DNA from: Candidatus Hodarchaeota archaeon
GTDB taxonomy: Archaea; Asgardarchaeota; Lokiarchaeia; Sigyniarchaeales; SOKP01
Direction: 5' to 3'
Assembly: GCA_048887165.1 (NCBI GenBank)
Contig: JBHLJZ010000003.1
Location: 30,311-94,310 of the forward strand
DNA length: 64,000 nt
The notes under the pieces were generated by a model. That model searched no databases. It had not been told where the DNA came from and was given only the letters and a program-made list of their open reading frames with translations. A program made the position numbers and the translations under genes. Below, one piece after another: positions 1-64,000 of this stretch; within the stretch, counting starts at the first letter, position 1; each line of letters opens with the position of its first letter.

Positions 1-1
1 T

Positions 2-982
2 AATAAAAGGGCTGCTACTTATATTCCCTTTATGGTACTTAACACGCTTCCTGAAATAATTATTTCATCGATAAATTTTTCTAAGCAAGAGATAAAGCGA
101 GCAGAAGATTGTACAATATCCTTAAATGTAACAGATTATGATTTAGAAACCTTTCCAGAAAATATTACAGTTAATATGTTACTTGTTGACTCTAAAGGAC
201 AATCTCTTCCATCAATTATTCTAACAAATAATAACGATTGGAGTTTTTCAACAACTTTTTCAATTAATATAGATAAACCCATTGGTATGTATCAAGTCAC
301 TTTTGAAGCTAACGATCAATACAATGGAGTAGGGTCATATTCAACCACGCTTACAGTAAAAAATAATTATCCTGAGATCCATGGCTTTACTATTAATGGA
401 TTATCATTAAATCGAAGTATTTCTATAAATTATGGAGAAGATATTATATTTAAGTTCAATGTTTCAGATGTAGAAGATACTATAGCATATATTACAGTTG
501 GATTGCTTAATGAAGATAATAATTGGTTTAACTTATCAAAACAATACCAATCTAACATGGAATTAATAATTCGGACTGAAGATTTATTGAGTGGAATTTG
601 GACTGTATATCTAGCTGTGACAGACATTGATGGGGACACAACATATATTACTTCAAATTACGGATTAGGACCAAAAGAGATAAGAATCATACCTGATTTA
701 TTATCACCAGTATTGCCTTGGATAACTTTATTTATTGGATTAAGTTTCGGGATATTACTAGGGATAGGCTTATTATACAATAGATATAAATCTAAATTAA
801 CTGAATTTAAAGTGCAATCTGATAAGAAAGAGAAGCCTCTCGAAAAACCTTCAAAACTTAAAAAACCAAAAAAAAAGATAAAAGAAAAAATAGAAGTTGA
901 ATCAAAAAAGGAAGTTGAAATCATCGAAGAGGAGCAAGCTGAAAAACATCCACAAAGAAAAATAAAAAGGAAATTAGGCTAA
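2..982 (+). CDS. Membrane-anchored surface protein with Ig/cadherin-like repeats (5' truncated by window)
   Basis: Frame is open back to position 2. Two ~110-aa beta-rich repeats begin LNTLPEI and KNNYPEI and carry VTDYD/VSDVED motifs. A C-terminal TM (PWITLFIGLSFGILLGIGLLY) is followed by a Lys/Glu-rich tail. Confidence 0.6.
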   Translation, partial: NKRAATYIPFMVLNTLPEIIISSINFSKQEIKRAEDCTISLNVTDYDLETFPENITVNMLLVDSKGQSLPSIILTNNNDWSFSTTFSINIDKPIGMYQVTFEANDQYNGVGSYSTTLTVKNNYPEIHGFTINGLSLNRSISINYGEDIIFKFNVSDVEDTIAYITVGLLNEDNNWFNLSKQYQSNMELIIRTEDLLSGIWTVYLAVTDIDGDTTYITSNYGLGPKEIRIIPDLLSPVLPWITLFIGLSFGILLGIGLLYNRYKSKLTEFKVQSDKKEKPLEKPSKLKKPKKKIKEKIEVESKKEVEIIEEEQAEKHPQRKIKRKLG

Positions 983-1180
983 ACAATTCTTAATTTAAAA
1001 ATATTTATTCAAATTTTTCTTGTATGGATAAAAGAATCTGATAATTCCTAATATATAGGAGCAGATCGTCATTTCTAAAATAGAATATTAAATTAATAAT
1101 AATCTATGATAAATTTAAATATACAAAAAAAAGATAATATCTATAAGAAATGATTTAAATAAAAATCAAATCAAAATCTA

Positions 1181-1185
1181 GGTGA
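1181..1185 (+). promoter_or_regulatory. Putative Shine-Dalgarno GGTGA
   Basis: GGTGA lies 6 nt upstream of the in-frame ATT at 1192. Confidence 0.35.
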
Positions 1186-1191
1186 AATCGT

Positions 1192-2088
1192 ATTAAAAAA
1201 TCAAAATATATAACTATAACTTTATTTAGCTTTCTTCTCTTCTTCTCAATTATGAATTTTACGATGGCTGCTCCACCTAATTATGTAGGTGTAAGAACAG
1301 GTGATGAATATGTGTGGACTCCTTCATTAAATGCAGAGAATATTAATGCTACTGGAGTAGCTTTATTCGGACAAGCTAATTGGACTTTATTATATTCTAT
1401 GTTAAGTGAATATTGGTTTAATGAAACAGGAGAATCGTTCAGTTCTCTTGCGGGAGCTGCTTTAAAAGTAAAATTCACAAATGTTTCAGATGAAATCGAT
1501 TTAGGTTATCCTACTCCGGGTACAAAAGCTTCTGGTATCTATTACGACATGTTTGTAAGATATAACGCAAGTGGAAGCTTTGAAATGGTAACAAACTCTT
1601 CTTACAATCTGGAAAATAACCTTCCAATGGGATATTTATTGGATCCTTCTATAATTAACTCATCGTTATGGACATTTTTCTTTAATTATCCATTTGTCAC
1701 TTCAAAAGGACTGGATTATGGTAATATTGCAACGTGGTGGCAAGCAATGATTACTGCTGATCCCATGTTAAACACTAATATGACTGTGGCAGAAGATGGA
1801 AAGGGATTTAAATTAACAGCGAAAGGAGAATTCCTTGAGTACTTATTAATTATGATTATGGGACCCCCTCCTTTTCCATTAGGAACACTAGAAGATATGG
1901 AAGCAACGGTGCATTGGAATGATAAGGGAGTTTTAAATGATGGACAGTTATTCTATGGTGGATTAGAAATTGCTTCTTTTCAATTGGGTGGAGGTATTAT
2001 ACCCGGATATGAATTATCAATTGTTATTGGAATTACTGGTGCATCAGTTATAGGATTAATATATGTGATGAAAAAAAAGAAGTTCTAA
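1192..2088 (+). CDS. Secreted surface protein with Loki-CTERM-like sorting signal
   Basis: C-terminus is IPGY + TM + KKKKF. The frame extends upstream of ATG 1252 into a signal-peptide-like segment, so the start at ATT 1192 is inferred. Confidence 0.7.
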   Translation: MKKSKYITITLFSFLLFFSIMNFTMAAPPNYVGVRTGDEYVWTPSLNAENINATGVALFGQANWTLLYSMLSEYWFNETGESFSSLAGAALKVKFTNVSDEIDLGYPTPGTKASGIYYDMFVRYNASGSFEMVTNSSYNLENNLPMGYLLDPSIINSSLWTFFFNYPFVTSKGLDYGNIATWWQAMITADPMLNTNMTVAEDGKGFKLTAKGEFLEYLLIMIMGPPPFPLGTLEDMEATVHWNDKGVLNDGQLFYGGLEIASFQLGGGIIPGYELSIVIGITGASVIGLIYVMKKKKF

Positions 2089-2127
2089 TAAATTTAAATA
2101 TAAATATCAAATAAATGCAAATAGAAG

Positions 2128-2415
2128 TTGAGTTTTATTATGAAATTTCTAGATGCAATCTTTTTTTTAATTATTATATCTGTACTTCTATGGTCAATCA
2201 AAGTAGATTTATTCTTTACGATATTTAGTACTGTTATTTTATTATATATCATAATTCAGTTATTTTTTATGAATCCAATTGATGTTTTATCATCTCTAAT
2301 GAATTTCCTATTTCTTAATCCTTCAGGTTTTTTCTTTTTATTAATTCCATTTATCACTGCTTTATTTCATTATTTTATAAAAAAATATCAAAAGAAAAAA
2401 ATAGATCAGATCTGA
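2128..2415 (+). CDS. Small hypothetical membrane protein
   Basis: 95 aa, about 3 hydrophobic segments, basic C-terminus; fills the intergenic gap. Confidence 0.5.
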   Translation: MSFIMKFLDAIFFLIIISVLLWSIKVDLFFTIFSTVILLYIIIQLFFMNPIDVLSSLMNFLFLNPSGFFFLLIPFITALFHYFIKKYQKKKIDQI

Positions 2416-2425
2416 CATTTTGAGT

Positions 2426-4081
2426 TCATTCTACACGGCTTAGGAATTTAATTCCAATAAATACTAATATGAAGGAGATTCCTAATGACATTGCATAATA
2501 AAGAAAAATAGTAAGTATTAATCCTTCAGAATAATTTATTGAATAATGAACATTAGGTACAAAAATCAATAATGCTAGAAGAAATGATAAAATTTGTAAA
2601 AAAACTATTAGATAGATATTAAAATATATAAATTTTCCTCGCTCCTTGTATAAAGGTTTAATTGATTGGATAGCAATAGCTTGGGAAAGAATGATGAGAC
2701 TTGTTAAGAGATAGGTAATAAAAAATGTTAATGCGGTTAAGAAATCGAGTATAAACAATATTGAAAAAATGCTAGTAAGAATAATATCTGAGATTATAAT
2801 AATTATTACCATATTATAAAGAAAAGAAATGATTATTGTTTTTACACTCCTTATTGATTTTTTGTAAATAAATAGAATTTCTTTAGTATTGATAAAAACA
2901 TAAATTCCCATAAATACACCATAAGTAAAACCTCCTATCCATGATAAGATCATCATAATTAAAAAATTGAAATTTACTACTTCGATCTTAAAATATCCAA
3001 ATTGAAATGAAATTTCATTGATAGATAAAAGAGGTTCAGGTAAAGATAGGTATAAAAATATGGCAAAAACAATATTTAAACCAATCAAGTATATTAATCT
3101 ATTAACATTTTCCCTTTTTCTAATAAATTCCTTAAATTGTGTGACAACTAAAGTTTTATATTTAGAAGGTGTGATTTTTTTGATTACTTTAATCATAATT
3201 TTTTCGATTTTAGGAAATCTTGACTTATCTTGTATCGGGTATTCTAAATCATAAAACATCTCTGCTTTTTTATATGTTATAATCGAAATTATGATCGGGA
3301 CAAGAATAATTAATAGCAAATATACCCAGAAATTTAAGAAATACCCACTAGTTAATGAAGGATCGATAAAGTAAAGTAGCATGTTTGAATACCAAAAGGA
3401 GGGAATAAAGTTTACCAAAAACTTCAATTCTTTAAAATAATCAAAAATAGTAAAAATTGTATGAAAAGAATAAACCATTAAAATTACAATAAATGGTAAT
3501 AAAAGGAATAAAGAATTCCCCAACCTCTTGGTTTTTTTACTTTGTAAAATTCTATGCTCAAGCCAGTTAGTCAGTATCGTTCCTATTAATAATCCAAAAC
3601 TTATTAATGCGAAAATTATCAAATAAAACATTATATAATGAAAATAATTTAACTCTGGATTAAGTTGAATCATTAAAGATGTTCCTAAAGGACCAATTGC
3701 TAAAATAAATAAAAGATAAAAAGGTAGTTGCCCAATAAATTCACCAAAAAGAATATCTCCTGCTTTCGCAGGAGCCGATAAGACAATATCTTTTATTCCT
3801 ATTTCCAATTTTCTATACATCATAAAAAGAGGATACATGATAAAAATCACAAAAAAAATCATGAAACTATATTCTATTAGTGGATGAAGAACTGTTTTTA
3901 GTGAACTTGAAAATGATTTTAATAGATCAGGTAAAATAATATCAAACAAAGCAGGTCCAACATATATCGCCCAAAATAAAAATAGAGCAAAAATTATAAT
4001 AAAAAACAGTTTTCTATTTTTTCTAAATTTATAAGTTTTTAATCTAATTTCATTTTTGGCAATTTTAATCCATAAAGTCAT
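2426..4081 (-). CDS. ABC-2 type exporter permease
   Basis: About 12 TM segments in two halves; directly downstream of the ABC ATPase. Confidence 0.7.
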   Translation of the reverse strand: MTLWIKIAKNEIRLKTYKFRKNRKLFFIIIFALFLFWAIYVGPALFDIILPDLLKSFSSSLKTVLHPLIEYSFMIFFVIFIMYPLFMMYRKLEIGIKDIVLSAPAKAGDILFGEFIGQLPFYLLFILAIGPLGTSLMIQLNPELNYFHYIMFYLIIFALISFGLLIGTILTNWLEHRILQSKKTKRLGNSLFLLLPFIVILMVYSFHTIFTIFDYFKELKFLVNFIPSFWYSNMLLYFIDPSLTSGYFLNFWVYLLLIILVPIIISIITYKKAEMFYDLEYPIQDKSRFPKIEKIMIKVIKKITPSKYKTLVVTQFKEFIRKRENVNRLIYLIGLNIVFAIFLYLSLPEPLLSINEISFQFGYFKIEVVNFNFLIMMILSWIGGFTYGVFMGIYVFINTKEILFIYKKSIRSVKTIIISFLYNMVIIIIISDIILTSIFSILFILDFLTALTFFITYLLTSLIILSQAIAIQSIKPLYKERGKFIYFNIYLIVFLQILSFLLALLIFVPNVHYSINYSEGLILTIFLYYAMSLGISFILVFIGIKFLSRVE

Positions 4082-4108
4082 CTAAAAGTTAAAAATCTCC
4101 TTTCAAAT

Positions 4109-4903
4109 TTAATTAGAATTATCACTTTTAATCCTTGAATTACTCCAGTTCAATAGGTCCTCATGATAAGTAGTTTGCATAACTTTTATATAAGCTTCTT
4201 CTAAACTATTCGCTCCTGTAGATTGTATTACCTCCTTAGGGGGCCCTTGAATTTTTAATACACCTCTATCTATCATTGCTATAAGATCACAAAGATCTTC
4301 AGCTATATCTAGAAAATGTGTGCAAATAAAAAATGTTTTATCCGCTTTTTTAACTAAATTACTGATAAGTTTTTTAACCATACTTGCAGAAGCAGGATCT
4401 AAATTTGCTGTGGGTTCATCTAAAAACAAAATTTTTGGATCATGAATTATGGACGCACATAAACTCACTTTCTGTCTCATTCCTTTAGAATATCCTTCTA
4501 AAAGGTCACTTTCTCTATTATTTAATCCAAAAAGTTTTAATAAATCATCAATTCTTGATTCTATTGTACTTTCTGGTAAATAATATAAGGATCCCACAAA
4601 TTCCAAGAATTCTCGTGCTGTTAATTTTTCATATAAGCCAATTGTTTCTGGTAAGAAACCACAATTTATTTTAACTTTATTTTTTTCTTTAAAAATATCA
4701 TATCCCGCTACTAATGCTTTTCCTGAAGTAGGTTTGATGATTGAATTCAACATTCTTACAGTTGTTGTTTTTCCAGCACCATTTGGTCCTAAAAGTCCAA
4801 AAGTTATTCCATAAGGTATCTTAATATTCAAATGATCAACAGCTAGAATTTTTCCAAATTTCTTTGTTAGATTTTCAGAAATAATCGCATATTCGGTATC
4901 CAT
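4109..4903 (-). CDS. ABC transporter ATP-binding protein (CcmA/multidrug type)
   Basis: Walker A GPNGAGKTT, signature YSKGM, Walker B LFLDEP, H-loop CTH. Confidence 0.95.
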   Translation of the reverse strand: MDTEYAIISENLTKKFGKILAVDHLNIKIPYGITFGLLGPNGAGKTTTVRMLNSIIKPTSGKALVAGYDIFKEKNKVKINCGFLPETIGLYEKLTAREFLEFVGSLYYLPESTIESRIDDLLKLFGLNNRESDLLEGYSKGMRQKVSLCASIIHDPKILFLDEPTANLDPASASMVKKLISNLVKKADKTFFICTHFLDIAEDLCDLIAMIDRGVLKIQGPPKEVIQSTGANSLEEAYIKVMQTTYHEDLLNWSNSRIKSDNSN

Positions 4904-5156
4904 GATAATGCTTTATATAATCGAATTTTTATAATACTTTAATATACTTCACTTCATATTTATGTTTTGATTAACTAAATTTAGAAGAACCTTTTTCTGG
5001 TAAAATTATGTTAAAATCTGAATACTTGATCTTCAGCATCATTAAATAATAAAAAAAATATCTTGCAATAATATTCTTTTTAGGTCAGTAAGAAAAGAAT
5101 AAAATAAAAGAAAAATAAATTTTTGTCATGTTATTAATGGTACTTATTTTAAAAGG

Positions 5157-6068
5157 CTAAGAAAGAACTTCATGTAAACGATATTGAAACTTTCCTAACT
5201 TACCGCCATAATTTCCCGCAGATATGCGATTTACTCCAGGTACTTTTACCGCCGCTTGAATACCTAGCTTCATAGCTTCTTTTATAGCATTTTCATTTGC
5301 AGCATCGTATATAAGTTCATAAACACAATTATCCTTTTCTCCAAGTTGAGAGTTTTCACTTTTCCCTCTTAAAGTTGGGCATAAAGGATCATTTGTAGAA
5401 GCGTTTAAAAAACTATAATTTGAACCTACTTTTGAACCAGAACGAGCTATACCCCCTGGAAATGGAGATATAACATTCTCAACGTCTTTAATTGCCTCTA
5501 CTGCAGCTTCAGCGGCTTTGAGACCCGAATCTTGACTTTCAGCCAAGATTAAAAAATTACCTCCCGCAATACCTTTTCCAACCTTGAAATTACTCTGTAC
5601 TATAAATTCACCATCCATAACTGGAATTTTCCATACTTCAAATGGATAAAGCATTTCAACTTTTTCTTCAAATTTATCACCAAAGAATTTCAATTTATAA
5701 CCAGTTTTTATCTCAAAATCCTTCTCAGGATCAACAGAAGTATTCATTGCATCGAAACAGGCTGTAGTTGGACATGTTAAAATGCATTGACCAATTCTAT
5801 TTAATAAAACATTATCCATTTCATCTTTTTTTGTTTTAAAGAACATTAAGGCGACGCCCGGGCGTTTATCTGGTGTTTTATCCATAGGTATAAAAACGTC
5901 GATTCCAGCTTCAGAATCACAGTGTATAGTAGATGTTCCATAACCAGTAGCAATTTGTGCTGCCATTTTTACCCATTTTTCATTTTTTGCTGTGACTAAT
6001 ATTCGTGTAAATACAGCCCCAAACGCTTCGCAAAAAGTATCTTCAATTTTTACTCCATTTAATTCCAT
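5157..6068 (-). CDS. ftr: Formylmethanofuran:H4MPT formyltransferase
   Basis: MELNGVKIEDTFCEAF, RIGQCILTCPTT, GIAGGN, RSGSKVGS, SAGNYGGKLG. Confidence 0.97.
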   Translation of the reverse strand: MELNGVKIEDTFCEAFGAVFTRILVTAKNEKWVKMAAQIATGYGTSTIHCDSEAGIDVFIPMDKTPDKRPGVALMFFKTKKDEMDNVLLNRIGQCILTCPTTACFDAMNTSVDPEKDFEIKTGYKLKFFGDKFEEKVEMLYPFEVWKIPVMDGEFIVQSNFKVGKGIAGGNFLILAESQDSGLKAAEAAVEAIKDVENVISPFPGGIARSGSKVGSNYSFLNASTNDPLCPTLRGKSENSQLGEKDNCVYELIYDAANENAIKEAMKLGIQAAVKVPGVNRISAGNYGGKLGKFQYRLHEVLS

Positions 6069-6223
6069 TTCAATTCAACTTTATTAATTATTGATATTTC
6101 TTTTTAAAACCAATTCTATTTTTTAAGTTTTAATAGACTGTAATAATATATAAAATTTTTAAGAGAAGAAAACTAAAAATTTTAATTAATTATCAATTTA
6201 AAAAATTCAATAACAAAATAAGG

Positions 6224-7078
6224 TTGATGAAAATGAGCGAAGAAAAAATACTAAAAATCGGTATTTTAAAGAATGGAACAATTGGCGCCTCATTATTGCT
6301 TGCATTTTTGATGGATGAGAGAGCTGAAGCAACAAGATTGAGTGTACGTGAAATTACCTCCGGTGCTAAAATGCACCCTCCAGAAGAGTGTGTTGATACA
6401 ATGAAAAAATTGCTAGAATTTAACCCAGAATTGATTTTGATGTCGAGCCCTAATGCTGCTTTGAAAGGACCTTTAGCTGCAAGAGAAATGGCTAAAGAAG
6501 CAAATATACCCACGATTATTATTTCTGATGCTCCAGCGAAAAAAGCAGTTGATGAAATCAAAGAAAAAAATATGGGATACATTCTAGTAAATTGTGATAG
6601 TATGATTGGTGCAAGAAGACCTTTTTTGGATCCTATTGAAATGAGCTGTTTCAATTCAGATTTATTAAAAGTTTTAGCCATCTCAGGAGCGCTTCTAGTA
6701 ATTACTGAAGAATTAAATAAGGTAATAATGGATATGCTGGATAATAAAGCACCAGTATTACCCCAAATCATTATTGATGCTGCTACCGCAGTTAAAGCTG
6801 CAAAATTTGCAAACCCTTATGCAGAAGCTAAAGCAATAGCTGCCTTTGAATTAGCAGCATCTGTATCAAAGATAACATCTAAAGCATGTTTTGTTCTTAA
6901 GGAAAGAGACGAATATATGCCTCTTTTAGCAGCAGCTCATGAGATGATGAGAACTGCTGCTTTAATGTGTGATGAAGCAAGAGAAATAGAGAAGAAAAAT
7001 GATTCAGTTCTAAGAACTCCTCACCATGCGAAACAATATATCCTCACTAAACGAGGCCTTCATGAAAAAGAACAATAA
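6224..7078 (+). CDS. mtd: F420-dependent methylene-H4MPT dehydrogenase
   Basis: MDERA, SGAKM, SPN, DSMIGARRPFLDPIEM, NPYAEAKA, AAAHEMMR, VLRTPH. Confidence 0.95.
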   Translation: MMKMSEEKILKIGILKNGTIGASLLLAFLMDERAEATRLSVREITSGAKMHPPEECVDTMKKLLEFNPELILMSSPNAALKGPLAAREMAKEANIPTIIISDAPAKKAVDEIKEKNMGYILVNCDSMIGARRPFLDPIEMSCFNSDLLKVLAISGALLVITEELNKVIMDMLDNKAPVLPQIIIDAATAVKAAKFANPYAEAKAIAAFELAASVSKITSKACFVLKERDEYMPLLAAAHEMMRTAALMCDEAREIEKKNDSVLRTPHHAKQYILTKRGLHEKEQ

Positions 7079-7123
7079 AAAAAGTTAATCTTTATATAAA
7101 TTTTCAAATTTTTTTTTAAAATA

Positions 7124-8077
7124 TTAGAAATTAGAATCGTTAAGATATTGCTTTAAATTTGCAAAATCTTTTCCAGTTAGAACATTTAAAACGGAATTAA
7201 ATACTTCGTTTTTCTTATTTTTTGTCACAGCCATTAAAACTGATCCATTGCTTACTTCCTTGACTAAAATATAATTACTATCACTCTCATAAATTATTGT
7301 TGATAACTCTAAAGGAGAGACGCTTGAATTTAACAGTTCCATTATTTTCGTAAATATTTGGTATACATTTGAATCAAGTGTACCAATCTCAAATTTCATA
7401 AATTGTAAAGGTTTAATTTCAACCTTTCCTAAAGTAGAAGCTATCAATAATCCATCTGGTTGGTTGAATAGTAAATATTCGGATAATGTATTCACTTTTA
7501 ACTGATCTAATAAATGTCTTATTTTACCAAGCTTCTGAAGAGCTAATGTATTCTGTTGAATTTCATAATCTAGAATCTCGATTAATCTGTGTTGAGCACT
7601 TCCTTCTTTAACGGAAACTGGTGTAAATGCGATTTTTTCTTTTAAATCATCGGATAGCCCTTTAATTAAAATTTCATAGAGTTTGTCTTCTTTTGAGTCC
7701 TGCAAATCAATTTTGTTCAATAAAACGTATACCTTTTCCATTTTAGGGCTAAATTCAAAAATATATTTTAAAAATTTGTCAAAAATTTCTTTTACTCGCT
7801 CTTCAAGAACAGTAGAATCCGTCATAAATACTGCAGTAGTTACTTCTGAAAATATCAATTCCCGGCGTTCTTCAGAAAAATACTGCTCCATGTAGCGTTC
7901 TTGGCCTCCTGCATCCCAGACGTTAAGTTCCATTATTCCTCTGAAGATGAAATTTTCTCTAGAGATACCCTTGGTTGGTTTAAGATTTAAGACCTTCATG
8001 AAATTGTATCCCAAGCAAGTAGTTCTCATAAGACTTGTTTTACCTGCATTTTGTGGACCAAATAATAGAATTTTCAT
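7124..8077 (-). CDS. Rag/Gtr-like small GTPase with C-terminal Roadblock-like domain
   Basis: G1 GPQNAGKTS, G2 PT, G3 WDAGGQERY, G4 NKID. The C-terminal ~130 aa contain YLLFNQPDGLLIAST, a Roadblock-like pattern. Confidence 0.85.
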   Translation of the reverse strand: MKILLFGPQNAGKTSLMRTTCLGYNFMKVLNLKPTKGISRENFIFRGIMELNVWDAGGQERYMEQYFSEERRELIFSEVTTAVFMTDSTVLEERVKEIFDKFLKYIFEFSPKMEKVYVLLNKIDLQDSKEDKLYEILIKGLSDDLKEKIAFTPVSVKEGSAQHRLIEILDYEIQQNTLALQKLGKIRHLLDQLKVNTLSEYLLFNQPDGLLIASTLGKVEIKPLQFMKFEIGTLDSNVYQIFTKIMELLNSSVSPLELSTIIYESDSNYILVKEVSNGSVLMAVTKNKKNEVFNSVLNVLTGKDFANLKQYLNDSNF

Positions 8078-8280
8078 CGGAAATATGCTCTTGTAATAAA
8101 ATTTAATTTATTTTATCGTCTAATATATTCTTTATAAATTAATATTTATTTAATTTTTTCTAATTATTATAAGCTTGTTTGAGCTTTCTAAAAGATTATA
8201 GTTTTGACGATTCAATTAAATATAATTTTTAATTAACTAAATTAAAAAGAATTTTAAAAAAAATATTAGTATGATTTAAA

Positions 8281-8808
8281 ATGGATTTAGAGCAATATAT
8301 CAGAAATGTACCAGATTGGCCTAAACCTGGCATTCAATTCAAAGATATTACGACTTTAGCAAAACAATATGCTCCGTTTAAGGAGTCTTGTGATAAAATA
8401 ATAGAATATTTTAAGGGTAAGGGAATAACTAAAGTAGCAGCTATTGAAGCACGTGGTTATGTTTGGGGCGGGGTTATTGCTTATCAGTTAGAAGCTGGAT
8501 TTGTTTTGATAAGAAAACCTGGTAAGTTGCCATATAAAACGCTAAGCGAAACTTATGAACTCGAATATGGCACCGATACTATTGAGATGCATATTGATGC
8601 AGTTGAAGAAGGTGATAAAGTTTTATTATTCGATGATTTACTAGCAACAGGAGGGACTGCTAAAGCAGCAGCAAATTTAATCGAAAAAGCAGGAGGAATA
8701 ATAGCAGGAATTGCATTTGTTATTGAACTTACTGGTAGTTTGCATGGAAAAGACAAATTACAGACTTATGATGTAATTTCTTTAATAAAAATTCCGGTTG
8801 AAGAATAA
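8281..8808 (+). CDS. apt: Adenine phosphoribosyltransferase
   Basis: PDWPKPGIQFKDIT, IEARG, IRKPGKLP, LEYG, FDDLLATGGT. Confidence 0.96.
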   Translation: MDLEQYIRNVPDWPKPGIQFKDITTLAKQYAPFKESCDKIIEYFKGKGITKVAAIEARGYVWGGVIAYQLEAGFVLIRKPGKLPYKTLSETYELEYGTDTIEMHIDAVEEGDKVLLFDDLLATGGTAKAAANLIEKAGGIIAGIAFVIELTGSLHGKDKLQTYDVISLIKIPVEE

Positions 8809-8956
8809 ACCGGTATAACTTTTTCTAAAGTTTCTTGTTTTACCCTATTTACCCATTTTTTTCCCAACCTATATTCCTTGATAACTTTTAGTCTGAAAAT
8901 TTAAATAATTCTCTGTACTTTATACTCACAATATTATTATTTACACATTATTTGGT

Positions 8957-10063
8957 GTGGATCTAACGAAACAAGAAAATCAAGAGATTAAAAAGACCCC
9001 TCTTTATAATAAACACTTACAATTAGGTGCTAGAATGGTTGAATTTGCGGGATTCTATATGCCTGTTCAATTTGAGAGTATTATAAAGGAACATGAAGCA
9101 GTTCGTAGTTATGCAGGTGTTTTTGATATTTCCCATATGGGGGAATTTATACTAGAAGGTAAAGATGTAATTCCATTTCTTCAATATATCATGATAAATG
9201 ATTTGAATCTATTAGAACCTTTTAAAGGGCAATATTCAATTATGTGCTATGAAAATGGAACTGTTGTTGATGATCTCGTTTATTATGAAGAAACACCTGA
9301 AAGATTTAGAATGATAGTGAATGCAGGTAATATCAAAAAAGATCTTGAATGGCTAAATAGTCATATAGGGAATTATGATGTAGAAATAACAAATCTTTCT
9401 GACAAGCGAACTAGATTAGCGTTTCAAGGATTAAAAGCAGATGAATTGCTCCAACCATTGGTAAACGTCAATTTATCAAAGATAAATAGATTTTATTTTT
9501 CTTTTTGTGATTTAAATAATAAACCCATATTTCTTGCAAGGACTGGATATACGGGAGAGAAAGGTGTTGAAATATCCTTTGAGAATAGTTTTGCAGAGGA
9601 AGTCTGGAATGACTTACTTAAAACTGGAGCCTCTCCAGCTGGTCTGGGAGCAAGAGACTCACTCAGATTAGAAGCTTGTTATTCTTTGTATGGTCATGAA
9701 ATTAATGATTCAATTACAGCTATAGAGGCAGGACTTAATTGGTTAGCGAAACCAAAAGAGGGAATAAATTATATTGGTAAAGAAGCTTTAATGAAGCAAA
9801 AATCTAAAGGGACAGATCGTATTATTGTTGGGCTAAATTTATTAGATAAGGGGATTATTAGAGAGAATTATAAAATATTTATGGATAATAATGAGATTGG
9901 TTATGTCACATCAGGAGGATATTCACCAACACTTAAAAAAACTATTGGACTTGGATTAATTAAAAAGGAGTATAGTGAAGTGGGAAATCAAATAGAAATA
10001 GAAGTGCGTAATAAATTACTTAAGGGAATTATCGTATCTACACCATTCTATCGAAATATATAA
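8957..10063 (+). CDS. gcvT: Glycine cleavage system aminomethyltransferase T
   Basis: KTPLY, FAGFYMP, FDISHMG, RTGYTGE, GLGARDSLRLEA, LYGHE. Confidence 0.96.
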   Translation: MDLTKQENQEIKKTPLYNKHLQLGARMVEFAGFYMPVQFESIIKEHEAVRSYAGVFDISHMGEFILEGKDVIPFLQYIMINDLNLLEPFKGQYSIMCYENGTVVDDLVYYEETPERFRMIVNAGNIKKDLEWLNSHIGNYDVEITNLSDKRTRLAFQGLKADELLQPLVNVNLSKINRFYFSFCDLNNKPIFLARTGYTGEKGVEISFENSFAEEVWNDLLKTGASPAGLGARDSLRLEACYSLYGHEINDSITAIEAGLNWLAKPKEGINYIGKEALMKQKSKGTDRIIVGLNLLDKGIIRENYKIFMDNNEIGYVTSGGYSPTLKKTIGLGLIKKEYSEVGNQIEIEVRNKLLKGIIVSTPFYRNI

Positions 10064-10098
10064 TTTAATTTATAATTTAAAGAAAATAGGGAAAAGAG

Positions 10099-10494
10099 AT
10101 GGATTACAAATTTCCTGAAGACTTAAAATATACTCCTTCTCATGAATGGGTAAGAATTGAAGATAACATTGCGATTGTTGGAATTACTGATTATGCTCAA
10201 CATCAGTTAGGAGATATTGTGTTTGTAGAACTTCCTGTTATAGGTGTTGTTTTTGAAAAGGGTAGTAATGCTGCCGAAATAGAATCAGTAAAAGCTGTTG
10301 GCGACCTAATTATGCCTTTATCCGGAGAAATACTTGAAATTAATATAAAATTATCAGATAATCCAGAGTTGGTAAATTCTTCACCTTTCGAAGATGGATG
10401 GATTATAAAAATAAGAATATCTCATCCAAATGAAGTAAATGAGTTATTATCAGCCATTAAATATAAACAATTAGTAGAAAGTGAAGAAAAATAG
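10099..10494 (+). CDS. gcvH: Glycine cleavage system H protein
   Basis: HEWV, GITDYAQHQLGDIVFVELP, lipoyl-Lys motif ESVKA. Confidence 0.97.
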   Translation: MDYKFPEDLKYTPSHEWVRIEDNIAIVGITDYAQHQLGDIVFVELPVIGVVFEKGSNAAEIESVKAVGDLIMPLSGEILEINIKLSDNPELVNSSPFEDGWIIKIRISHPNEVNELLSAIKYKQLVESEEK

Positions 10495-10539
10495 AATTTT
10501 ATTTATTTATATTGATTTTTTTAATATTGTAATAATGAA

Positions 10540-11898
10540 GTGGTCGAAGTGGATTTTATACCTCATGATGATAAAACTGTTTCTGAAATGCTAGATAAAA
10601 TTGGGGTTCAGTCATTAGATGAATTATTTCAAGATATTCCAAAAGATTTACTGATTAGTAAATTTAATTTACCTGAGGGGTTATCAGAACCGGATCTTTT
10701 AAGTCAATTAATTAATTTATCCAAAAAAAATAAGCGATATTCTCATTCATTTTTAGGCGCTGGTTGTTATTATCATTATATTCCTTCATTAGTTGATTTC
10801 ATAATCGGTCGTCCAGAATTTTACACATCATATACACCATATCAAGCTGAAGCTAGCCAAGGTTATCTTCAAGCAATATATGAATACCAAACCATTATTT
10901 CTCGCCTAACAGGTATGGATATAGCAAATGCTAGTATGTATGATGGATCTACTGCACTAGCTGAAGCTGCTATAATGGCTACAATTGTTACTGGAAGAAA
11001 AAAAGTTTTAATTCTTGAAGGGCTGCATCCTGAATATATTCAAGTTATTAAAACCTATTGCTGGGGCCAGAACTTAAATTATGAATTTATAAACTTTAAT
11101 ATTATAGAAGATAAATTAGATGAAGGAGTAGCTGCTGTGATATTTCAAAATCCAAATTTTTTTGGAGAAGTCAAGGATATTGATGAACTAGTCAATCAAA
11201 TCAGAGAAAAATCTACTAATTGTCTAATTATTCAAGGTATGACTGATCCAACTTGTTTAGGAATTTTAAAACCTCCCGGAGAAACCGATATTGATATTTT
11301 TGTTGCTGAGGGACAAGCATTTGGTATTGATCCTTCATTTGGAGGCCCTGGACTTGGAATCTTTACCGCAAAACAAAAATTTCTAAGAAAAATGCCGGGA
11401 CGATTAGTGGGTAAAACAAAAGAGCTTTTCGGTGAGAAAGAAGGATTTATTTTAACATTACAAGCTCGTGAACAACATATTCGTAGAGAAAAAGCAAGTT
11501 CAAACATATGTACTAACCAAGCACTATGTTCATTATCCGCACTTATTTATCTCTTATCTTTAGGCAAAACTGGATTGCATGAAATTGCAAAACAAAACTT
11601 TCAGAAATCACACTTCGTTAAAAGTGAAATTGCAAAGATCCCAGGATATGAAATTATAAGCAAAAACCCAACCTACAATGAGTTTGTATTAAAATGTCCA
11701 AATCTTAAAGCCTTTTTAAAAGAATGTGAATTAGCTGAACTTTTACCGCCACTAAATCTCTCATATTATTTTCCAAAAATGGAAAATTTAGCATTAGTTT
11801 GTGTAACTGAAATGAATTCTAGAGATTCTATTGAAAAATTGATTAGGGCTGCAATAAATGCCACCAATAACAAAAGGGAGGAGGATAAAAATGAATAG
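10540..11898 (+). CDS. gcvPA: Glycine dehydrogenase subunit 1
   Basis: FYTSYTPYQAEASQG, NASMYDG, FGGP, LQAREQHIRREKASSNICTNQ. Confidence 0.96.
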   Translation: MVEVDFIPHDDKTVSEMLDKIGVQSLDELFQDIPKDLLISKFNLPEGLSEPDLLSQLINLSKKNKRYSHSFLGAGCYYHYIPSLVDFIIGRPEFYTSYTPYQAEASQGYLQAIYEYQTIISRLTGMDIANASMYDGSTALAEAAIMATIVTGRKKVLILEGLHPEYIQVIKTYCWGQNLNYEFINFNIIEDKLDEGVAAVIFQNPNFFGEVKDIDELVNQIREKSTNCLIIQGMTDPTCLGILKPPGETDIDIFVAEGQAFGIDPSFGGPGLGIFTAKQKFLRKMPGRLVGKTKELFGEKEGFILTLQAREQHIRREKASSNICTNQALCSLSALIYLLSLGKTGLHEIAKQNFQKSHFVKSEIAKIPGYEIISKNPTYNEFVLKCPNLKAFLKECELAELLPPLNLSYYFPKMENLALVCVTEMNSRDSIEKLIRAAINATNNKREEDKNE

Positions 11899-13327
11899 TA
11901 AAATTACTCTAATATTCGAAAAAAAGGTAAGAGCTACCCAAAATAATTTTGTCCCTAAAACAGATATAGGTGAAATTCCTTTAGATAATATTATTCCTAA
12001 AAAATATCAAAGAAATAAACTCAACATACCAGATATTCCTGAAGTTGAGATAGTTCGTCATTATATCGCTCTTAGTAAAAAAAATTATGGAGTAGATACT
12101 GGGATTTATCCATTAGGGTCCTGTACCATGAAATATAACCCTAAAATAAATGAAGTAGTAGCAAGATTACCAGGTTTTGCACAAATTCATCCGTTACAAG
12201 AAAATAATCAAGGAGCCTTAGAATTAATTTATAAAATATCAAAATTTTTGAAAGAAATTACAGGGATGGATGGATTTACAATGCAACCTGCTGCTGGGGC
12301 TCATGGAGAATTAGTCGGACTATTAATTATAAAAAAATACTTTGAAAGCAAGGGTCTTAAGAAGAATAAGATTGTCGTGCCTGATTCTGCTCATGGTACT
12401 AACCCTGCATCTGCTAAAATGGCAGGCTTTTCGATTATAGAATTACAATCTAATGAAAATGGAGAAGTTCCCCTTGATCAACTAGAGTTTGCGATGAGTC
12501 AAGGAGATGTTGCAGGGATAATGTTAACAAATCCAAATACACTTGGTATTTTCGATAGGCAAATTCAAGAAATAACTGAAATTGTTCATAAATACGAAGG
12601 ATTATGTTATTATGATGGGGCAAATTTAAATCCAATGTTAGGAATTTGTAGGCCTAGAGATATGGGTTTTGATATTATTCATCTGAATTTACATAAAACT
12701 TTCTCTACTCCACACGGGGGTGGTGGTCCTGGATCAGGACCAGTTGGAGTCATTGACGAGCTAGTGCAATTTCTACCTGAACCTTGTTTAATTTCTTCAA
12801 AAGAAGGAATTAAGTGTCAAGAAAGCAATAATAAATCAATTGGACGAATCAAAGCATTCTGGGGAAACTTTGGTATTATAGTTCGAGCATATTCTTATAT
12901 TTTAGCATTAGGAGCAGAAGGACTTAGAAGAGTAGGACAAATTTCTGTTTTGAATGCAAACTATTTGCGAATTTTATTGAAAAATAAGTATAATCTTCCC
13001 TATAATCGAATTTGTCAACATGAATTTGTGTTATCTGATAAAAATCTTCCAAATGAAATCACTACTGAAGATATAGCAAAAAGAATCCTCGATTATGGTT
13101 ATTATGCTCCAACAATCTATTTTCCATTAATAGTTGATGGGGCGATGATGATTGAACCAACAGAAACTGAAACTAAGGACTCTTTAGATAAATTCTCTGA
13201 AACTATGTTAAAAATATATGACGAAGCAGAAAGTAACCCTGAAATTCTTAAAAAGGCACCTCAATGCACACCAGTTGGGCGATTAGACGCCGTTTCAGCA
13301 GCAAGAAAACCTGTTTTAAAAGAATAA
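11891..13327 (+). CDS. gcvPB: Glycine dehydrogenase subunit 2
   Basis: PLGSCTMKYNP, QPAAGAHGE, SAHGTNPAS, PLP-Lys motif HLNLHKTF. Start placed at ATG 11891 after GGAGGAGG, overlapping the gcvPA end. Confidence 0.95.
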   Translation: MNSKITLIFEKKVRATQNNFVPKTDIGEIPLDNIIPKKYQRNKLNIPDIPEVEIVRHYIALSKKNYGVDTGIYPLGSCTMKYNPKINEVVARLPGFAQIHPLQENNQGALELIYKISKFLKEITGMDGFTMQPAAGAHGELVGLLIIKKYFESKGLKKNKIVVPDSAHGTNPASAKMAGFSIIELQSNENGEVPLDQLEFAMSQGDVAGIMLTNPNTLGIFDRQIQEITEIVHKYEGLCYYDGANLNPMLGICRPRDMGFDIIHLNLHKTFSTPHGGGGPGSGPVGVIDELVQFLPEPCLISSKEGIKCQESNNKSIGRIKAFWGNFGIIVRAYSYILALGAEGLRRVGQISVLNANYLRILLKNKYNLPYNRICQHEFVLSDKNLPNEITTEDIAKRILDYGYYAPTIYFPLIVDGAMMIEPTETETKDSLDKFSETMLKIYDEAESNPEILKKAPQCTPVGRLDAVSAARKPVLKE

Positions 13328-13331
13328 TAAA

Positions 13332-13355
13332 AAATAGAAAATTAATTTTCTATTT
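13332..13355. terminator. Perfect 24-bp palindrome between convergent genes; possible bidirectional terminator or protein-binding site
   Basis: AAATAGAAAATTAATTTTCTATTT is its own reverse complement and lies between the gcvPB and MTAP stop codons. Confidence 0.4.
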
Positions 13356-13359
13356 CAAA

Positions 13360-14223
13360 TCATAGCAATGCATTTTTAAGTGAATGATGACAACGGCACG
13401 TTCTTTCAGTATCTATCTTTATTATAGTAAGTTCAAGTAGTCTTCTTAAATTATATTCGTTTTTTTTTAGGGTATCTAAAACCTCAGGCACATTAACAGA
13501 TATTTTATTTATCTTACTTCCACACTTATTACACCTTTGAGCAAATTCAACTATACCGCATCGAGGACATTCACCTGCCCAAACATCAAGATCAGTTACC
13601 ATTGCTATACAACAATAACAAATCTCCTTTTCAGCAGCCAATACTGCTTCAGGATATGTTGTCATTCCTATTACATCACCACCCCATTGGCGGAAAATTT
13701 TAGATTCTGCTCTAGTTGAAAATCTTGGTCCTTCGATGCAAACATAAGTCCCACCAATTTGAATATCTAAACCCAGCTGTTCTCCAGAAATGTAAAATAA
13801 ATTGTTTAAATATTCGCAATAAGCATCAGCTTGACTAATATGACATAACTGACCGCCTTCGTAGAAAGTTTCAGCTCTTTTTTTTGTTCTATCGATATAT
13901 TGATCTACTAAAATAAATTTACTTTTATTATGTTCCTTTTTAAGAGATCCAACTGCTGATGGAGATATAATACACTTTACACCTAATTCTTTTAAAGCCC
14001 AAATATTTGCTAAATAATTTATATTATGTGGAGGAATTGAATGACCTATTCCATGTCTAGGAAAATATGCCACTTTTTTATCTTTAAAATCACCAATAGT
14101 TATTGCTGCCGATGTATTCCCGTATGGAGTATACATTTTTATATCTTTTTTATTTTCAAGATTTATATTCGAACCAGTCCCGCCTATAATTCCTATCTCA
14201 ACTTTATTTCCTTCATATTTCAT
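13360..14223 (-). CDS. mtnP: 5'-methylthioadenosine phosphorylase family, paralog 1, with Cys4 insertion
   Basis: IGIIGGTG, TPYG, RHG, SAVGSL, EGPRFSTRAES, GMT, TDLD. Confidence 0.85.
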   Translation of the reverse strand: MKYEGNKVEIGIIGGTGSNINLENKKDIKMYTPYGNTSAAITIGDFKDKKVAYFPRHGIGHSIPPHNINYLANIWALKELGVKCIISPSAVGSLKKEHNKSKFILVDQYIDRTKKRAETFYEGGQLCHISQADAYCEYLNNLFYISGEQLGLDIQIGGTYVCIEGPRFSTRAESKIFRQWGGDVIGMTTYPEAVLAAEKEICYCCIAMVTDLDVWAGECPRCGIVEFAQRCNKCGSKINKISVNVPEVLDTLKKNEYNLRRLLELTIIKIDTERTCRCHHSLKNALL

Positions 14224-14321
14224 GATTATTTCAAATTGTTTTTATTTTTATTAAAATAAAATAAAATAAAATTTGAGCAATTTTAAATATTATAAATATA
14301 ATAATTCTAAAATTTTAAAAA

Positions 14322-15080
14322 GTGAATACCATGGTTAAAATAGGAATAATTGGAGGTTCAGGTTTGGATAATCCTGACATTTTGAAAGACGCTAGAGATA
14401 TAGAAATTGATACTCAATATGGAAAACCAACTTCTCCTTTAAAAATAGGAAAGATTCATGATATTGATGTTATTCTAATAGCAAGACATGGTCGTGAACA
14501 TACTATTCCTCCAACGAAAGTAAATTACAGGGCTAACATTCAAGCTTTAAAAGATCAAGGGTGTACTCATATCTTAGCTACAACTGCTTGCGGCAGTTTG
14601 AGATTAGAAATTGAGAGGGGTGATTTAGTCATTATTGATCAATTCATTGACTTTACGAGGTTGAGAAAAATAACTTTTTTTGAAGAATTTCCACCTGGTG
14701 ATGCTAAACACACTGCAATGGCTTACCCTTACTCAGAAGAGTTAAGAAAGATTTTAATTGAAACAGCAAAGGAACTTAATCTAAAATATCATAAAAAAGG
14801 AACTGTGATTACAATTGAAGGACCAAGATTTTCAACTAGAGCAGAATCGGAAATGTTTAGGATTTGGGGAGCAGATGTGGTTAATATGAGTATCGCTCCT
14901 GAAACAATTTTAGCAAATGAAGCCGGAATTCCATATGCAGCTGTTGCTATGTCTACAGATTATGATTGTTGGAAAGACGATGAAGCTCCTGTAACTTGGG
15001 AGGAAATCTTACAAATTTTTAGTAAGAATGTAAATAATGTTATTGCTTTATTGACTAATGCAATAAAAAAAATAAAATAA
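14322..15080 (+). CDS. mtnP: 5'-methylthioadenosine phosphorylase family, paralog 2
   Basis: IGIIGGSG, ARHG, ACGSL, EGPRFSTRAES, VNMS, TDYDCW. The true start may be ATG 14331. Confidence 0.9.
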   Translation: MNTMVKIGIIGGSGLDNPDILKDARDIEIDTQYGKPTSPLKIGKIHDIDVILIARHGREHTIPPTKVNYRANIQALKDQGCTHILATTACGSLRLEIERGDLVIIDQFIDFTRLRKITFFEEFPPGDAKHTAMAYPYSEELRKILIETAKELNLKYHKKGTVITIEGPRFSTRAESEMFRIWGADVVNMSIAPETILANEAGIPYAAVAMSTDYDCWKDDEAPVTWEEILQIFSKNVNNVIALLTNAIKKIK

Positions 15081-15275
15081 AAATATCCCATATAAAAAAC
15101 TCCTTTTTCTTTTTTAATTAACTCTTCTTCACGAGTGCAATTTTAACAAAATAAATGATAACGTTATATAATTTGTTTCTCATAAGAAATTATGATTTTT
15201 AATAAAAAGATTGATATTTTTTGATTGTTTTAACTATGTAAATACATCTTAATTTTTATTTAGGATTTTTAATTC

Positions 15276-16583
15276 ATGGTAAATATATCTTTTTTAGGGG
15301 GTTGCAGAGAAGTAGGCCGATCTGCAATTCTAATTGAGTCAAAAAGTGGTAGTAAATGCATTTTAGATTATGGAGTACGATTTAATAATGATAATCGTCT
15401 ACCATATAACGGTAATATTGACAATCTTAAAGCAATAGCATTATCTCACTGTCATATCGATCATTCTGGAGGATTACCTTATCTCTATAAGAAATTTGAA
15501 GTACCACTCTTCACTAATTCGATAACGTTAAGAATTTCTGAGATTTTATTAAAAGATATGATTAAAATTTCAAATTATCCTTACCCATTTGGATTTAGGG
15601 AATTAGAAAAATTACGTCGTAATGCAATTTTTCTTGATAATGGCATTAAGCAAAAAATTGATGAAAATTTTTATATTACCTTTTATGACGCTGGACACAT
15701 TCCTGGAAGTGTATCAATACTAATAGAAGTTGATCAAAAAAGGATATTCTATACTGGTGACATTAACACACTATCGACAAATTTAGTAAATTCTGCTAAT
15801 ACATCTAATATACCTGAAGTTGATGCATTAATAATTGAATCAACTTATGCATTAAAAGAACATCCTCCAAGAGACGAACTTGAAAGAGCTTTTATCGATA
15901 AGATAATAGATATAAGTGAAGATGGAGGAAAAGTCTTGATACCTGCTTTTGGGGTTGCTCGTTCTCAAGAAGTTCTGCTTATTTTGTATAAATATAATTT
16001 TAAAGGAGAAATTTTCTTAGATGGTCTTGCAAGAAAAATATCTTCAACTTATTTAAATTTTCCTTCCTTTTTGCGGAATTCTAAAACTTTTAAGTCAGCT
16101 TTAAAACGAACTAATTTTGTCTCAAAAAAGAATCGAAAGTTCATTGTAAATAAACCAGGTGGAATAGTTATATCTCCTTCTGGCATGTTAAAAGGAGGTG
16201 CTGCAATAGATTACATCCAGAGAATATTACACGACCCTTATTCAGGGATTTACATGGTGGGTTATCAAGTTGAGGGTACCCCTGGGAGAACCCTTTTAGA
16301 TGAAGGAATTTTTATCTATAAAGAAAATTTGAAACAAAATAGACTTAAAAACAAAAATCTCTCAATTAAAGCAGAATGTGATTTCGATTATTTTGATTTT
16401 TCTAGCCATGCAGATAAAGAACATCTTTATGGTTATATAAAAGATATAAAATTTCAAGATAACTCAAAATTCATGTTTTGTATTCATGGAGAAGAGAAAG
16501 CAACTACCAATATGGCTAAAGATTTCTCCAAAATGGGATATAATTCTGTTGCTCCAGAAACAGGAGAAACTTATAAAATATAG
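15276..16583 (+). CDS. MBL-fold beta-CASP ribonuclease (aCPSF-like, no KH domains)
   Basis: LGGCREVGRS, SHCHIDH, AGHIPG, YTGD, ESTY, FSSHAD, IHGE. Confidence 0.9.
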   Translation: MVNISFLGGCREVGRSAILIESKSGSKCILDYGVRFNNDNRLPYNGNIDNLKAIALSHCHIDHSGGLPYLYKKFEVPLFTNSITLRISEILLKDMIKISNYPYPFGFRELEKLRRNAIFLDNGIKQKIDENFYITFYDAGHIPGSVSILIEVDQKRIFYTGDINTLSTNLVNSANTSNIPEVDALIIESTYALKEHPPRDELERAFIDKIIDISEDGGKVLIPAFGVARSQEVLLILYKYNFKGEIFLDGLARKISSTYLNFPSFLRNSKTFKSALKRTNFVSKKNRKFIVNKPGGIVISPSGMLKGGAAIDYIQRILHDPYSGIYMVGYQVEGTPGRTLLDEGIFIYKENLKQNRLKNKNLSIKAECDFDYFDFSSHADKEHLYGYIKDIKFQDNSKFMFCIHGEEKATTNMAKDFSKMGYNSVAPETGETYKI

Positions 16584-16609
16584 AAATTAAAGAAAAGTTT
16601 TCCATATTA

Positions 16610-18124
16610 TCATTTTTTCAATTGTTTTTCTATCATCTTATCACAATTATTTAAAAAAGTCTCAATTTTATCAATAGGTACTTTTGTTCCTGCAGCTGGA
16701 GGGTGTCCTCCTCCCAAATAATCTAAATTTGAAAGTTCTAATGCTTTCCTGATCGTTTCTGAAAGATTTACTCCTTTATTTACCACTTTTTCATGTGCTC
16801 TTCCAGATATTTTATAAAACTCCTCATCTTTCCTTTTAGCATATCCGAAAATTGGCTTATTTATATCGATGATACCACTTTTATCGAAGATTAACATAGA
16901 AGCTATTGTACCGATAATATTTTCAGGAATAACATCTTCTCCATAAAAATATTGAATATGTTCCTTTTCTTGAATCTTCTTTTCTCTTTGAATCCATGAG
17001 AGCGCTTGCACAATCAATTTCTTATAATTTATCAAACTTTCTTGAGCTTTTTTGTAAGCATTCCGTCTATCACCCATTGCAACAGCAATACCTAATGAAC
17101 CATTATAACTTCTTCCACATGAATTTAGGAGATTTGAAAATTCACCTAAATCATGGAGTTCTGTCCCAACTATTTCATTTTTTAATAAATATCTATTAAT
17201 TATCAAATTCTTAATTACTTCACTTGGTTCCATATCAAGCTTTATAGAAGAATATTCAATTATAGCAGAAGAAATCTTTTGCTTTTCATCTTGATCCAAA
17301 TCATTTAAAGTTCTTATAGATCCCTCCAAATTTTCCATATAGATCCCTAATCTTTGGAGAAATTTTAACGTTTTATTAGGATTTCCAGTTAATCCAGGCA
17401 AATTAATAACTGAAGAAAAAGCAATAGCTTCATTTAAGGGTTTAATTGATGAGAAATTTAAATCATTTACTACTTCTATGAGATTAATATTTCTTGCATC
17501 TTCTAATATTAAGGAGTTCAACCCGATGAATGAATTGTTTGGTCCTTGATTTTGAATATCACCATTAGCTCCAATTAATGCGATAGCAGAGAGATCTAAA
17601 TTGTCATTATTTAATACTTTTGCGAAATAATAACATATTCCTGCTCCAGATACTTCAACACTTCCATCAATATTATAAAAGTAAGGATTTATATGCCAAG
17701 GGCTAGTTTTTAAATATATCTCTTTTAATAAATCATCATCCTTATTAGAAACATTTTGTGGTAAATGATGATCAAGAATAATAAAAGGTCTTAAGCTGTT
17801 ATCTATTTCAAGTTTTTTCATCAATTCTAAATATTGACCACTCCCAAAGTCTGAAAAAATTATAAAATTATTGAATTTATTAACTACTTCGCAAATTTTT
17901 AAAATATTCTCTCTCTCTAATTGTCTTAATATTGAAATTTGGAAAGGTATGTTTTCTCTATATAAAGCTTTTCCAAGTATCGCTCCCGAAGTTAATCCAT
18001 CAGCATCTAAATGAGTATAGATATGAATAGATGAATTATATTTTTTATAATTATTAAAAAGAAAGTCTTTTGTCTTTTTTAAATCTGATACTAGTTTTTC
18101 TACTTTTCCTTTTAATTCATTCAT
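16610..18124 (-). CDS. RecJ/GAN/Cdc45-like DHH exonuclease
   Basis: HLDADG, SDFGSG, LDHH, DHHA1 motif GGGHPPAAG. Confidence 0.9.
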   Translation of the reverse strand: MNELKGKVEKLVSDLKKTKDFLFNNYKKYNSSIHIYTHLDADGLTSGAILGKALYRENIPFQISILRQLERENILKICEVVNKFNNFIIFSDFGSGQYLELMKKLEIDNSLRPFIILDHHLPQNVSNKDDDLLKEIYLKTSPWHINPYFYNIDGSVEVSGAGICYYFAKVLNNDNLDLSAIALIGANGDIQNQGPNNSFIGLNSLILEDARNINLIEVVNDLNFSSIKPLNEAIAFSSVINLPGLTGNPNKTLKFLQRLGIYMENLEGSIRTLNDLDQDEKQKISSAIIEYSSIKLDMEPSEVIKNLIINRYLLKNEIVGTELHDLGEFSNLLNSCGRSYNGSLGIAVAMGDRRNAYKKAQESLINYKKLIVQALSWIQREKKIQEKEHIQYFYGEDVIPENIIGTIASMLIFDKSGIIDINKPIFGYAKRKDEEFYKISGRAHEKVVNKGVNLSETIRKALELSNLDYLGGGHPPAAGTKVPIDKIETFLNNCDKMIEKQLKK

Positions 18125-18208
18125 TTTTATTAAATTTTAATATAAACTTAATTTTATATATTAAATTAAGAAAATAATAATAAATACCCAATTAAAATTA
18201 ATAATTTA

Positions 18209-19213
18209 GTGATAAAAATGCACCACGTTAAAATAAATGACCTTGCATTAAAATTAGTTAAAAAAATAATAGAAAACAAAGAATTTTATAAAGCAAAGAT
18301 AAACTTATTAAATAATGGGGCTACGGTATTGGATATGACAAATGCTTCTTGGATGGGAGGTAAATTGGTCGGAGAAATATGTATGGGAGGCTTAGGAACA
18401 GTAGAGTTTACATCATATGATTTAGCTGGATATTATTTACCAGCTGTTAATGTGCATACTTCAGAGCCAATTATTTCCTGCTTAGCATCCCAATTAGCTG
18501 GCTGGTCGGTAAAATTAAAAAAAGAAGTAGAAAAGGATGGTAAAATTAAGAAGAAAGTCGTTTTTCAGTCTCTAGGCTCTGGTCCAGCTCGTGCTAAAGC
18601 TAAAACAGAAAAGCTATTTGAAGAGATAGTATATAAAGATAACTCAGATTGTGCTATAATATTTTTTGAAACCAGAAAAATGCCTAACGAAGAAGTGTTG
18701 GATATAGTAATTAACAACTGTAATGTTAGTCCGGAAAAAGCTTATGCATTATATGCCCCTACAGCTTGTATAACAGGCTCAATTCAAGTTGCAGCCAGAA
18801 TTGTCGAAACTGGAATTCATAAGCTCCATGAAATTCACTTCCCTTTAGATCTCATTAAGGATGGATTTGGAACAACCTCTATAGCTCCAATTGCTAAAGA
18901 TGATTTTGCTGCTATGGGTACAACAAATGACTCTATCATTGCAGGAGGAAGAACATTCTATACTATTGAAGTTGATAAAGAAAGGGAGAGAGAATTATTT
19001 GAATTGCTTAAAAAAGCACCTGCAAACCAATCTCCTAGTTATGGAAAACCATTTAACTTAATTTTTGAAGAAGCAGAATATGACTTTTATAAAATTGACC
19101 CTGGTTTATTTGCTCCAGCAACTTATACTGTAAATAATTTAAAAACGGGGAACATAATAACAGTAGGAGCAATAAATCATGATTTATTAAAAAAATCTTA
19201 TGGTTTAAGTTAA
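18209..19213 (+). CDS. mch: Methenyl-H4MPT cyclohydrolase
   Basis: ICMGGLG, SQLAGW, LGSGPARA, QVAARIVETGIHKL, MGTTND, DFYKIDPGLFAPA. Confidence 0.96.
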   Translation: MIKMHHVKINDLALKLVKKIIENKEFYKAKINLLNNGATVLDMTNASWMGGKLVGEICMGGLGTVEFTSYDLAGYYLPAVNVHTSEPIISCLASQLAGWSVKLKKEVEKDGKIKKKVVFQSLGSGPARAKAKTEKLFEEIVYKDNSDCAIIFFETRKMPNEEVLDIVINNCNVSPEKAYALYAPTACITGSIQVAARIVETGIHKLHEIHFPLDLIKDGFGTTSIAPIAKDDFAAMGTTNDSIIAGGRTFYTIEVDKERERELFELLKKAPANQSPSYGKPFNLIFEEAEYDFYKIDPGLFAPATYTVNNLKTGNIITVGAINHDLLKKSYGLS

Positions 19214-19272
19214 AATTAAACACTTTTAATTATTAATTAATCAAAAAATTTTTTTATTTATTTTGAAGAGGG

Positions 19273-20457
19273 CTAAAAATTTGTCAATTCTTCTTGATAT
19301 TTCAAAACTTCGGCTATAGATATATCTCTGTCAAATTTTATATCTTTATGAATTCCTAAATATGCACATGCTATATTTGCTGCTGCAACTATTTCAGCTT
19401 TCTTTAATGTAAGAGAATACTCATCAACCGTCTGAATTTTCTCATCCTCTTGAAATCTCCTCGAACGTATATTACTTTCTAAAAATCCTTCATCATTATA
19501 TCTAGCTTTTTCGTATCTTTGTTCTTGCATCTGAATAGCTCTTTCTGATTTCATTTTGTATAACAGAGAAGACATTTTATCAGCAACTTTGAAAGGTAAT
19601 TGATTCTTTACGATTAATCGAATTATATTATTAATGTCGAAATAATTCAAGGTATCATATTTAACCCGAATAAAGCTTTTAAGATTTTCAGAATTTCTTT
19701 CGCATTCTATCTCTGTCCAATCGTGGATAGCTAATCTTCTCCTAAAAAAAATAAGCTCCCAATCAATACTAAGTTCTTTTAAAAATTCAAATAACTTGTC
19801 ATCATCAGGTTTTCTTGATTCAATTATTATAAAGAGTTGAAGCCCGTAATATTTATGCTCTTGTTGTAGGAAAAATCCTCTTTGCTGCATTGAAGCAAGA
19901 ATTTTAATCTTTAAAGAATAAATATTATCAGTCACATTTTTTTTTCCACAACTTAAATAAATAATGTTTCCCTCTTCGCTGATATAATCACAATCTAAAA
20001 ATCCTAAAATGCTATCATCATTTTCTTTTACAAAATCTCTTAAACCACTTAAAGTGGGTCTTACATCGTATTTTATTAAATCATTTTCTCTAATAGTTAC
20101 ATAATCAGTATTGCTACTACCAATAGCTAATTTAATAGAATTAAGTTTTAACTCTTTTTCTTCACCAAACACATTTTGAAATGCTTCAATAAGAGGAAAT
20201 ACTTCTTCTTCCAGAATTTTCAAATCAGCAATAGAACTTTCATATGGCTCTGGTTCATTAAGCATTTTATTAATAATAGGAGCTTCTGACGCGTCGACGT
20301 CAATTTCGTAATCTTTTGCCAAATTTTTTCTTATTACACAAATAGATCTTCTTTTCTCATTATACATAGAGACTGACGTAGAATTATCCAAGACTGCTCG
20401 GAATTTTTCTGTAAATTTATTTTCTATTTTCTCTGATTTGTTACTTCTTCTTCTCAT
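19273..20457 (-). CDS. Hypothetical soluble protein
   Basis: 394-aa ORF with protein-like composition; no family recognised. Confidence 0.75.
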   Translation of the reverse strand: MRRRSNKSEKIENKFTEKFRAVLDNSTSVSMYNEKRRSICVIRKNLAKDYEIDVDASEAPIINKMLNEPEPYESSIADLKILEEEVFPLIEAFQNVFGEEKELKLNSIKLAIGSSNTDYVTIRENDLIKYDVRPTLSGLRDFVKENDDSILGFLDCDYISEEGNIIYLSCGKKNVTDNIYSLKIKILASMQQRGFFLQQEHKYYGLQLFIIIESRKPDDDKLFEFLKELSIDWELIFFRRRLAIHDWTEIECERNSENLKSFIRVKYDTLNYFDINNIIRLIVKNQLPFKVADKMSSLLYKMKSERAIQMQEQRYEKARYNDEGFLESNIRSRRFQEDEKIQTVDEYSLTLKKAEIVAAANIACAYLGIHKDIKFDRDISIAEVLKYQEELTNF

Positions 20458-20731
20458 AAATTAATTCAATTTTATTTAGTATAACCTTCTCTTTTATGTA
20501 TAAATAAAAAAAATTTAATCTTATAATCTTATCCATAAAAAATAATAAGCTGGTTTATTTTTCGTTTTGTCTTTAAAAATTCTTTATTATGCAATTATAT
20601 AAATTAAACCTTAAAATTATTTCTTTAAAATTATATTACTTTTCAAATATTTAAAGGATTTAATTAATTCACAAATAAAGTTCAGAATAATAGTTTGATA
20701 ATTTATAAAAATAACGTAAAAAAGATTATTA

Positions 20732-20911
20732 TTAATCTAATTCATCTTCAAGAATATAATTTTCCCCCTTTTTATAATATACCATTGTAGAACCAAAATT
20801 ATTACGTACAGTATACTTATCACCCTCAATATCTAAAATTTCGATTGAATAGGGTAATCTCCTATCTTTCATTATTCCTTCAATTATTTTCTTTTCTTCT
20901 TTAGGGTCCAT
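20732..20911 (-). CDS. Small hypothetical protein (59 aa), absent from the ORF track
   Basis: ATG 20911 to TAA 20732 encodes MDPKEEKKIIEGIMKDRRLPYSIEILDIEGDKYTVRNNFGSTMVYYKKGENYILEDELD. Confidence 0.7.
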   Translation of the reverse strand: MDPKEEKKIIEGIMKDRRLPYSIEILDIEGDKYTVRNNFGSTMVYYKKGENYILEDELD

Positions 20912-21198
20912 ATTATAATCAAATTATCCAATTTAAAAAAATTTTTTTATTTTCGAGTAAAATAACGAGGGGATTTTAAATTTCCTAAATTAAAAGATTA
21001 ATTCTGTCTCTATCAAAATTATATTATTTAATAATTATCGAAGGAAAAATAAAGGGTTATATAAAAACTTTTAGATTTAAAGATTTTTATTAAAAAATCG
21101 AGGAAATTTTAATAAAACGATAGCTATTTAATCAAATGGTTCTTTAAGTATTTATATAGAGATTTAATTTTACATCTTCTTATTTTTAGAGAAGTACC

Positions 21199-22446
21199 AT
21201 GGCTAAACAAACACTTAATATCGGTTTTTTCAGTAGTATGTACAGTCAAATTAATGGTACTGCTCATGCAGTAAGGTTTTTATCAGAAGCTATAGCAAAA
21301 CGTGGACATGATGTTCATATTTATGCTCCCCGCATTCAGGATGGTTATAAAAAGCCAGATACACTACATTTTCACGATATAGGAGGAGCAATAATCGGAG
21401 ATAAAACAGGTTTCGTTCTAAGTGCTCCATTACAAAAGATTTTTTTCTGTCAACATGATTATTTGGATATTTCACACATTCATACTCATGCAACTATAGG
21501 GTCAATGGCGATAAACTGGTCTAAATATTTAGGTATTCCCATGATTGGAACTCATAATAGTCCAATGCAATATTACACCGCTCAATATGTTCCAGTTATT
21601 GGCAAACTTTTAGCTAAATCGGATATAATCTGGCGGTATGAACGCCATATCCTTGATAAATATGATTTTGTTCACGTAGCAACTAAATCTAAAAAGGATT
21701 TATTAGTAGATTATAGATTTAAAGAGCCAATTATATGTATGACAAACGGGATCCATGATTTATATTATACAGATTTAAAAGAAAACGGAATTCGTGAAAA
21801 ATATAATCTTGAAGATAAAAAAGTCCTTCTATATGCCTCTCGATTATCCCCTGAAAAACATCCAATTAGTATAGTTAAAACTTTTAAAAGAATACATAAA
21901 GAAGTACCGGATTCTCATTTATTATTGGTTGGTAGTGATGGACCATCAACAGATCATGTCAAAAGACTCATTAAGAAGAAGAAATATAAGGATTTCATAT
22001 CTTATGCTGGGAGAGTTCCTTTCCCTGATTTATTGAAGTTATATAATACTGCTGACTTGTCATGTTTATGGTCGCGGGTAGAAGCAGAAGGACTTGTTTT
22101 GATTGAAGCTATGGCGCAGGGCACGCCAAGTGTAGGCGCTAATGCATGTGGAATACGAAATGTAATTAGACACGGTAAAACTGGGTATCTGGCAAATGAT
22201 CTAACACAATTCAAGGATTATGTAGTAAAGTTATTTAAAGATGATGAGCTCCGAATTCAATTTGGAAAAAATGCAAAAAATGTTGCTTTAGGTTACAGAG
22301 TTAGTGAAATAGCAAAAACTTGGATTAAGTTATATAAGTTTACCATTAATGAATTATATCCCTTAAGATACCATCGAAAAGATCGTAAAGAAAGAGTTGA
22401 ATTAGTGAAAGAATTTATACACCATTTACCAAATGTATCATTCTAA
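21199..22446 (+). CDS. Glycosyltransferase family 4 (glycolipid-synthase-like)
   Basis: NGT, HIHT, SRLSPEK, EX7E motif EAEGLVLIEAMA. Confidence 0.9.
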   Translation: MAKQTLNIGFFSSMYSQINGTAHAVRFLSEAIAKRGHDVHIYAPRIQDGYKKPDTLHFHDIGGAIIGDKTGFVLSAPLQKIFFCQHDYLDISHIHTHATIGSMAINWSKYLGIPMIGTHNSPMQYYTAQYVPVIGKLLAKSDIIWRYERHILDKYDFVHVATKSKKDLLVDYRFKEPIICMTNGIHDLYYTDLKENGIREKYNLEDKKVLLYASRLSPEKHPISIVKTFKRIHKEVPDSHLLLVGSDGPSTDHVKRLIKKKKYKDFISYAGRVPFPDLLKLYNTADLSCLWSRVEAEGLVLIEAMAQGTPSVGANACGIRNVIRHGKTGYLANDLTQFKDYVVKLFKDDELRIQFGKNAKNVALGYRVSEIAKTWIKLYKFTINELYPLRYHRKDRKERVELVKEFIHHLPNVSF

Positions 22447-22543
22447 AAAGCTTAAACTTTTTACTCATTATTAATAGGTATTTAAGGTATTAATAATATT
22501 ATAAATTTAATTAATCACTTTATGTATTGTTTCTCAGACTATT

Positions 22544-23605
22544 ATGTCGAACGATTTAATTAATTCAGAGAAAAAACTTGCTAAAAAACAAAATGATGAA
22601 AATAATTTGGGTAAAAATGAAGTTGATTATGAAGTTATAGAAAAAAATTTTGTTCCTCACTATTTACCTACCTACAGAATTAGAATTAAATTATATCCGT
22701 TGCCAATTATTTTAGTTGTAATATTCGCGGGATTATTATCTTATTTAACATATGAGCAAGCAGGAATTAGAATTGACGGTGGTTACGTATCAGAAGAAGA
22801 ATTTGGTGCTTTTGGAGGAGTATTAAACGGAATTATCTTTACATTAATAGCTGTCATTTCTGCATTTATTGTAATCTATTTGATTAAAAAATTAGGTTTA
22901 AATATACTTAAATATCTTTTTGGATTTACTATTGGCTTTATTAGTTTTTTTCTTTCATGGTTTTTTGGAGAAGTAGTGATATATTTAATATTTATACAAC
23001 TTCCACCTTCAAATATAATTATAAATTTATATTACACAATTACTCAATTTGAATTACCCTTTTTCTCGGGAGTTATATCTATTTTTCTAATGTATAAATA
23101 TTTGACGTTTAGATCAATTAATTCGAAAAATTTTATCATTTTATATATTAGTTTGTTAACAGGTGCTTCATTGGGTGTAATAATGCCTCTCTGGACTACT
23201 TTATCAATTCTTATTGGTATTTCTCTCTGGGATATTTTTGCTGTGTTTTACAAGAAAGGGCCTATAAAACAAATGTTTGATCTAGCATCTCAAAATAAAG
23301 AGGATTTGTCTAATAAAGAAATTGAAGAAAAAATAAAAACTGGTGAAGCAATATATGATATTTCTAAGATTGAAATTGGGATTGGAGATTTAATTTTTTA
23401 CAGCCTCCTTACCTCTAGCGCTCTTATTCATAGTACAAGTTTATTAGTATTAATTTTAACTTCAATCGCTATAATTTTTGGAACAGGTATTACATTAATT
23501 GGATTAAAAAAAAATAAGATTTTACCAGGTTTACCGATTTCAATTTTTTTAGGCATTACTACTATGCTTCTTTCGTGGTATATAATATCGATTGTTTTTA
23601 TATAG
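22544..23605 (+). CDS. Presenilin-family (A22) intramembrane aspartyl protease
   Basis: About 9 TM; SLWDIFAV (YD-type Asp), GIGDLIFYS (GxGD), LPGLP (PAL-like). Confidence 0.9.
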   Translation: MSNDLINSEKKLAKKQNDENNLGKNEVDYEVIEKNFVPHYLPTYRIRIKLYPLPIILVVIFAGLLSYLTYEQAGIRIDGGYVSEEEFGAFGGVLNGIIFTLIAVISAFIVIYLIKKLGLNILKYLFGFTIGFISFFLSWFFGEVVIYLIFIQLPPSNIIINLYYTITQFELPFFSGVISIFLMYKYLTFRSINSKNFIILYISLLTGASLGVIMPLWTTLSILIGISLWDIFAVFYKKGPIKQMFDLASQNKEDLSNKEIEEKIKTGEAIYDISKIEIGIGDLIFYSLLTSSALIHSTSLLVLILTSIAIIFGTGITLIGLKKNKILPGLPISIFLGITTMLLSWYIISIVFI

Positions 23606-23620
23606 ATATGGAATTTAATT

Positions 23621-24808
23621 ATGGTGGATATATCAAATATTAAAACATTTGCTGTTATTGGAGCAGGAACTATGGGACATGAAATTGCCCAAGTTGCTTT
23701 AATGGGAGGATTTGAAAAAGTAATTTTAAATGATTTGGATAAGGAAATTCTTAATTCTGCTCGAATTCAGATACAAAAAAATTTAGTTAAGCTTCATGAA
23801 AAAGATAAATTAGGTTATAAAAATACTCCTAAAAATCTTATGAATCGCCTTATAACAGAAATAGATTTATCGAAAGCAGTATCACAAGCTAATTTTGTTG
23901 TCGAAGCAATACCAGAAGTAATGGAACTGAAACAGGAACTATTTTCTAAGTTGGGAGAACTTACTCCAAAAGAAACAATCTTAGCTACTAATACTTCTAC
24001 TATGAGTATTACCAATATAGCATCTTCTTCCTCTAAACCAGATAAGGTAGTTGGAATGCATTTTTTTACTCCTATTGTTGTTTTAAGATTGATAGAATTA
24101 ATAAAAGGAGAAAAAACCTCTCAAAAGACATTTAACATTTCTTATACTATTGGTCAAAAACTCCCAGCCCTTAAAGGTAAAAGGTATATAGCAAAAATTA
24201 AGAAAGAAAGCCCTGGTTTCATTGTAAATCGTTTAACTATTGGCACAAATCTTTATATGAATTGGCTTCTTGATAGAGCTAACAAAGAAGGAATTCCTAT
24301 TGAAAAGATTGATAATGACGTAGCCAAATCACCAGATTTAGGCCCATTTGCTAAGTGGGATTATCTTGGACTGGATGTTGTGTATGATACTATGAATTAT
24401 TTTGCACAAGTACTTTCATCAGATTTCACTCCAGGAATTACACTTACAAACCTAATAAAAGAGGGAAACTTAGGAAGAAAAAGTGGGAAAGGAATCTATG
24501 AATGGTTTGAAGGAAAACCTAAAAGACAAACAAATGAAAAAGCAGGACTATTTTCGTTAGAAAATTATTATGCAATCCAATTAAATGAAGGTTGTAAATT
24601 ATTGAAAGAAGAAGTTGTTTCAGGATATAAGATTATTGATGATGCAATGTTAGCAGGAATGGACATGCCTGGACCTTTTACTGCTGGTAAAAAGAATTAT
24701 CAAAATTGGAGTAAATTGCTCATAGATCTCTCCGAAGAAACTGGATTGAATTATTTCAAGCCATGTGATTTAATGAAAAGTGGAAAATTCATAAATATGA
24801 GAAAATAG
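23621..24808 (+). CDS. 3-hydroxyacyl-CoA dehydrogenase
   Basis: GAGTMG, EAIPE, ATNTS, GMHFF, PGFIVNR, LGRKSGKGIY; partial duplicate of the C-terminal domain. Confidence 0.92.
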   Translation: MVDISNIKTFAVIGAGTMGHEIAQVALMGGFEKVILNDLDKEILNSARIQIQKNLVKLHEKDKLGYKNTPKNLMNRLITEIDLSKAVSQANFVVEAIPEVMELKQELFSKLGELTPKETILATNTSTMSITNIASSSSKPDKVVGMHFFTPIVVLRLIELIKGEKTSQKTFNISYTIGQKLPALKGKRYIAKIKKESPGFIVNRLTIGTNLYMNWLLDRANKEGIPIEKIDNDVAKSPDLGPFAKWDYLGLDVVYDTMNYFAQVLSSDFTPGITLTNLIKEGNLGRKSGKGIYEWFEGKPKRQTNEKAGLFSLENYYAIQLNEGCKLLKEEVVSGYKIIDDAMLAGMDMPGPFTAGKKNYQNWSKLLIDLSEETGLNYFKPCDLMKSGKFINMRK

Positions 24809-24867
24809 ATATAAATTAAAAGAAATAATATTATTAGCTGAAAATTATTATTAATTAATTTGCTCAA

Positions 24868-25287
24868 ATGAGCAACAAATTAGATATTAAAAATCGTGAT
24901 ATGAATCCAGAATTAGAAAGTATTGATGATGCCCTTAAAAAATTGGTTAGAGCAATTCCAGATGTCAAAGCAGTTTCGCTATTGTCAAATGACGGCATGC
25001 CATTAGCATTTATATTACCAGAAGAAATTGATGATTTAAAAATTTCTGGTATAGCAGCGGCATTACTTTCTATGAGTGAACTAGCCAGTGTAGACATGCA
25101 GAAAGGATCTTTTAATCAATTATATATAAAAGGAACTGATGGATATCTTTTACTTCTAGAAGTCGGTCCAAATCACGCTTTACTAATTTCAGCTTCAAAT
25201 GATGTTAGATTAGGGATGTTATTATTTGAAACAAATTTATTAATTGAAAGAATAATTTCTATAATTCCTTTATTAGAATTTGAATGA
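24868..25287 (+). CDS. Roadblock/LC7 (MglB-like) protein
   Basis: SLLSNDGMPLA, ISGIAAALLSMSE, YIKGTDGYLLL, RLGMLLFE. Confidence 0.9.
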   Translation: MSNKLDIKNRDMNPELESIDDALKKLVRAIPDVKAVSLLSNDGMPLAFILPEEIDDLKISGIAAALLSMSELASVDMQKGSFNQLYIKGTDGYLLLLEVGPNHALLISASNDVRLGMLLFETNLLIERIISIIPLLEFE

Positions 25288-25328
25288 TAATCTATCACCC
25301 TTCTAATTAACCTAATAAATCATGAAAA

Positions 25329-25616
25329 ATGTCTAATAAAAATTCATCACCTAAAACTGGTTTTGAAAAAGTTGTAGAATATTTTAATAATCTTGAAATT
25401 AACCAACCTGTAGCAATTGCAGAAGTAGTAAAAAATACAGGATTTTCTTGGAGTTTTATTAAAAAAACATTGGCCAAAATAAAAGAAGAATATAACGGAT
25501 TTCATTTTGAAAAATCTGGAAATACTTGGATTTCTTGGAAAGATAGGGAGCATATCATTAAAAAGTTAGATGAAACTTGTTCTCGCTTTTTACCTGAATA
25601 TGAAGATAAATGCTAA
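25329..25616 (+). CDS. Small winged helix-turn-helix-like protein
   Basis: IAEVVKNTGFSWSFIKKTL helix-turn-helix pattern followed by a wing (FHFEKSGNTWISW). Confidence 0.55.
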   Translation: MSNKNSSPKTGFEKVVEYFNNLEINQPVAIAEVVKNTGFSWSFIKKTLAKIKEEYNGFHFEKSGNTWISWKDREHIIKKLDETCSRFLPEYEDKC

Positions 25617-25687
25617 ATTTCCTAGATTTTGTTTTTTATTTGATTACTAATTTCTAATTTAAAAAAAGTGGATATGATATTATATTT

Positions 25688-26068
25688 TTACAGATAAAGG
25701 CTTAGTTTGTCTATATCGTCTCTAATTTTTGAGATTCTTTTCTCTTGTATTTCATCAGCTCCTACACCCTGAATATCTTCTTCAAGATCTAATCTCTCTT
25801 CTTCATAAGCTTCCTCAACATCCATCCCATATCTAATTGCATAAGCGACTAATTCTGGAATAAGCGATACCATGGCTTTAAAGCTAAAAATACCTGATAA
25901 TGTACTCAAGATCTTTATCATTTCTTTAAAAGGATCAAATTCTATTTCAGGTTTTTTCATTATTTCCATTATTCTTTTAAATAAAACTTCATAAAAAACT
26001 TCAAGTTCTTCTTTGTTCAATATTTCTTCTTCTTCTTCTCCTTCTTCTTCTTCCATTCTAACTACCAA
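25688..26068 (-). CDS. Acidic alpha-helical hypothetical protein ending in LYL
   Basis: 126 aa, poly-Glu N-terminus, C-terminal HbYX-like tripeptide. Confidence 0.7.
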   Translation of the reverse strand: MVVRMEEEEGEEEEEILNKEELEVFYEVLFKRIMEIMKKPEIEFDPFKEMIKILSTLSGIFSFKAMVSLIPELVAYAIRYGMDVEEAYEEERLDLEEDIQGVGADEIQEKRISKIRDDIDKLSLYL

Positions 26069-26386
26069 TTTTGATTTTTGTTATGTAAAATAAAAAAATT
26101 GAGGTTTTAAAAAATATCCTTTTTTCGATTTTATATAAATTTAAATAGTATTTGGAAATTATAAAGATAAAAAAAATTCAATTGATTTAATCAATAGATT
26201 TTCATTTAAATTTCGCTTTATAACATTTGGTTATATATTTTATTTATAATCATAGTTATCATAAATAGATTTTATGTTTGCATAATTGTTGCTTACCTTT
26301 TGGAGAGTGTGAAATTTCATTTAACTTTATATTTTGTGTAATATTTTATTAGACAAATTATAATGACTTAAATTTCATATTCTAAA

Positions 26387-27340
26387 GTGTCTAATATTAT
26401 GAAAGTTGAAAAATCAAGTCAAGACCTTGAAAATGAAGTAATTTATGCCGGTCTTTGTATTCACTGCGGAAGTTGTAACGCCTTTTGCCCACATATGGAT
26501 TTCAATACTGAAACTGGAGAAGCGTATGTCGTAGATGAATGCGCTGAAACAGTTGGATTATGTTATAATGCTTGTCCAAGAAGTTTTCTTCCCATTTCAG
26601 ATATGGAAGAAAAATTATATGGACAAACTCGTGTTGATTTAGGCGTAGGCGTTTATAAAGATATCATTCAAGTCAAGTCAAAGAATAAAGAAGATATTTT
26701 ATATAATTTAGTTTTAGCTGCATTTGAGTCAGGAATTGTTAAACATTTTGTTTTAAGTGAACCAAAGAGCAAAAAACCACCTGTTGCATTTCCAGTTGTA
26801 GTTGATGATGCTAAGGATGCAAAAAAATATATCCCTAAGGCAACCATGGATAATGCCGGACCCCTAATAACTGGTATTGGAAAAGCATATTTAGACAAAA
26901 AAAGAGAGATAGGAATCATTTGCAATCCTTGCCATGCGCAAGGATTAGGAAAAATACTGGTTTCAGATTTTAATACAGGTGCTGAGCGAACATCCTTGAG
27001 AATTGTATATGCGTGTTCATCAGGCGGGATGTCAGGATGTAAATATTGTACTGACTTCTCAGGAGAGTTTTCTGATATCTCTTATAGTCCCTGGGGAGCT
27101 CCTAAGGGTTCAGGTGAAGCATTTTTAATAATACGGACAGATGTAGGTCAAAAGGTTGTAGATGCGGCAGTAAAGAAAAAGTTACTTGAAATTACTAATA
27201 AAGAACCAGATCTTAGTGAAATGAAGAAATTTCTAAATAAAAAACGAAAAAAGAACTTCTTGAATCTCGTAGGAAGGGATCTACTCACAGCAAAATATTT
27301 AAAACTAAATATTGATGAATTTAAAGATTTGTTAGAATAA
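26387..27340 (+). CDS. FrhB/FdhB-family Fe-S protein (degenerate)
   Basis: CIHCGSCNAFCP ferredoxin motif, CYNACPR, NPCH, GCKYCTDFSGEFSDIS, IIRTDVG. Confidence 0.8.
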   Translation: MSNIMKVEKSSQDLENEVIYAGLCIHCGSCNAFCPHMDFNTETGEAYVVDECAETVGLCYNACPRSFLPISDMEEKLYGQTRVDLGVGVYKDIIQVKSKNKEDILYNLVLAAFESGIVKHFVLSEPKSKKPPVAFPVVVDDAKDAKKYIPKATMDNAGPLITGIGKAYLDKKREIGIICNPCHAQGLGKILVSDFNTGAERTSLRIVYACSSGGMSGCKYCTDFSGEFSDISYSPWGAPKGSGEAFLIIRTDVGQKVVDAAVKKKLLEITNKEPDLSEMKKFLNKKRKKNFLNLVGRDLLTAKYLKLNIDEFKDLLE

Positions 27341-27404
27341 ATTTTTGAAAATATTATAAATTATTTCTTTTTTTTTACCTAACTTTTTTTAAATTAAAAA
27401 TTAT

Positions 27405-27944
27405 TTAGAGATTTTTCTTTCTAAGAATTTCTCTTGATATCGTTTCGAAAATGTTATTATTATTTACACCGGTTTTGGAACTAGTCTCAAAAAAGTGCTC
27501 AATATTAAATTCTTTTTGGAAGGTTTGAGCCTCTTCCGTTTTCACTACTCGCTTCATTTCTGCTAAATCTACTTTTCCACCAACTAGAACAAAGATAGGA
27601 TTTGAAGCACATGTTTTTACAACATTATACCATTCCGGTAAATTTTGAAAACTTGAATATCTTGTAACATCAAAACAAAGTAAACATCCTTGAGCACCAC
27701 GGGAATAATTTGGCAAGAAATATCGAAATCTTTTTTCTCCAGCAAAGTCCCAGATTTGTAAGCGAACATCAGTACCGTCTACATTTAATCTATAAGTCGC
27801 AAGATCAGTACCGATTGTAATTTTCATTGGTATAAATTGACCTGTGATCAACCTCTGTATCATCGTACTTTTTCCAACACCACCATCTCCGACTACAACT
27901 ATTTTAAATGAATATTTACGTGTCTGAATTGTGTCTTGATTCAT
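27405..27944 (-). CDS. Rab-like small GTPase
   Basis: GDGGVGKS, TIGTD, LQIWDFAGE, GKVD, ETSSK; no C-terminal Cys. Confidence 0.92.
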   Translation of the reverse strand: MNQDTIQTRKYSFKIVVVGDGGVGKSTMIQRLITGQFIPMKITIGTDLATYRLNVDGTDVRLQIWDFAGEKRFRYFLPNYSRGAQGCLLCFDVTRYSSFQNLPEWYNVVKTCASNPIFVLVGGKVDLAEMKRVVKTEEAQTFQKEFNIEHFFETSSKTGVNNNNIFETISREILRKKNL

Positions 27945-28001
27945 ATCTTCACTTAATTTTTAACAATTTAATAATTATATAGATTCGATTTTAATAAATC
28001 T

Positions 28002-28886
28002 TCATTCTATTTTTAATTCATTTTTAAATTTTTTATTAAAATTTTTAAGGTTTTCAATAATTTGCGTTTGTAACGATACTGGTACTAAATCTAAGATCTT
28101 ATTTAATTTATGTTTATTAAAATTATTAATTTCATTGTAAATTTTAATAAGAAAGAATATTGCCACTAAAGGTGATGCAATAAAAATTATAAACAAACTA
28201 ATGGGAAGAATTATAGGTTCTGATCCTTCTATTCCTGTACCTGGTAAAAAATAGTCAAAATGAGGTACTAAATTAAAAGAATTAAAAAGGACAATTAGTA
28301 TATTTAATCCATTTAATAAAATGAAGAGAAAAGTATTAAGTATTGAAATTAATTTGAATGAATTAAGACTAAGAAAAGATATTACTTTATCATCCTCATC
28401 TTTTTCTTTAACTTTAAAACTTAGTTTAGAATACTTCCAGATGTCAATAAAAATCCATAAATAACCAAAAGAATAAACCAAACCCAATAAAATAATAAAA
28501 TAAATTGAGTAGCTTTCAATCAACTGGGGATGGTATATTGACTCAGCTCCAATCCAAAATAATAAAATCAGTTGGATCAATGCACAGGCATTTAGTCTGT
28601 TAGAATTCTTAATTTCAGAACCGAGTGGGTTATACTCAATAGTAATATCTTCACTTTTAATACGCCATTTATTAGTACTAATAATTCTGAAAAACAATGA
28701 AAATCCAAATGTTAAAATTGGAAATAACAAGAGAAACAAGTTATTCCATGATTGTGAAAGAATAAATAGGAATATGATTACAAAAACTATCAAATCTCGA
28801 ATTATGACTTCGTTTATTAAATCTTTTATTCGCAAATAATTATCTTCAGAATCATTTTCACTCATTTTTTTATTTAAAAATCCCAT
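28002..28886 (-). CDS. Hypothetical polytopic membrane protein
   Basis: About 6 TM segments; no family recognised. Confidence 0.7.
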   Translation of the reverse strand: MGFLNKKMSENDSEDNYLRIKDLINEVIIRDLIVFVIIFLFILSQSWNNLFLLLFPILTFGFSLFFRIISTNKWRIKSEDITIEYNPLGSEIKNSNRLNACALIQLILLFWIGAESIYHPQLIESYSIYFIILLGLVYSFGYLWIFIDIWKYSKLSFKVKEKDEDDKVISFLSLNSFKLISILNTFLFILLNGLNILIVLFNSFNLVPHFDYFLPGTGIEGSEPIILPISLFIIFIASPLVAIFFLIKIYNEINNFNKHKLNKILDLVPVSLQTQIIENLKNFNKKFKNELKIE

Positions 28887-28945
28887 AATAATTAAACTTT
28901 TATACTCTTTGCTAATATAAATTTTAAATTATAATCTAATATGAA

Positions 28946-30934
28946 ATGTCAAATATAAAAACGATGAATAAAATTTCTTACTTGAATTTTTTTCCTTATG
29001 ATCAATTCAGAACAGAACAAGAAGATATTATTAAACAACTTGAAAATGCTTCAAAAGAAAGAAAAAATATCTTATTAAGTGCACCCAACGGTACCGGAAA
29101 GACCATAATGGCATTAAGCGCTTTACTCCCCCTAGCGCTAGAAAAAGATCTTAAGATAATCTACATGTGTCGTACACATACGCAAAATACTAGAATTATT
29201 AAAGAATTAAATAAAATCTCTAATTTAATTGCTGGTAATAAGTTAAATTTTAAAGTAAATGGATTATCAATAAGAGGACGAAATGAGATGTGTCTTAATT
29301 CCACTCTCCTTTCTTTAAAATTAAATCCTAAAGAATCAATGTCAGTTTGCAGTGATTTAAGAAAAAATCGAAATTGTTTATATTTCCTTAACTTATTAAA
29401 GCAGAAAGACAAATATGAAAATCCTATATTAATAGCACCAGAAATTTTTGATAAACCTGTTGATGCAGAAGATTTAATAAATTTTTGCAATCAAAAAAAA
29501 ATATGCCCATACTTTTTAAGTAAATATCTCTTAGCAGGTATGAGATTAATAATATGTAATTATCAATGGATATTCAATCCTTTTATAAGAGAAAACTTCC
29601 TTATGTTCATTGGTAAAGAACTTGAAGATTGTATTTTTGTAATCGACGAATGCCATAACGCGATTGATATTGCTACAGATGTCAATTCAGAAAGGCTTAC
29701 TCCTTATTCCTTAAGACTTTGTTTAAGAGATTTAGAAATGTACCGATCTCCCATTTTAATGCAAAGTTTTATCAAAATTTTACTAAATCATCTAGCAAAG
29801 AAGAAAAGTAATATGAGAATACAAGAGAAAAGTCTAAATTCTGAGTCTTTTTTGGAACAATTATACAAGAAATTAGGTTTTTTAGATTTGAGACAATTTA
29901 GGAATTTTATTACTGAATTACAAGATTTTGGTGCATCAATCCATGAAGAAAGAATATCAAAGGGAGAGATTTCAAGAGATTACATAGTCTCATTAACAGA
30001 ATTTTGGCTAAAATGGATTAGTACTTATAATTTAGATAGTTATTTCTTTTCATATAATATTAATGAAAATAAGAGAAAAAGAACTATTTCAATGGAAATC
30101 ATTGCTTTAGATCCAAGAGAAATTACTATACCTATATTAAAAAGTTGTTATACTAGTATCCATTTATCTGGAACCGTAAATCCATATGTTTATAATAATT
30201 TAATTGGATTAAATGAAAGTGGGAAAAAATATTTAGGTATAATAGCAAAATCTCCATTTTATAAGGAAAATATTAAGGCACTTATTACTGAGGGTGTAGA
30301 TACAAGGAGGGAAAATCGAACAAATGAAACATTTAAAAAGATGATTTCAAAAATCGAAGAAGTTATTAACTGTACACCCGCTAATGTCGCTGTTTTTTGC
30401 GCATCGTATAAAATCTTAAAATCTCTTCTTTCGAATGGTTTTGAATCAATTGTACAAAAAAACAATAAAAAATTATTTATTGAACAACCAGGGTTATCTG
30501 CTTCTGAAAATGCGATGCTTATTGAAAATTATAAATTGACATCTAAAAGTAGTGGAGCTGTATTATTAGGAGTTTGTGGAGGAAGAAATTCTGAAGGCGA
30601 AGATTATCCTGGAGATTTTATGAATTCTGTTATTATAGCTGGATTTCCCTATCATTTACCTACGCCTCGTGTAGAGGCAAAAATTAAATATTATGACACG
30701 GTTTTCAATAAGCAAGGTTGGGATTTCGCGTATTTATACCCTGCTATACAAAGAGCGAATCAAGCATCGGGAAGACCAATTAGAAAAATAAAAGATAAAG
30801 GGGCGATAATTTTCATGGACGCACGATTCAAACAAAAATTTAAATGGATATCTGATTGGATTAAAGAAGAAATTGAAATCGTCCCAGATAAAAAAGGCAC
30901 TTTGACTCAATATCTTTATCCTTTTTGGCATTAA
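28946..30934 (+). CDS. xpd: XPD/Rad3 family Fe-S DNA helicase
   Basis: Q motif FPYDQFRTEQ, APNGTGKT, Fe-S cysteines, DECH, SGT, SEG, QASGRPIR. Confidence 0.92.
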   Translation: MSNIKTMNKISYLNFFPYDQFRTEQEDIIKQLENASKERKNILLSAPNGTGKTIMALSALLPLALEKDLKIIYMCRTHTQNTRIIKELNKISNLIAGNKLNFKVNGLSIRGRNEMCLNSTLLSLKLNPKESMSVCSDLRKNRNCLYFLNLLKQKDKYENPILIAPEIFDKPVDAEDLINFCNQKKICPYFLSKYLLAGMRLIICNYQWIFNPFIRENFLMFIGKELEDCIFVIDECHNAIDIATDVNSERLTPYSLRLCLRDLEMYRSPILMQSFIKILLNHLAKKKSNMRIQEKSLNSESFLEQLYKKLGFLDLRQFRNFITELQDFGASIHEERISKGEISRDYIVSLTEFWLKWISTYNLDSYFFSYNINENKRKRTISMEIIALDPREITIPILKSCYTSIHLSGTVNPYVYNNLIGLNESGKKYLGIIAKSPFYKENIKALITEGVDTRRENRTNETFKKMISKIEEVINCTPANVAVFCASYKILKSLLSNGFESIVQKNNKKLFIEQPGLSASENAMLIENYKLTSKSSGAVLLGVCGGRNSEGEDYPGDFMNSVIIAGFPYHLPTPRVEAKIKYYDTVFNKQGWDFAYLYPAIQRANQASGRPIRKIKDKGAIIFMDARFKQKFKWISDWIKEEIEIVPDKKGTLTQYLYPFWH

Positions 30935-30942
30935 TTTATTAG

Positions 30943-32109
30943 TCAGTCCTTTAATTTGAATTTAAGTGAAATACTTAATACAGAAACTATGGGGAATACA
31001 ATCATTGGTATTCCAACAATATAATAATTGGGATTGAAAGTTAATAATAGACTAAAAAATAGACCTCCTATGAAACTACCTAAATAAAAACTTGAGTTTG
31101 CATAACCAATGTATTTTCCTTTATTAATTGGCGTAGTTTTTTGAGCAATATAGATAACAGATGCATTCCAAAACATAGCATAAGAGAAAGAAATAATGAT
31201 TTGGAAAATTAGAAATCCGAAGAAATCTATTGAAATTAAATATCCTAATATTGTAATAGTACTCAGTAGGTATCCAATTATCATTATAATTTTTAAATTA
31301 TTTCTGTTAATAAATCTGCCAATAATTAATGTTAAAACAATTTGAATTAGTGGATTTACTCCTATAAGAAATCCAATTTCGGTATTACTTGTCAAATGAA
31401 AAGCCATTAAAAGAACTAGAACCGAAATAATAGGACGGAGTCCAAAATTACGAAAAAATAACGCAATATATATGGATCCAGAGATTGGAGTTCTTTTTAC
31501 TCCTCTTTCAAATTCTTTTAAAGATTCAATATTTTTATCATTATGTCTCTCAATTATAATATCTCTGTTCTCTTTTAAAAATAATATTAAAAATATGTTT
31601 ATTAATGAAATCCAAAAGAAAAATTGGAAAATATTGTTTACACTATAGATTTCAATAAATATGCCACCAAATTGAGCTCCAATGAACCATCCAACTACAA
31701 CCATCGAATTTAGATATGTTATATAATGAGGATCATTTTCAACTATTTCTTGAAATAAAATAGCAATCATCCCATAACATGAGTTTGAAAAGCCATAAAG
31801 GAATAAAAAAATGGTTATAAAAATTAGATTTCGAAAGAAAATCAATAAAAAAAATGTTAAAACAATTCCAATTGTTCCAGATATAACAAAGTAAAATCTA
31901 TTTTGGAATTTATCAGAAATTCTGCCTATAAAAGGAGGAAATAAAAAAGCTGTTAATGGTAAAATTGAAATGATTAATTGGATTATACTTTTATCTGTTC
32001 CAATGCTTACTAGATAAGGTGGTAAATAAGAATATATTGCCATACCAACAGTATTAGATATTATGATAGAAGCTAGAATAAGAATAACAGCTCTTTTAGA
32101 AATAATCAA
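30943..32109 (-). CDS. MFS transporter
   Basis: 12 TM; motif A GRISDKFQNR. Confidence 0.88.
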   Translation of the reverse strand: MIISKRAVILILASIIISNTVGMAIYSYLPPYLVSIGTDKSIIQLIISILPLTAFLFPPFIGRISDKFQNRFYFVISGTIGIVLTFFLLIFFRNLIFITIFLFLYGFSNSCYGMIAILFQEIVENDPHYITYLNSMVVVGWFIGAQFGGIFIEIYSVNNIFQFFFWISLINIFLILFLKENRDIIIERHNDKNIESLKEFERGVKRTPISGSIYIALFFRNFGLRPIISVLVLLMAFHLTSNTEIGFLIGVNPLIQIVLTLIIGRFINRNNLKIIMIIGYLLSTITILGYLISIDFFGFLIFQIIISFSYAMFWNASVIYIAQKTTPINKGKYIGYANSSFYLGSFIGGLFFSLLLTFNPNYYIVGIPMIVFPIVSVLSISLKFKLKD

Positions 32110-32123
32110 AATTTAACCTCTAA

Positions 32124-33935
32124 TTAAAATTTTGAGCGCAATCGTTGAACATTAGAATATAATTCTATTAATTTTTTAGTTACAATGTTCCAAGTAAAGT
32201 GATTTTTTACTCTTTTATAACAGTTTTCTCTAATTTTATAATAATAATCATAATCTATTAACACCCGGGATTTTATAATTTCATCTGGAATTTGATTTAT
32301 GTTATTCAAAATCTCTGCCTCATAAATTGAATGCTGGTTAGACTTACTAACAATATTTGCTACTTCTTCTGATTTGAAGAGAGAAATCAACGCATCTGCG
32401 AATTCTTTAGGATTATCTTTTTCTATTAAAATACCTGTTCCAATTTCTGGAAAAATTCTCATATCAACAACAGTCTCTTGTAATCCTCCTACTTTTGTAG
32501 CGATTATAGGTATCTTTGAAGCCATAGCTTCTAGTGCCATTATACCGAACGGTTCCCATCTGGATAAAGCACAATATACGTCAGCGGCAATATGGGCTAA
32601 GTAAAATATATCTGATGCTACACCGAATATGATTCTAATATTTTCTGGATACTTTTTTACAAATTGTGCATAGTTTTTAATCTCATCTAAACTATAATCA
32701 GTTGGTAATATTAAAAGCAAAAATTTCGCATTAGGCACTACTTTAATTACATCTGGTAATGCTTTAAAAATTACATCAAATCCTTTCTGAGGAGAAATTC
32801 TACCAGTACTAATTACCAGTGGTCCAGAATCAGAAAAAGCTTTTATATTTCCATTTTTTATGAAAGGATTCCCATTTGAAATTTCATTAATTATATCAAG
32901 AATTTTCTGAGAATTAATCAATGGACTCTGACTCAAATGTCCCATCTTATATTCTAATAGGTATCGTTTCATATCTTCTCTTTTAATCGGTGTATCATGT
33001 GAAATTCCTAATATATTATGCATTTCTTCTTCATGAGTTTCAAACACTCCATTATATATTTGAAAATAATCCCAGTCACACCCATCCCATACAAAATCAG
33101 CTTTAAATTCAATTAAATCTTGCCCACAATTAGGTATGATGTCAGATATTAAATAAGATTCACTGACAGTAGTCACTAAATCACAAACTATTGCTCCAAT
33201 TATCTCTACAGTTGGTGGTTTATAATCTTGATCTAGAGCATTTGATTTCAAAGCTAATGAAAAAATTTCCTTTATTGTTAATGATATAAATCCCTTTTTT
33301 TGAAGAATTTTAATAGGGGTATTATCAATACTACAAGCTCTATAAAAGTCAAGATTAAATCTTGGCCAAGTTAACAAATGAAGTGTAATTAATGATGGAA
33401 TGTCTAAATTGTTTTTTGCTAACTTTTGTTTCATTACAATAAAGGGTAAAACTACATGATAATCATGTAAGTGGACAACATTAGCTAAGTCTTCTTTCCT
33501 ATTATCTAATAGATACTCTATGAAACCACTTATTCCAAGACTGAATAAACATATTTTTCCATTTATTGTATTGGGATTGTAGACATTTATATCATCTAAA
33601 AGTTTACGAGTAAAACTATTTTCTCCTGAAAGTAAGATTATCTGTACATTTTTAATTTTAAATTTGTAAAATGAAATATTATAACTCGTTTCTGAATCCA
33701 TCATCTCAAATATTGATGGATTTACTTGACCTATAGAATTAAAAGGAAGTTTCTCCCATTCTAGGTTTTTTTTTAATTTTTCAATTTGACCGTGCGAAGG
33801 CATAAATACAGTAATATCATATTGGTTTTTCAAATTAACAGCTTGGTTTGCTGGTACTTCACCAAGTCCACCTACCTTAGCAACACCCGCATACTCAAAA
33901 GTAAAAATCCATAATTTTTTTTTATCTACTTTCAA
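32124..33935 (-). CDS. glgA: Glycogen/starch synthase (GT5)
   Basis: KVGGLG, HLHDYH, TVS, GRISPQKG, SRWEPFGIMALEAM, VGGL. Confidence 0.88.
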   Translation of the reverse strand: MKVDKKKLWIFTFEYAGVAKVGGLGEVPANQAVNLKNQYDITVFMPSHGQIEKLKKNLEWEKLPFNSIGQVNPSIFEMMDSETSYNISFYKFKIKNVQIILLSGENSFTRKLLDDINVYNPNTINGKICLFSLGISGFIEYLLDNRKEDLANVVHLHDYHVVLPFIVMKQKLAKNNLDIPSLITLHLLTWPRFNLDFYRACSIDNTPIKILQKKGFISLTIKEIFSLALKSNALDQDYKPPTVEIIGAIVCDLVTTVSESYLISDIIPNCGQDLIEFKADFVWDGCDWDYFQIYNGVFETHEEEMHNILGISHDTPIKREDMKRYLLEYKMGHLSQSPLINSQKILDIINEISNGNPFIKNGNIKAFSDSGPLVISTGRISPQKGFDVIFKALPDVIKVVPNAKFLLLILPTDYSLDEIKNYAQFVKKYPENIRIIFGVASDIFYLAHIAADVYCALSRWEPFGIMALEAMASKIPIIATKVGGLQETVVDMRIFPEIGTGILIEKDNPKEFADALISLFKSEEVANIVSKSNQHSIYEAEILNNINQIPDEIIKSRVLIDYDYYYKIRENCYKRVKNHFTWNIVTKKLIELYSNVQRLRSKF

Positions 33936-34105
33936 AATCTCTCAGACTTTCATTAAAATCGGTAAAATCTCGAAATCTTATTTTTTCTGAACAACTACTT
34001 ATTATAACATTTCTAAAATCTTTAAATATTAATTCTTTTAAAATATAATTAAAATTTGTGCTTGTCTGATTCAAATACGACAAAAATCTTTGAAACAAAT
34101 GATTT

Positions 34106-35755
34106 TTATTTATGTCTTAAAATTTTACCATTTAATTTTCCAGTATGTTTGCCGTTGGAAAGAGTGATTTGCCCATTTACTATAACGAAATCTATTCCCT
34201 CTGGAAATTTTTTACCTTCATTTAAAGTACCTTTATCTTTAATAATTTCTGGATCAAATATTACTAAATCTGCTTTATTACCTTCTTTTATTAATCCTCT
34301 ATTATTTAATCCTAAGATTGAAGCCGGTAAAGATGTCATTTTTCTTATCATTTCCTCTAAAGTTAGAATTTTGTTTTCTCTTACCCAACGAGCAATAACT
34401 CTTGCAAATGCGTTATATGTACGTGGATGAGTATTTCCATCCAAAATTTCTACAGCGTCAGAGCTTGGGCATACGTACCTTTCTTTAAAAAGAGGAATCA
34501 TACTTTTCTCTTCATTTTTCTGCAGAATTCTTATCATTATTCCTCCCTCTTCGTCCAGAAAATAATCCAATAAAGCATCTTCCAAGTTTTTTCCTGGATA
34601 TAATGTTGTCAAAGCATCATATAATGTTTTTCCCTCTACATCATGATTATTTAACGCGTGAATTATGGTGACCCTCTTACTTAAGCTAGGTATTATCTTT
34701 TTTCTAAGAAGAAATTTAGGTATTAATTTCATCGATAATGGAGCATCTGCGAGAAACATGGAATATAGTTTATTAAAAATTTCTTTTTTAATCTTTTTTC
34801 TTGTTTCTGGATTACTTAAATTACTTTTAAAGTCGGAATATACCCATGTAGGTAATAGAACAAAAGATAAACTTGTAAAAGCGTCATCATAGACCGTTAT
34901 ATCTGCAGTTATTTTTAAACCTTCATTTCGTGCTCTATTAACTAGATTAATTGCTTTTTTAGTTAATTCCTCATATTTGTATCTACTAATGGCACTCCAA
35001 TGAGAGATATGAGCATGAATATTTGCTTCATTTGCAATTCTTATCAATTCAGCCATTCCAATATCTACAACGCCAGCACCCTCGTTTCTCATATGAGAAT
35101 CATAAAACCCACCATATTCGCTTACAACTTTAGCAAGCTCAATTAACTCTTCTGTAGAAGTCGATGATCCTGGCGGATAAACAAGTCCAGTTGATAAACC
35201 AAAGGCTCCTGCTTCCATATTTTCTCGTATAATTTGCCTCATTTGATTTAATTCTTCTTCATTAGCACGACGCGTTTCTGTTCCTAAAATACAAGCACGA
35301 ATATTTCCTTGAGGAATCATAAAAGCAAGGTTAACAGAAATTCCCTTCTTTTCAATTGCGTAAAAAAGATTTTCAAAATTTCTATAAAGATCTGGAGACG
35401 AACAAAATGCTTTATTAACAAAATTTGAATAATATAGCTTAACTTTATCGTTTGCTGGCGCAATACCTATTCCACACACCCCTACCAATAATGTTGTCAT
35501 TCCCTGACAGATATAAGCTTCTGCTTTATTCGCATCATGTATAGTTAAATCAGCATGATTATGAATATCGATAAAACCAGGAGATACTACTTTATTTGAA
35601 GCATCTATTAATTTATTATCACCAATTTCTATATTTGATTCGATTTTTATAATTTTATCCTCTTTAATTAACACATCTGATTTAAAACTGGGAGATCCCG
35701 TACCATCAACTATTGTTCCATTTTTAATTAAAATATCCATAAATGTCAACCACAC
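34106..35755 (-). CDS. N-acyl-D-amino-acid deacylase (amidohydrolase)
   Basis: PGFIDIHNH, GVCG, GLSTGLVYPPG, SHMRNE, HISH, SSD, HPR, KMTSLPA. Confidence 0.88.
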   Translation of the reverse strand: MWLTFMDILIKNGTIVDGTGSPSFKSDVLIKEDKIIKIESNIEIGDNKLIDASNKVVSPGFIDIHNHADLTIHDANKAEAYICQGMTTLLVGVCGIGIAPANDKVKLYYSNFVNKAFCSSPDLYRNFENLFYAIEKKGISVNLAFMIPQGNIRACILGTETRRANEEELNQMRQIIRENMEAGAFGLSTGLVYPPGSSTSTEELIELAKVVSEYGGFYDSHMRNEGAGVVDIGMAELIRIANEANIHAHISHWSAISRYKYEELTKKAINLVNRARNEGLKITADITVYDDAFTSLSFVLLPTWVYSDFKSNLSNPETRKKIKKEIFNKLYSMFLADAPLSMKLIPKFLLRKKIIPSLSKRVTIIHALNNHDVEGKTLYDALTTLYPGKNLEDALLDYFLDEEGGIMIRILQKNEEKSMIPLFKERYVCPSSDAVEILDGNTHPRTYNAFARVIARWVRENKILTLEEMIRKMTSLPASILGLNNRGLIKEGNKADLVIFDPEIIKDKGTLNEGKKFPEGIDFVIVNGQITLSNGKHTGKLNGKILRHK

Positions 35756-35892
35756 TTAAAAATAAATGCTATTTGGAATTGAAAATTCATTATTTTATTT
35801 TAATTATATTTTTATTAAATCAAATAATCAAAGTTTTGTAATAGATTAAATAATATTTAATACAACTTAGATTAGAAATTGGGTAATATGTT

Positions 35893-37098
35893 ATGTGTGA
35901 TACTTATGTTAGTTTAACACAATCTTCTAAAGATGGTAATGTTGTATTCGGGAAAAATAGCGATCGATTAGAATCTGAAGCTCAATTAATTGCATATGCA
36001 CCACGGAAATCATATCCAAAAGATGATCAACTAAACTGTACATATCTTTCAATACCACAAGTCAGAGAAACTGCAGCAATCATCATATCCCAACCGTATT
36101 GGATGTGGGGTGCAGAAATGGGCGTAAACGAATATGGAGTAGCTATAGGAAATGAAGCAGTTCCAACAAAAGAACCATTAAATGAAACAGGTTTACTTGG
36201 TATGGATCTTTTAAGATTAGGGCTTGAACGTGGAAATTCAGCAAAAAAAGCATTGCAAGTGATAACTGATTTGTTAGAACGATATGGACAAGGGGGGGCT
36301 CATAATAAGAAGGGATTAAATTACCATAACTCTTATTTAATTACTGATTCAAAAGAAGCATATCTCTTGGAAACTGCTGGTGAATGGTGGATTGTCGAAA
36401 TAGTTAAGGATCAACGTTCAATCTCAAATCATATTTCTATTAGAGGTAAAGGAGATTTGAGGCGAGAAGGTATTATAGAACATGCTATTGAGAAAAATTA
36501 CTGTAAAGATGATGATGATTTTGATTTCAAATTAATTTTTTCTCCTTCTTCATTACCAGAAGTATTCCCTCTCACTGAAAGAGATGGGTGTTCACTTAAT
36601 CAATTAAAATCAAATAAAGGAAAAATATCCCCTTCTTTAATGATGGATTTCTTAAGAGAACATGAAGTTGGAATATGTTTACACCTTCGTTATGATCAAT
36701 CTGTAGGCTCTCAAGTCTCTCTCATAAGAAAGGATCAAAAGAAATCTATTCACTGGTTCACTGGTAGCACAATTCCATGCTTGGGTATTTTCAAACCATA
36801 TTCATTTCCTGTAGACGGGCAAATAATAATGGAAACAGGTCCATATTTAAATATTAATGAAGACTGGTTTTGGAGTAGACATGCTAATTTTATTAAGCAT
36901 CTTAAGAAAAAACCCAAAATAGATAATCCTGAAAGAAACTCTTATTATGAAAAAATCAGAGCAATTGAGAGAGAATTACTTCAAAGGGTTGACAATGTTT
37001 TAAAACAAGAAGATTCTATTGGAGAAACTGAATTCGTGAAAAAGATTACAGAAATAAATAATTATGGTTGGAAAAAGTCTGAAGAGATGATTACATAA
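35893..37098 (+). CDS. Secernin-like peptidase C69 (Ntn hydrolase), copy 1
   Basis: MCDT, FGKNSDR, WMWGAEMGVNE, IGNEA, LLGMDLLRLGLERG. Confidence 0.9.
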   Translation: MCDTYVSLTQSSKDGNVVFGKNSDRLESEAQLIAYAPRKSYPKDDQLNCTYLSIPQVRETAAIIISQPYWMWGAEMGVNEYGVAIGNEAVPTKEPLNETGLLGMDLLRLGLERGNSAKKALQVITDLLERYGQGGAHNKKGLNYHNSYLITDSKEAYLLETAGEWWIVEIVKDQRSISNHISIRGKGDLRREGIIEHAIEKNYCKDDDDFDFKLIFSPSSLPEVFPLTERDGCSLNQLKSNKGKISPSLMMDFLREHEVGICLHLRYDQSVGSQVSLIRKDQKKSIHWFTGSTIPCLGIFKPYSFPVDGQIIMETGPYLNINEDWFWSRHANFIKHLKKKPKIDNPERNSYYEKIRAIERELLQRVDNVLKQEDSIGETEFVKKITEINNYGWKKSEEMIT

Positions 37099-38289
37099 GT
37101 GTGTGATACTTTTGTAGCATTAAGTAATTCTACAAAAGATGGAACTGTTATTTTTGGAAAGAATAGTGATAGACCTAATAATGAAATACAATTAATAACC
37201 TATGCTCCACGAATCAAGCACTTTAGCAATGAAGAATTAAAATGTACTTACATATCCATACCTCAAGTTTCAAACACAAATGCTATATTATTAAGTCAAC
37301 CTTTTTGGATGTGGGGCGCTGAAATGGGAGCAAATGAATTTGGAGTAGTTATTGGAAACGAGGCTGTTTATACTCATGAACCAATCAGAAATATAGGACT
37401 ATTGGGCATGGATTTATTAAGATTAGCTCTTGAAAGAGGAAAAAATGCAGATGAAGCATTTCATGTCATAACTAATTTATTAGAAACATATCACCAAGGA
37501 GGAGGTTGTGCTTATAATGATCCTAGTTGGAGTTATCATAATTCTTTCCTAATTGCTGATAATAAAAAAGCATATGTATTAGAGACTGCAGACGATTGGT
37601 GGATCGCTGAAAAAGTAAAGGACGTTAGATCTATATCAAATAGTCTATCAATAAGAGGTAAAGGAGAACTTAGAAAAAAGGGGATAATAGAATACGCGAT
37701 TAATAGAGATTTTTGTAGGGATGATTCTGATTTCGATTTTGCAGTTACTTTCTCAGGAAATATGATACCTTATAAGCCTTCACCATTTTCCCGAGCAGGT
37801 AAATCTATTATTCTATTGAACCAAAATAAAGGAAAAATAACACCTAAAAAAATGATGGCATTTTTAAGGGAACATGAAGCAGGTATTTGTATGCATGGTG
37901 GATTTGAATCAACTGGTTCTCAAGTGTCTCACTTAAACACCAATCTTGATTGTTCTGTTCATTGGTTTACAGGAAGTACTCTTCCATGTTTAAGCAATTT
38001 TAAACCATATATTTTTCCTACTGATGATTTTCATATACTGAAACCAGCCCCTTACTCTCAAATTAATAAAGAATGGTATTGGGTTAAACATAATAACTTT
38101 ATTAAAGCTTCTAATTACAAATTAAACCAAAAGTATATTGCTGAATTGAAAAATATTGAACTTAACACTTTAAAAGATGTCAATGAAACTATTCAATATA
38201 ATTGTGGACAAAATAAAGAACAATTTCAATATCATTTAAAAGAGATACATAAAAAAAATCATGAAAAATCAATAAAAATTATTGAATAA
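37099..38289 (+). CDS. Secernin-like peptidase C69 (Ntn hydrolase), copy 2
   Basis: GTG start MCDTFV with the same motifs as copy 1; tandem paralog. Confidence 0.9.
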   Translation: MCDTFVALSNSTKDGTVIFGKNSDRPNNEIQLITYAPRIKHFSNEELKCTYISIPQVSNTNAILLSQPFWMWGAEMGANEFGVVIGNEAVYTHEPIRNIGLLGMDLLRLALERGKNADEAFHVITNLLETYHQGGGCAYNDPSWSYHNSFLIADNKKAYVLETADDWWIAEKVKDVRSISNSLSIRGKGELRKKGIIEYAINRDFCRDDSDFDFAVTFSGNMIPYKPSPFSRAGKSIILLNQNKGKITPKKMMAFLREHEAGICMHGGFESTGSQVSHLNTNLDCSVHWFTGSTLPCLSNFKPYIFPTDDFHILKPAPYSQINKEWYWVKHNNFIKASNYKLNQKYIAELKNIELNTLKDVNETIQYNCGQNKEQFQYHLKEIHKKNHEKSIKIIE

Positions 38290-38300
38290 AATAGTTCAAT

Positions 38301-39695
38301 TTAATTACTTTCTTTCATTAAATTGAGCATTTCTCTCTCAACATAATATCCACATAGAGGGCTAAAACTTGGAGTAACCTCATAACCTCCTTCTTCAATA
38401 TATTCTTGTAATGTGAACAAATATGCAATCCAATCTTGTGCATTTTGAAATATAAATGTATTTTTACTAGTTGTTACTGACTTTTTAAACAATTTATTTC
38501 CAATGGATTCAAATAACTCTCCAGGGACAGTTAATATACTAAGCCTTTTCTCAGATAAATTGGATTTCGCTTGAATTATAACATATTGAATAATAGTTTT
38601 ACATTTATAGTTTATAAAGCGATATTTAAATTGAAAAATTGGAAAGTTCGAGTTAACTAATTGATATTTTGCAACATTTAAAAGTAAAAGTTTCTTAATA
38701 GCTTGAACTAATTTATTTGTAAACCATTTTTTCGAGAAATATCTAGCATCCTTCATAGGAATCCAAAACTCTTTTGAGAGAATTTTAACTTTCATAGAAT
38801 TATAGAACTCTTTATCAGAGATAGAATTAACTAATTTTAAGACTTCTTCTGCAATAGCACAACCTATTTTCTTTGTATGCTCATATGTACCTAATTGATC
38901 ATACATTTGATTTCTACCTGAATCCTGGTCACTATCACTTCCATAAGTAGTAACTGGATTAAGATCGCCTGATGGCCCATTAAAATAGATCACTTTCATT
39001 TCTCCATTGGTTAATTCTGTTACACGATGATATATGCGCCCAGGATAATCTGCTGACAATTTATTGTTTAAATAAGAAAGAGTTGTAGGATGACAAGCGT
39101 AATTGATTATACAACCAATTATTCTGTTTGCTTCCATATTTTTAAAGACTATTACACCTAAATCTGGAATTGTATTTCTTTCTGGATGTCTTCTATTAAA
39201 GATAAGATTAGGATTAAATTCTTTCTTTTTCCATGAGAATTTACATAGTACAAGATTATTAAATAATTCATTAACCATTTTAACGATTCTATTTGTAAAC
39301 CATATTATATACTTATCATTTCTATTAGCTCCAAACATTATTCCACGTATTACATTTATTTTACCTCCAGGCCAGTAGAATTCGCCAGTTAAGTCAAAAG
39401 ATGCATGAGTATGCGTAGCGTGAATTATAATTTGTTCTTCTTTAATGGATGGGTGATTATACTTTATTTTTGCTTTAATATATTTTGTAATAGAAAGAGG
39501 TAATTTTAAAATATCTACTGAGATCAATAAAAGAAAATCACTATAATCTTTAGAAGATGAACCATCGATTAAAACACCATACGCGAAAATATCATCTAAC
39601 TTCCCCAGACAGGGATCTTTACGAGTATATCCTGCTAATGGTTTTCCAATATAATTTTTTGGAGTAATGTTTATATTGTTAAACGCAACTTTCAT
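38301..39695 (-). CDS. Neutral/alkaline ceramidase N-terminal-domain family amidase
   Basis: NITP, LAGY, ATHTHA, NYACHPT, LSADYPG, GPSGDLNP, VPGELF, GGYE. Confidence 0.78.
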   Translation of the reverse strand: MKVAFNNINITPKNYIGKPLAGYTRKDPCLGKLDDIFAYGVLIDGSSSKDYSDFLLLISVDILKLPLSITKYIKAKIKYNHPSIKEEQIIIHATHTHASFDLTGEFYWPGGKINVIRGIMFGANRNDKYIIWFTNRIVKMVNELFNNLVLCKFSWKKKEFNPNLIFNRRHPERNTIPDLGVIVFKNMEANRIIGCIINYACHPTTLSYLNNKLSADYPGRIYHRVTELTNGEMKVIYFNGPSGDLNPVTTYGSDSDQDSGRNQMYDQLGTYEHTKKIGCAIAEEVLKLVNSISDKEFYNSMKVKILSKEFWIPMKDARYFSKKWFTNKLVQAIKKLLLLNVAKYQLVNSNFPIFQFKYRFINYKCKTIIQYVIIQAKSNLSEKRLSILTVPGELFESIGNKLFKKSVTTSKNTFIFQNAQDWIAYLFTLQEYIEEGGYEVTPSFSPLCGYYVEREMLNLMKESN

Positions 39696-39840
39696 TAGAT
39701 TATATTATTTTGAATTTGTTCAAAAGTTTTACTTTTTTTAAATTTAGGATTTTTAGAGCTTTAATTGCGAAAATTTTTTATTTTTTTAAGTATTTTCCTT
39801 CTCAATATTATCATTACTTATTATTAAATAGTGTTCTCAT

Positions 39841-40134
39841 ATGTCATTGAATAAATTGAATATATTAGGCATGGAAGGAACAATCTCAAATTATAAAAGA
39901 GGACGTCACACAGTTCATCCTAAACACTGCATAATTGTTTTTCCAGATATTAAAACAAAAAAGGAAGCTAATAAATTAATTGGCAGGTTAATTGTTTGGA
40001 TGAGTTCAACAGGAAAAGAATTAAAGGGTACAATAACTCGTGCACATGGAAACAATGGTGCGGTAAGGGCTCACTTTAAAAAAGCAGGAGTTCCTGGACA
40101 AGCTCTTGGAACAAAGGTAAAAATCATAAAATAA
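39841..40134 (+). CDS. rpl35ae: 50S ribosomal protein L35Ae
   Basis: YKRG, GTITRAHGNNGAVRAHF, PGQALG. The start may be ATG 39871. Confidence 0.93.
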   Translation: MSLNKLNILGMEGTISNYKRGRHTVHPKHCIIVFPDIKTKKEANKLIGRLIVWMSSTGKELKGTITRAHGNNGAVRAHFKKAGVPGQALGTKVKIIK

Positions 40135-40296
40135 TTTAGCTATAATATTTTTTTATTTGGAATTTAAATTGCATTTTTAAAAATATTGCTTATATTTGGG
40201 ATTTCAGAGATAATACTTAAATAACATACTTATTGATATTTAAAAAACCCATCTAAATCTTTGATAAAGCGGTAATTTATTTTTTGATCAATTAAT

Positions 40297-42396
40297 TTGG
40301 GTTTATTAGCTAAAATGTCGGAATTGCATTTACAAATTTGTCGATTTTGTCAACGTAATATTAAATTAGCTTATTATTGTGAGGATTGTGGTGCTTCATG
40401 CTGTTCTGACTGTTTAACGGAAGAAAGAATTGAAACATATATATGTCAAGATTGCAATTCCAAAAATATACAAGTTCCTGAATCTGGAAAGAAGCTATTC
40501 TGCAAAGAATGTGGAAAAGATAATATTAATCAAGTCAATCAACTTATAAAATCTTGTCCTAAATGTCATTCTCATCATATTATTAATATCTATGAAAAAA
40601 AAGAACAGTTAGAAAAAAAATTCTTGGAATTAATCAAGAATGCCCGATATTTTGTTGAACCTTTTAGGGAAATTATTAATAAACTGTATGTTTTAAGGCA
40701 GAAAGTTAAAAGAGCTAGAGGACCCCCTATTAAATGTTATCACTATCCAAATATGGAATCTGATTTATTGGCTCTCTTTAAACTTTTTATTTATGCTAAG
40801 GAAAACTTACAAGAAAAAATTAGTATTTTGTTTCATCATTTATCTTTAAATAAAGAATATTTTTTTGATATTTATACTCAACCTAATTCTAATGTAAGAA
40901 TAATAGAAGGAATTTTAGATAATTTAAATGCTAGCTTTGATTCGATTAGTGATTTCACTTCAAATAATGTAATAACCATAAATTCTAGTATAGAAAACTT
41001 ACAACAAAACCTAAATTTTATTGATAAAATCGCTTTTTTCTTTAGATCTTATAAAAAATTTCTAAATTTGGCGGAAGAAGAAAAAGCAGTTTTCGCAATT
41101 TATGCTAAACTTGCAAATGGATTAAATACGCATGACAAATATAAAAAAAGAAAAGGAATATTATTTATTTCCAATTTTGATTTATCATTTGTACATGAGA
41201 CAGGTAGAATCAAAAAGAAGAAAGAAACTATTTTTAAAGCCCCTGTAAAAGATTTGACCAGGATAAAAGTAAAAGGTAAAATTTCAAAAAAACTATATAT
41301 AGAATTCGCTTATGGGAGATATGAATTTACGCTCCCAAAGAATGCTATTTCTAAAGTCATGGACTACATTCTTCTAGCAAGAAGCTTTGATGAAATTGTT
41401 ATTTATGATGAAGAAGCAGCTAGAAGACTCTATGATATTGATATCGAACTAAGTGATTTAATTAATTACATAGAAGAAGCAATAAATTCATTTTTCAGTT
41501 TGAAATGTCAATATAATAACATTAATCAGAATAAAAGTATTGCTAATACCCTTTATCAATCACCTTATCAATCTCAATTTCCTTTTCAACAACATCAAAA
41601 CTCGAACCAAAATTATGTGAATGGCTCATCGTACCATAACCATAATTTCTCGCCTGGAAATTTATCGCTTTATCCCTATAACCATTTTTCACCTATAAGG
41701 AATAATTTAATCCATACTCCTAATGATATGAGATATTATGGAAATTCTTTAGGACAATTTTTACCTCCTAATTTTGACGAGAATAGTTTTTTCCTTCAAA
41801 ACTTCTATAATCCAAATAGAATCCAGAATTATAAACCAACAAGATTCACTGAACCATACAATGGACATATATCTAACAATGATGAAAAAAATATATTAAT
41901 GAGAAAATTAGAATCAATGCAGAAATATGGCCCATTATACCAAAACGATATTAATCGGAGTAAAAATGATTTCATTAACGATCTAACAAATTATAAAAAT
42001 TCTGAACATTTTTTAAACAATACATATCCTGAAAACCCCCTATTTAATGAATTTTCGAGGAATCATATATCAGAATTATTTAACGATGATTACTCACTTC
42101 CATCTAGATCACCTATAACACATTCTGGATCAACTAGATATAATAAAATAAAGCGTAAAAAAATGTTGGAGTTAGAAAAAGAAAGATATAGTCTTGAAGA
42201 AACATTAAAAACTCTTGATTCGAAATTTGAAAAGGGGATAATCTCTGAAATTGATTACTTCAGAACATATAAAAATCTACAAAAAGATTTATATCTAGTT
42301 GAAAAGAAAATGGAAAATCTTGATGAAGAGTTTAGAGAAGCAGAATCGATGAGACACATTAATAAGGAATTCGATCGAAAAAGATACTTCACCTAA
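40297..42396 (+). CDS. Multidomain protein: B-box-like Zn fingers, coiled coil, PH-like domain, N/Q/Y/P-rich linker, steadiness-box-like C-terminus
   Basis: Six CxxC pairs at the N-terminus; beta-rich aa ~256-360 (KGILFISNFDLSFV); aa ~623-675 SLEETLKTLDSKFEKGIISEIDYFRTYKNLQKDLY resembles the Vps23/TSG101 steadiness box. Confidence 0.6.
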   Translation: MGLLAKMSELHLQICRFCQRNIKLAYYCEDCGASCCSDCLTEERIETYICQDCNSKNIQVPESGKKLFCKECGKDNINQVNQLIKSCPKCHSHHIINIYEKKEQLEKKFLELIKNARYFVEPFREIINKLYVLRQKVKRARGPPIKCYHYPNMESDLLALFKLFIYAKENLQEKISILFHHLSLNKEYFFDIYTQPNSNVRIIEGILDNLNASFDSISDFTSNNVITINSSIENLQQNLNFIDKIAFFFRSYKKFLNLAEEEKAVFAIYAKLANGLNTHDKYKKRKGILFISNFDLSFVHETGRIKKKKETIFKAPVKDLTRIKVKGKISKKLYIEFAYGRYEFTLPKNAISKVMDYILLARSFDEIVIYDEEAARRLYDIDIELSDLINYIEEAINSFFSLKCQYNNINQNKSIANTLYQSPYQSQFPFQQHQNSNQNYVNGSSYHNHNFSPGNLSLYPYNHFSPIRNNLIHTPNDMRYYGNSLGQFLPPNFDENSFFLQNFYNPNRIQNYKPTRFTEPYNGHISNNDEKNILMRKLESMQKYGPLYQNDINRSKNDFINDLTNYKNSEHFLNNTYPENPLFNEFSRNHISELFNDDYSLPSRSPITHSGSTRYNKIKRKKMLELEKERYSLEETLKTLDSKFEKGIISEIDYFRTYKNLQKDLYLVEKKMENLDEEFREAESMRHINKEFDRKRYFT

Positions 42397-42481
42397 TTTA
42401 AAAGCTTATTAAGTCTAAATATTTAAAAATAGAAATGAGTAGGTTAAGGAGACAAACTATCCTTGATAAGGAAGAGATTAA

Positions 42482-43135
42482 TTAGCTTCCTTCTAATTCT
42501 TTTCTTAGTTTTTCAATTTCATCTTCGAGTTTAGCTTTTGTTTTAATTTCAGGCTCCTCTTCTTCAAGGTCGAATTCTGAGATATATTGAAGATCATCAA
42601 CAGGAACATCCGGCATTTGACCTCCCTGTTCTAAAAGCATTTCTGTCTCTAATTGATTTAATTCATCTGTTACATCAATCGCAAGATCAATTTCAGGATC
42701 GCCTGCCAAAATCTCAGCTGATTCTTCGATCTCAGCAACATAAGCTTCAGAATCCTCAGCAATCTCAGCAATTTTGGTTGGTGCTGCTTTTGTGGCAATA
42801 GTTTCTAATTCATCTCTTATACCTCCCATTAAATCTCCTGTCATAGAAATCATCTGACCCTCTTCAATCGCTTCTATTTGTCTTTCGATTTTTGCCCTAA
42901 TATTATTTGCGCGATCTACCTTCATTTGATATTGTTTAAATTGGATCAGATAATTCTTTGCTCTCTCTTTTTCTCCTCTTTTTAAAGCAATCTTTGCATT
43001 TTTTCTTGCAATTTCTGCCCTTTTATTATACGTTTTATTAGCTAAAGCAATTTTGCGGATATGTGATTTTGCTTTTAAGACAAGTTCTTCTTTTTCTTTA
43101 CCTTTCCTTGGAAATAATTTCTTCTTCAATCCCAA
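42482..43135 (-). CDS. ESCRT-III Snf7-family protein (Vps20/32/60-like)
   Basis: Amphipathic basic N-terminus MGLKKKLF, helical hairpin AKIALKRGEKERAKNYL, acidic C-half DELNQLE, MIM2-like MPDVP. Confidence 0.88.
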   Translation of the reverse strand: MGLKKKLFPRKGKEKEELVLKAKSHIRKIALANKTYNKRAEIARKNAKIALKRGEKERAKNYLIQFKQYQMKVDRANNIRAKIERQIEAIEEGQMISMTGDLMGGIRDELETIATKAAPTKIAEIAEDSEAYVAEIEESAEILAGDPEIDLAIDVTDELNQLETEMLLEQGGQMPDVPVDDLQYISEFDLEEEEPEIKTKAKLEDEIEKLRKELEGS

Positions 43136-43283
43136 TTCTTCTTGTCAACTCTTTTTAGAAGTTTATTATAATAATATCTCTTTTATATTTATAATGATTT
43201 TTTTAACTTAAAAATTTAATAGAATATATTTCTAAAAAAAATCTAAGAAATAAAATCTTTTATAGTCCAAAATTTGATTTAGT

Positions 43284-44399
43284 ATGAAAAAAATAATACT
43301 TAATTTTAAGAAATTATCAAATAATTATAAAGAACTAGTCCAAGAAGCATTCAATAAAGATATTTTAGATTTTATAGTATCTAAGGAATCCTATTTAAAA
43401 TTTAAAAATATTGACCGACTAAAAATATATTCAATGGATCCTGAAGTTCAACCTGATTATTTAATATATGATGATATAGATAAATTGGAAAATCTATTAG
43501 CTATTAAAGAAAAAAGTAGTAAAAAAGTAGGCGCCTTTATAGAAATTAAATCTAAAGCTGATGTAGACATGATTATTAAAGTAGCGAAATCTGGAAAAGT
43601 CGATTTAGTTATGGTTTCTACTAAAAATTGGAAGATCATTCCTTTTGAAAACTTAATTGCACAAATTCATAGTTACGATACAGAACTAATTGGATTTGTT
43701 GAAGATATACAAGAAGCTGAAACTTTATTAAAAACACTTGAGATTGGCGTAGATGGAATAGTTATAACTCCTAATAATATAATTGATCTCATAGATCTAA
43801 AAAAACTAACCTATTCGAATTTCCATATAGAATTGACAACAGCAAAAGTTACTAAAATACAAAATTTACCAGAATGTGATAGAGTTTGTGTTGACACCAC
43901 TTCTATCTTAAAACTAGGAGAAGGTATGCTTGTAGGTAGTACTGCTAAAGGCTTTCTATTAATTCACTCAGAAACTATTGAATCTCAATTTGTAGCAACA
44001 AGACCATTTCGAGTAAACGCTGGTGATGTTTCTGCGTATATTTTAGTACCTGATGATGATCCTGAACGTTTATATCGAACTAATTATTTAAGTGAATTAA
44101 AAGGCGGTGATAAAGTTATAGTGGTTAATACTGATGGTGATGTTAGAATAGTAACAATAGGGAGAATAAAAGTGGAAACTAGACCAATGATAAGGTTCGA
44201 GTTAGAGGCATTGGTAAATGATAATAAAATAAAATTTAGCGGTGTTTGCCAAAATGCAGAAACCATCAGATTAGTTAACCATAATAGAAATCCAATATCT
44301 GTGGTTGACATTGAAAGAGGTGATGAAGTTCTTGTTCATATAGGACCTGGTGCAACTCATTTTGGAACAATTATAAAAGAAAACATAATTGAAAAATAA
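43284..44399 (+). CDS. 3-dehydroquinate synthase II (archaeal AroB')
   Basis: WKIIPFENLIA, LEIGVDG, DRVCVDT, RPFRVNAG, YLSEL, QNAETIRL, ATHFG. Confidence 0.95.
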   Translation: MKKIILNFKKLSNNYKELVQEAFNKDILDFIVSKESYLKFKNIDRLKIYSMDPEVQPDYLIYDDIDKLENLLAIKEKSSKKVGAFIEIKSKADVDMIIKVAKSGKVDLVMVSTKNWKIIPFENLIAQIHSYDTELIGFVEDIQEAETLLKTLEIGVDGIVITPNNIIDLIDLKKLTYSNFHIELTTAKVTKIQNLPECDRVCVDTTSILKLGEGMLVGSTAKGFLLIHSETIESQFVATRPFRVNAGDVSAYILVPDDDPERLYRTNYLSELKGGDKVIVVNTDGDVRIVTIGRIKVETRPMIRFELEALVNDNKIKFSGVCQNAETIRLVNHNRNPISVVDIERGDEVLVHIGPGATHFGTIIKENIIEK

Positions 44400-44419
44400 A
44401 TTTAACGCATAATATTTAT

Positions 44420-44878
44420 TTAATCTTCATAAATTGCTATGTTATTCTTACTTTCTTCTATTTTAACCAAGATCTTTTTGTTTTTATAAATTTCTTTTAG
44501 ATTATCATGAATATATTTAGCTAATAGTTCACTTGTGGTTGCGGGTAAAGGTAAAAAGACAACTTCAGAACGAGGGAAAACATATCTCTTGTTATCAGTT
44601 ATAACTTCAACTGAATTGTCATCTTCTTTAATTTTAATGTAGTTTGAATTTTTAGGAATAAGAATGTAATGATCAAGAGGCCTAACAATTGATTCAACTC
44701 TTTCCTTTAATTCAATAAAATCAACAACAAAATAGTTTTCATCAAGATCAGAGCTTACTTCAACAGACACATAATAATTATGACCATGAAGTCTTGAACA
44801 CTGAAGAGGTTCTTTTAAAAAATGGCAAGCGCTAAATTTAATTCTATTTGCATTGATACTAACTTTAAAACCCATCAA
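44420..44878 (-). CDS. queD: 6-carboxy-5,6,7,8-tetrahydropterin synthase
   Basis: FSACHF, CSRLHGHNY, VDF, LDH, TTSELLA. Confidence 0.88.
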   Translation of the reverse strand: MMGFKVSINANRIKFSACHFLKEPLQCSRLHGHNYYVSVEVSSDLDENYFVVDFIELKERVESIVRPLDHYILIPKNSNYIKIKEDDNSVEVITDNKRYVFPRSEVVFLPLPATTSELLAKYIHDNLKEIYKNKKILVKIEESKNNIAIYED

Positions 44879-45047
44879 AAATCAATCTCTAAAAATGAAT
44901 GAACTGAATTGAAATTCTTTTAAATATTTTTATATTTTATGTTTTAAAATCATAAAATAATCGATATAGATTTTAGATTTCATTTATTTTTAAATTATTT
45001 AGAATAAATATATATGGAGTTAATCAATCTAATAAAAAGAAATAATT

Positions 45048-46604
45048 ATGTCTTTTTTGAAGAAATTAGCCATAACTGGAGCTAATGGTTATCTAGGGAA
45101 ACATTCTATTCGTAATGCTATTCAGAATGGTTGGGAAGTAAATGCTGTCGTTAGAAGACAAGAAGTTGTGAATGAGTTAGAAAATCTTGGGGCTAAAGTC
45201 TTTATTGTACAGGATTTTAATATTGAGGGATTTAAGGAAGCATTTAAAAATTGTTCTGTGATATTACATCTTGCTAACATCGTCTGCGGTAGTAAAGAAC
45301 TCTTTGAAAAAGTAAATATAAAAGGATTAAAGTCAGTGATTGAAGCTGCTAAGACTGAAAAATTAAAAAAGATTATATATCCTTCTGGTCTTGGAGTAGA
45401 TAAATATGGTTTACGAGAATGGGCTAACAATGAGTACTTCCGATCTAAAAGAGAAGCTGAACAAATCATAATAGAAAGCGGTATTAATTATACAATTTTT
45501 CGTCCATCTTATATTTTGGGACCAAATGATGAATTAATTCCTGAATTAATTGATCAAATTTTTGATGGAAAAGTTTTGATTGCTGGAGATGGTAACGTAC
45601 CTATGCAACCTATTTTTGTAAAAGACGCAACTAATGCATTTTTAGCAGCAGCAGAAGGTAAAGGAAATGAAAATTCAATATACGAATTAATAGGTCCGAA
45701 AGTTACCAAAATGAATGATTTAATTGAAATGGTTATATTAGCTATAAAAGAGAAGGGAATAAATATTCCTAGACCTGAAATTCTACACATATCCTATAAA
45801 GAAGCTCCAGAAAAGCTTGAAATTTGTAAGGAAATGGTAGATGTTATGAGATGCGACCTTACTCCTGATCCCAATGTCACAATTCAGGCTCTCGGCTTTG
45901 AATTATCTCCATTACAAGAAGCTGTAAATGCGGCAGTGAATGCGAAATTATTCCCGAGATCTCTTAATATTGATAAGAGGGCCATATTATTATTATCTGG
46001 AGGTATAGATTCAGCAACAGCACTTTTTTGGGCTTTAGACCAAGGTTACGAAGTTATAGCTCTGTCATTAAATTATAACTGGAGACCCAAACAAGAAGCA
46101 AAAGCGGCAGCAAAGTTAGCTGAAAAAACAAAAATTAATTTGATAGAAATTGATACAACTTTTATAGCGCAGGCTGCAGATTTATTATCTGAAGGTTATC
46201 CTGTGCCAACAGCAATTAATGCACCTGAAGGATATATACCCCAGCGTAACATTATGTATTACTCCATTGCGGCATACTTTGCTGAGATTTATGGATGTAA
46301 ATGGATAATTGGTGGTCATATTTTTGAAGATACTTTAACTTTCTCTGATACCAATGTTTCATTCTTTGAATCACTTGAAAGGCTTATTAGGTTATCAAAA
46401 CATGAAAATAATAACATTGACATCAAAATTTTGATCCCCTTAGCGAAATTGAGAAAATTCGAGGTTTTAAATTTAGCAAAAGAATTGAAGGTACCCTTAG
46501 AATTAACCTGGAGTTGCTATAATGATTTTGAAGAACCATGTGGAAGATGCCAATCTTGCATGAGAAGAGAAGACGCTCTTAAAACGTTTGAAAATTTAAA
46601 ATAA
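45048..46604 (+). CDS. queC: Fusion of an NAD(P)-dependent atypical SDR and 7-cyano-7-deazaguanine synthase QueC
   Basis: aa 1-~305: TGANGYLG, YFRSK, FRPS. aa ~310-518: LSGGIDS, YIPQRN, TWSCY..PCGRCQSC. Confidence 0.85.
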   Translation: MSFLKKLAITGANGYLGKHSIRNAIQNGWEVNAVVRRQEVVNELENLGAKVFIVQDFNIEGFKEAFKNCSVILHLANIVCGSKELFEKVNIKGLKSVIEAAKTEKLKKIIYPSGLGVDKYGLREWANNEYFRSKREAEQIIIESGINYTIFRPSYILGPNDELIPELIDQIFDGKVLIAGDGNVPMQPIFVKDATNAFLAAAEGKGNENSIYELIGPKVTKMNDLIEMVILAIKEKGINIPRPEILHISYKEAPEKLEICKEMVDVMRCDLTPDPNVTIQALGFELSPLQEAVNAAVNAKLFPRSLNIDKRAILLLSGGIDSATALFWALDQGYEVIALSLNYNWRPKQEAKAAAKLAEKTKINLIEIDTTFIAQAADLLSEGYPVPTAINAPEGYIPQRNIMYYSIAAYFAEIYGCKWIIGGHIFEDTLTFSDTNVSFFESLERLIRLSKHENNNIDIKILIPLAKLRKFEVLNLAKELKVPLELTWSCYNDFEEPCGRCQSCMRREDALKTFENLK

Positions 46605-46675
46605 TATATAAAAATGATGAAAAATATAATCCTTCAAAATTTCTATTTCTATATAGGAACTTTTAGTGAATTATT

Positions 46676-47926
46676 ATGACAACATTCTGGGCCCCCTTAT
46701 TGCATATATATCAACCTCCTACCCAAGATGTAAAGATCCTAAAGCAAATTGATAAAGAATGTTATAAACCCTTATTTTTGGTATTAGAGAAATATGATAA
46801 TGTCAAATTCTGTTTAAATGTTAATGGCATTCTTATTGAAATGTTATATGAATTTGATTTAATTGATACAATGGAATTATTGAAAAATCTAGTATTAGAA
46901 AACAAAATTGAAATCGTTGGAACAGCAAAGTTCCATCCAATACTACCTCTAATCCCAAAAGAAGAAGCTCAACATCAAATCCGGATGAATGAAGAAATAA
47001 ATAAAACTGAATTTGTAAAATGGGAACGAAAGGGATTTTTTCCACCTGAAATGTCAATTAGTTCAAAAGTGGCGAAGTTTGTACGAGATTTAGGTTATAA
47101 ATGGGTTATTATGAGCGGAATTGCATGTCCTGAGGAATGGCCATATGACAGAATATACAATTCCCCTAATGGATTACAACTTTATTTCAGGGATGATTTT
47201 ATAAGTAATAAAATTGCTTTCAACGAAATTAAAGCGAAAGATTTCATAAAAGAAATAACGACCATGTATAAGAACAAGAAACTCGATTTTCAAAATAAAA
47301 CTTATATAATTACTGCAATAGATGGTGAAACCTTCGGACATCATATAAAAAATTATGAAAAAACCTTTTTAGATAAAGTTCTTGAGTACTCACAACTAGA
47401 GGATATAAAAATTATCTCTATTTCAGACTTAGATAAGTATTTTCCAATAGATCGAAAAAAGATTATTCCAAGGGAATCTAGTTGGAGTACAACGCAGGAA
47501 GATTTAGATTTGAAAATCCCTTATCCCTTATGGAATCATCCTGATAATAATATTCATAAGTATTATTGGAAGGTTGTTAATAGTTTAAATAACTTAATGA
47601 ATTTTGCTCATAATTTTGATTTATCTACCGATGGAGATGTGGAAAATTACTACAAAACAGCAAGATATTTTTACGATCGAAGTTTGTATTCCTGTCCTCT
47701 ATGGTGGGCTAATCCTAAGCGGGGTATATGGAGTCCTAATTTAATTTATAAAGGTCTTGAGCTATTAACTAAAGCTGCAATTAACATTCAATTAGCTTTA
47801 GTTTATGCAAATAAATCAGAATTAGGAGAAGGATATTTTGATTCAATTTCTCTCTACCATGGATTAATCTTAATGGAAATATACGAAATAAGTAAAAAAT
47901 ATTGCAAGAAAAATAAAAAAAATTAA
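46676..47926 (+). CDS. Glycoside hydrolase family 57
   Basis: HIYQP, HPILPL, FPPEM (nucleophile Glu), DGETFGH (acid/base Asp), SSW. Confidence 0.9.
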   Translation: MTTFWAPLLHIYQPPTQDVKILKQIDKECYKPLFLVLEKYDNVKFCLNVNGILIEMLYEFDLIDTMELLKNLVLENKIEIVGTAKFHPILPLIPKEEAQHQIRMNEEINKTEFVKWERKGFFPPEMSISSKVAKFVRDLGYKWVIMSGIACPEEWPYDRIYNSPNGLQLYFRDDFISNKIAFNEIKAKDFIKEITTMYKNKKLDFQNKTYIITAIDGETFGHHIKNYEKTFLDKVLEYSQLEDIKIISISDLDKYFPIDRKKIIPRESSWSTTQEDLDLKIPYPLWNHPDNNIHKYYWKVVNSLNNLMNFAHNFDLSTDGDVENYYKTARYFYDRSLYSCPLWWANPKRGIWSPNLIYKGLELLTKAAINIQLALVYANKSELGEGYFDSISLYHGLILMEIYEISKKYCKKNKKN

Positions 47927-48158
47927 TATGAACTTTAAAAATCATACTAATTGGAGATTAATTTCATAGCTAATTCATTCCACCGATTTAAATTTTTCAA
48001 ATACCAAGCCTACTATTCATATCATTTTATTCAAAAAAGTAATTTCAGATAATAATAAACTATATAATTTTTAATTTACATATTTAACTAAGTAAATTTA
48101 TGAACATTTGCTTTAAATAAATATAGTTAAATCTAATAATTTTAAATTTTGTTAAAAA

Positions 48159-49271
48159 ATGTCAAAAGAAGATAATAAGGAGACAAAACTAAAGTTTTGT
48201 GTTTATTGCGGGGCTAAATTGGACGAAGAAAAAGCATATTGTCCAAAATGCGGTAAGTTAGTAATTAAAATTAAACCTTCGATTGAAAAAGGTGAAAAAA
48301 CGGGTATTGATAAACAAATACAAGTAAAAGAGAAAAAAATAATTTCAAGAAAATGTTCTGGATGTGGATCAGTTATTAATTCTCCTATATTAGAACAATG
48401 TCCTATTTGTAATACCAAATTAGAAAAATTACCCCCACCCACGCCTGTTATTCCTACTAGAAGTTCCCAAACTAAAACAGGATTTATTTTTACAAGTAAA
48501 AAGCTAGAACCAGAACAAAAATATGTATTAAAAAAAGATATATGGAATTTTAGAGAAGGATTAAGTGTTTTTTTTAACAGTATTATGGCTTATATAACTA
48601 TTCGCCTACTAATTATTATGTTATTTACTTTTCAATTTGATCAATCAATAGATATTAGTATAACAACAATATTATTAAGCCAAATTCCTGAAATTATATT
48701 TGGAGTTTATCCTTTATGGTATATATATTCAAAAAAACACAATTTTAAGAAACTTGGTTTTTCATATGAATTAAAAACATTTCTTATTGCGATTATAATT
48801 GGAACTATAGCCGGAATTGGATTATTAGTATTTAATTTTTTCTCAAATAATCTTATTGAACTAATGTATAATGCGGGTATAGATTTTTATGACATCTTAG
48901 GATATTTAGCTGAAGAAAATCAAGTAATAAGGAATGCTGATATTTTGTGGATTATATTGCTAATGTTATTGTTAAGTTTATCGTCATTTTCTACTGAAAT
49001 TGTTTTTAGAGGTGTTTTACATAACACGTTAAGAGAACGTTTTGAAAAGGATCTCTTTGGAAGAATTTCTGTTATATTATTAGTTGCTTTGATTTATTCT
49101 GGAATATTTCTATTATTCAGTATTCCTATTGGAATATATTTCTTCTTAATTAATTTTGTCATTTTCATCATATTCGGTATTATCTATGAAATAAATCATA
49201 ATATTTATAACACGATTATTGCTAGTATATTTTACAATTTGCTTCTTATCCTGATTTTGGTCTTTTTATAA
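48159..49271 (+). CDS. Double zinc-ribbon + degenerate CPBP (Abi/CAAX) membrane domain
   Basis: CVYC..CPKC and CSGC..CPIC; TM domain with TEIVFRG but no conserved His residues. Confidence 0.7.
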   Translation: MSKEDNKETKLKFCVYCGAKLDEEKAYCPKCGKLVIKIKPSIEKGEKTGIDKQIQVKEKKIISRKCSGCGSVINSPILEQCPICNTKLEKLPPPTPVIPTRSSQTKTGFIFTSKKLEPEQKYVLKKDIWNFREGLSVFFNSIMAYITIRLLIIMLFTFQFDQSIDISITTILLSQIPEIIFGVYPLWYIYSKKHNFKKLGFSYELKTFLIAIIIGTIAGIGLLVFNFFSNNLIELMYNAGIDFYDILGYLAEENQVIRNADILWIILLMLLLSLSSFSTEIVFRGVLHNTLRERFEKDLFGRISVILLVALIYSGIFLLFSIPIGIYFFLINFVIFIIFGIIYEINHNIYNTIIASIFYNLLLILILVFL

Positions 49272-49390
49272 AAACTAAATCAATTTTCATTATACTTTAA
49301 TATATAAATTTAATAATAAGAAAAATCAAATAACTCTAGTGGTATTATTAATCAATTTAATTCTATTCCATACGACAAATTCTATTTACC

Positions 49391-50125
49391 TTGGAGAAAA
49401 AGAAATTGGGTAAAATAGTATATAGAAATAAAGGTAGCAAAGATAATATTATCATTTCAATAGCAGGAGCTCATGGAGTTGGAAAAACTACAGTATTTGA
49501 ACTTTTAAAGAGTAAAGTAGTAGATAATCCGAAATTCAAATTCTTTGCAGAAAGATATGTTAAAAAACCCCCTTTTCCTTTTGGTTCTTCTGATAAACAA
49601 ATTGGTTTTAGAAGTGAGATTCATTTTCTCCAGCAGATGATTAAAAGGAATCAGAAAATCGTAAATTTTGATAATAGATATAATGGTCGAATAATAATAT
49701 TAGATAGAACTCCATTATGCGTTCTAATTTATTCAAAAAGTCTAAACCTAAAGGAAAAAGATTATAATCTTATTTTAGAAATGTATAAATCTGTTGAGTG
49801 GAGGGAGGATTTCATAATTTATCTTTCTGCTAGACCAGAAACGATTTTGAAACGTATTATACAAAGAGGATCTTTAGAAACATTTCGAAGGGAATGGAAT
49901 GAAGAAGAAAAAGATTACTTGTTGAAAATCTTATCATATTATAATCAATTTTTATTCCAAAATAATGAAAATAAAAAAATCTTTGTAATAAATACCGATA
50001 CCCTTACCCTTCAAGACGTTCTTTTGGAAATTGAAGATATTATTACCCAGTTATCTGGATATTCATTTAGAAAGTTAATTAAATCTCCATCTACTCAAAT
50101 GAGCTTAATTAAATTTTTAAAATGA
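49391..50125 (+). CDS. Deoxynucleoside/dNMP kinase family protein
   Basis: P-loop GAHGVGKTT, ILDRT, lid RIIQRG. Confidence 0.78.
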   Translation: MEKKKLGKIVYRNKGSKDNIIISIAGAHGVGKTTVFELLKSKVVDNPKFKFFAERYVKKPPFPFGSSDKQIGFRSEIHFLQQMIKRNQKIVNFDNRYNGRIIILDRTPLCVLIYSKSLNLKEKDYNLILEMYKSVEWREDFIIYLSARPETILKRIIQRGSLETFRREWNEEEKDYLLKILSYYNQFLFQNNENKKIFVINTDTLTLQDVLLEIEDIITQLSGYSFRKLIKSPSTQMSLIKFLK

Positions 50126-50226
50126 AACAACATAAAATATATTAATGTAGTCTTTATGATTATATTTAAGATAATTTAAAATTTCATAATCAACTATATC
50201 ATAATTTAAATTAAAGTTGATCCAAT

Positions 50227-51183
50227 ATGTCTTCCCTTGCTCAAGATATTCGAGATAAAATGATGGAAATACTAAGAAATGAAGAAGATAAAACAGATTT
50301 AGGGAATTTAGCTGTTTTATCTAGAGTTGGAATGAAGGTCGCATCTTCAAATTCTTCTGAATTAGATGCAGATGCAACATCTGCTTCCAGTACAGCCTTA
50401 ATTGATTTAGGCTTGCGACTAAGTGAAGCAACGGCTCATGGAGCACTTACGGAAATTATTCTTCATAATACTTCAGGATATAGTATATTACTTGCCATAA
50501 ATGATGAATATATCGTATTTGGGGGATTAAAGAATGTTTATCGAATTGGCTACTATTTAGGATATCTTCGTGATTTAGCAAAAAAGTTAAACCTTTTAAT
50601 ATCTGGAGATGAGATTACTGAGATGACTCTATCATTAGAAGAATCAGAAAAACAAAAATTAAGAGGATTTCAAGAAGAAGAGAGCGAGATCCTAGTAAAA
50701 CCTAGTGCTGAACAAGATAAAGCCGCATTGGATGGATTATTAGGCTTTTTAGACAATTGGGAGAAAGAAGGGATGGATGTTGAAGAAATTGAAACGTCAA
50801 GCGAAAATAATATTGTTTCGATCCCAAAATCTGTTGGATTAGAATATCAAAAGGAATTAGGAAAAATTGGAGGAGTAGAGACTCAAATACCTGAAAAAGA
50901 ACCGCAGTATGAAGTATATGACGATGAGATTCCACCTGTTCCTCTTGAAGATTACACTCCTATGGAAATTGAAGAAGATGCAACAGTTGAGGAACCAAAA
51001 ATTGTTCAAGAACAACCTACTCCAGAAGAATTACCTTCTCTTGATGATTTAAGACCCCCAGATTTTGAAGCAGAAATATTAGAACCTGCTTCTGAATATG
51101 AGACTGAATTCGTATTGGATAAAGAATCTGAAACGTTTGAATCTGTTCTTAAAGATCTTGGATGGGATGAAGAAGAGGATTAA
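50227..51183 (+). CDS. Roadblock/LC7 domain protein with long acidic disordered tail
   Basis: AVLSRVGMKVAS, SASSTALIDLG, EIILHNTSGYSILL in aa ~15-125; Glu/Pro-rich remainder. Confidence 0.75.
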   Translation: MSSLAQDIRDKMMEILRNEEDKTDLGNLAVLSRVGMKVASSNSSELDADATSASSTALIDLGLRLSEATAHGALTEIILHNTSGYSILLAINDEYIVFGGLKNVYRIGYYLGYLRDLAKKLNLLISGDEITEMTLSLEESEKQKLRGFQEEESEILVKPSAEQDKAALDGLLGFLDNWEKEGMDVEEIETSSENNIVSIPKSVGLEYQKELGKIGGVETQIPEKEPQYEVYDDEIPPVPLEDYTPMEIEEDATVEEPKIVQEQPTPEELPSLDDLRPPDFEAEILEPASEYETEFVLDKESETFESVLKDLGWDEEED

Positions 51184-51316
51184 TTTTTATTAAAATCTTC
51201 TGGATCATGTAACCACTTACTCATTTCTAAATTATTCAGATCGTTTTTAATAATTATTAAATAGTTTTATCTCTAAATCTTAATTAAACTAAATTCTAAT
51301 AAAAATGTGAAATAAC

Positions 51317-52669
51317 ATGAATGAAGTAGAAGAAATCCAAAGAACTCAAACAAGTTCATTAAGAAAACTAAATTATAGTTTTCCCAGAATTTCTAGTTCT
51401 ATTGTTCTAGGAATCGAAGGATTTGCTTTATTTGCGCTATATTATCTTGGATATGGAGTACCTTCCTTCCTCGTTGGCTTTGCTCAAGCAATGGGTTTTC
51501 TCTCAGTTGCTGCTGGTCAATTCTTTTTTGGGTGGATAAGTGATGCAAAATACACAAAATGGGGCAGAAGGAAGCCTTATATTATTGCATTATCTCCATT
51601 ACTTGGAATTTCATTTATTTTTCTTCTGATGCCTGCTTTAGTTTTGCCTGATCTTAATGATAAAAACGCCTTATTCTTATGGTTATTAATCTGGGATATA
51701 GTATTTAGAGCATCTTATGCTTTAACAACGGTTTATCAATCATGGATGGCCGAGCAATTTCCTGTAGAAGAACGACCAAAAGTCTCACAATATCAGAATA
51801 CGATGAATTATATTGGAAATGCAATAATGCTTGTTTTTACTTTATTGGTTCTGACACCTGCCTTTGAAGGATTTGCTACTGATCCTGATGTAATTCCTAT
51901 CGAAGTTTTATTCCCTATTTTAATATTTGGAATATTAGTAATCATTTTTTACAGTTCTATAGTTTTTACTATGCCTACTGAGCCCCGTTTTAAAATGGAT
52001 TCAAGTCTCTTTAAAAATTTAAAAACGATTGTAAAAAATAAAAATTACATGTACCTAATATTTATGCAAGGATTCGCTAGTTTTGCGTGGTCAATTATTA
52101 CTACAGTAATGTTAACGTTCGTAGAATCTGTATTAGGATTAAGTACAATAGAATATTATATTGTAGCGATCTCTCTGGTAATTGCATTTATATTTACATT
52201 ATATCTCTGGAGAAAAAATATTCAAAGAATGGGTAAGAAGAGAGCTATTTTATCATTGTTTTTATTTGCTGCCGCTCTTTTACCAACTTCAGTAATAGGA
52301 GTACTGCCTTTAGCGTCTAATATTATTTTTGGTATTATATTCATTCTTATAATTGCTGCTTCATTAGCTGGTTGGGCTCTCTTTCCATATATATACTACG
52401 CAGATTTAGCTGAAGATGATGAAAAAAGAACAGGAGAATTGAGAGCAGGAATATATGCAGGATTTAATAGCATAGTTCTTAACATTTTCCAAGCTTTGGG
52501 TCCATTGATTATTGGAGTTGTATTATCTTTGCCAGAAATTACAGTTGGATCTTTAACATATTCTATAGGGTTAGTTTTGTGGGGTCCTATTTGTTCTTTT
52601 ATCCTTTTACTCGCTTATTTGTACACAGATAAATTTGTCAAACTTGATTTTGACTGGGAAAAAAAATAA
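51317..52669 (+). CDS. MFS transporter, GPH/MelB family
   Basis: GWISD..TKWGRRKPY, ADLAEDDEKRTGELRAGIY; 12 TM. Confidence 0.88.
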   Translation: MNEVEEIQRTQTSSLRKLNYSFPRISSSIVLGIEGFALFALYYLGYGVPSFLVGFAQAMGFLSVAAGQFFFGWISDAKYTKWGRRKPYIIALSPLLGISFIFLLMPALVLPDLNDKNALFLWLLIWDIVFRASYALTTVYQSWMAEQFPVEERPKVSQYQNTMNYIGNAIMLVFTLLVLTPAFEGFATDPDVIPIEVLFPILIFGILVIIFYSSIVFTMPTEPRFKMDSSLFKNLKTIVKNKNYMYLIFMQGFASFAWSIITTVMLTFVESVLGLSTIEYYIVAISLVIAFIFTLYLWRKNIQRMGKKRAILSLFLFAAALLPTSVIGVLPLASNIIFGIIFILIIAASLAGWALFPYIYYADLAEDDEKRTGELRAGIYAGFNSIVLNIFQALGPLIIGVVLSLPEITVGSLTYSIGLVLWGPICSFILLLAYLYTDKFVKLDFDWEKK

Positions 52670-52737
52670 TAACTAAATCTAACCTATTTTTTTTATTTAT
52701 TTATTTCTCAAAAAAAAAGAAGAAGATCATCAGTTAT

Positions 52738-52974
52738 TTATAGATACCGCTTATCTTTCACTAAAATTTTAACATTCAATGCTTCTGGTCCCTTACCTTT
52801 TTCAGATTCTTTGATTTCAAATTCTGCTTCATCTCCTTCATCAAGCTTTTTAAATCCTTCCATATTGATATTAGAAAAATGTACAAAAACATCTTTTTTA
52901 TCATCTGATGTAATAAAACCATACCCTTTTTTATAATCGAACCACTTTACATGTCCTATTGACCTTTTTGGCAT
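52738..52974 (-). CDS. cspA: Cold-shock domain protein (CspA-like)
   Basis: GHVKWF, RNP1 KGYGFI, RNP2 [19 protein letters not shown]. Confidence 0.93.
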
Positions 52975-53126
52975 AAATAATTCCCTATTTCACATTTATT
53001 AGAATAATTTTAAATTAAAAACTAAATAGAAAAATAAATCTCTATTTTAAAATTTTACTTTAGAGACAATTTCTAAAGATTAAAGCAATAAAAAACAAAA
53101 ATAAACTTTTATTATATTTCTTAGAT

Positions 53127-54500
53127 ATGAGTATTTTTGAAAAAATCCTAGAAATTTACCGTAATTATTATCTTTGTATTCATTGTTTGGGCAGAATGTT
53201 TTCCCTTTTAGGGACATGTACAACTAATCAAGAAAGAGGCAATTCTTTATTACTTTCAATGACACTGGAATATCACAGAACTTATTTAAATCAAGATCAA
53301 GAAAAAGCAAATTCGATTGAAAATTTAAAAATTTTGGCTGAAAACGCTTCTTTCATACCTGCTCAATATGTTTTAAAGAAAGAAGGATTAGAATCAAAGA
53401 AAATTGTGCCATCCAAAATTTGTTATTTATGTCATAATATTTTTAGTAATTTAGATAAGTATGTTGATAGAGCAACTAATAAATTAAAAAATTTAGAATT
53501 TAAAAACCTTTTAGTAGGTACAAGTTTAGACTCGGAAATAGATAATAAAGAAGATATATTTAAAGCAGAGTTTAAATTGTTAGAATCTGAAAGCTTTAAG
53601 AGTCATTTTAATCGAGAAGTTGGTAAATTAATATCAGATCTTTTAGATAAACCACCTGAATTTATTAATCCAGATATAACAATTATATTCAATTTAGGAT
53701 ACGATTCGTTTAAAATAGATTTATTGATTAGATCGCTTTATATTTACGGAAGATACACAAAACTTCTAAGAGGGATTCCCCAAACACACTGGCATTGTAG
53801 AAAATGTATGGGAAATGGGTGTGTATTATGTAATTTTACAGGAAAACAATATGCTACTAGTATAGAAGAATTAATATCACCTGAATTTATTAAGAATTCT
53901 GACTCAACTGGTTCTAAATTTCATGGGGCTGGGAGAGAAGACATTGATGTAAGGATGCTTGGTGAAGGAAGACCCTTTATTATCGAATTAATTAACCCAA
54001 AAATAAGATCTCTTGACCTTAAAAAAATTCAAAAACAAGTTAATAAAAAAAATAAGAAAAAGGTACAAATTTATGAATTAAAATTTAGCAATAAATTGCT
54101 AGTTAAAAAACTAAAATTTAACGCGGAAAATACGAGAAAGATCTATAAAGCTTTGGTTTATTCGGAAAAAAAGTTTTCTAAAGAAATTTTTGAAAGAAAG
54201 GTAAATCAATTAAAAGTTAATTTTGAAAATTTAAAAATCCAACAAAAAACACCATTAAGAGTGAACCATAGGCGTGCTAATAAAGTGCGAGAAAAAAAGG
54301 TTCATAAAATTGAAGGTAAGTTTATCAAATCAAACTTATTTGAATTTATAATTGAAACTCAAGGTGGTACTTATATAAAAGAACTCATTAATGGTGATAG
54401 CGGTCGAACAAAACCTTCTTTTGCTGAAATTTTTGAAAATCCTTTAATATGTAAGAAATTGGATGTTCTTAAAATTAAGAATCTAATATTTCCAGATTGA
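53127..54500 (+). CDS. pus10: tRNA pseudouridine(54/55) synthase Pus10
   Basis: CIHCLGR, FNREVGK, RGIPQT, FHGAGREDIDVRMLG, GGTYIKEL, GRTKPS. Confidence 0.95.
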   Translation: MSIFEKILEIYRNYYLCIHCLGRMFSLLGTCTTNQERGNSLLLSMTLEYHRTYLNQDQEKANSIENLKILAENASFIPAQYVLKKEGLESKKIVPSKICYLCHNIFSNLDKYVDRATNKLKNLEFKNLLVGTSLDSEIDNKEDIFKAEFKLLESESFKSHFNREVGKLISDLLDKPPEFINPDITIIFNLGYDSFKIDLLIRSLYIYGRYTKLLRGIPQTHWHCRKCMGNGCVLCNFTGKQYATSIEELISPEFIKNSDSTGSKFHGAGREDIDVRMLGEGRPFIIELINPKIRSLDLKKIQKQVNKKNKKKVQIYELKFSNKLLVKKLKFNAENTRKIYKALVYSEKKFSKEIFERKVNQLKVNFENLKIQQKTPLRVNHRRANKVREKKVHKIEGKFIKSNLFEFIIETQGGTYIKELINGDSGRTKPSFAEIFENPLICKKLDVLKIKNLIFPD

Positions 54501-54563
54501 AAATCAAAAAATAAATAAATTATTAATCATACTCAAACATACTCGAATTAATTTTTTATTTAC

Positions 54564-54890
54564 TTGGTGTTAAAAGTGACTTTACATAAAGGATATCGGA
54601 ACAAAACAAGGAGAAGACATAAGAAAAACATACGAGAAAGAGGATTAGGTTCTATTGATAAATATTTAATTGATCATGAAATTGGAAATAAGGTTGATAT
54701 TATTACTGATTCATCTCAACATCGACGTGGTATGCCACATCGCCGTTTCCATGGAATGACTGGTACCGTAGTAGGTATTCGTGGTCGTTGTTATGAAGTA
54801 CGAGTTAAGTTAGGTAATTCTCAAAAAACTTTAATAGTCGGAAAAGAGCATCTACGAGAAAGTAATTCCATTTTAAAATCTGAAAAATAA
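54564..54890 (+). CDS. rpl21e: 50S ribosomal protein L21e
   Basis: GYRNKTR, GMPHRRFHGMTG, EHL; conserved gene context. Confidence 0.95.
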   Translation: MVLKVTLHKGYRNKTRRRHKKNIRERGLGSIDKYLIDHEIGNKVDIITDSSQHRRGMPHRRFHGMTGTVVGIRGRCYEVRVKLGNSQKTLIVGKEHLRESNSILKSEK

Positions 54891-54908
54891 TATTAGGTAA
54901 AGGTTAAT

Positions 54909-55268
54909 ATGTCTGGCCGAAAAGTTGATGAAAGAACTGTTTCTATTCCTGAGGTTAAGAAGATTATGGAAGAGGTAAAAGATAAAGTAGAACAAATTGA
55001 TCCTGAAGAGGGATTATCCCATTTCCAAGAAATAACTTACAACTATGTCAACAAATATGCTAAAATGAGTGAAAAAGAAGCTAAAAAGATTATTAAATTT
55101 CTTATGGAAAAATATGAAATTGAGGAAGTTTACGCTATTAATATAGTTAACATTGATCCAAAATCAATATTCGAGCTAAGATCTATATTAGAAAAAAGTT
55201 TTACTGGAAAAACTTTAACTGATGAACAGCTCATAAATCTCCTTTCAGAAATTAAAGAACTTAAATAG
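54909..55268 (+). CDS. rpo4: RNA polymerase subunit Rpo4/F
   Basis: VSIPEVK, QEITYNYV, AINIVNIDP, ELRSIL; lies between rpl21e and DUF655. Confidence 0.88.
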   Translation: MSGRKVDERTVSIPEVKKIMEEVKDKVEQIDPEEGLSHFQEITYNYVNKYAKMSEKEAKKIIKFLMEKYEIEEVYAINIVNIDPKSIFELRSILEKSFTGKTLTDEQLINLLSEIKELK

Positions 55269-55432
55269 TAATTAATTCAAATAATATTACAAAATAAATT
55301 AAGTTATAATTCTAAACACCGAAGAATTTATAAATTCTAGTTATTTTACATTTTAATGAGAAAGTCTTAATAATGAGGAAAATTCAAAATTAAAATTTAT
55401 TATGGGTTATAATAAATTAATTTCTAAGAGAA

Positions 55433-56092
55433 TTGGTGAGTATGGAAAGGAATCGAGATCGATACAGAAGGTCTTATCAAAAACCCCGGTATCCGAGAAG
55501 AGGACCAAAAGAAAAAAAACAATTCATAAAAAAGTTTCGGGAAATTGTAATTTTAGATATATTATTACATGGCCACCCCGAAGAAGATAAACCAAGTTGG
55601 TCAAAAACACCAATTGCTCAAGTTATTACTTTTCCAGATTTTGTTCTTTATGAAGTTAAAGTTATTAAAGAATCTAATATAAAGGTTCAGGAAAAAAAAA
55701 CTTATGAAGAATTTCTAAGTCAAAATAAATTGAGAGAAGTTATAAAAAAGATAGATTTTGATGATTTAACCAGCACCTCAAAAGCTTTAATTCAATCTAT
55801 TCTTGAAGAAGAAGTTATGAAATATGAGGAAGAATTTATCAATTTCTTTAATAATTCAACCTCGATAACTCCAAGAATGCATGCTCTTAAATTATTGCCT
55901 GGTGTTGGTCAAAAGCATATGTGGGAGATACTTGAAGCAAGACAGAGACAAAGATTCACTACATTTCAAGATATAGCGGATAGAACGAGTATATCTAATC
56001 CTGTTAAATTGATTGCCCAAAGAATAATAAAGGAATTGCAACGTGAAGGTGTTAAATATTACTTATTCTCAAAGACTCAGAAATATGAATGA
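55433..56092 (+). CDS. DUF655 family RNA-binding protein (HhH)
   Basis: ILDIL..G, PIAQ, FINFFN, RMHALKLLPGVG; conserved context. Confidence 0.9.
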   Translation: MVSMERNRDRYRRSYQKPRYPRRGPKEKKQFIKKFREIVILDILLHGHPEEDKPSWSKTPIAQVITFPDFVLYEVKVIKESNIKVQEKKTYEEFLSQNKLREVIKKIDFDDLTSTSKALIQSILEEEVMKYEEEFINFFNNSTSITPRMHALKLLPGVGQKHMWEILEARQRQRFTTFQDIADRTSISNPVKLIAQRIIKELQREGVKYYLFSKTQKYE

Positions 56093-56967
56093 AAAATATG
56101 AGTATAAAGAATATTAAGCTCATTTTAGAAGAAATTGGCATAGAACCCAATAAAAAAAGGGGTCAAAATTTCTTAATTGATAAAAATCTCCTAAACAAAA
56201 TAATCTTAGAATCAGAAATTACAGAAAATGATATAATTTTAGAAGTAGGTGGTGGTTTGGGTGCCTTGACAGAGAAATTGTCACCGAAAGCTAAAAAGCT
56301 CTATGTTTATGAAATCGACTATAAATTATATGAATATCTATCAACAAAATTTTCTAAATTCAATAATACTGAAATCATAAATGAAGATATTTTAAAAGCA
56401 GAAATACCACTCCATAATAAAGTGGTTTCAAATATTCCATATACGATAACTGGACCTTTATTCCAGAAATTATTTTATAAGGAAGATCCCCCTCAAGGGA
56501 TTATGATTATTGAGAAAAGTCTTGCTGATAGAATATTTTTTTCATATAATTACAAACACATTTCAAGAATATCTATCATGTTTAACTCTTTTATGGAACC
56601 AATTGAACTATTTGATGTTTCATCAAAGTGCTTTTATCCCTCACCAACTATTAAATTAAGCCTTGTAAAAGTTAAACCTAAAAAAAATATTAACCAATTT
56701 CTTTTAAACATTCAAAGCAGAGAATTCTATACAAAATTCATAGCAGGAATGATGCCTTACAAGAACAAAAATCTCTTAAATGCTCTAAAACTATATTTTC
56801 ATAATATAGGATCAATAAATATAACGAAAGATGATATAACAGGAATATTAAAAGAATATAATTTTGAAAATGAAAAAGTTTTTAATTACAAAATCAATGA
56901 TTTTATTCGATTGAGTGAAATACTTTTCAATTTGAACGAAAATAAATCTAAAGGTGTCAATAGTTAA
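56089..56967 (+). CDS. ksgA: 16S rRNA m6,2A dimethyltransferase KsgA/Dim1
   Basis: GQNFL, LEVGGGLG, YEID, SNIPY, FYPSP. Confidence 0.93.
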   Translation: MKNMSIKNIKLILEEIGIEPNKKRGQNFLIDKNLLNKIILESEITENDIILEVGGGLGALTEKLSPKAKKLYVYEIDYKLYEYLSTKFSKFNNTEIINEDILKAEIPLHNKVVSNIPYTITGPLFQKLFYKEDPPQGIMIIEKSLADRIFFSYNYKHISRISIMFNSFMEPIELFDVSSKCFYPSPTIKLSLVKVKPKKNINQFLLNIQSREFYTKFIAGMMPYKNKNLLNALKLYFHNIGSINITKDDITGILKEYNFENEKVFNYKINDFIRLSEILFNLNENKSKGVNS

Positions 56968-57649
56968 ACAATACCACGAACCGATAATATCTAACTGTAA
57001 TAAGAACGTATATACTCCTTCTGATGATACTTATCTGATAATTGACTATTTTAAAGATAATATTGATGAGATGTATTTTGATGGAATAAAACTAGAAAAT
57101 ATCAAAAAAATTTTAGACTTGGGAACCGGAACAGGGATTATTGCGTTATTTTTACAAATGATGAAACAATCTTTTTCCCAATTTAATCCAAAGATATATG
57201 CTTCTGACATTTTAGAAGATGCAATAAGATGTGCAAAAAAAAATGAACAAAGTAATAATATTAGAAACGAGATTATTTTTATTCAATCTGATCTCTTTGA
57301 ATCGTTTCCGATATCTCTTGAAAATTGCTTCAATATAATTATTTTTAATCCTCCTTATTTACCTTCTCTTGAATTTAATAATAAAATAAGGAAAAAATTT
57401 AAAATAGACGTTACTTGGAACGGAGGAAAGAAAGGCATTGAAGTTTTTGCACGGTTTATTAAGCAAGTAAAAAAGTTTCTCGTATTAAATAAAAAATCTT
57501 ACATTTATTATGTAAGTTCAGATAAAGCTGATTTAAGCGAATTAAATAATATAATCTATAATGAGGGTTTTAGTTATACTATATTAGATAAAAAACATAT
57601 CTTTTTTGAAAATATTTTTTTAAATCGATTAGAATATATCAATGATTAA
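56954..57649 (+). CDS. HemK2/N6AMT1-like protein glutamine methyltransferase
   Basis: VYTPSDDT, LDLGTGTG, SDLF, FNPPY, WNGG; follows ksgA as in many archaea. Confidence 0.88.
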   Translation: MSIVKQYHEPIISNCNKNVYTPSDDTYLIIDYFKDNIDEMYFDGIKLENIKKILDLGTGTGIIALFLQMMKQSFSQFNPKIYASDILEDAIRCAKKNEQSNNIRNEIIFIQSDLFESFPISLENCFNIIIFNPPYLPSLEFNNKIRKKFKIDVTWNGGKKGIEVFARFIKQVKKFLVLNKKSYIYYVSSDKADLSELNNIIYNEGFSYTILDKKHIFFENIFLNRLEYIND

Positions 57650-58926
57650 AAAGGTCTTCTCATTCTTCGTTTTTCAAATAATTGAATTCCATATTTATTC
57701 AAGGTACGAGTTAGATTATTAAACAATAAATTTATTTCGAAAGGTTTAAAGACTGCCCTTTTATGAGCTTCTATTTGAGGTATTGGTAATCCATAAAAAT
57801 CATTGTAGCTTGAAATAGGTAACAATATGGAAGAAATTAAGTCTGCTTTCTTAGTTGCATCTTCGATTGAATGTTTTTCATCCATAAAAAATTCAATCCT
57901 ACATGGCGTATCGTATATAACAGTTTTAAGATAAAATCCATAAAAACTGAGAGGAAAGTAATATGGTATCTCTTTCTTTATTCCTGTATCTCTGATTTTA
58001 TCGACTTCTTTTTTACAATTAAATATACAACTTCTTTCTGATTTCCTAAGTATCCTATTATATAAGTCTAAATCAGAGAAATACTCAATAATTTGTCTGT
58101 AATTAATTTTAGTAAAATCAGATAACTCCTTTTCATTAGGTTTCAACAATAAAATTGAATCTCTAATAAGATGAGATAAAGCGGAAGTTCTAGTGTCTTT
58201 TATAGAACCTATTAAAATGATACCTTTCTCATCACAATTTGTATATAATCTACGATACTCTTTCAATAACTCATCATATTTTTTGGTTATTTCAGGATCT
58301 TTTGCGAAAATCAGATTAATAGGCATTATTACTATAGAACCATCAATAATGATAAAATCAATATCCGGTTTAGCCTCAATAAGATCATTTAATAACTTAA
58401 TTTCCATAAATCTTAAGTCCATTGAAACTTTTGCTTCAATTGCACTTTCTTCACAATTAACAAAATTTCCTTTTACATAATAATTGTTAAAACCGCTTAT
58501 ATCAGGAAAATAATCAATTTTTGATGAATCATTTTTATAAAAATAATATTTTACTGCTATTGCTTTTAAAAATGAGAAATCAACATTCATAAACTTCTTT
58601 AAGACAGAGCTTCCATCGATGCTGACTACTTTTAAACCCCTAATATTGGAGCTTTTAATTTCTTTCTTAATAAATTTCTCTTTAATGTTATAGTTAGGAT
58701 AGGGAATAAATTCTGAAAAATCCAATACTTGAATGTTTTTCAATAATATATTAACAAAATTTTCTTTTATCTTTTCAATTTCCAGATATTCTTCAGCAAT
58801 ATTTCTCAAATCATTGATTAATAATTGTTCCTTAGTTAATCCTATTTTATCTTTAACTGGATTCTTATTATGACCGAAATTAAACGTGTGATTTTTTAGC
58901 TTGACAGAATTATCCCTAATTGTCAT
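57646..58926 (-). CDS. nurA: NurA nuclease
   Basis: SIDGS, IIDGS, IGSIKD, RIEF, GLPIPQIEAHKRA. Confidence 0.85.
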   Translation of the reverse strand: MTIRDNSVKLKNHTFNFGHNKNPVKDKIGLTKEQLLINDLRNIAEEYLEIEKIKENFVNILLKNIQVLDFSEFIPYPNYNIKEKFIKKEIKSSNIRGLKVVSIDGSSVLKKFMNVDFSFLKAIAVKYYFYKNDSSKIDYFPDISGFNNYYVKGNFVNCEESAIEAKVSMDLRFMEIKLLNDLIEAKPDIDFIIIDGSIVIMPINLIFAKDPEITKKYDELLKEYRRLYTNCDEKGIILIGSIKDTRTSALSHLIRDSILLLKPNEKELSDFTKINYRQIIEYFSDLDLYNRILRKSERSCIFNCKKEVDKIRDTGIKKEIPYYFPLSFYGFYLKTVIYDTPCRIEFFMDEKHSIEDATKKADLISSILLPISSYNDFYGLPIPQIEAHKRAVFKPFEINLLFNNLTRTLNKYGIQLFEKRRMRRPF

Positions 58927-59021
58927 TAAGACAATTATTAAAGGAGTTAATAATAATAATGATGAGAGATTAGAATTTATAATTTTTAGAAGATTTCATA
59001 ATTTTAATTTGGATTATTGAT

Positions 59022-59675
59022 ATGACTATTGAATTAGGAAGAAGTCCACTAATATTGATAATTTTCACATTATTTGAGTCACTTTTCATTATTATACCTA
59101 ATCTGATATCATCGAAAATCGAAAAAAGAACATTTAAAGAAGAGATAATGGCTCTAGGTTTTAAGAATAATAATGATACTTTTACTAAACTTAGTTTAAA
59201 ATATTTAATAGGAATTTTCTTTGGAATCCTTTTTTTTCTGACATCAGGATATATATTATTCTTTTTTAAAGATATTTTAGTGCAGAATCTCTTTAGCAAG
59301 GATTTTGTTGATAAAGGAAGTGAAAATATGATCATTACTAATCCAATTAATCCAAATCTATTTGAGCTAATCATTATAATTTTACTTCAATTATTTATTG
59401 TAGGTCCTTGTGAAGAAGGATTTTTTAGAGGTTTTATTTTAAAAAAAAGTAATAGAAAAATGCATTTAGCTTTAGCAACTACATTTTCTTCAATTTGTTT
59501 TGCTTTTTATCACGTTCCTCCTTTTATCGTTCCTTTACCAACTATAATTACTTTTTTTGGTTACTACCTCCTTATTGGAATTTTGTTGTCTTCTATATAT
59601 ATCTTGTTTGATTTTTCATTAATTCCCTCTATAGCAACACATTCAGTTTTTAATATACTAATTTTAATATTATGA
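59022..59675 (+). CDS. CPBP (Abi/CAAX) intramembrane protease
   Basis: Intact motifs EEGFFRG, FAFYH, HSVFN. Confidence 0.9.
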   Translation: MTIELGRSPLILIIFTLFESLFIIIPNLISSKIEKRTFKEEIMALGFKNNNDTFTKLSLKYLIGIFFGILFFLTSGYILFFFKDILVQNLFSKDFVDKGSENMIITNPINPNLFELIIIILLQLFIVGPCEEGFFRGFILKKSNRKMHLALATTFSSICFAFYHVPPFIVPLPTIITFFGYYLLIGILLSSIYILFDFSLIPSIATHSVFNILILIL

Positions 59676-59854
59676 ATTTATTCATAAATTAAATAACTTT
59701 TTAAGAAGAAAGGTTAAATAATAATAGAAATAAATTTTTATTAAGAGAAATTTAAAAATTTAGAGATTTTCATCAGTAGGATTTAACAAAATTAATGATT
59801 TAATATACTCAAACGAAATAAGCTATAATAAGCTTTTAAATAGGGTTAAATAAT

Positions 59855-60388
59855 TTGACAGATTACGATTTTACATTTAAAGTTATGATGTTAGGCGATG
59901 CATCTGTCGGAAAAACATCCCTTACTATTAGATATATTTCTGGATTCTTTCTAGAAGATTTGAAACTTACCATAGGAGTAGATTTCTATTCTAAGACAAC
60001 AAATTTTCGTGGCAAGAGGGTTAAGTTGCAAATCTGGGATTTTGGTGGCGAAGAACGCTTTAGATTTTTACTTTCTCAATATTGTAAAGGAGCTAATGCC
60101 GCATTTTTTTTATATGATATCACAAACGGTGTCACTCTAGAACATTTACCTGATTGGACTCAAATAATTAGAGAGCATTCTGGGGATATTCCCATAATGC
60201 TAGTTGGTTCAAAACTTGATTTAGAGGAATTTAGAGCAGTACCCAGAGAAGAAGGAATAACTTCGGCAAAAAAATATAATCTTTCAACTTTTGTTGAACT
60301 TTCATCTAAAACCGGTCAAAATGTCGAAAAAGCTTTTGAAGTAATGACTGAGACATTATTCCAAAAATACACGACACATCAATTATAA
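59855..60388 (+). CDS. Rab-like small GTPase
   Basis: GDASVGKT, TIGVDF, KLQIWDFGGEERF, GSKLD, ELSSK. Confidence 0.93.
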   Translation: MTDYDFTFKVMMLGDASVGKTSLTIRYISGFFLEDLKLTIGVDFYSKTTNFRGKRVKLQIWDFGGEERFRFLLSQYCKGANAAFFLYDITNGVTLEHLPDWTQIIREHSGDIPIMLVGSKLDLEEFRAVPREEGITSAKKYNLSTFVELSSKTGQNVEKAFEVMTETLFQKYTTHQL

Positions 60389-60467
60389 GTTAAAATTTGA
60401 ACAATCTACTTTATTTAATTGAATCTTTAGATACTATTATTCCTTTAATTAAATAAGGTTAATATAT

Positions 60468-61334
60468 ATGAATTTCAATTTACTAGGGAAAACTAATTTA
60501 AAAGTTAGTGAAATAGGTATAGGAACAGAGCATTTATTTTCTCAATCCATGAATACAGTAAAATCTGTTGTTCAGTGTGCTTTAGAAAATAAAATAAATT
60601 ACTTTGATGTGCTATTTTCTGTTCAGCATTATCTTATAAAACTAGCTTGTGCATTCAAAGGATATAGAGATCAATTAATTATTACAGGACACATTGGTAC
60701 AACTGAATTTGAAGGTAGAGTTAAAAGAAATCGGAGTGTTAAAGAAAGTAAAAAAGCATTTTTAAGGATATTATCAATCCTACAGACCAATTATGTTGAT
60801 ATTCTTAATATTCAATATGTAACAGCAAAAGAATATGATAAAGTTATAAATCCCGGTGGATTATTTGAATTGGCGACATCATTTAAAGAAGATGGGAAAG
60901 CTCGCTTCTTAAGTTTAAGCACTCATGACATACTAGTTGCTACGCAAGCCATTAAAAGTGGAAATTTTGATATGATAATGTTTCCTATTAATTTAGCGAA
61001 TCATGGATTAAAATGTAGAGAAGAATTATTAAAATTATGCTTAAAAAGTAAAATAGGTTTAGTTGCAATAAAGCCATTCGCAGGAGGAAAACTACTTGAT
61101 AAAAATAGAACCATTTATTTTGCAAAGCATCAAACTGGAGGCTTGACTTTTAAGAAAAAGATTCCTTCGGATATTACACCAAGTCATTGTATAAATTATG
61201 TTAATTCGATCCCTGAGGTTTCATTGGTTCTTATAGGAGTGAAGAATATTTATGAAATTAATGAAAATCTTAGTTATTTAACAATAAAAGCATGTGAAAT
61301 GGATTATTCATCCTACATACGAATTTTTCAATAA
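60468..61334 (+). CDS. Aldo/keto reductase family protein
   Basis: LGKTNLKVSEIGIG, INYFD, LSTH, IKPFAGG. Confidence 0.85.
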   Translation: MNFNLLGKTNLKVSEIGIGTEHLFSQSMNTVKSVVQCALENKINYFDVLFSVQHYLIKLACAFKGYRDQLIITGHIGTTEFEGRVKRNRSVKESKKAFLRILSILQTNYVDILNIQYVTAKEYDKVINPGGLFELATSFKEDGKARFLSLSTHDILVATQAIKSGNFDMIMFPINLANHGLKCREELLKLCLKSKIGLVAIKPFAGGKLLDKNRTIYFAKHQTGGLTFKKKIPSDITPSHCINYVNSIPEVSLVLIGVKNIYEINENLSYLTIKACEMDYSSYIRIFQ

Positions 61335-61342
61335 GAAAAAAA

Positions 61343-63316
61343 TTAAATAGCCCTATTCCAAACTTGCATTTTTGTCGGTCCCCGATTATTCCAAGAATAA
61401 TAAGGTATAGATATAAAATTTTGGTCCATTAAAGTGGTTCCTTGAATAGTATTAATGCCATCTAATAGATTTGATAAATAAGTTACTCTAAATTCTTGGT
61501 TTTTAGGGATAATGACTTTAAAAATATCAATATCTTTATTATCAATTTGTTCTAAGCAATATATCATTGGTCCATATGATAATACACTTCTGTTTCTATT
61601 TGTTTTTATCCTTAGATCACTATCTATTAATTTAGGTTTCATTAATAAATTCAATTCAATAAGATCTCCGTCTAACCAATTTCGTAAAATTTCGATATAT
61701 CTTCCTGGTGAAATCGAATTTTGGTATTTTTCTCCATTTATCATAAGATTTGTCTCGCTACACCAATTTGGAATTCTTAAAAATAATGAAAATTTTTGAT
61801 TTTTATCCAATTTCAAGGTTAATCTAACTTCTCCATTCCAAGGGAAGTTACTTTCTTGAATTATTTCAATCTTGTTCTCGTCTATTTGCATGTGTCCTTT
61901 GTTACCGATGTATTGATGAATCCAAATTCCTCTTTCAGATGTACTATAAATATATTTTCCAATTGAAGCAATGGTTCGAGCAAAATTAGGAGGACAACAC
62001 GGACATAAGAACCATTCTTTTCTGTTTTCCTTTTCGTTTGCTATTAAAGGATTAGAATACGAAAATCGTGTTCCATATAAAGATTGTCCTACTAGGAAAG
62101 CATTGTATAATAATTTTTCAATTAAATCTGAATATTTACTATTCCCAGTGATTTGTAGCATATTCCAATTCCACATTAAATTTCCTACTGCTGAGCAAGT
62201 TTCAGAATAGGCTTTATCATTTTTTAATTTAAAATCCCTTCCAAAGCCCTCAATACCTTTGATTGAACCTATTCCTCCAGTTATATACATCTTAGCTTTA
62301 TAAATCTTTTTCCAAACTTTTTTTAAAACGTTTAAAAGCGAAATATCACCCGTTTCAGAGTACAAATCCGACATTGCACAATAAAGATTCATTGCTCTTA
62401 CCGCATGTCCGACTGGTTCAAAGATATCACGAACTGGAATATTAAGCTGTTGAAACTTTCCATTTAAATTTGATAAAACAAATCTAAAGTTTTCTATAAG
62501 TGTTAAATCTGCATAAAAATTTTCAATTTCATCAAAATCATTTCGTTTGTTGATTTCTCCATCTGACTGCTCTCTTTTGAAATTAGCATTGATCTTGATT
62601 GCTTTTTTCAAGGTAAATACCATATTTAAATACTGACTAATGACTTTCCATTTCAAATTTTTATCAGTACCTCGTTTATTAACAAATTCTCTCGCAAGGT
62701 CTAAATATTTTCTGCTTTTAGTTACTCTGAATAATTCAATTAAAGCTAATTCAATTTCTTCATGACCGGGAATATTATTCCCATTTCTTCCAAGAAATAC
62801 TCTAACAATAAGGTTAGCAAATCTTACAGCTATGTTTAATAATACTTTAGAGCCAGTAGTTTCAAAATGAGCTATAGCTGCTTGTATAAGATGACCCGCA
62901 CAGTACAATTCATGCATATAATTGAGATTCGTAAATCGCTTTTGAATAAATTTAGTAGAATAAAACGTATTTATATATCCATCTTTCATTTGAGACTTTT
63001 CAATTAAATCAATAATTGAATTAACTTTTTCTTCTAAAATTTTATCATTATTTTGATGAAGGACAAAGCTAGCTGCTTCGAGCCATTTATATAAATCCGA
63101 GTCAAAATAAAATTCTCCAATATGTACCCCTTTTTTCACTCCAGCAGCTACTCGAAAATTATCAATATGGTGATCCTTCTCAAGCATCTTGAGTTGGTGG
63201 TAAATTGTAACTTCTCTGTTAATTTTTTGTCTTTTTAACCAAAAATCATCATTTATTTCTACTTGATAGAAAGGAACAGGTATGAGTTTGTTATAAGGGC
63301 GCTTACCATAAACCAT
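61343..63316 (-). CDS. Glycoside hydrolase family 127 (beta-L-arabinofuranosidase-like)
   Basis: DSDLYKWLEA, HELYCAGH, GHEE, GHAVR, YSETC, CPCCPPN, IPYYSWNNRG. Confidence 0.93.
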   Translation of the reverse strand: MVYGKRPYNKLIPVPFYQVEINDDFWLKRQKINREVTIYHQLKMLEKDHHIDNFRVAAGVKKGVHIGEFYFDSDLYKWLEAASFVLHQNNDKILEEKVNSIIDLIEKSQMKDGYINTFYSTKFIQKRFTNLNYMHELYCAGHLIQAAIAHFETTGSKVLLNIAVRFANLIVRVFLGRNGNNIPGHEEIELALIELFRVTKSRKYLDLAREFVNKRGTDKNLKWKVISQYLNMVFTLKKAIKINANFKREQSDGEINKRNDFDEIENFYADLTLIENFRFVLSNLNGKFQQLNIPVRDIFEPVGHAVRAMNLYCAMSDLYSETGDISLLNVLKKVWKKIYKAKMYITGGIGSIKGIEGFGRDFKLKNDKAYSETCSAVGNLMWNWNMLQITGNSKYSDLIEKLLYNAFLVGQSLYGTRFSYSNPLIANEKENRKEWFLCPCCPPNFARTIASIGKYIYSTSERGIWIHQYIGNKGHMQIDENKIEIIQESNFPWNGEVRLTLKLDKNQKFSLFLRIPNWCSETNLMINGEKYQNSISPGRYIEILRNWLDGDLIELNLLMKPKLIDSDLRIKTNRNRSVLSYGPMIYCLEQIDNKDIDIFKVIIPKNQEFRVTYLSNLLDGINTIQGTTLMDQNFISIPYYSWNNRGPTKMQVWNRAI

Positions 63317-63375
63317 AAAAAATTAAATTAATTATTAATAATTTAATTAACTGTTTTTATCTTTAAGTGTACTAT

Positions 63376-64000
63376 TTATATTCTCAATTTCTCCAATTTC
63401 TGCTCGTGTAAAAGACTAACTTGTTTTTTCATCTCTTTATATTCTTTTGTAATTCCATCTAGCGGATAAAACCATAATGAAATAAGTCCAAGTAAAATTG
63501 AAATAGCTGGAATCAATCCAATTAATAATTTAATCCCAAAAATGGCGCTAGCAGGTTGGAAATCTCCAATTGGTAAATCTTGAATATATCCTGTAAGAGA
63601 AAATACTAATCCAGATATTACTGCAGAAACAGATTGAGCCGGTTTAGTAATTAAGGCATTTATTCCAAAATAAGCACCTTCTCTCCGCTGACCTGTTTCT
63701 AATTCATCTTTATCAATAATATCACCTAATAAAGTAGGTACTAATAAAGTCTGGCCAGAATATCCTAAACCAAGTATGATAAATGAAAAATTAGCTAAAA
63801 TAATATTATTGGAAAACATGACCAATAAAAAACCTAAAATAACCAATATTGATAAAAAAAAAGTAGCTCTTTTGTTTCCTCTTCTTTTATTAAGCCATAA
63901 ACCTATTGGATATCCTACCAATGAAAACATAAGAAAAAGAAGTAATGGTATTGAAGCTAGTAAATTATCAGTTGAAATATTTAAAATATCTCCCATATAA
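63376..64000 (-). CDS. MFS transporter, GPH family (5' truncated by window)
   Basis: DIIDKDELETGQRREGAYFG, GIKLLIG; frame stays open to the window end. Confidence 0.85.
   Translation of the reverse strand, partial: YMGDILNISTDNLLASIPLLLFLMFSLVGYPIGLWLNKRRGNKRATFFLSILVILGFLLVMFSNNIILANFSFIILGLGYSGQTLLVPTLLGDIIDKDELETGQRREGAYFGINALITKPAQSVSAVISGLVFSLTGYIQDLPIGDFQPASAIFGIKLLIGLIPAISILLGLISLWFYPLDGITKEYKEMKKQVSLLHEQKLEKLRI

Follow-up and report, generated by a model that had tools for sequence, protein, structure and literature searches.

What does a long Asgard archaeal protein with a Zn module, a PH-like fold and an ESCRT-like C-terminus do, and which partners does it serve? The question is raised by a pair of genes in the window, by which we mean the whole stretch of 64,000 nucleotides of Candidatus Hodarchaeota DNA that was analysed. 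As the initial annotation described, the ORF list holds a reading frame of 699 aa from a TTG (40297..42396, + strand) and one of 217 aa on the opposite strand (42482..43135), arranged tail-to-tail with 85 nt between the two stop codons. Judged from the sequence, the ATG at 40315 is the more likely start of the first gene, since P0001, a database entry with 100% identity, has a length of 693 aa. At E<=1e-3, a database sequence search with this 693-aa protein returned more than 255 homologues, and NCBIfam held no family for it, or for the neighbouring Snf7 protein, at E<=1. The features of the locus are collected in Table 1.

Table 1. Features of the Znr_CC_PH_SB gene and its ESCRT-III neighbour. 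Nucleotide positions are those of the window.
Feature	Position	Strand	Basis or remark
Znr_CC_PH_SB gene	40315..42396	+	693 aa from ATG 40315; ORF open from TTG 40297, 699 aa
Zn module, aa 1-91	40315..40587	+	six CxxC knuckles, sufficient for three Zn sites
Antiparallel three-helix bundle, aa 92-250	40588..41064	+	AlphaFold2 helices 92-135, 147-184 and 191-250, pLDDT >90
PH-fold domain, aa 257-356 (693 numbering)	41083..41382	+	beta-sandwich plus helix (AlphaFold2)
Helices after PH domain, aa 366-414	41410..41556	+	AlphaFold2, pLDDT >90 up to about aa 410
Disordered N/S/Y/P-rich linker, aa 418-605	41566..42129	+	~190 aa; pLDDT <50 over 418-518 and 537-605 (AlphaFold2)
Short helix within linker, aa 522-537	41878..41925	+	pLDDT about 79, flanks disordered (AlphaFold2)
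Steadiness-box helical hairpin, aa 607-689	42133..42381	+	AlphaFold2 helices 607-639 and 645-689, pLDDT 93-98
ESCRT-III gene, Snf7 family, Vps20/32/60-like class, 217 aa	42482..43135	-	Pfam Snf7
MIM2-like MPDVP, aa 174-178 of Snf7 protein	42602..42616	-	regex match

The family, its architecture and an ESCRT-I-like reading of it are already in print: Makarova et al. (2024; mBio, PMC10936438) define this architecture as asCOG cog.011556, 'Znr_CC_PH_SB', and describe it as a likely Asgard ESCRT-I component. In their Table S2, locus As_015-n_00019 reads GH57 / reductase / QueD / DHQ synthase / Vps20 / Znr_CC_PH_SB (2097 nt) / L35Ae / ceramidase, and the gene order at 38301-47926 of the window is the same. 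In domain order (Zn ribbons, helical region, PH, steadiness box) and in length, about 650-720 aa in Lokiarchaeia, the window protein agrees with cog.011556, and no difference from the published description was found; membership is judged here by architecture, length and synteny rather than by alignment, and Table S2 gives local identifiers and coordinates without sequences. A full-text literature search found computational mentions only, and no experiment on any Znr_CC_PH_SB member. We consider it probable that the gene encodes a member of this Asgard-specific family, acting as an ESCRT-I-like adaptor. The proposal of the initial annotation, an alternative ESCRT-I-like adaptor that combines membrane binding, Zn fingers and a core hairpin, thus largely holds, in the form already published (PMC10936438).

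All of the domains that had been assigned to the 699-aa protein were borne out, with the coiled coil corrected to a three-helix bundle. The proposed Cys cluster with further CxxC knuckles proved to consist of six CxxC motifs, at aa 15, 28, 36, 50, 69 and 87 in the 699-aa numbering. The first 90 residues hold 13 of the 15 Cys of the protein, and none of the 12 knuckle Cys varies across 59 aligned homologues. AlphaFold2 modelled the module as short beta hairpins at pLDDT 87-97. Among 63 family members, Pfam (E<=0.01) matched zf-B_box in 15 and ANCHR-like_BBOX in nine, and Zn-ribbon families matched a few. These B-box matches, together with a spacing of the first four knuckles that we take to be like the B-box consensus and with the name 'B-box zinc finger protein' that NCBI gives to several homologues, could point to a TRIM-like scaffold, in which B-box and coiled coil would form an antiparallel dimer in ubiquitin ligation or recognition and the ESCRT linkage would be secondary. 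However, the window protein itself has no B-box match in Pfam at E<=1 and no RING family match (zf-C3HC4_3 occurs in 1/63 members), the model folds its helices into an intramolecular three-helix bundle, and no TRIM chain is found among the best 50 matches of its N-terminal 255 aa in either Foldseek or the wide VIA search. We consider such a scaffold very unlikely; without a RING or a TRIM structure among these matches, the TRIM analogy drawn in the initial annotation found no support.

The region that follows the Zn module had been read as a long coiled coil. Its helical character stood, but not the single long coil, since aa 92-250 are modelled as an antiparallel three-helix bundle. A VIA fold search with the N-terminal 255 aa returned generic helical bundles only, and the best Z, 11.0, lies inside the noise range that VIA states for helical models; the corresponding Foldseek search gave no match at E<=1e-3 (best E 0.024). 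BAR domains, the ALIX V domain and generic bundles appeared in the wide VIA search at Z 8-11, and were set aside as below the meaningful level for helical models.

The PH/GLUE-like beta domain, which had been placed at ~41062-41380, was modelled almost where it was expected. VIA superposed it on many PH, GRAM and GLUE domains at Z 11-13, with an rmsd of 2.3-3.2 A over about 100-118 residues; these include the PH-GRAM domain of MTMR2 (1lw3; Z 13.2, rmsd 2.8 A, 107 residues) and the GLUE domain of EAP45 (2hth_B; Z 11.7, rmsd 3.2 A, 105 residues), and with many other PH domains tied the score does not single out GLUE. Among the 63 family members, bPH_3 matched 24 and GRAM eight. A PH fold alone does not amount to lipid binding. 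When the whole model was submitted to Foldseek, DH-PH RhoGEF tandems came first (E about 1.5e-5), with an rmsd of about 20 A and TM 0.14-0.18. A DH-like GEF was rejected because only the PH part superposes well, the DH-PH matches staying at rmsd 8-20 A in VIA. A likeness to the dynamin stalk and PH domain (5a3f, rank 40, E 3.4e-4, TM 0.12; Foldseek) was dropped as too weak.

The anticipated linker of ~200 aa, rich in N, Q, Y and P, corresponds to a segment that is disordered in the model apart from one short helix. Over aa 420-620, N accounts for 17% of the residues, S for 10%, Y for 8.5% and P for 8%. The linker is poorly conserved, even in close relatives, and most of the 17 nearest homologues in the alignment retain the motif of its helix.

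It is the C-terminal hairpin that connects the protein to ESCRT-I. Pfam Vps23_core matched the whole window protein at aa 620-667 (E 0.04, 14.3 bits) and its C-terminal piece at 19.1 bits, both below the cut-off of 26.8. A profile built from 60 family C-termini matched the yeast Vps23 core in 2p22_A (E 3.1e-7), 2f66_A (3.9e-7) and 2caz_A (1.2e-6), and TSG101 in 6vme_B (E 5.9e-4); Vps23 and TSG101 were its best specific matches among 177,635 PDB sequences. Additionally, Vps23_core matched 26 of the 60 C-termini at E<=0.01, the homologue L030 reaching the Pfam cut-off itself (26.9 bits vs 26.8), and the UQ_con/UEV protein P0247, a remote match, owes that match to its C-terminal hairpin. At the level of the family profile, then, the hairpin is homologous to the Vps23/TSG101 steadiness box, the identity first proposed for it.

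By the initial annotation, its proposal would be refuted by a generic SHOCT or coiled coil at the C-terminus without interaction with Vps28 or ESCRT and by an unconserved linkage to snf7, and the results go against these outcomes. One might still suppose that the protein is not an ESCRT component, the hairpin being some generic element of coiled-coil or SHOCT-like type and the proximity to Snf7 an accident of lineage. The hairpin is short, the Vps23_core score of the window protein is sub-threshold, and weak matches to coiled-coil families such as APG6_N occur in 11 of the 60 C-termini. A generic C-terminus is nevertheless difficult to reconcile with a profile whose leading PDB matches are Vps23 and TSG101, its top three matches all being Vps23 cores (E about 1e-6 to 3e-7) and TSG101 also significant, and an accident of lineage with a linkage that recurs in nine of 11 sampled families and a gene pair that adjoins Vps4, Vps25 and EAP30 in several lineages. 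We regard this explanation as extremely improbable.

Vps23 and Vps28 are a textbook pair in eukaryotic ESCRT-I. The initial annotation had suggested a complex prediction with the genome's own Vps28, and this returned a pairing with the hairpin, with a predicted-complex score of 0.77 (runs 0.75-0.79) against 0.00 for the best control; the mark for this score is one that 116 of 157 solved complexes and 2 of 215 mismatched pairs attain. The runs share at least 97% of their contacts, the partner pLDDT is at least 78, and the predicted interface lies at aa 638-664 of the Znr_CC_PH_SB protein. The hairpin is therefore predicted to pair with Vps28, although, because the eukaryotic counterpart has been solved (2f66, 2caz, 2p22), the score may reflect likeness or memory rather than real binding.

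Beyond the hairpin that it has in common with Vps23/TSG101, and the N-terminal hairpin of Vps28 as a partner, which for the window protein is predicted only, the two differ considerably. Vps23/TSG101 has an N-terminal UEV, whereas the window protein, as had been noted from the outset, has none, with no UEV or UQ_con match in Pfam at E<=1. In Vps23 a stalk helix directly precedes the hairpin, where the window protein has its ~190-aa disordered linker, and Vps23 is without the Zn, helical-bundle and PH modules. The genome gave no PF05743 (UEV) match, and its UQ_con matches do not coincide with matches to the steadiness-box profile. Since the protein has no UEV, any recognition of ubiquitin would proceed via the Zn or PH modules or via separate UEV proteins. 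Its putative activities are to bind lipids, to bind ubiquitin or cargo and to recruit ESCRT.

A second eukaryotic comparison is with Vps36/EAP45, an ESCRT-II component with a GLUE domain, Zn fingers in yeast and EAP30 winged helices. Like the window protein, it brings a PH fold and Zn fingers together in an ESCRT adaptor; however, its Zn module is inserted in the PH domain, whereas that of the window protein is N-terminal, and it has an EAP30 domain, for which the window protein has no Pfam match. Pfam Vps36_ESCRT-II matched 2/63 family members, and in a rare variant (P0217, P0376 and P0377) EAP30 replaces the steadiness box behind the same front end. Table S2 (PMC10936438) gives two labels to a 1578-nt gene that occupies the same position of the same Thorarchaeal locus (ArgS, TldE, TldD, gene, Vps24, Vps4, Vps25, Vps22, AsnS), cog.011556 in one genome and cog.002441 in another; compared by published label only, cog.002441 has a winged helix where cog.011556 has PH.

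The neighbouring gene encodes an Snf7 protein, as annotated, matching Pfam Snf7 (PF03357) at E 1.9e-9 with 37.9 bits, above the cut-off of 27.3. The expected MPDVP, which we take to be MIM2-like, is present at aa 174-178, and the pattern [LVIM]Px[VLIM]P is shared by 26 of the 55 neighbouring Snf7 proteins, that of the window among them, and by 0/17 of those from family f8. The genome has only two Snf7 genes, the one in the window and a distinct one beside Vps4 on contig C72. Makarova et al. label the syntenic gene of their Lokiarchaeal locus 'Vps20 family', cog.001938 (PMC10936438, Table S2).

Synteny with snf7 across Asgard archaea, proposed at the outset as a check, was widely conserved: in a sample of 60 fetched loci that spans the phylum, Snf7 follows downstream in the opposite orientation in 54, and all nine neighbours that were checked against Pfam scored above the Snf7 cut-off. 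The linkage is present in nine of 11 sampled families (f1, f2, f8, f9, f13, f16, f17, f20 and f27), and the neighbour is absent in L016, L027 and L030, each with at least 2.6 kb of downstream sequence. The Vps20/32/60-like class that had been given to the partner is likely for the gene in the window, but not a constant, since the neighbour is Vps20-like in 37 loci and of the other ESCRT-III class in 17, including 17/17 loci of family f8. Of the 251 genomes sampled from the phylum, 70 lack a match to the Znr_CC_PH_SB protein at E<=1e-5 (none matched among the 26 of family f6), and so the protein is not universal where ESCRT exists.

Elsewhere in the genome, Vps28 lies on contig C60, and Snf7, Vps4, Vps25 and EAP30 on C72; the only matches to Vps25, EAP30 and Vps4_C are those on C72, in agreement with the initial annotation, which saw no vps4, vps25 or vps22 in the window. 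In several lineages the Znr-Snf7 pair adjoins the core ESCRT cluster (Vps4, Vps25, EAP30), the gene order being Znr, Snf7, Vps4, Vps25, EAP30 in L032 and Vps25, Vps4, Snf7, Snf7, Znr in L052.

In TACK archaea, CdvA recruits CdvB. A comparable arrangement here would have the PH-anchored protein recruit or nucleate the adjoining ESCRT-III directly, bypassing Vps28 and ESCRT-II, and the steadiness box would serve self-assembly or ESCRT-III contact. What is conserved beside the gene is ESCRT-III (54/60 loci) and not Vps28, and an ESCRT-III gene is nearest whatever the lineage (Vps20-like in 37, of the other class in 17). With this linkage, and with Vps28 on another contig, a direct route to ESCRT-III fits at least as well as a route through ESCRT-I. 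The linkage itself speaks for co-function rather than contact, because the genes are convergent and have no common transcript. Pfam CdvA matched 2/60 family C-termini, and a similarity in sequence between steadiness box and CdvA hairpin, which also counts for direct recruitment, is described in two reports (PMC10936438; bioRxiv 10.1101/2023.07.25.550441). According to the same sources, CdvA is a membrane-associated coiled-coil protein with a hairpin related to the steadiness box and an adjoining ESCRT-III gene. However, the best matches of the hairpin profile are Vps23 and TSG101, not CdvA, and the modelled pairing with Vps28 is a confident prediction. Furthermore, CdvA has a PRC barrel and an ESCRT-III-binding C-terminal peptide, neither of which is seen in the window protein, and its gene is co-directional with that for ESCRT-III, whereas the window pair is convergent. 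We consider direct recruitment unlikely.

We therefore favour the ESCRT-I-like adaptor, which might work as follows. The Znr_CC_PH_SB protein would be set on membrane or cargo by its PH domain, perhaps together with its Zn module, and the long flexible linker would allow the steadiness box to reach Vps28. There it would pair with the N-terminal hairpin of Vps28, as Vps23 does in eukaryotic ESCRT-I. Vps28 would in turn provide a link via ESCRT-II (the Vps22/36-like and Vps25 genes on C72) to the Vps20-type ESCRT-III encoded next door, which would polymerise and be recycled by Vps4.

A joint reading, which we hold to be quite doubtful, would make Znr_CC_PH_SB the Asgard counterpart of CdvA, an ancestral membrane anchor that nucleates ESCRT-III directly. 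If this were true, the part made up of Zn, helical-bundle and PH regions would act as a portable cassette for upstream adaptors, fused mostly to a steadiness box (ESCRT-I-like) and rarely to EAP30 winged helices (Vps36-like; P0217, P0376, P0377), and one Asgard family beside ESCRT-III would be the source of both the hairpin of Vps23 and the PH-plus-Zn front end of eukaryotic Vps36.

Asgard ESCRT-I and ESCRT-II components bear on the origin of the eukaryotic ubiquitin-ESCRT sorting pathway, and Znr_CC_PH_SB is a published candidate for an upstream membrane-binding adaptor that would act without a UEV. To what is in print, our analysis adds a phylum-wide count of the tail-to-tail arrangement, a controlled prediction of the pairing with Vps28 and a rare EAP30-fused variant. 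These additions change the state of knowledge little, but they point to concrete binding experiments.

The Znr_CC_PH_SB protein of the window is almost certainly of the type collected in asCOG cog.011556. Makarova et al. (2024, mBio; PMC10936438) describe this protein as absent in eukaryotes and present in several Asgard lineages. They regard the family as 'likely to be ancestral in Asgardarchaeota', name it 'a likely ESCRT-I component' and expect its PH domain to associate with membranes by analogy with Vps36; Table S2 of the same paper holds 50 occurrences of cog.011556. One of these, the Lokiarchaeal locus As_015-n_00019, runs GH57, reductase-family protein, QueD, 3-dehydroquinate synthase, Vps20-family ESCRT-III (660 nt), Znr_CC_PH_SB (2097 nt), L35Ae and alkaline ceramidase, and as tabulated there it has the same gene order as the window, gene for gene. 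In a second study (Lu et al., bioRxiv 10.1101/2023.07.25.550441), cog.011556 serves as a 'Steadiness/Vps23 box' family. Full-text search for the asCOG or the domain combination found no further papers or experimental work. The initial annotation, which read the protein as an alternative ESCRT adaptor, is confirmed in its observation and essentially right in its interpretation, but family, domain order and ESCRT-I reading were already published in 2024. Concerning tail-to-tail pairing with ESCRT-III, we found no statement in the accessible text of PMC10936438, although its Fig. 3C may show it. Two Table S2 loci, As_007-n_00028 and As_016-n_00008, assign two asCOG labels to an apparently single syntenic gene of Thorarchaea (compare L032:5983-7536, in a locus fetched here); cog.011556 and cog.002441 could belong to a single family whose domain labels are inconsistent.

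Genes of the window (nucleotide positions) and segments of the Znr_CC_PH_SB protein in its AlphaFold2 model (aa, counted from the ATG at 40315, as in the text unless the 699-residue frame is stated)
Feature	Position	Strand	Remark
Gtr1/RagA-like GTPase	7127-8077	-	
Presenilin-family protein	22544-23602	+	
Roadblock/LC7 protein	24868-25284	+	
Ras-family small GTPase	27408-27944	-	
Ceramidase-like	38301-39695		
L35Ae	39841-40134		
Znr_CC_PH_SB gene	40297..42396	+	2100 nt
Snf7 (ESCRT-III)	42482..43135	-	
DHQ synthase II	43284-44399		
PTPS/QueD	44420-44878		
Epimerase-QueC fusion	45048-46604	+	518 aa; NAD-dependent epimerase/NmrA-like + QueC; adjoins PTPS/QueD
GH57	46676-47926		label from syntenic gene in locus L014
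Ras-family small GTPase	59855-60385	+	
Zn module, small beta hairpins around knuckles	aa 1-91	+	
Three long helices	aa 92-135, 147-184, 191-250	+	
Beta-sandwich and C-terminal helix (PH fold)	aa 257-356	+	
Further helices after PH fold	aa 366-414	+	
Disordered linker	aa 418-518, 537-605	+	
Short helix inside linker	aa 522-537 (41878-41925)	+	pLDDT ~79
C-terminal helical hairpin	aa 607-639, 645-689	+	

Both ORFs of the proposed tail-to-tail pair are present, with 85 nt between their stop codons; they encode 699 aa (from TTG) and 217 aa. Since a database entry with 100% identity (P0001) is 693 aa long, the in-frame ATG at 40315, which gives a product of that length, is the likelier start. G+C stays at ~24-33% across the whole window, with no compositional break at this locus. 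Other eukaryote-like genes, encoding GTPases, a presenilin-family protein and a Roadblock/LC7 protein, lie elsewhere in the window. Upstream, at 35893-38289 (+), are two tandem paralogues (401 and 396 aa, zero gap), both with an N-terminal MCDT motif; a syntenic homologue in L014 matches Peptidase_C69.

The claimed steadiness box at the C-terminus was borne out. The protein on its own matches Pfam Vps23_core only below the cut-off (aa 620-667 in the 699-residue frame, E 0.04, 14.3 bits against 26.8), and in the 4.14-Mb genome this gene is the sole place that the model matches (19 bits). We built a profile from its last 100 aa and those of 59 homologues in the fetched loci, leaving out that of L065 because a contig end cuts the gene. 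Against 177,635 distinct PDB sequences, the yeast Vps23 ESCRT-I core came first (2p22_A, E 3.1e-7; 2f66_A, 3.9e-7; 2caz_A, 1.2e-6), and human TSG101 was also matched (6vme_B, 5.9e-4). A phycobilisome linker stretch intruded (E 3e-4); all remaining matches exceeded 0.01, including a weak one to VPS37B (0.078). Scanned singly at E≤0.01, the 60 C-termini matched Vps23_core in 26 cases, APG6_N in 11 and CdvA in 2, and one full-length homologue, in L030, reached the Vps23_core cut-off (26.9 bits). Furthermore, a remote match from an exhaustive search of representatives (P0247, a 250-aa UQ_con/UEV protein) is similar only through its C-terminal hairpin. The data therefore do not show a generic SHOCT or coiled-coil C-terminus; at the level of sequence profiles, the hairpin is a steadiness box.

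An AlphaFold2 model of the whole protein (63-sequence alignment; mean pLDDT 78.4, pTM 0.58) was confident for aa 4-417 and 606-690. With this model, Foldseek ranked DH-PH RhoGEF tandems first in the PDB (E ~1.5e-5), yet with an rmsd of ~20 Å and TM of 0.14-0.18. A second look with VIA showed that the superposing part is aa 245-363, which aligned with PH-superfold domains: the MTMR2 PH-GRAM domain (1lw3; Z 13.2, rmsd 2.8 Å over 107 residues), a Leishmania protein (4tyz_A; Z 13.1, 2.3 Å over 105), Lam6 (5yqr; Z 12.9), the EAP45 GLUE domain (2hth_B; Z 11.7, 3.2 Å over 105) and a bacterial PH domain (3hsa_D; Z 11.2), with many more rows tied within one Z unit. The only PH-family match of the sequence itself was sub-threshold (Pfam PH_SLA1, E 0.028), and among 63 family members bPH_3 was matched by 24, GRAM by 8 and the Vps36 GLUE family by 2 (E≤0.01). 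As modelled, aa 245-363 is a PH fold; GLUE is not singled out among PH domains.

The cysteine cluster was likewise as described: there are six CxxC knuckles (aa 15, 28, 36, 50, 69 and 87 in the 699-residue frame), the first 90 residues hold 13 of the 15 cysteines, and all 12 knuckle cysteines are invariant when the first 255 aa of 59 homologues are aligned, with L030 and L041 excluded as their automatic starts were out of register. The first four knuckles may be arranged either as a B-box-type cross-brace or as sequential ribbons. The proposed TRIM-like B-box/coiled-coil arrangement, as a whole, is not supported. The protein has no RING domain, and Foldseek, given a separate model of aa 1-255 (mean pLDDT 89.0), found no PDB match at E≤1e-3 (best E 0.024). 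A wide VIA search brought up only generic antiparallel bundles of helices, BAR domains, the ALIX V domain and similar structures, all at Z 8-11, a range stated to be uninformative for helical models, and no TRIM chain appeared in either listing. Pfam gave no B-box match for the protein itself at E≤1, yet of the 63 family members 15 match zf-B_box and 9 match ANCHR-like_BBOX (E≤0.01), and several homologues carry the NCBI name 'B-box zinc finger protein'. The linker, expected to be rich in N, Q, Y and P, is disordered in the model, with 17% N, 10% S, 8.5% Y and 8% P over aa 420-620 (699-residue frame). Its short helix is kept among the closest relatives while the flanking sequence is not, and is a candidate short interaction motif.

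A word-indexed search that scored 8000 candidates found at least 255 homologues at E≤1e-3. Lengths among the best 120 span 493-719 aa, and those with a named source belong to Promethearchaeota, Lokiarchaeota and similar bins. When 50%-identity representatives were searched exhaustively, 135 passed E≤1e-3 and 52 passed the stricter E≤1e-30. At E≤1e-5, a match was present in 181 of 251 genomes across the phylum, this one included (73/89 of high quality), and in none of those searched from families f6 (0/26), f21 (0/7) and f18 (0/5). In a rare variant (P0217, 601 aa; P0376; P0377), the Zn module and PH domain are kept and an EAP30/Vps36-family winged-helix region (aa 460-585, 44.7 bits, cut-off 26.8) replaces linker and steadiness box. 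It is common to three 90%-identity clusters with 64-76% mutual identity, and its architecture parallels that of eukaryotic Vps36.

The linkage to snf7 is widely kept. From ~150 listed matches (E below ~2e-19) we hand-picked 60 loci, flanked by ~6 kb on either side and drawn from 11 families (f1, f2, f3, f8, f9, f11, f13, f16, f17, f20 and f27) and leaving out weaker-matching ones, and detected Snf7 neighbours with a local profile iterated from the window's Snf7 protein. A Snf7 gene lies downstream on the opposite strand in 54 of the 60; 45 of these have the two genes -4 to 190 nt apart, and 9, from f1 genera g2, g3, g5, g6 and g8, have ~1.1-1.2 kb and one intervening gene (Meth_synt_2-like in L014) between them. 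Of the remaining six, L024, L028 and L065 end inside the gene or <1 kb after it, and L016, L027 and L030 offer at least 2.6 kb of downstream sequence lacking Snf7 by local profile and by Pfam. A Pfam scan of 148 ORFs from 12 loci confirmed all nine neighbours scanned.

By score, 37 loci have a neighbour that resembles the window's Snf7 more than the genome's other Snf7. In the remaining 17, exactly those of f8 (L031-L047), the neighbour belongs to the other ESCRT-III class: it resembles the paralogue on contig C72 more and lacks an LPxVP-type motif. For the Thorarchaeal neighbour, Table S2 of PMC10936438 likewise gives the label 'Vps24 family'. The conserved feature is therefore convergence of the adaptor gene with an ESCRT-III gene in general rather than with Vps20. 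The pair adjoins a core cluster in L032, the one Pfam-scanned f8 locus (Znr, Snf7, Vps4, Vps25, EAP30), and in L052 (Vps25, Vps4, Snf7, Snf7, Znr); L055 and L064 have two successive Snf7 genes. In L049:9334-12396 (-) (f20) and L061:8206-11166 (-) (f9), a gene for a ~1000-aa HerA/DUF87-type ATPase separates two Snf7 genes beside the adaptor gene.

The window's own neighbour is Snf7-type, as claimed (Pfam 37.9 bits), and its MIM2-like MPDVP is found at aa 174-178. The pattern [LVIM]Px[VLIM]P, which we take to represent the MIM2 consensus, occurs in 26 of 55 neighbour Snf7 proteins, the window's included; relaxed forms such as EPKVP occur in f20 and f9, and the 17 f8 proteins show none of these. 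Nearly all neighbour ESCRT-III proteins (window 42482-42560 (-); L008-L067) also share a leucine/acidic C-terminal helix, presumably comparable to MIM1, which may be a second, putative Vps4-MIT-binding element.

Consistent with the reported absence of vps4, vps25 and vps22 from the window, the genome's sole matches to Vps4_C, Vps25 and EAP30 lie on C72, which carries Snf7 (-), Vps4 with MIT (+), Vps25 (+) and EAP30 (-). On contig C60, Vps28 is flanked by genes for a Yip1-like membrane protein and L34e, the same placement as in the published Lokiarchaeal genome listed in Table S2 (PMC10936438), and long frames on C145 and C11 hold two more Vps28_C-type matches. The steadiness-box profile matched the Znr_CC_PH_SB gene (E 9e-26), a 453-aa protein at C40:21464-21685 (L069:1492-2853, -; 5.7e-7), a protein of at least 568 aa at C114:6777-6971 (L070:1489-3195, -; 1.5e-3) and the N-terminus of Vps28 (0.01). 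The genome has no UEV match and five UQ_con matches, none coinciding with these places, so it holds several steadiness-box proteins, none found with a UEV. The C40 and C114 proteins, which by the profile have steadiness-box-like hairpins at their ends, match no Pfam family at E≤0.01 and may be additional Vps28-binding adaptors.

Finally, the genome's Vps28 (202 aa, 49-sequence alignment) was predicted in complex with the 100-aa C-terminal piece (60-sequence alignment). The pair scored 0.77 (runs 0.77, 0.79 and 0.75) against 0.00 for the best control; 116 of 157 solved complexes and 2 of 215 mismatched pairs reach the mark, a calibration that is only rough because we used our own alignments. 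At least 97% of contacts agreed between runs, partner pLDDT was at least 78, and in the predicted interface residues 13-46 of Vps28 contact residues 45-71 of the piece (aa 638-664). Since the eukaryotic Vps23-Vps28 core is solved, the pass may reflect likeness to it rather than binding. The main rival, a CdvA-like route in which the protein would recruit the ESCRT-III encoded next to it directly, bypassing Vps28 and ESCRT-II, we consider unlikely. Beyond the published description, the analysis adds a count of convergent pairing, a demonstration by sequence profile that this member has a steadiness box and a controlled Vps28 prediction, with the EAP30-fused variant, the doubly labelled Thorarchaeal gene and the conserved linker helix as side observations. 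On balance, we favour a role for the Znr_CC_PH_SB protein as an ESCRT-I-like adaptor acting via Vps28.
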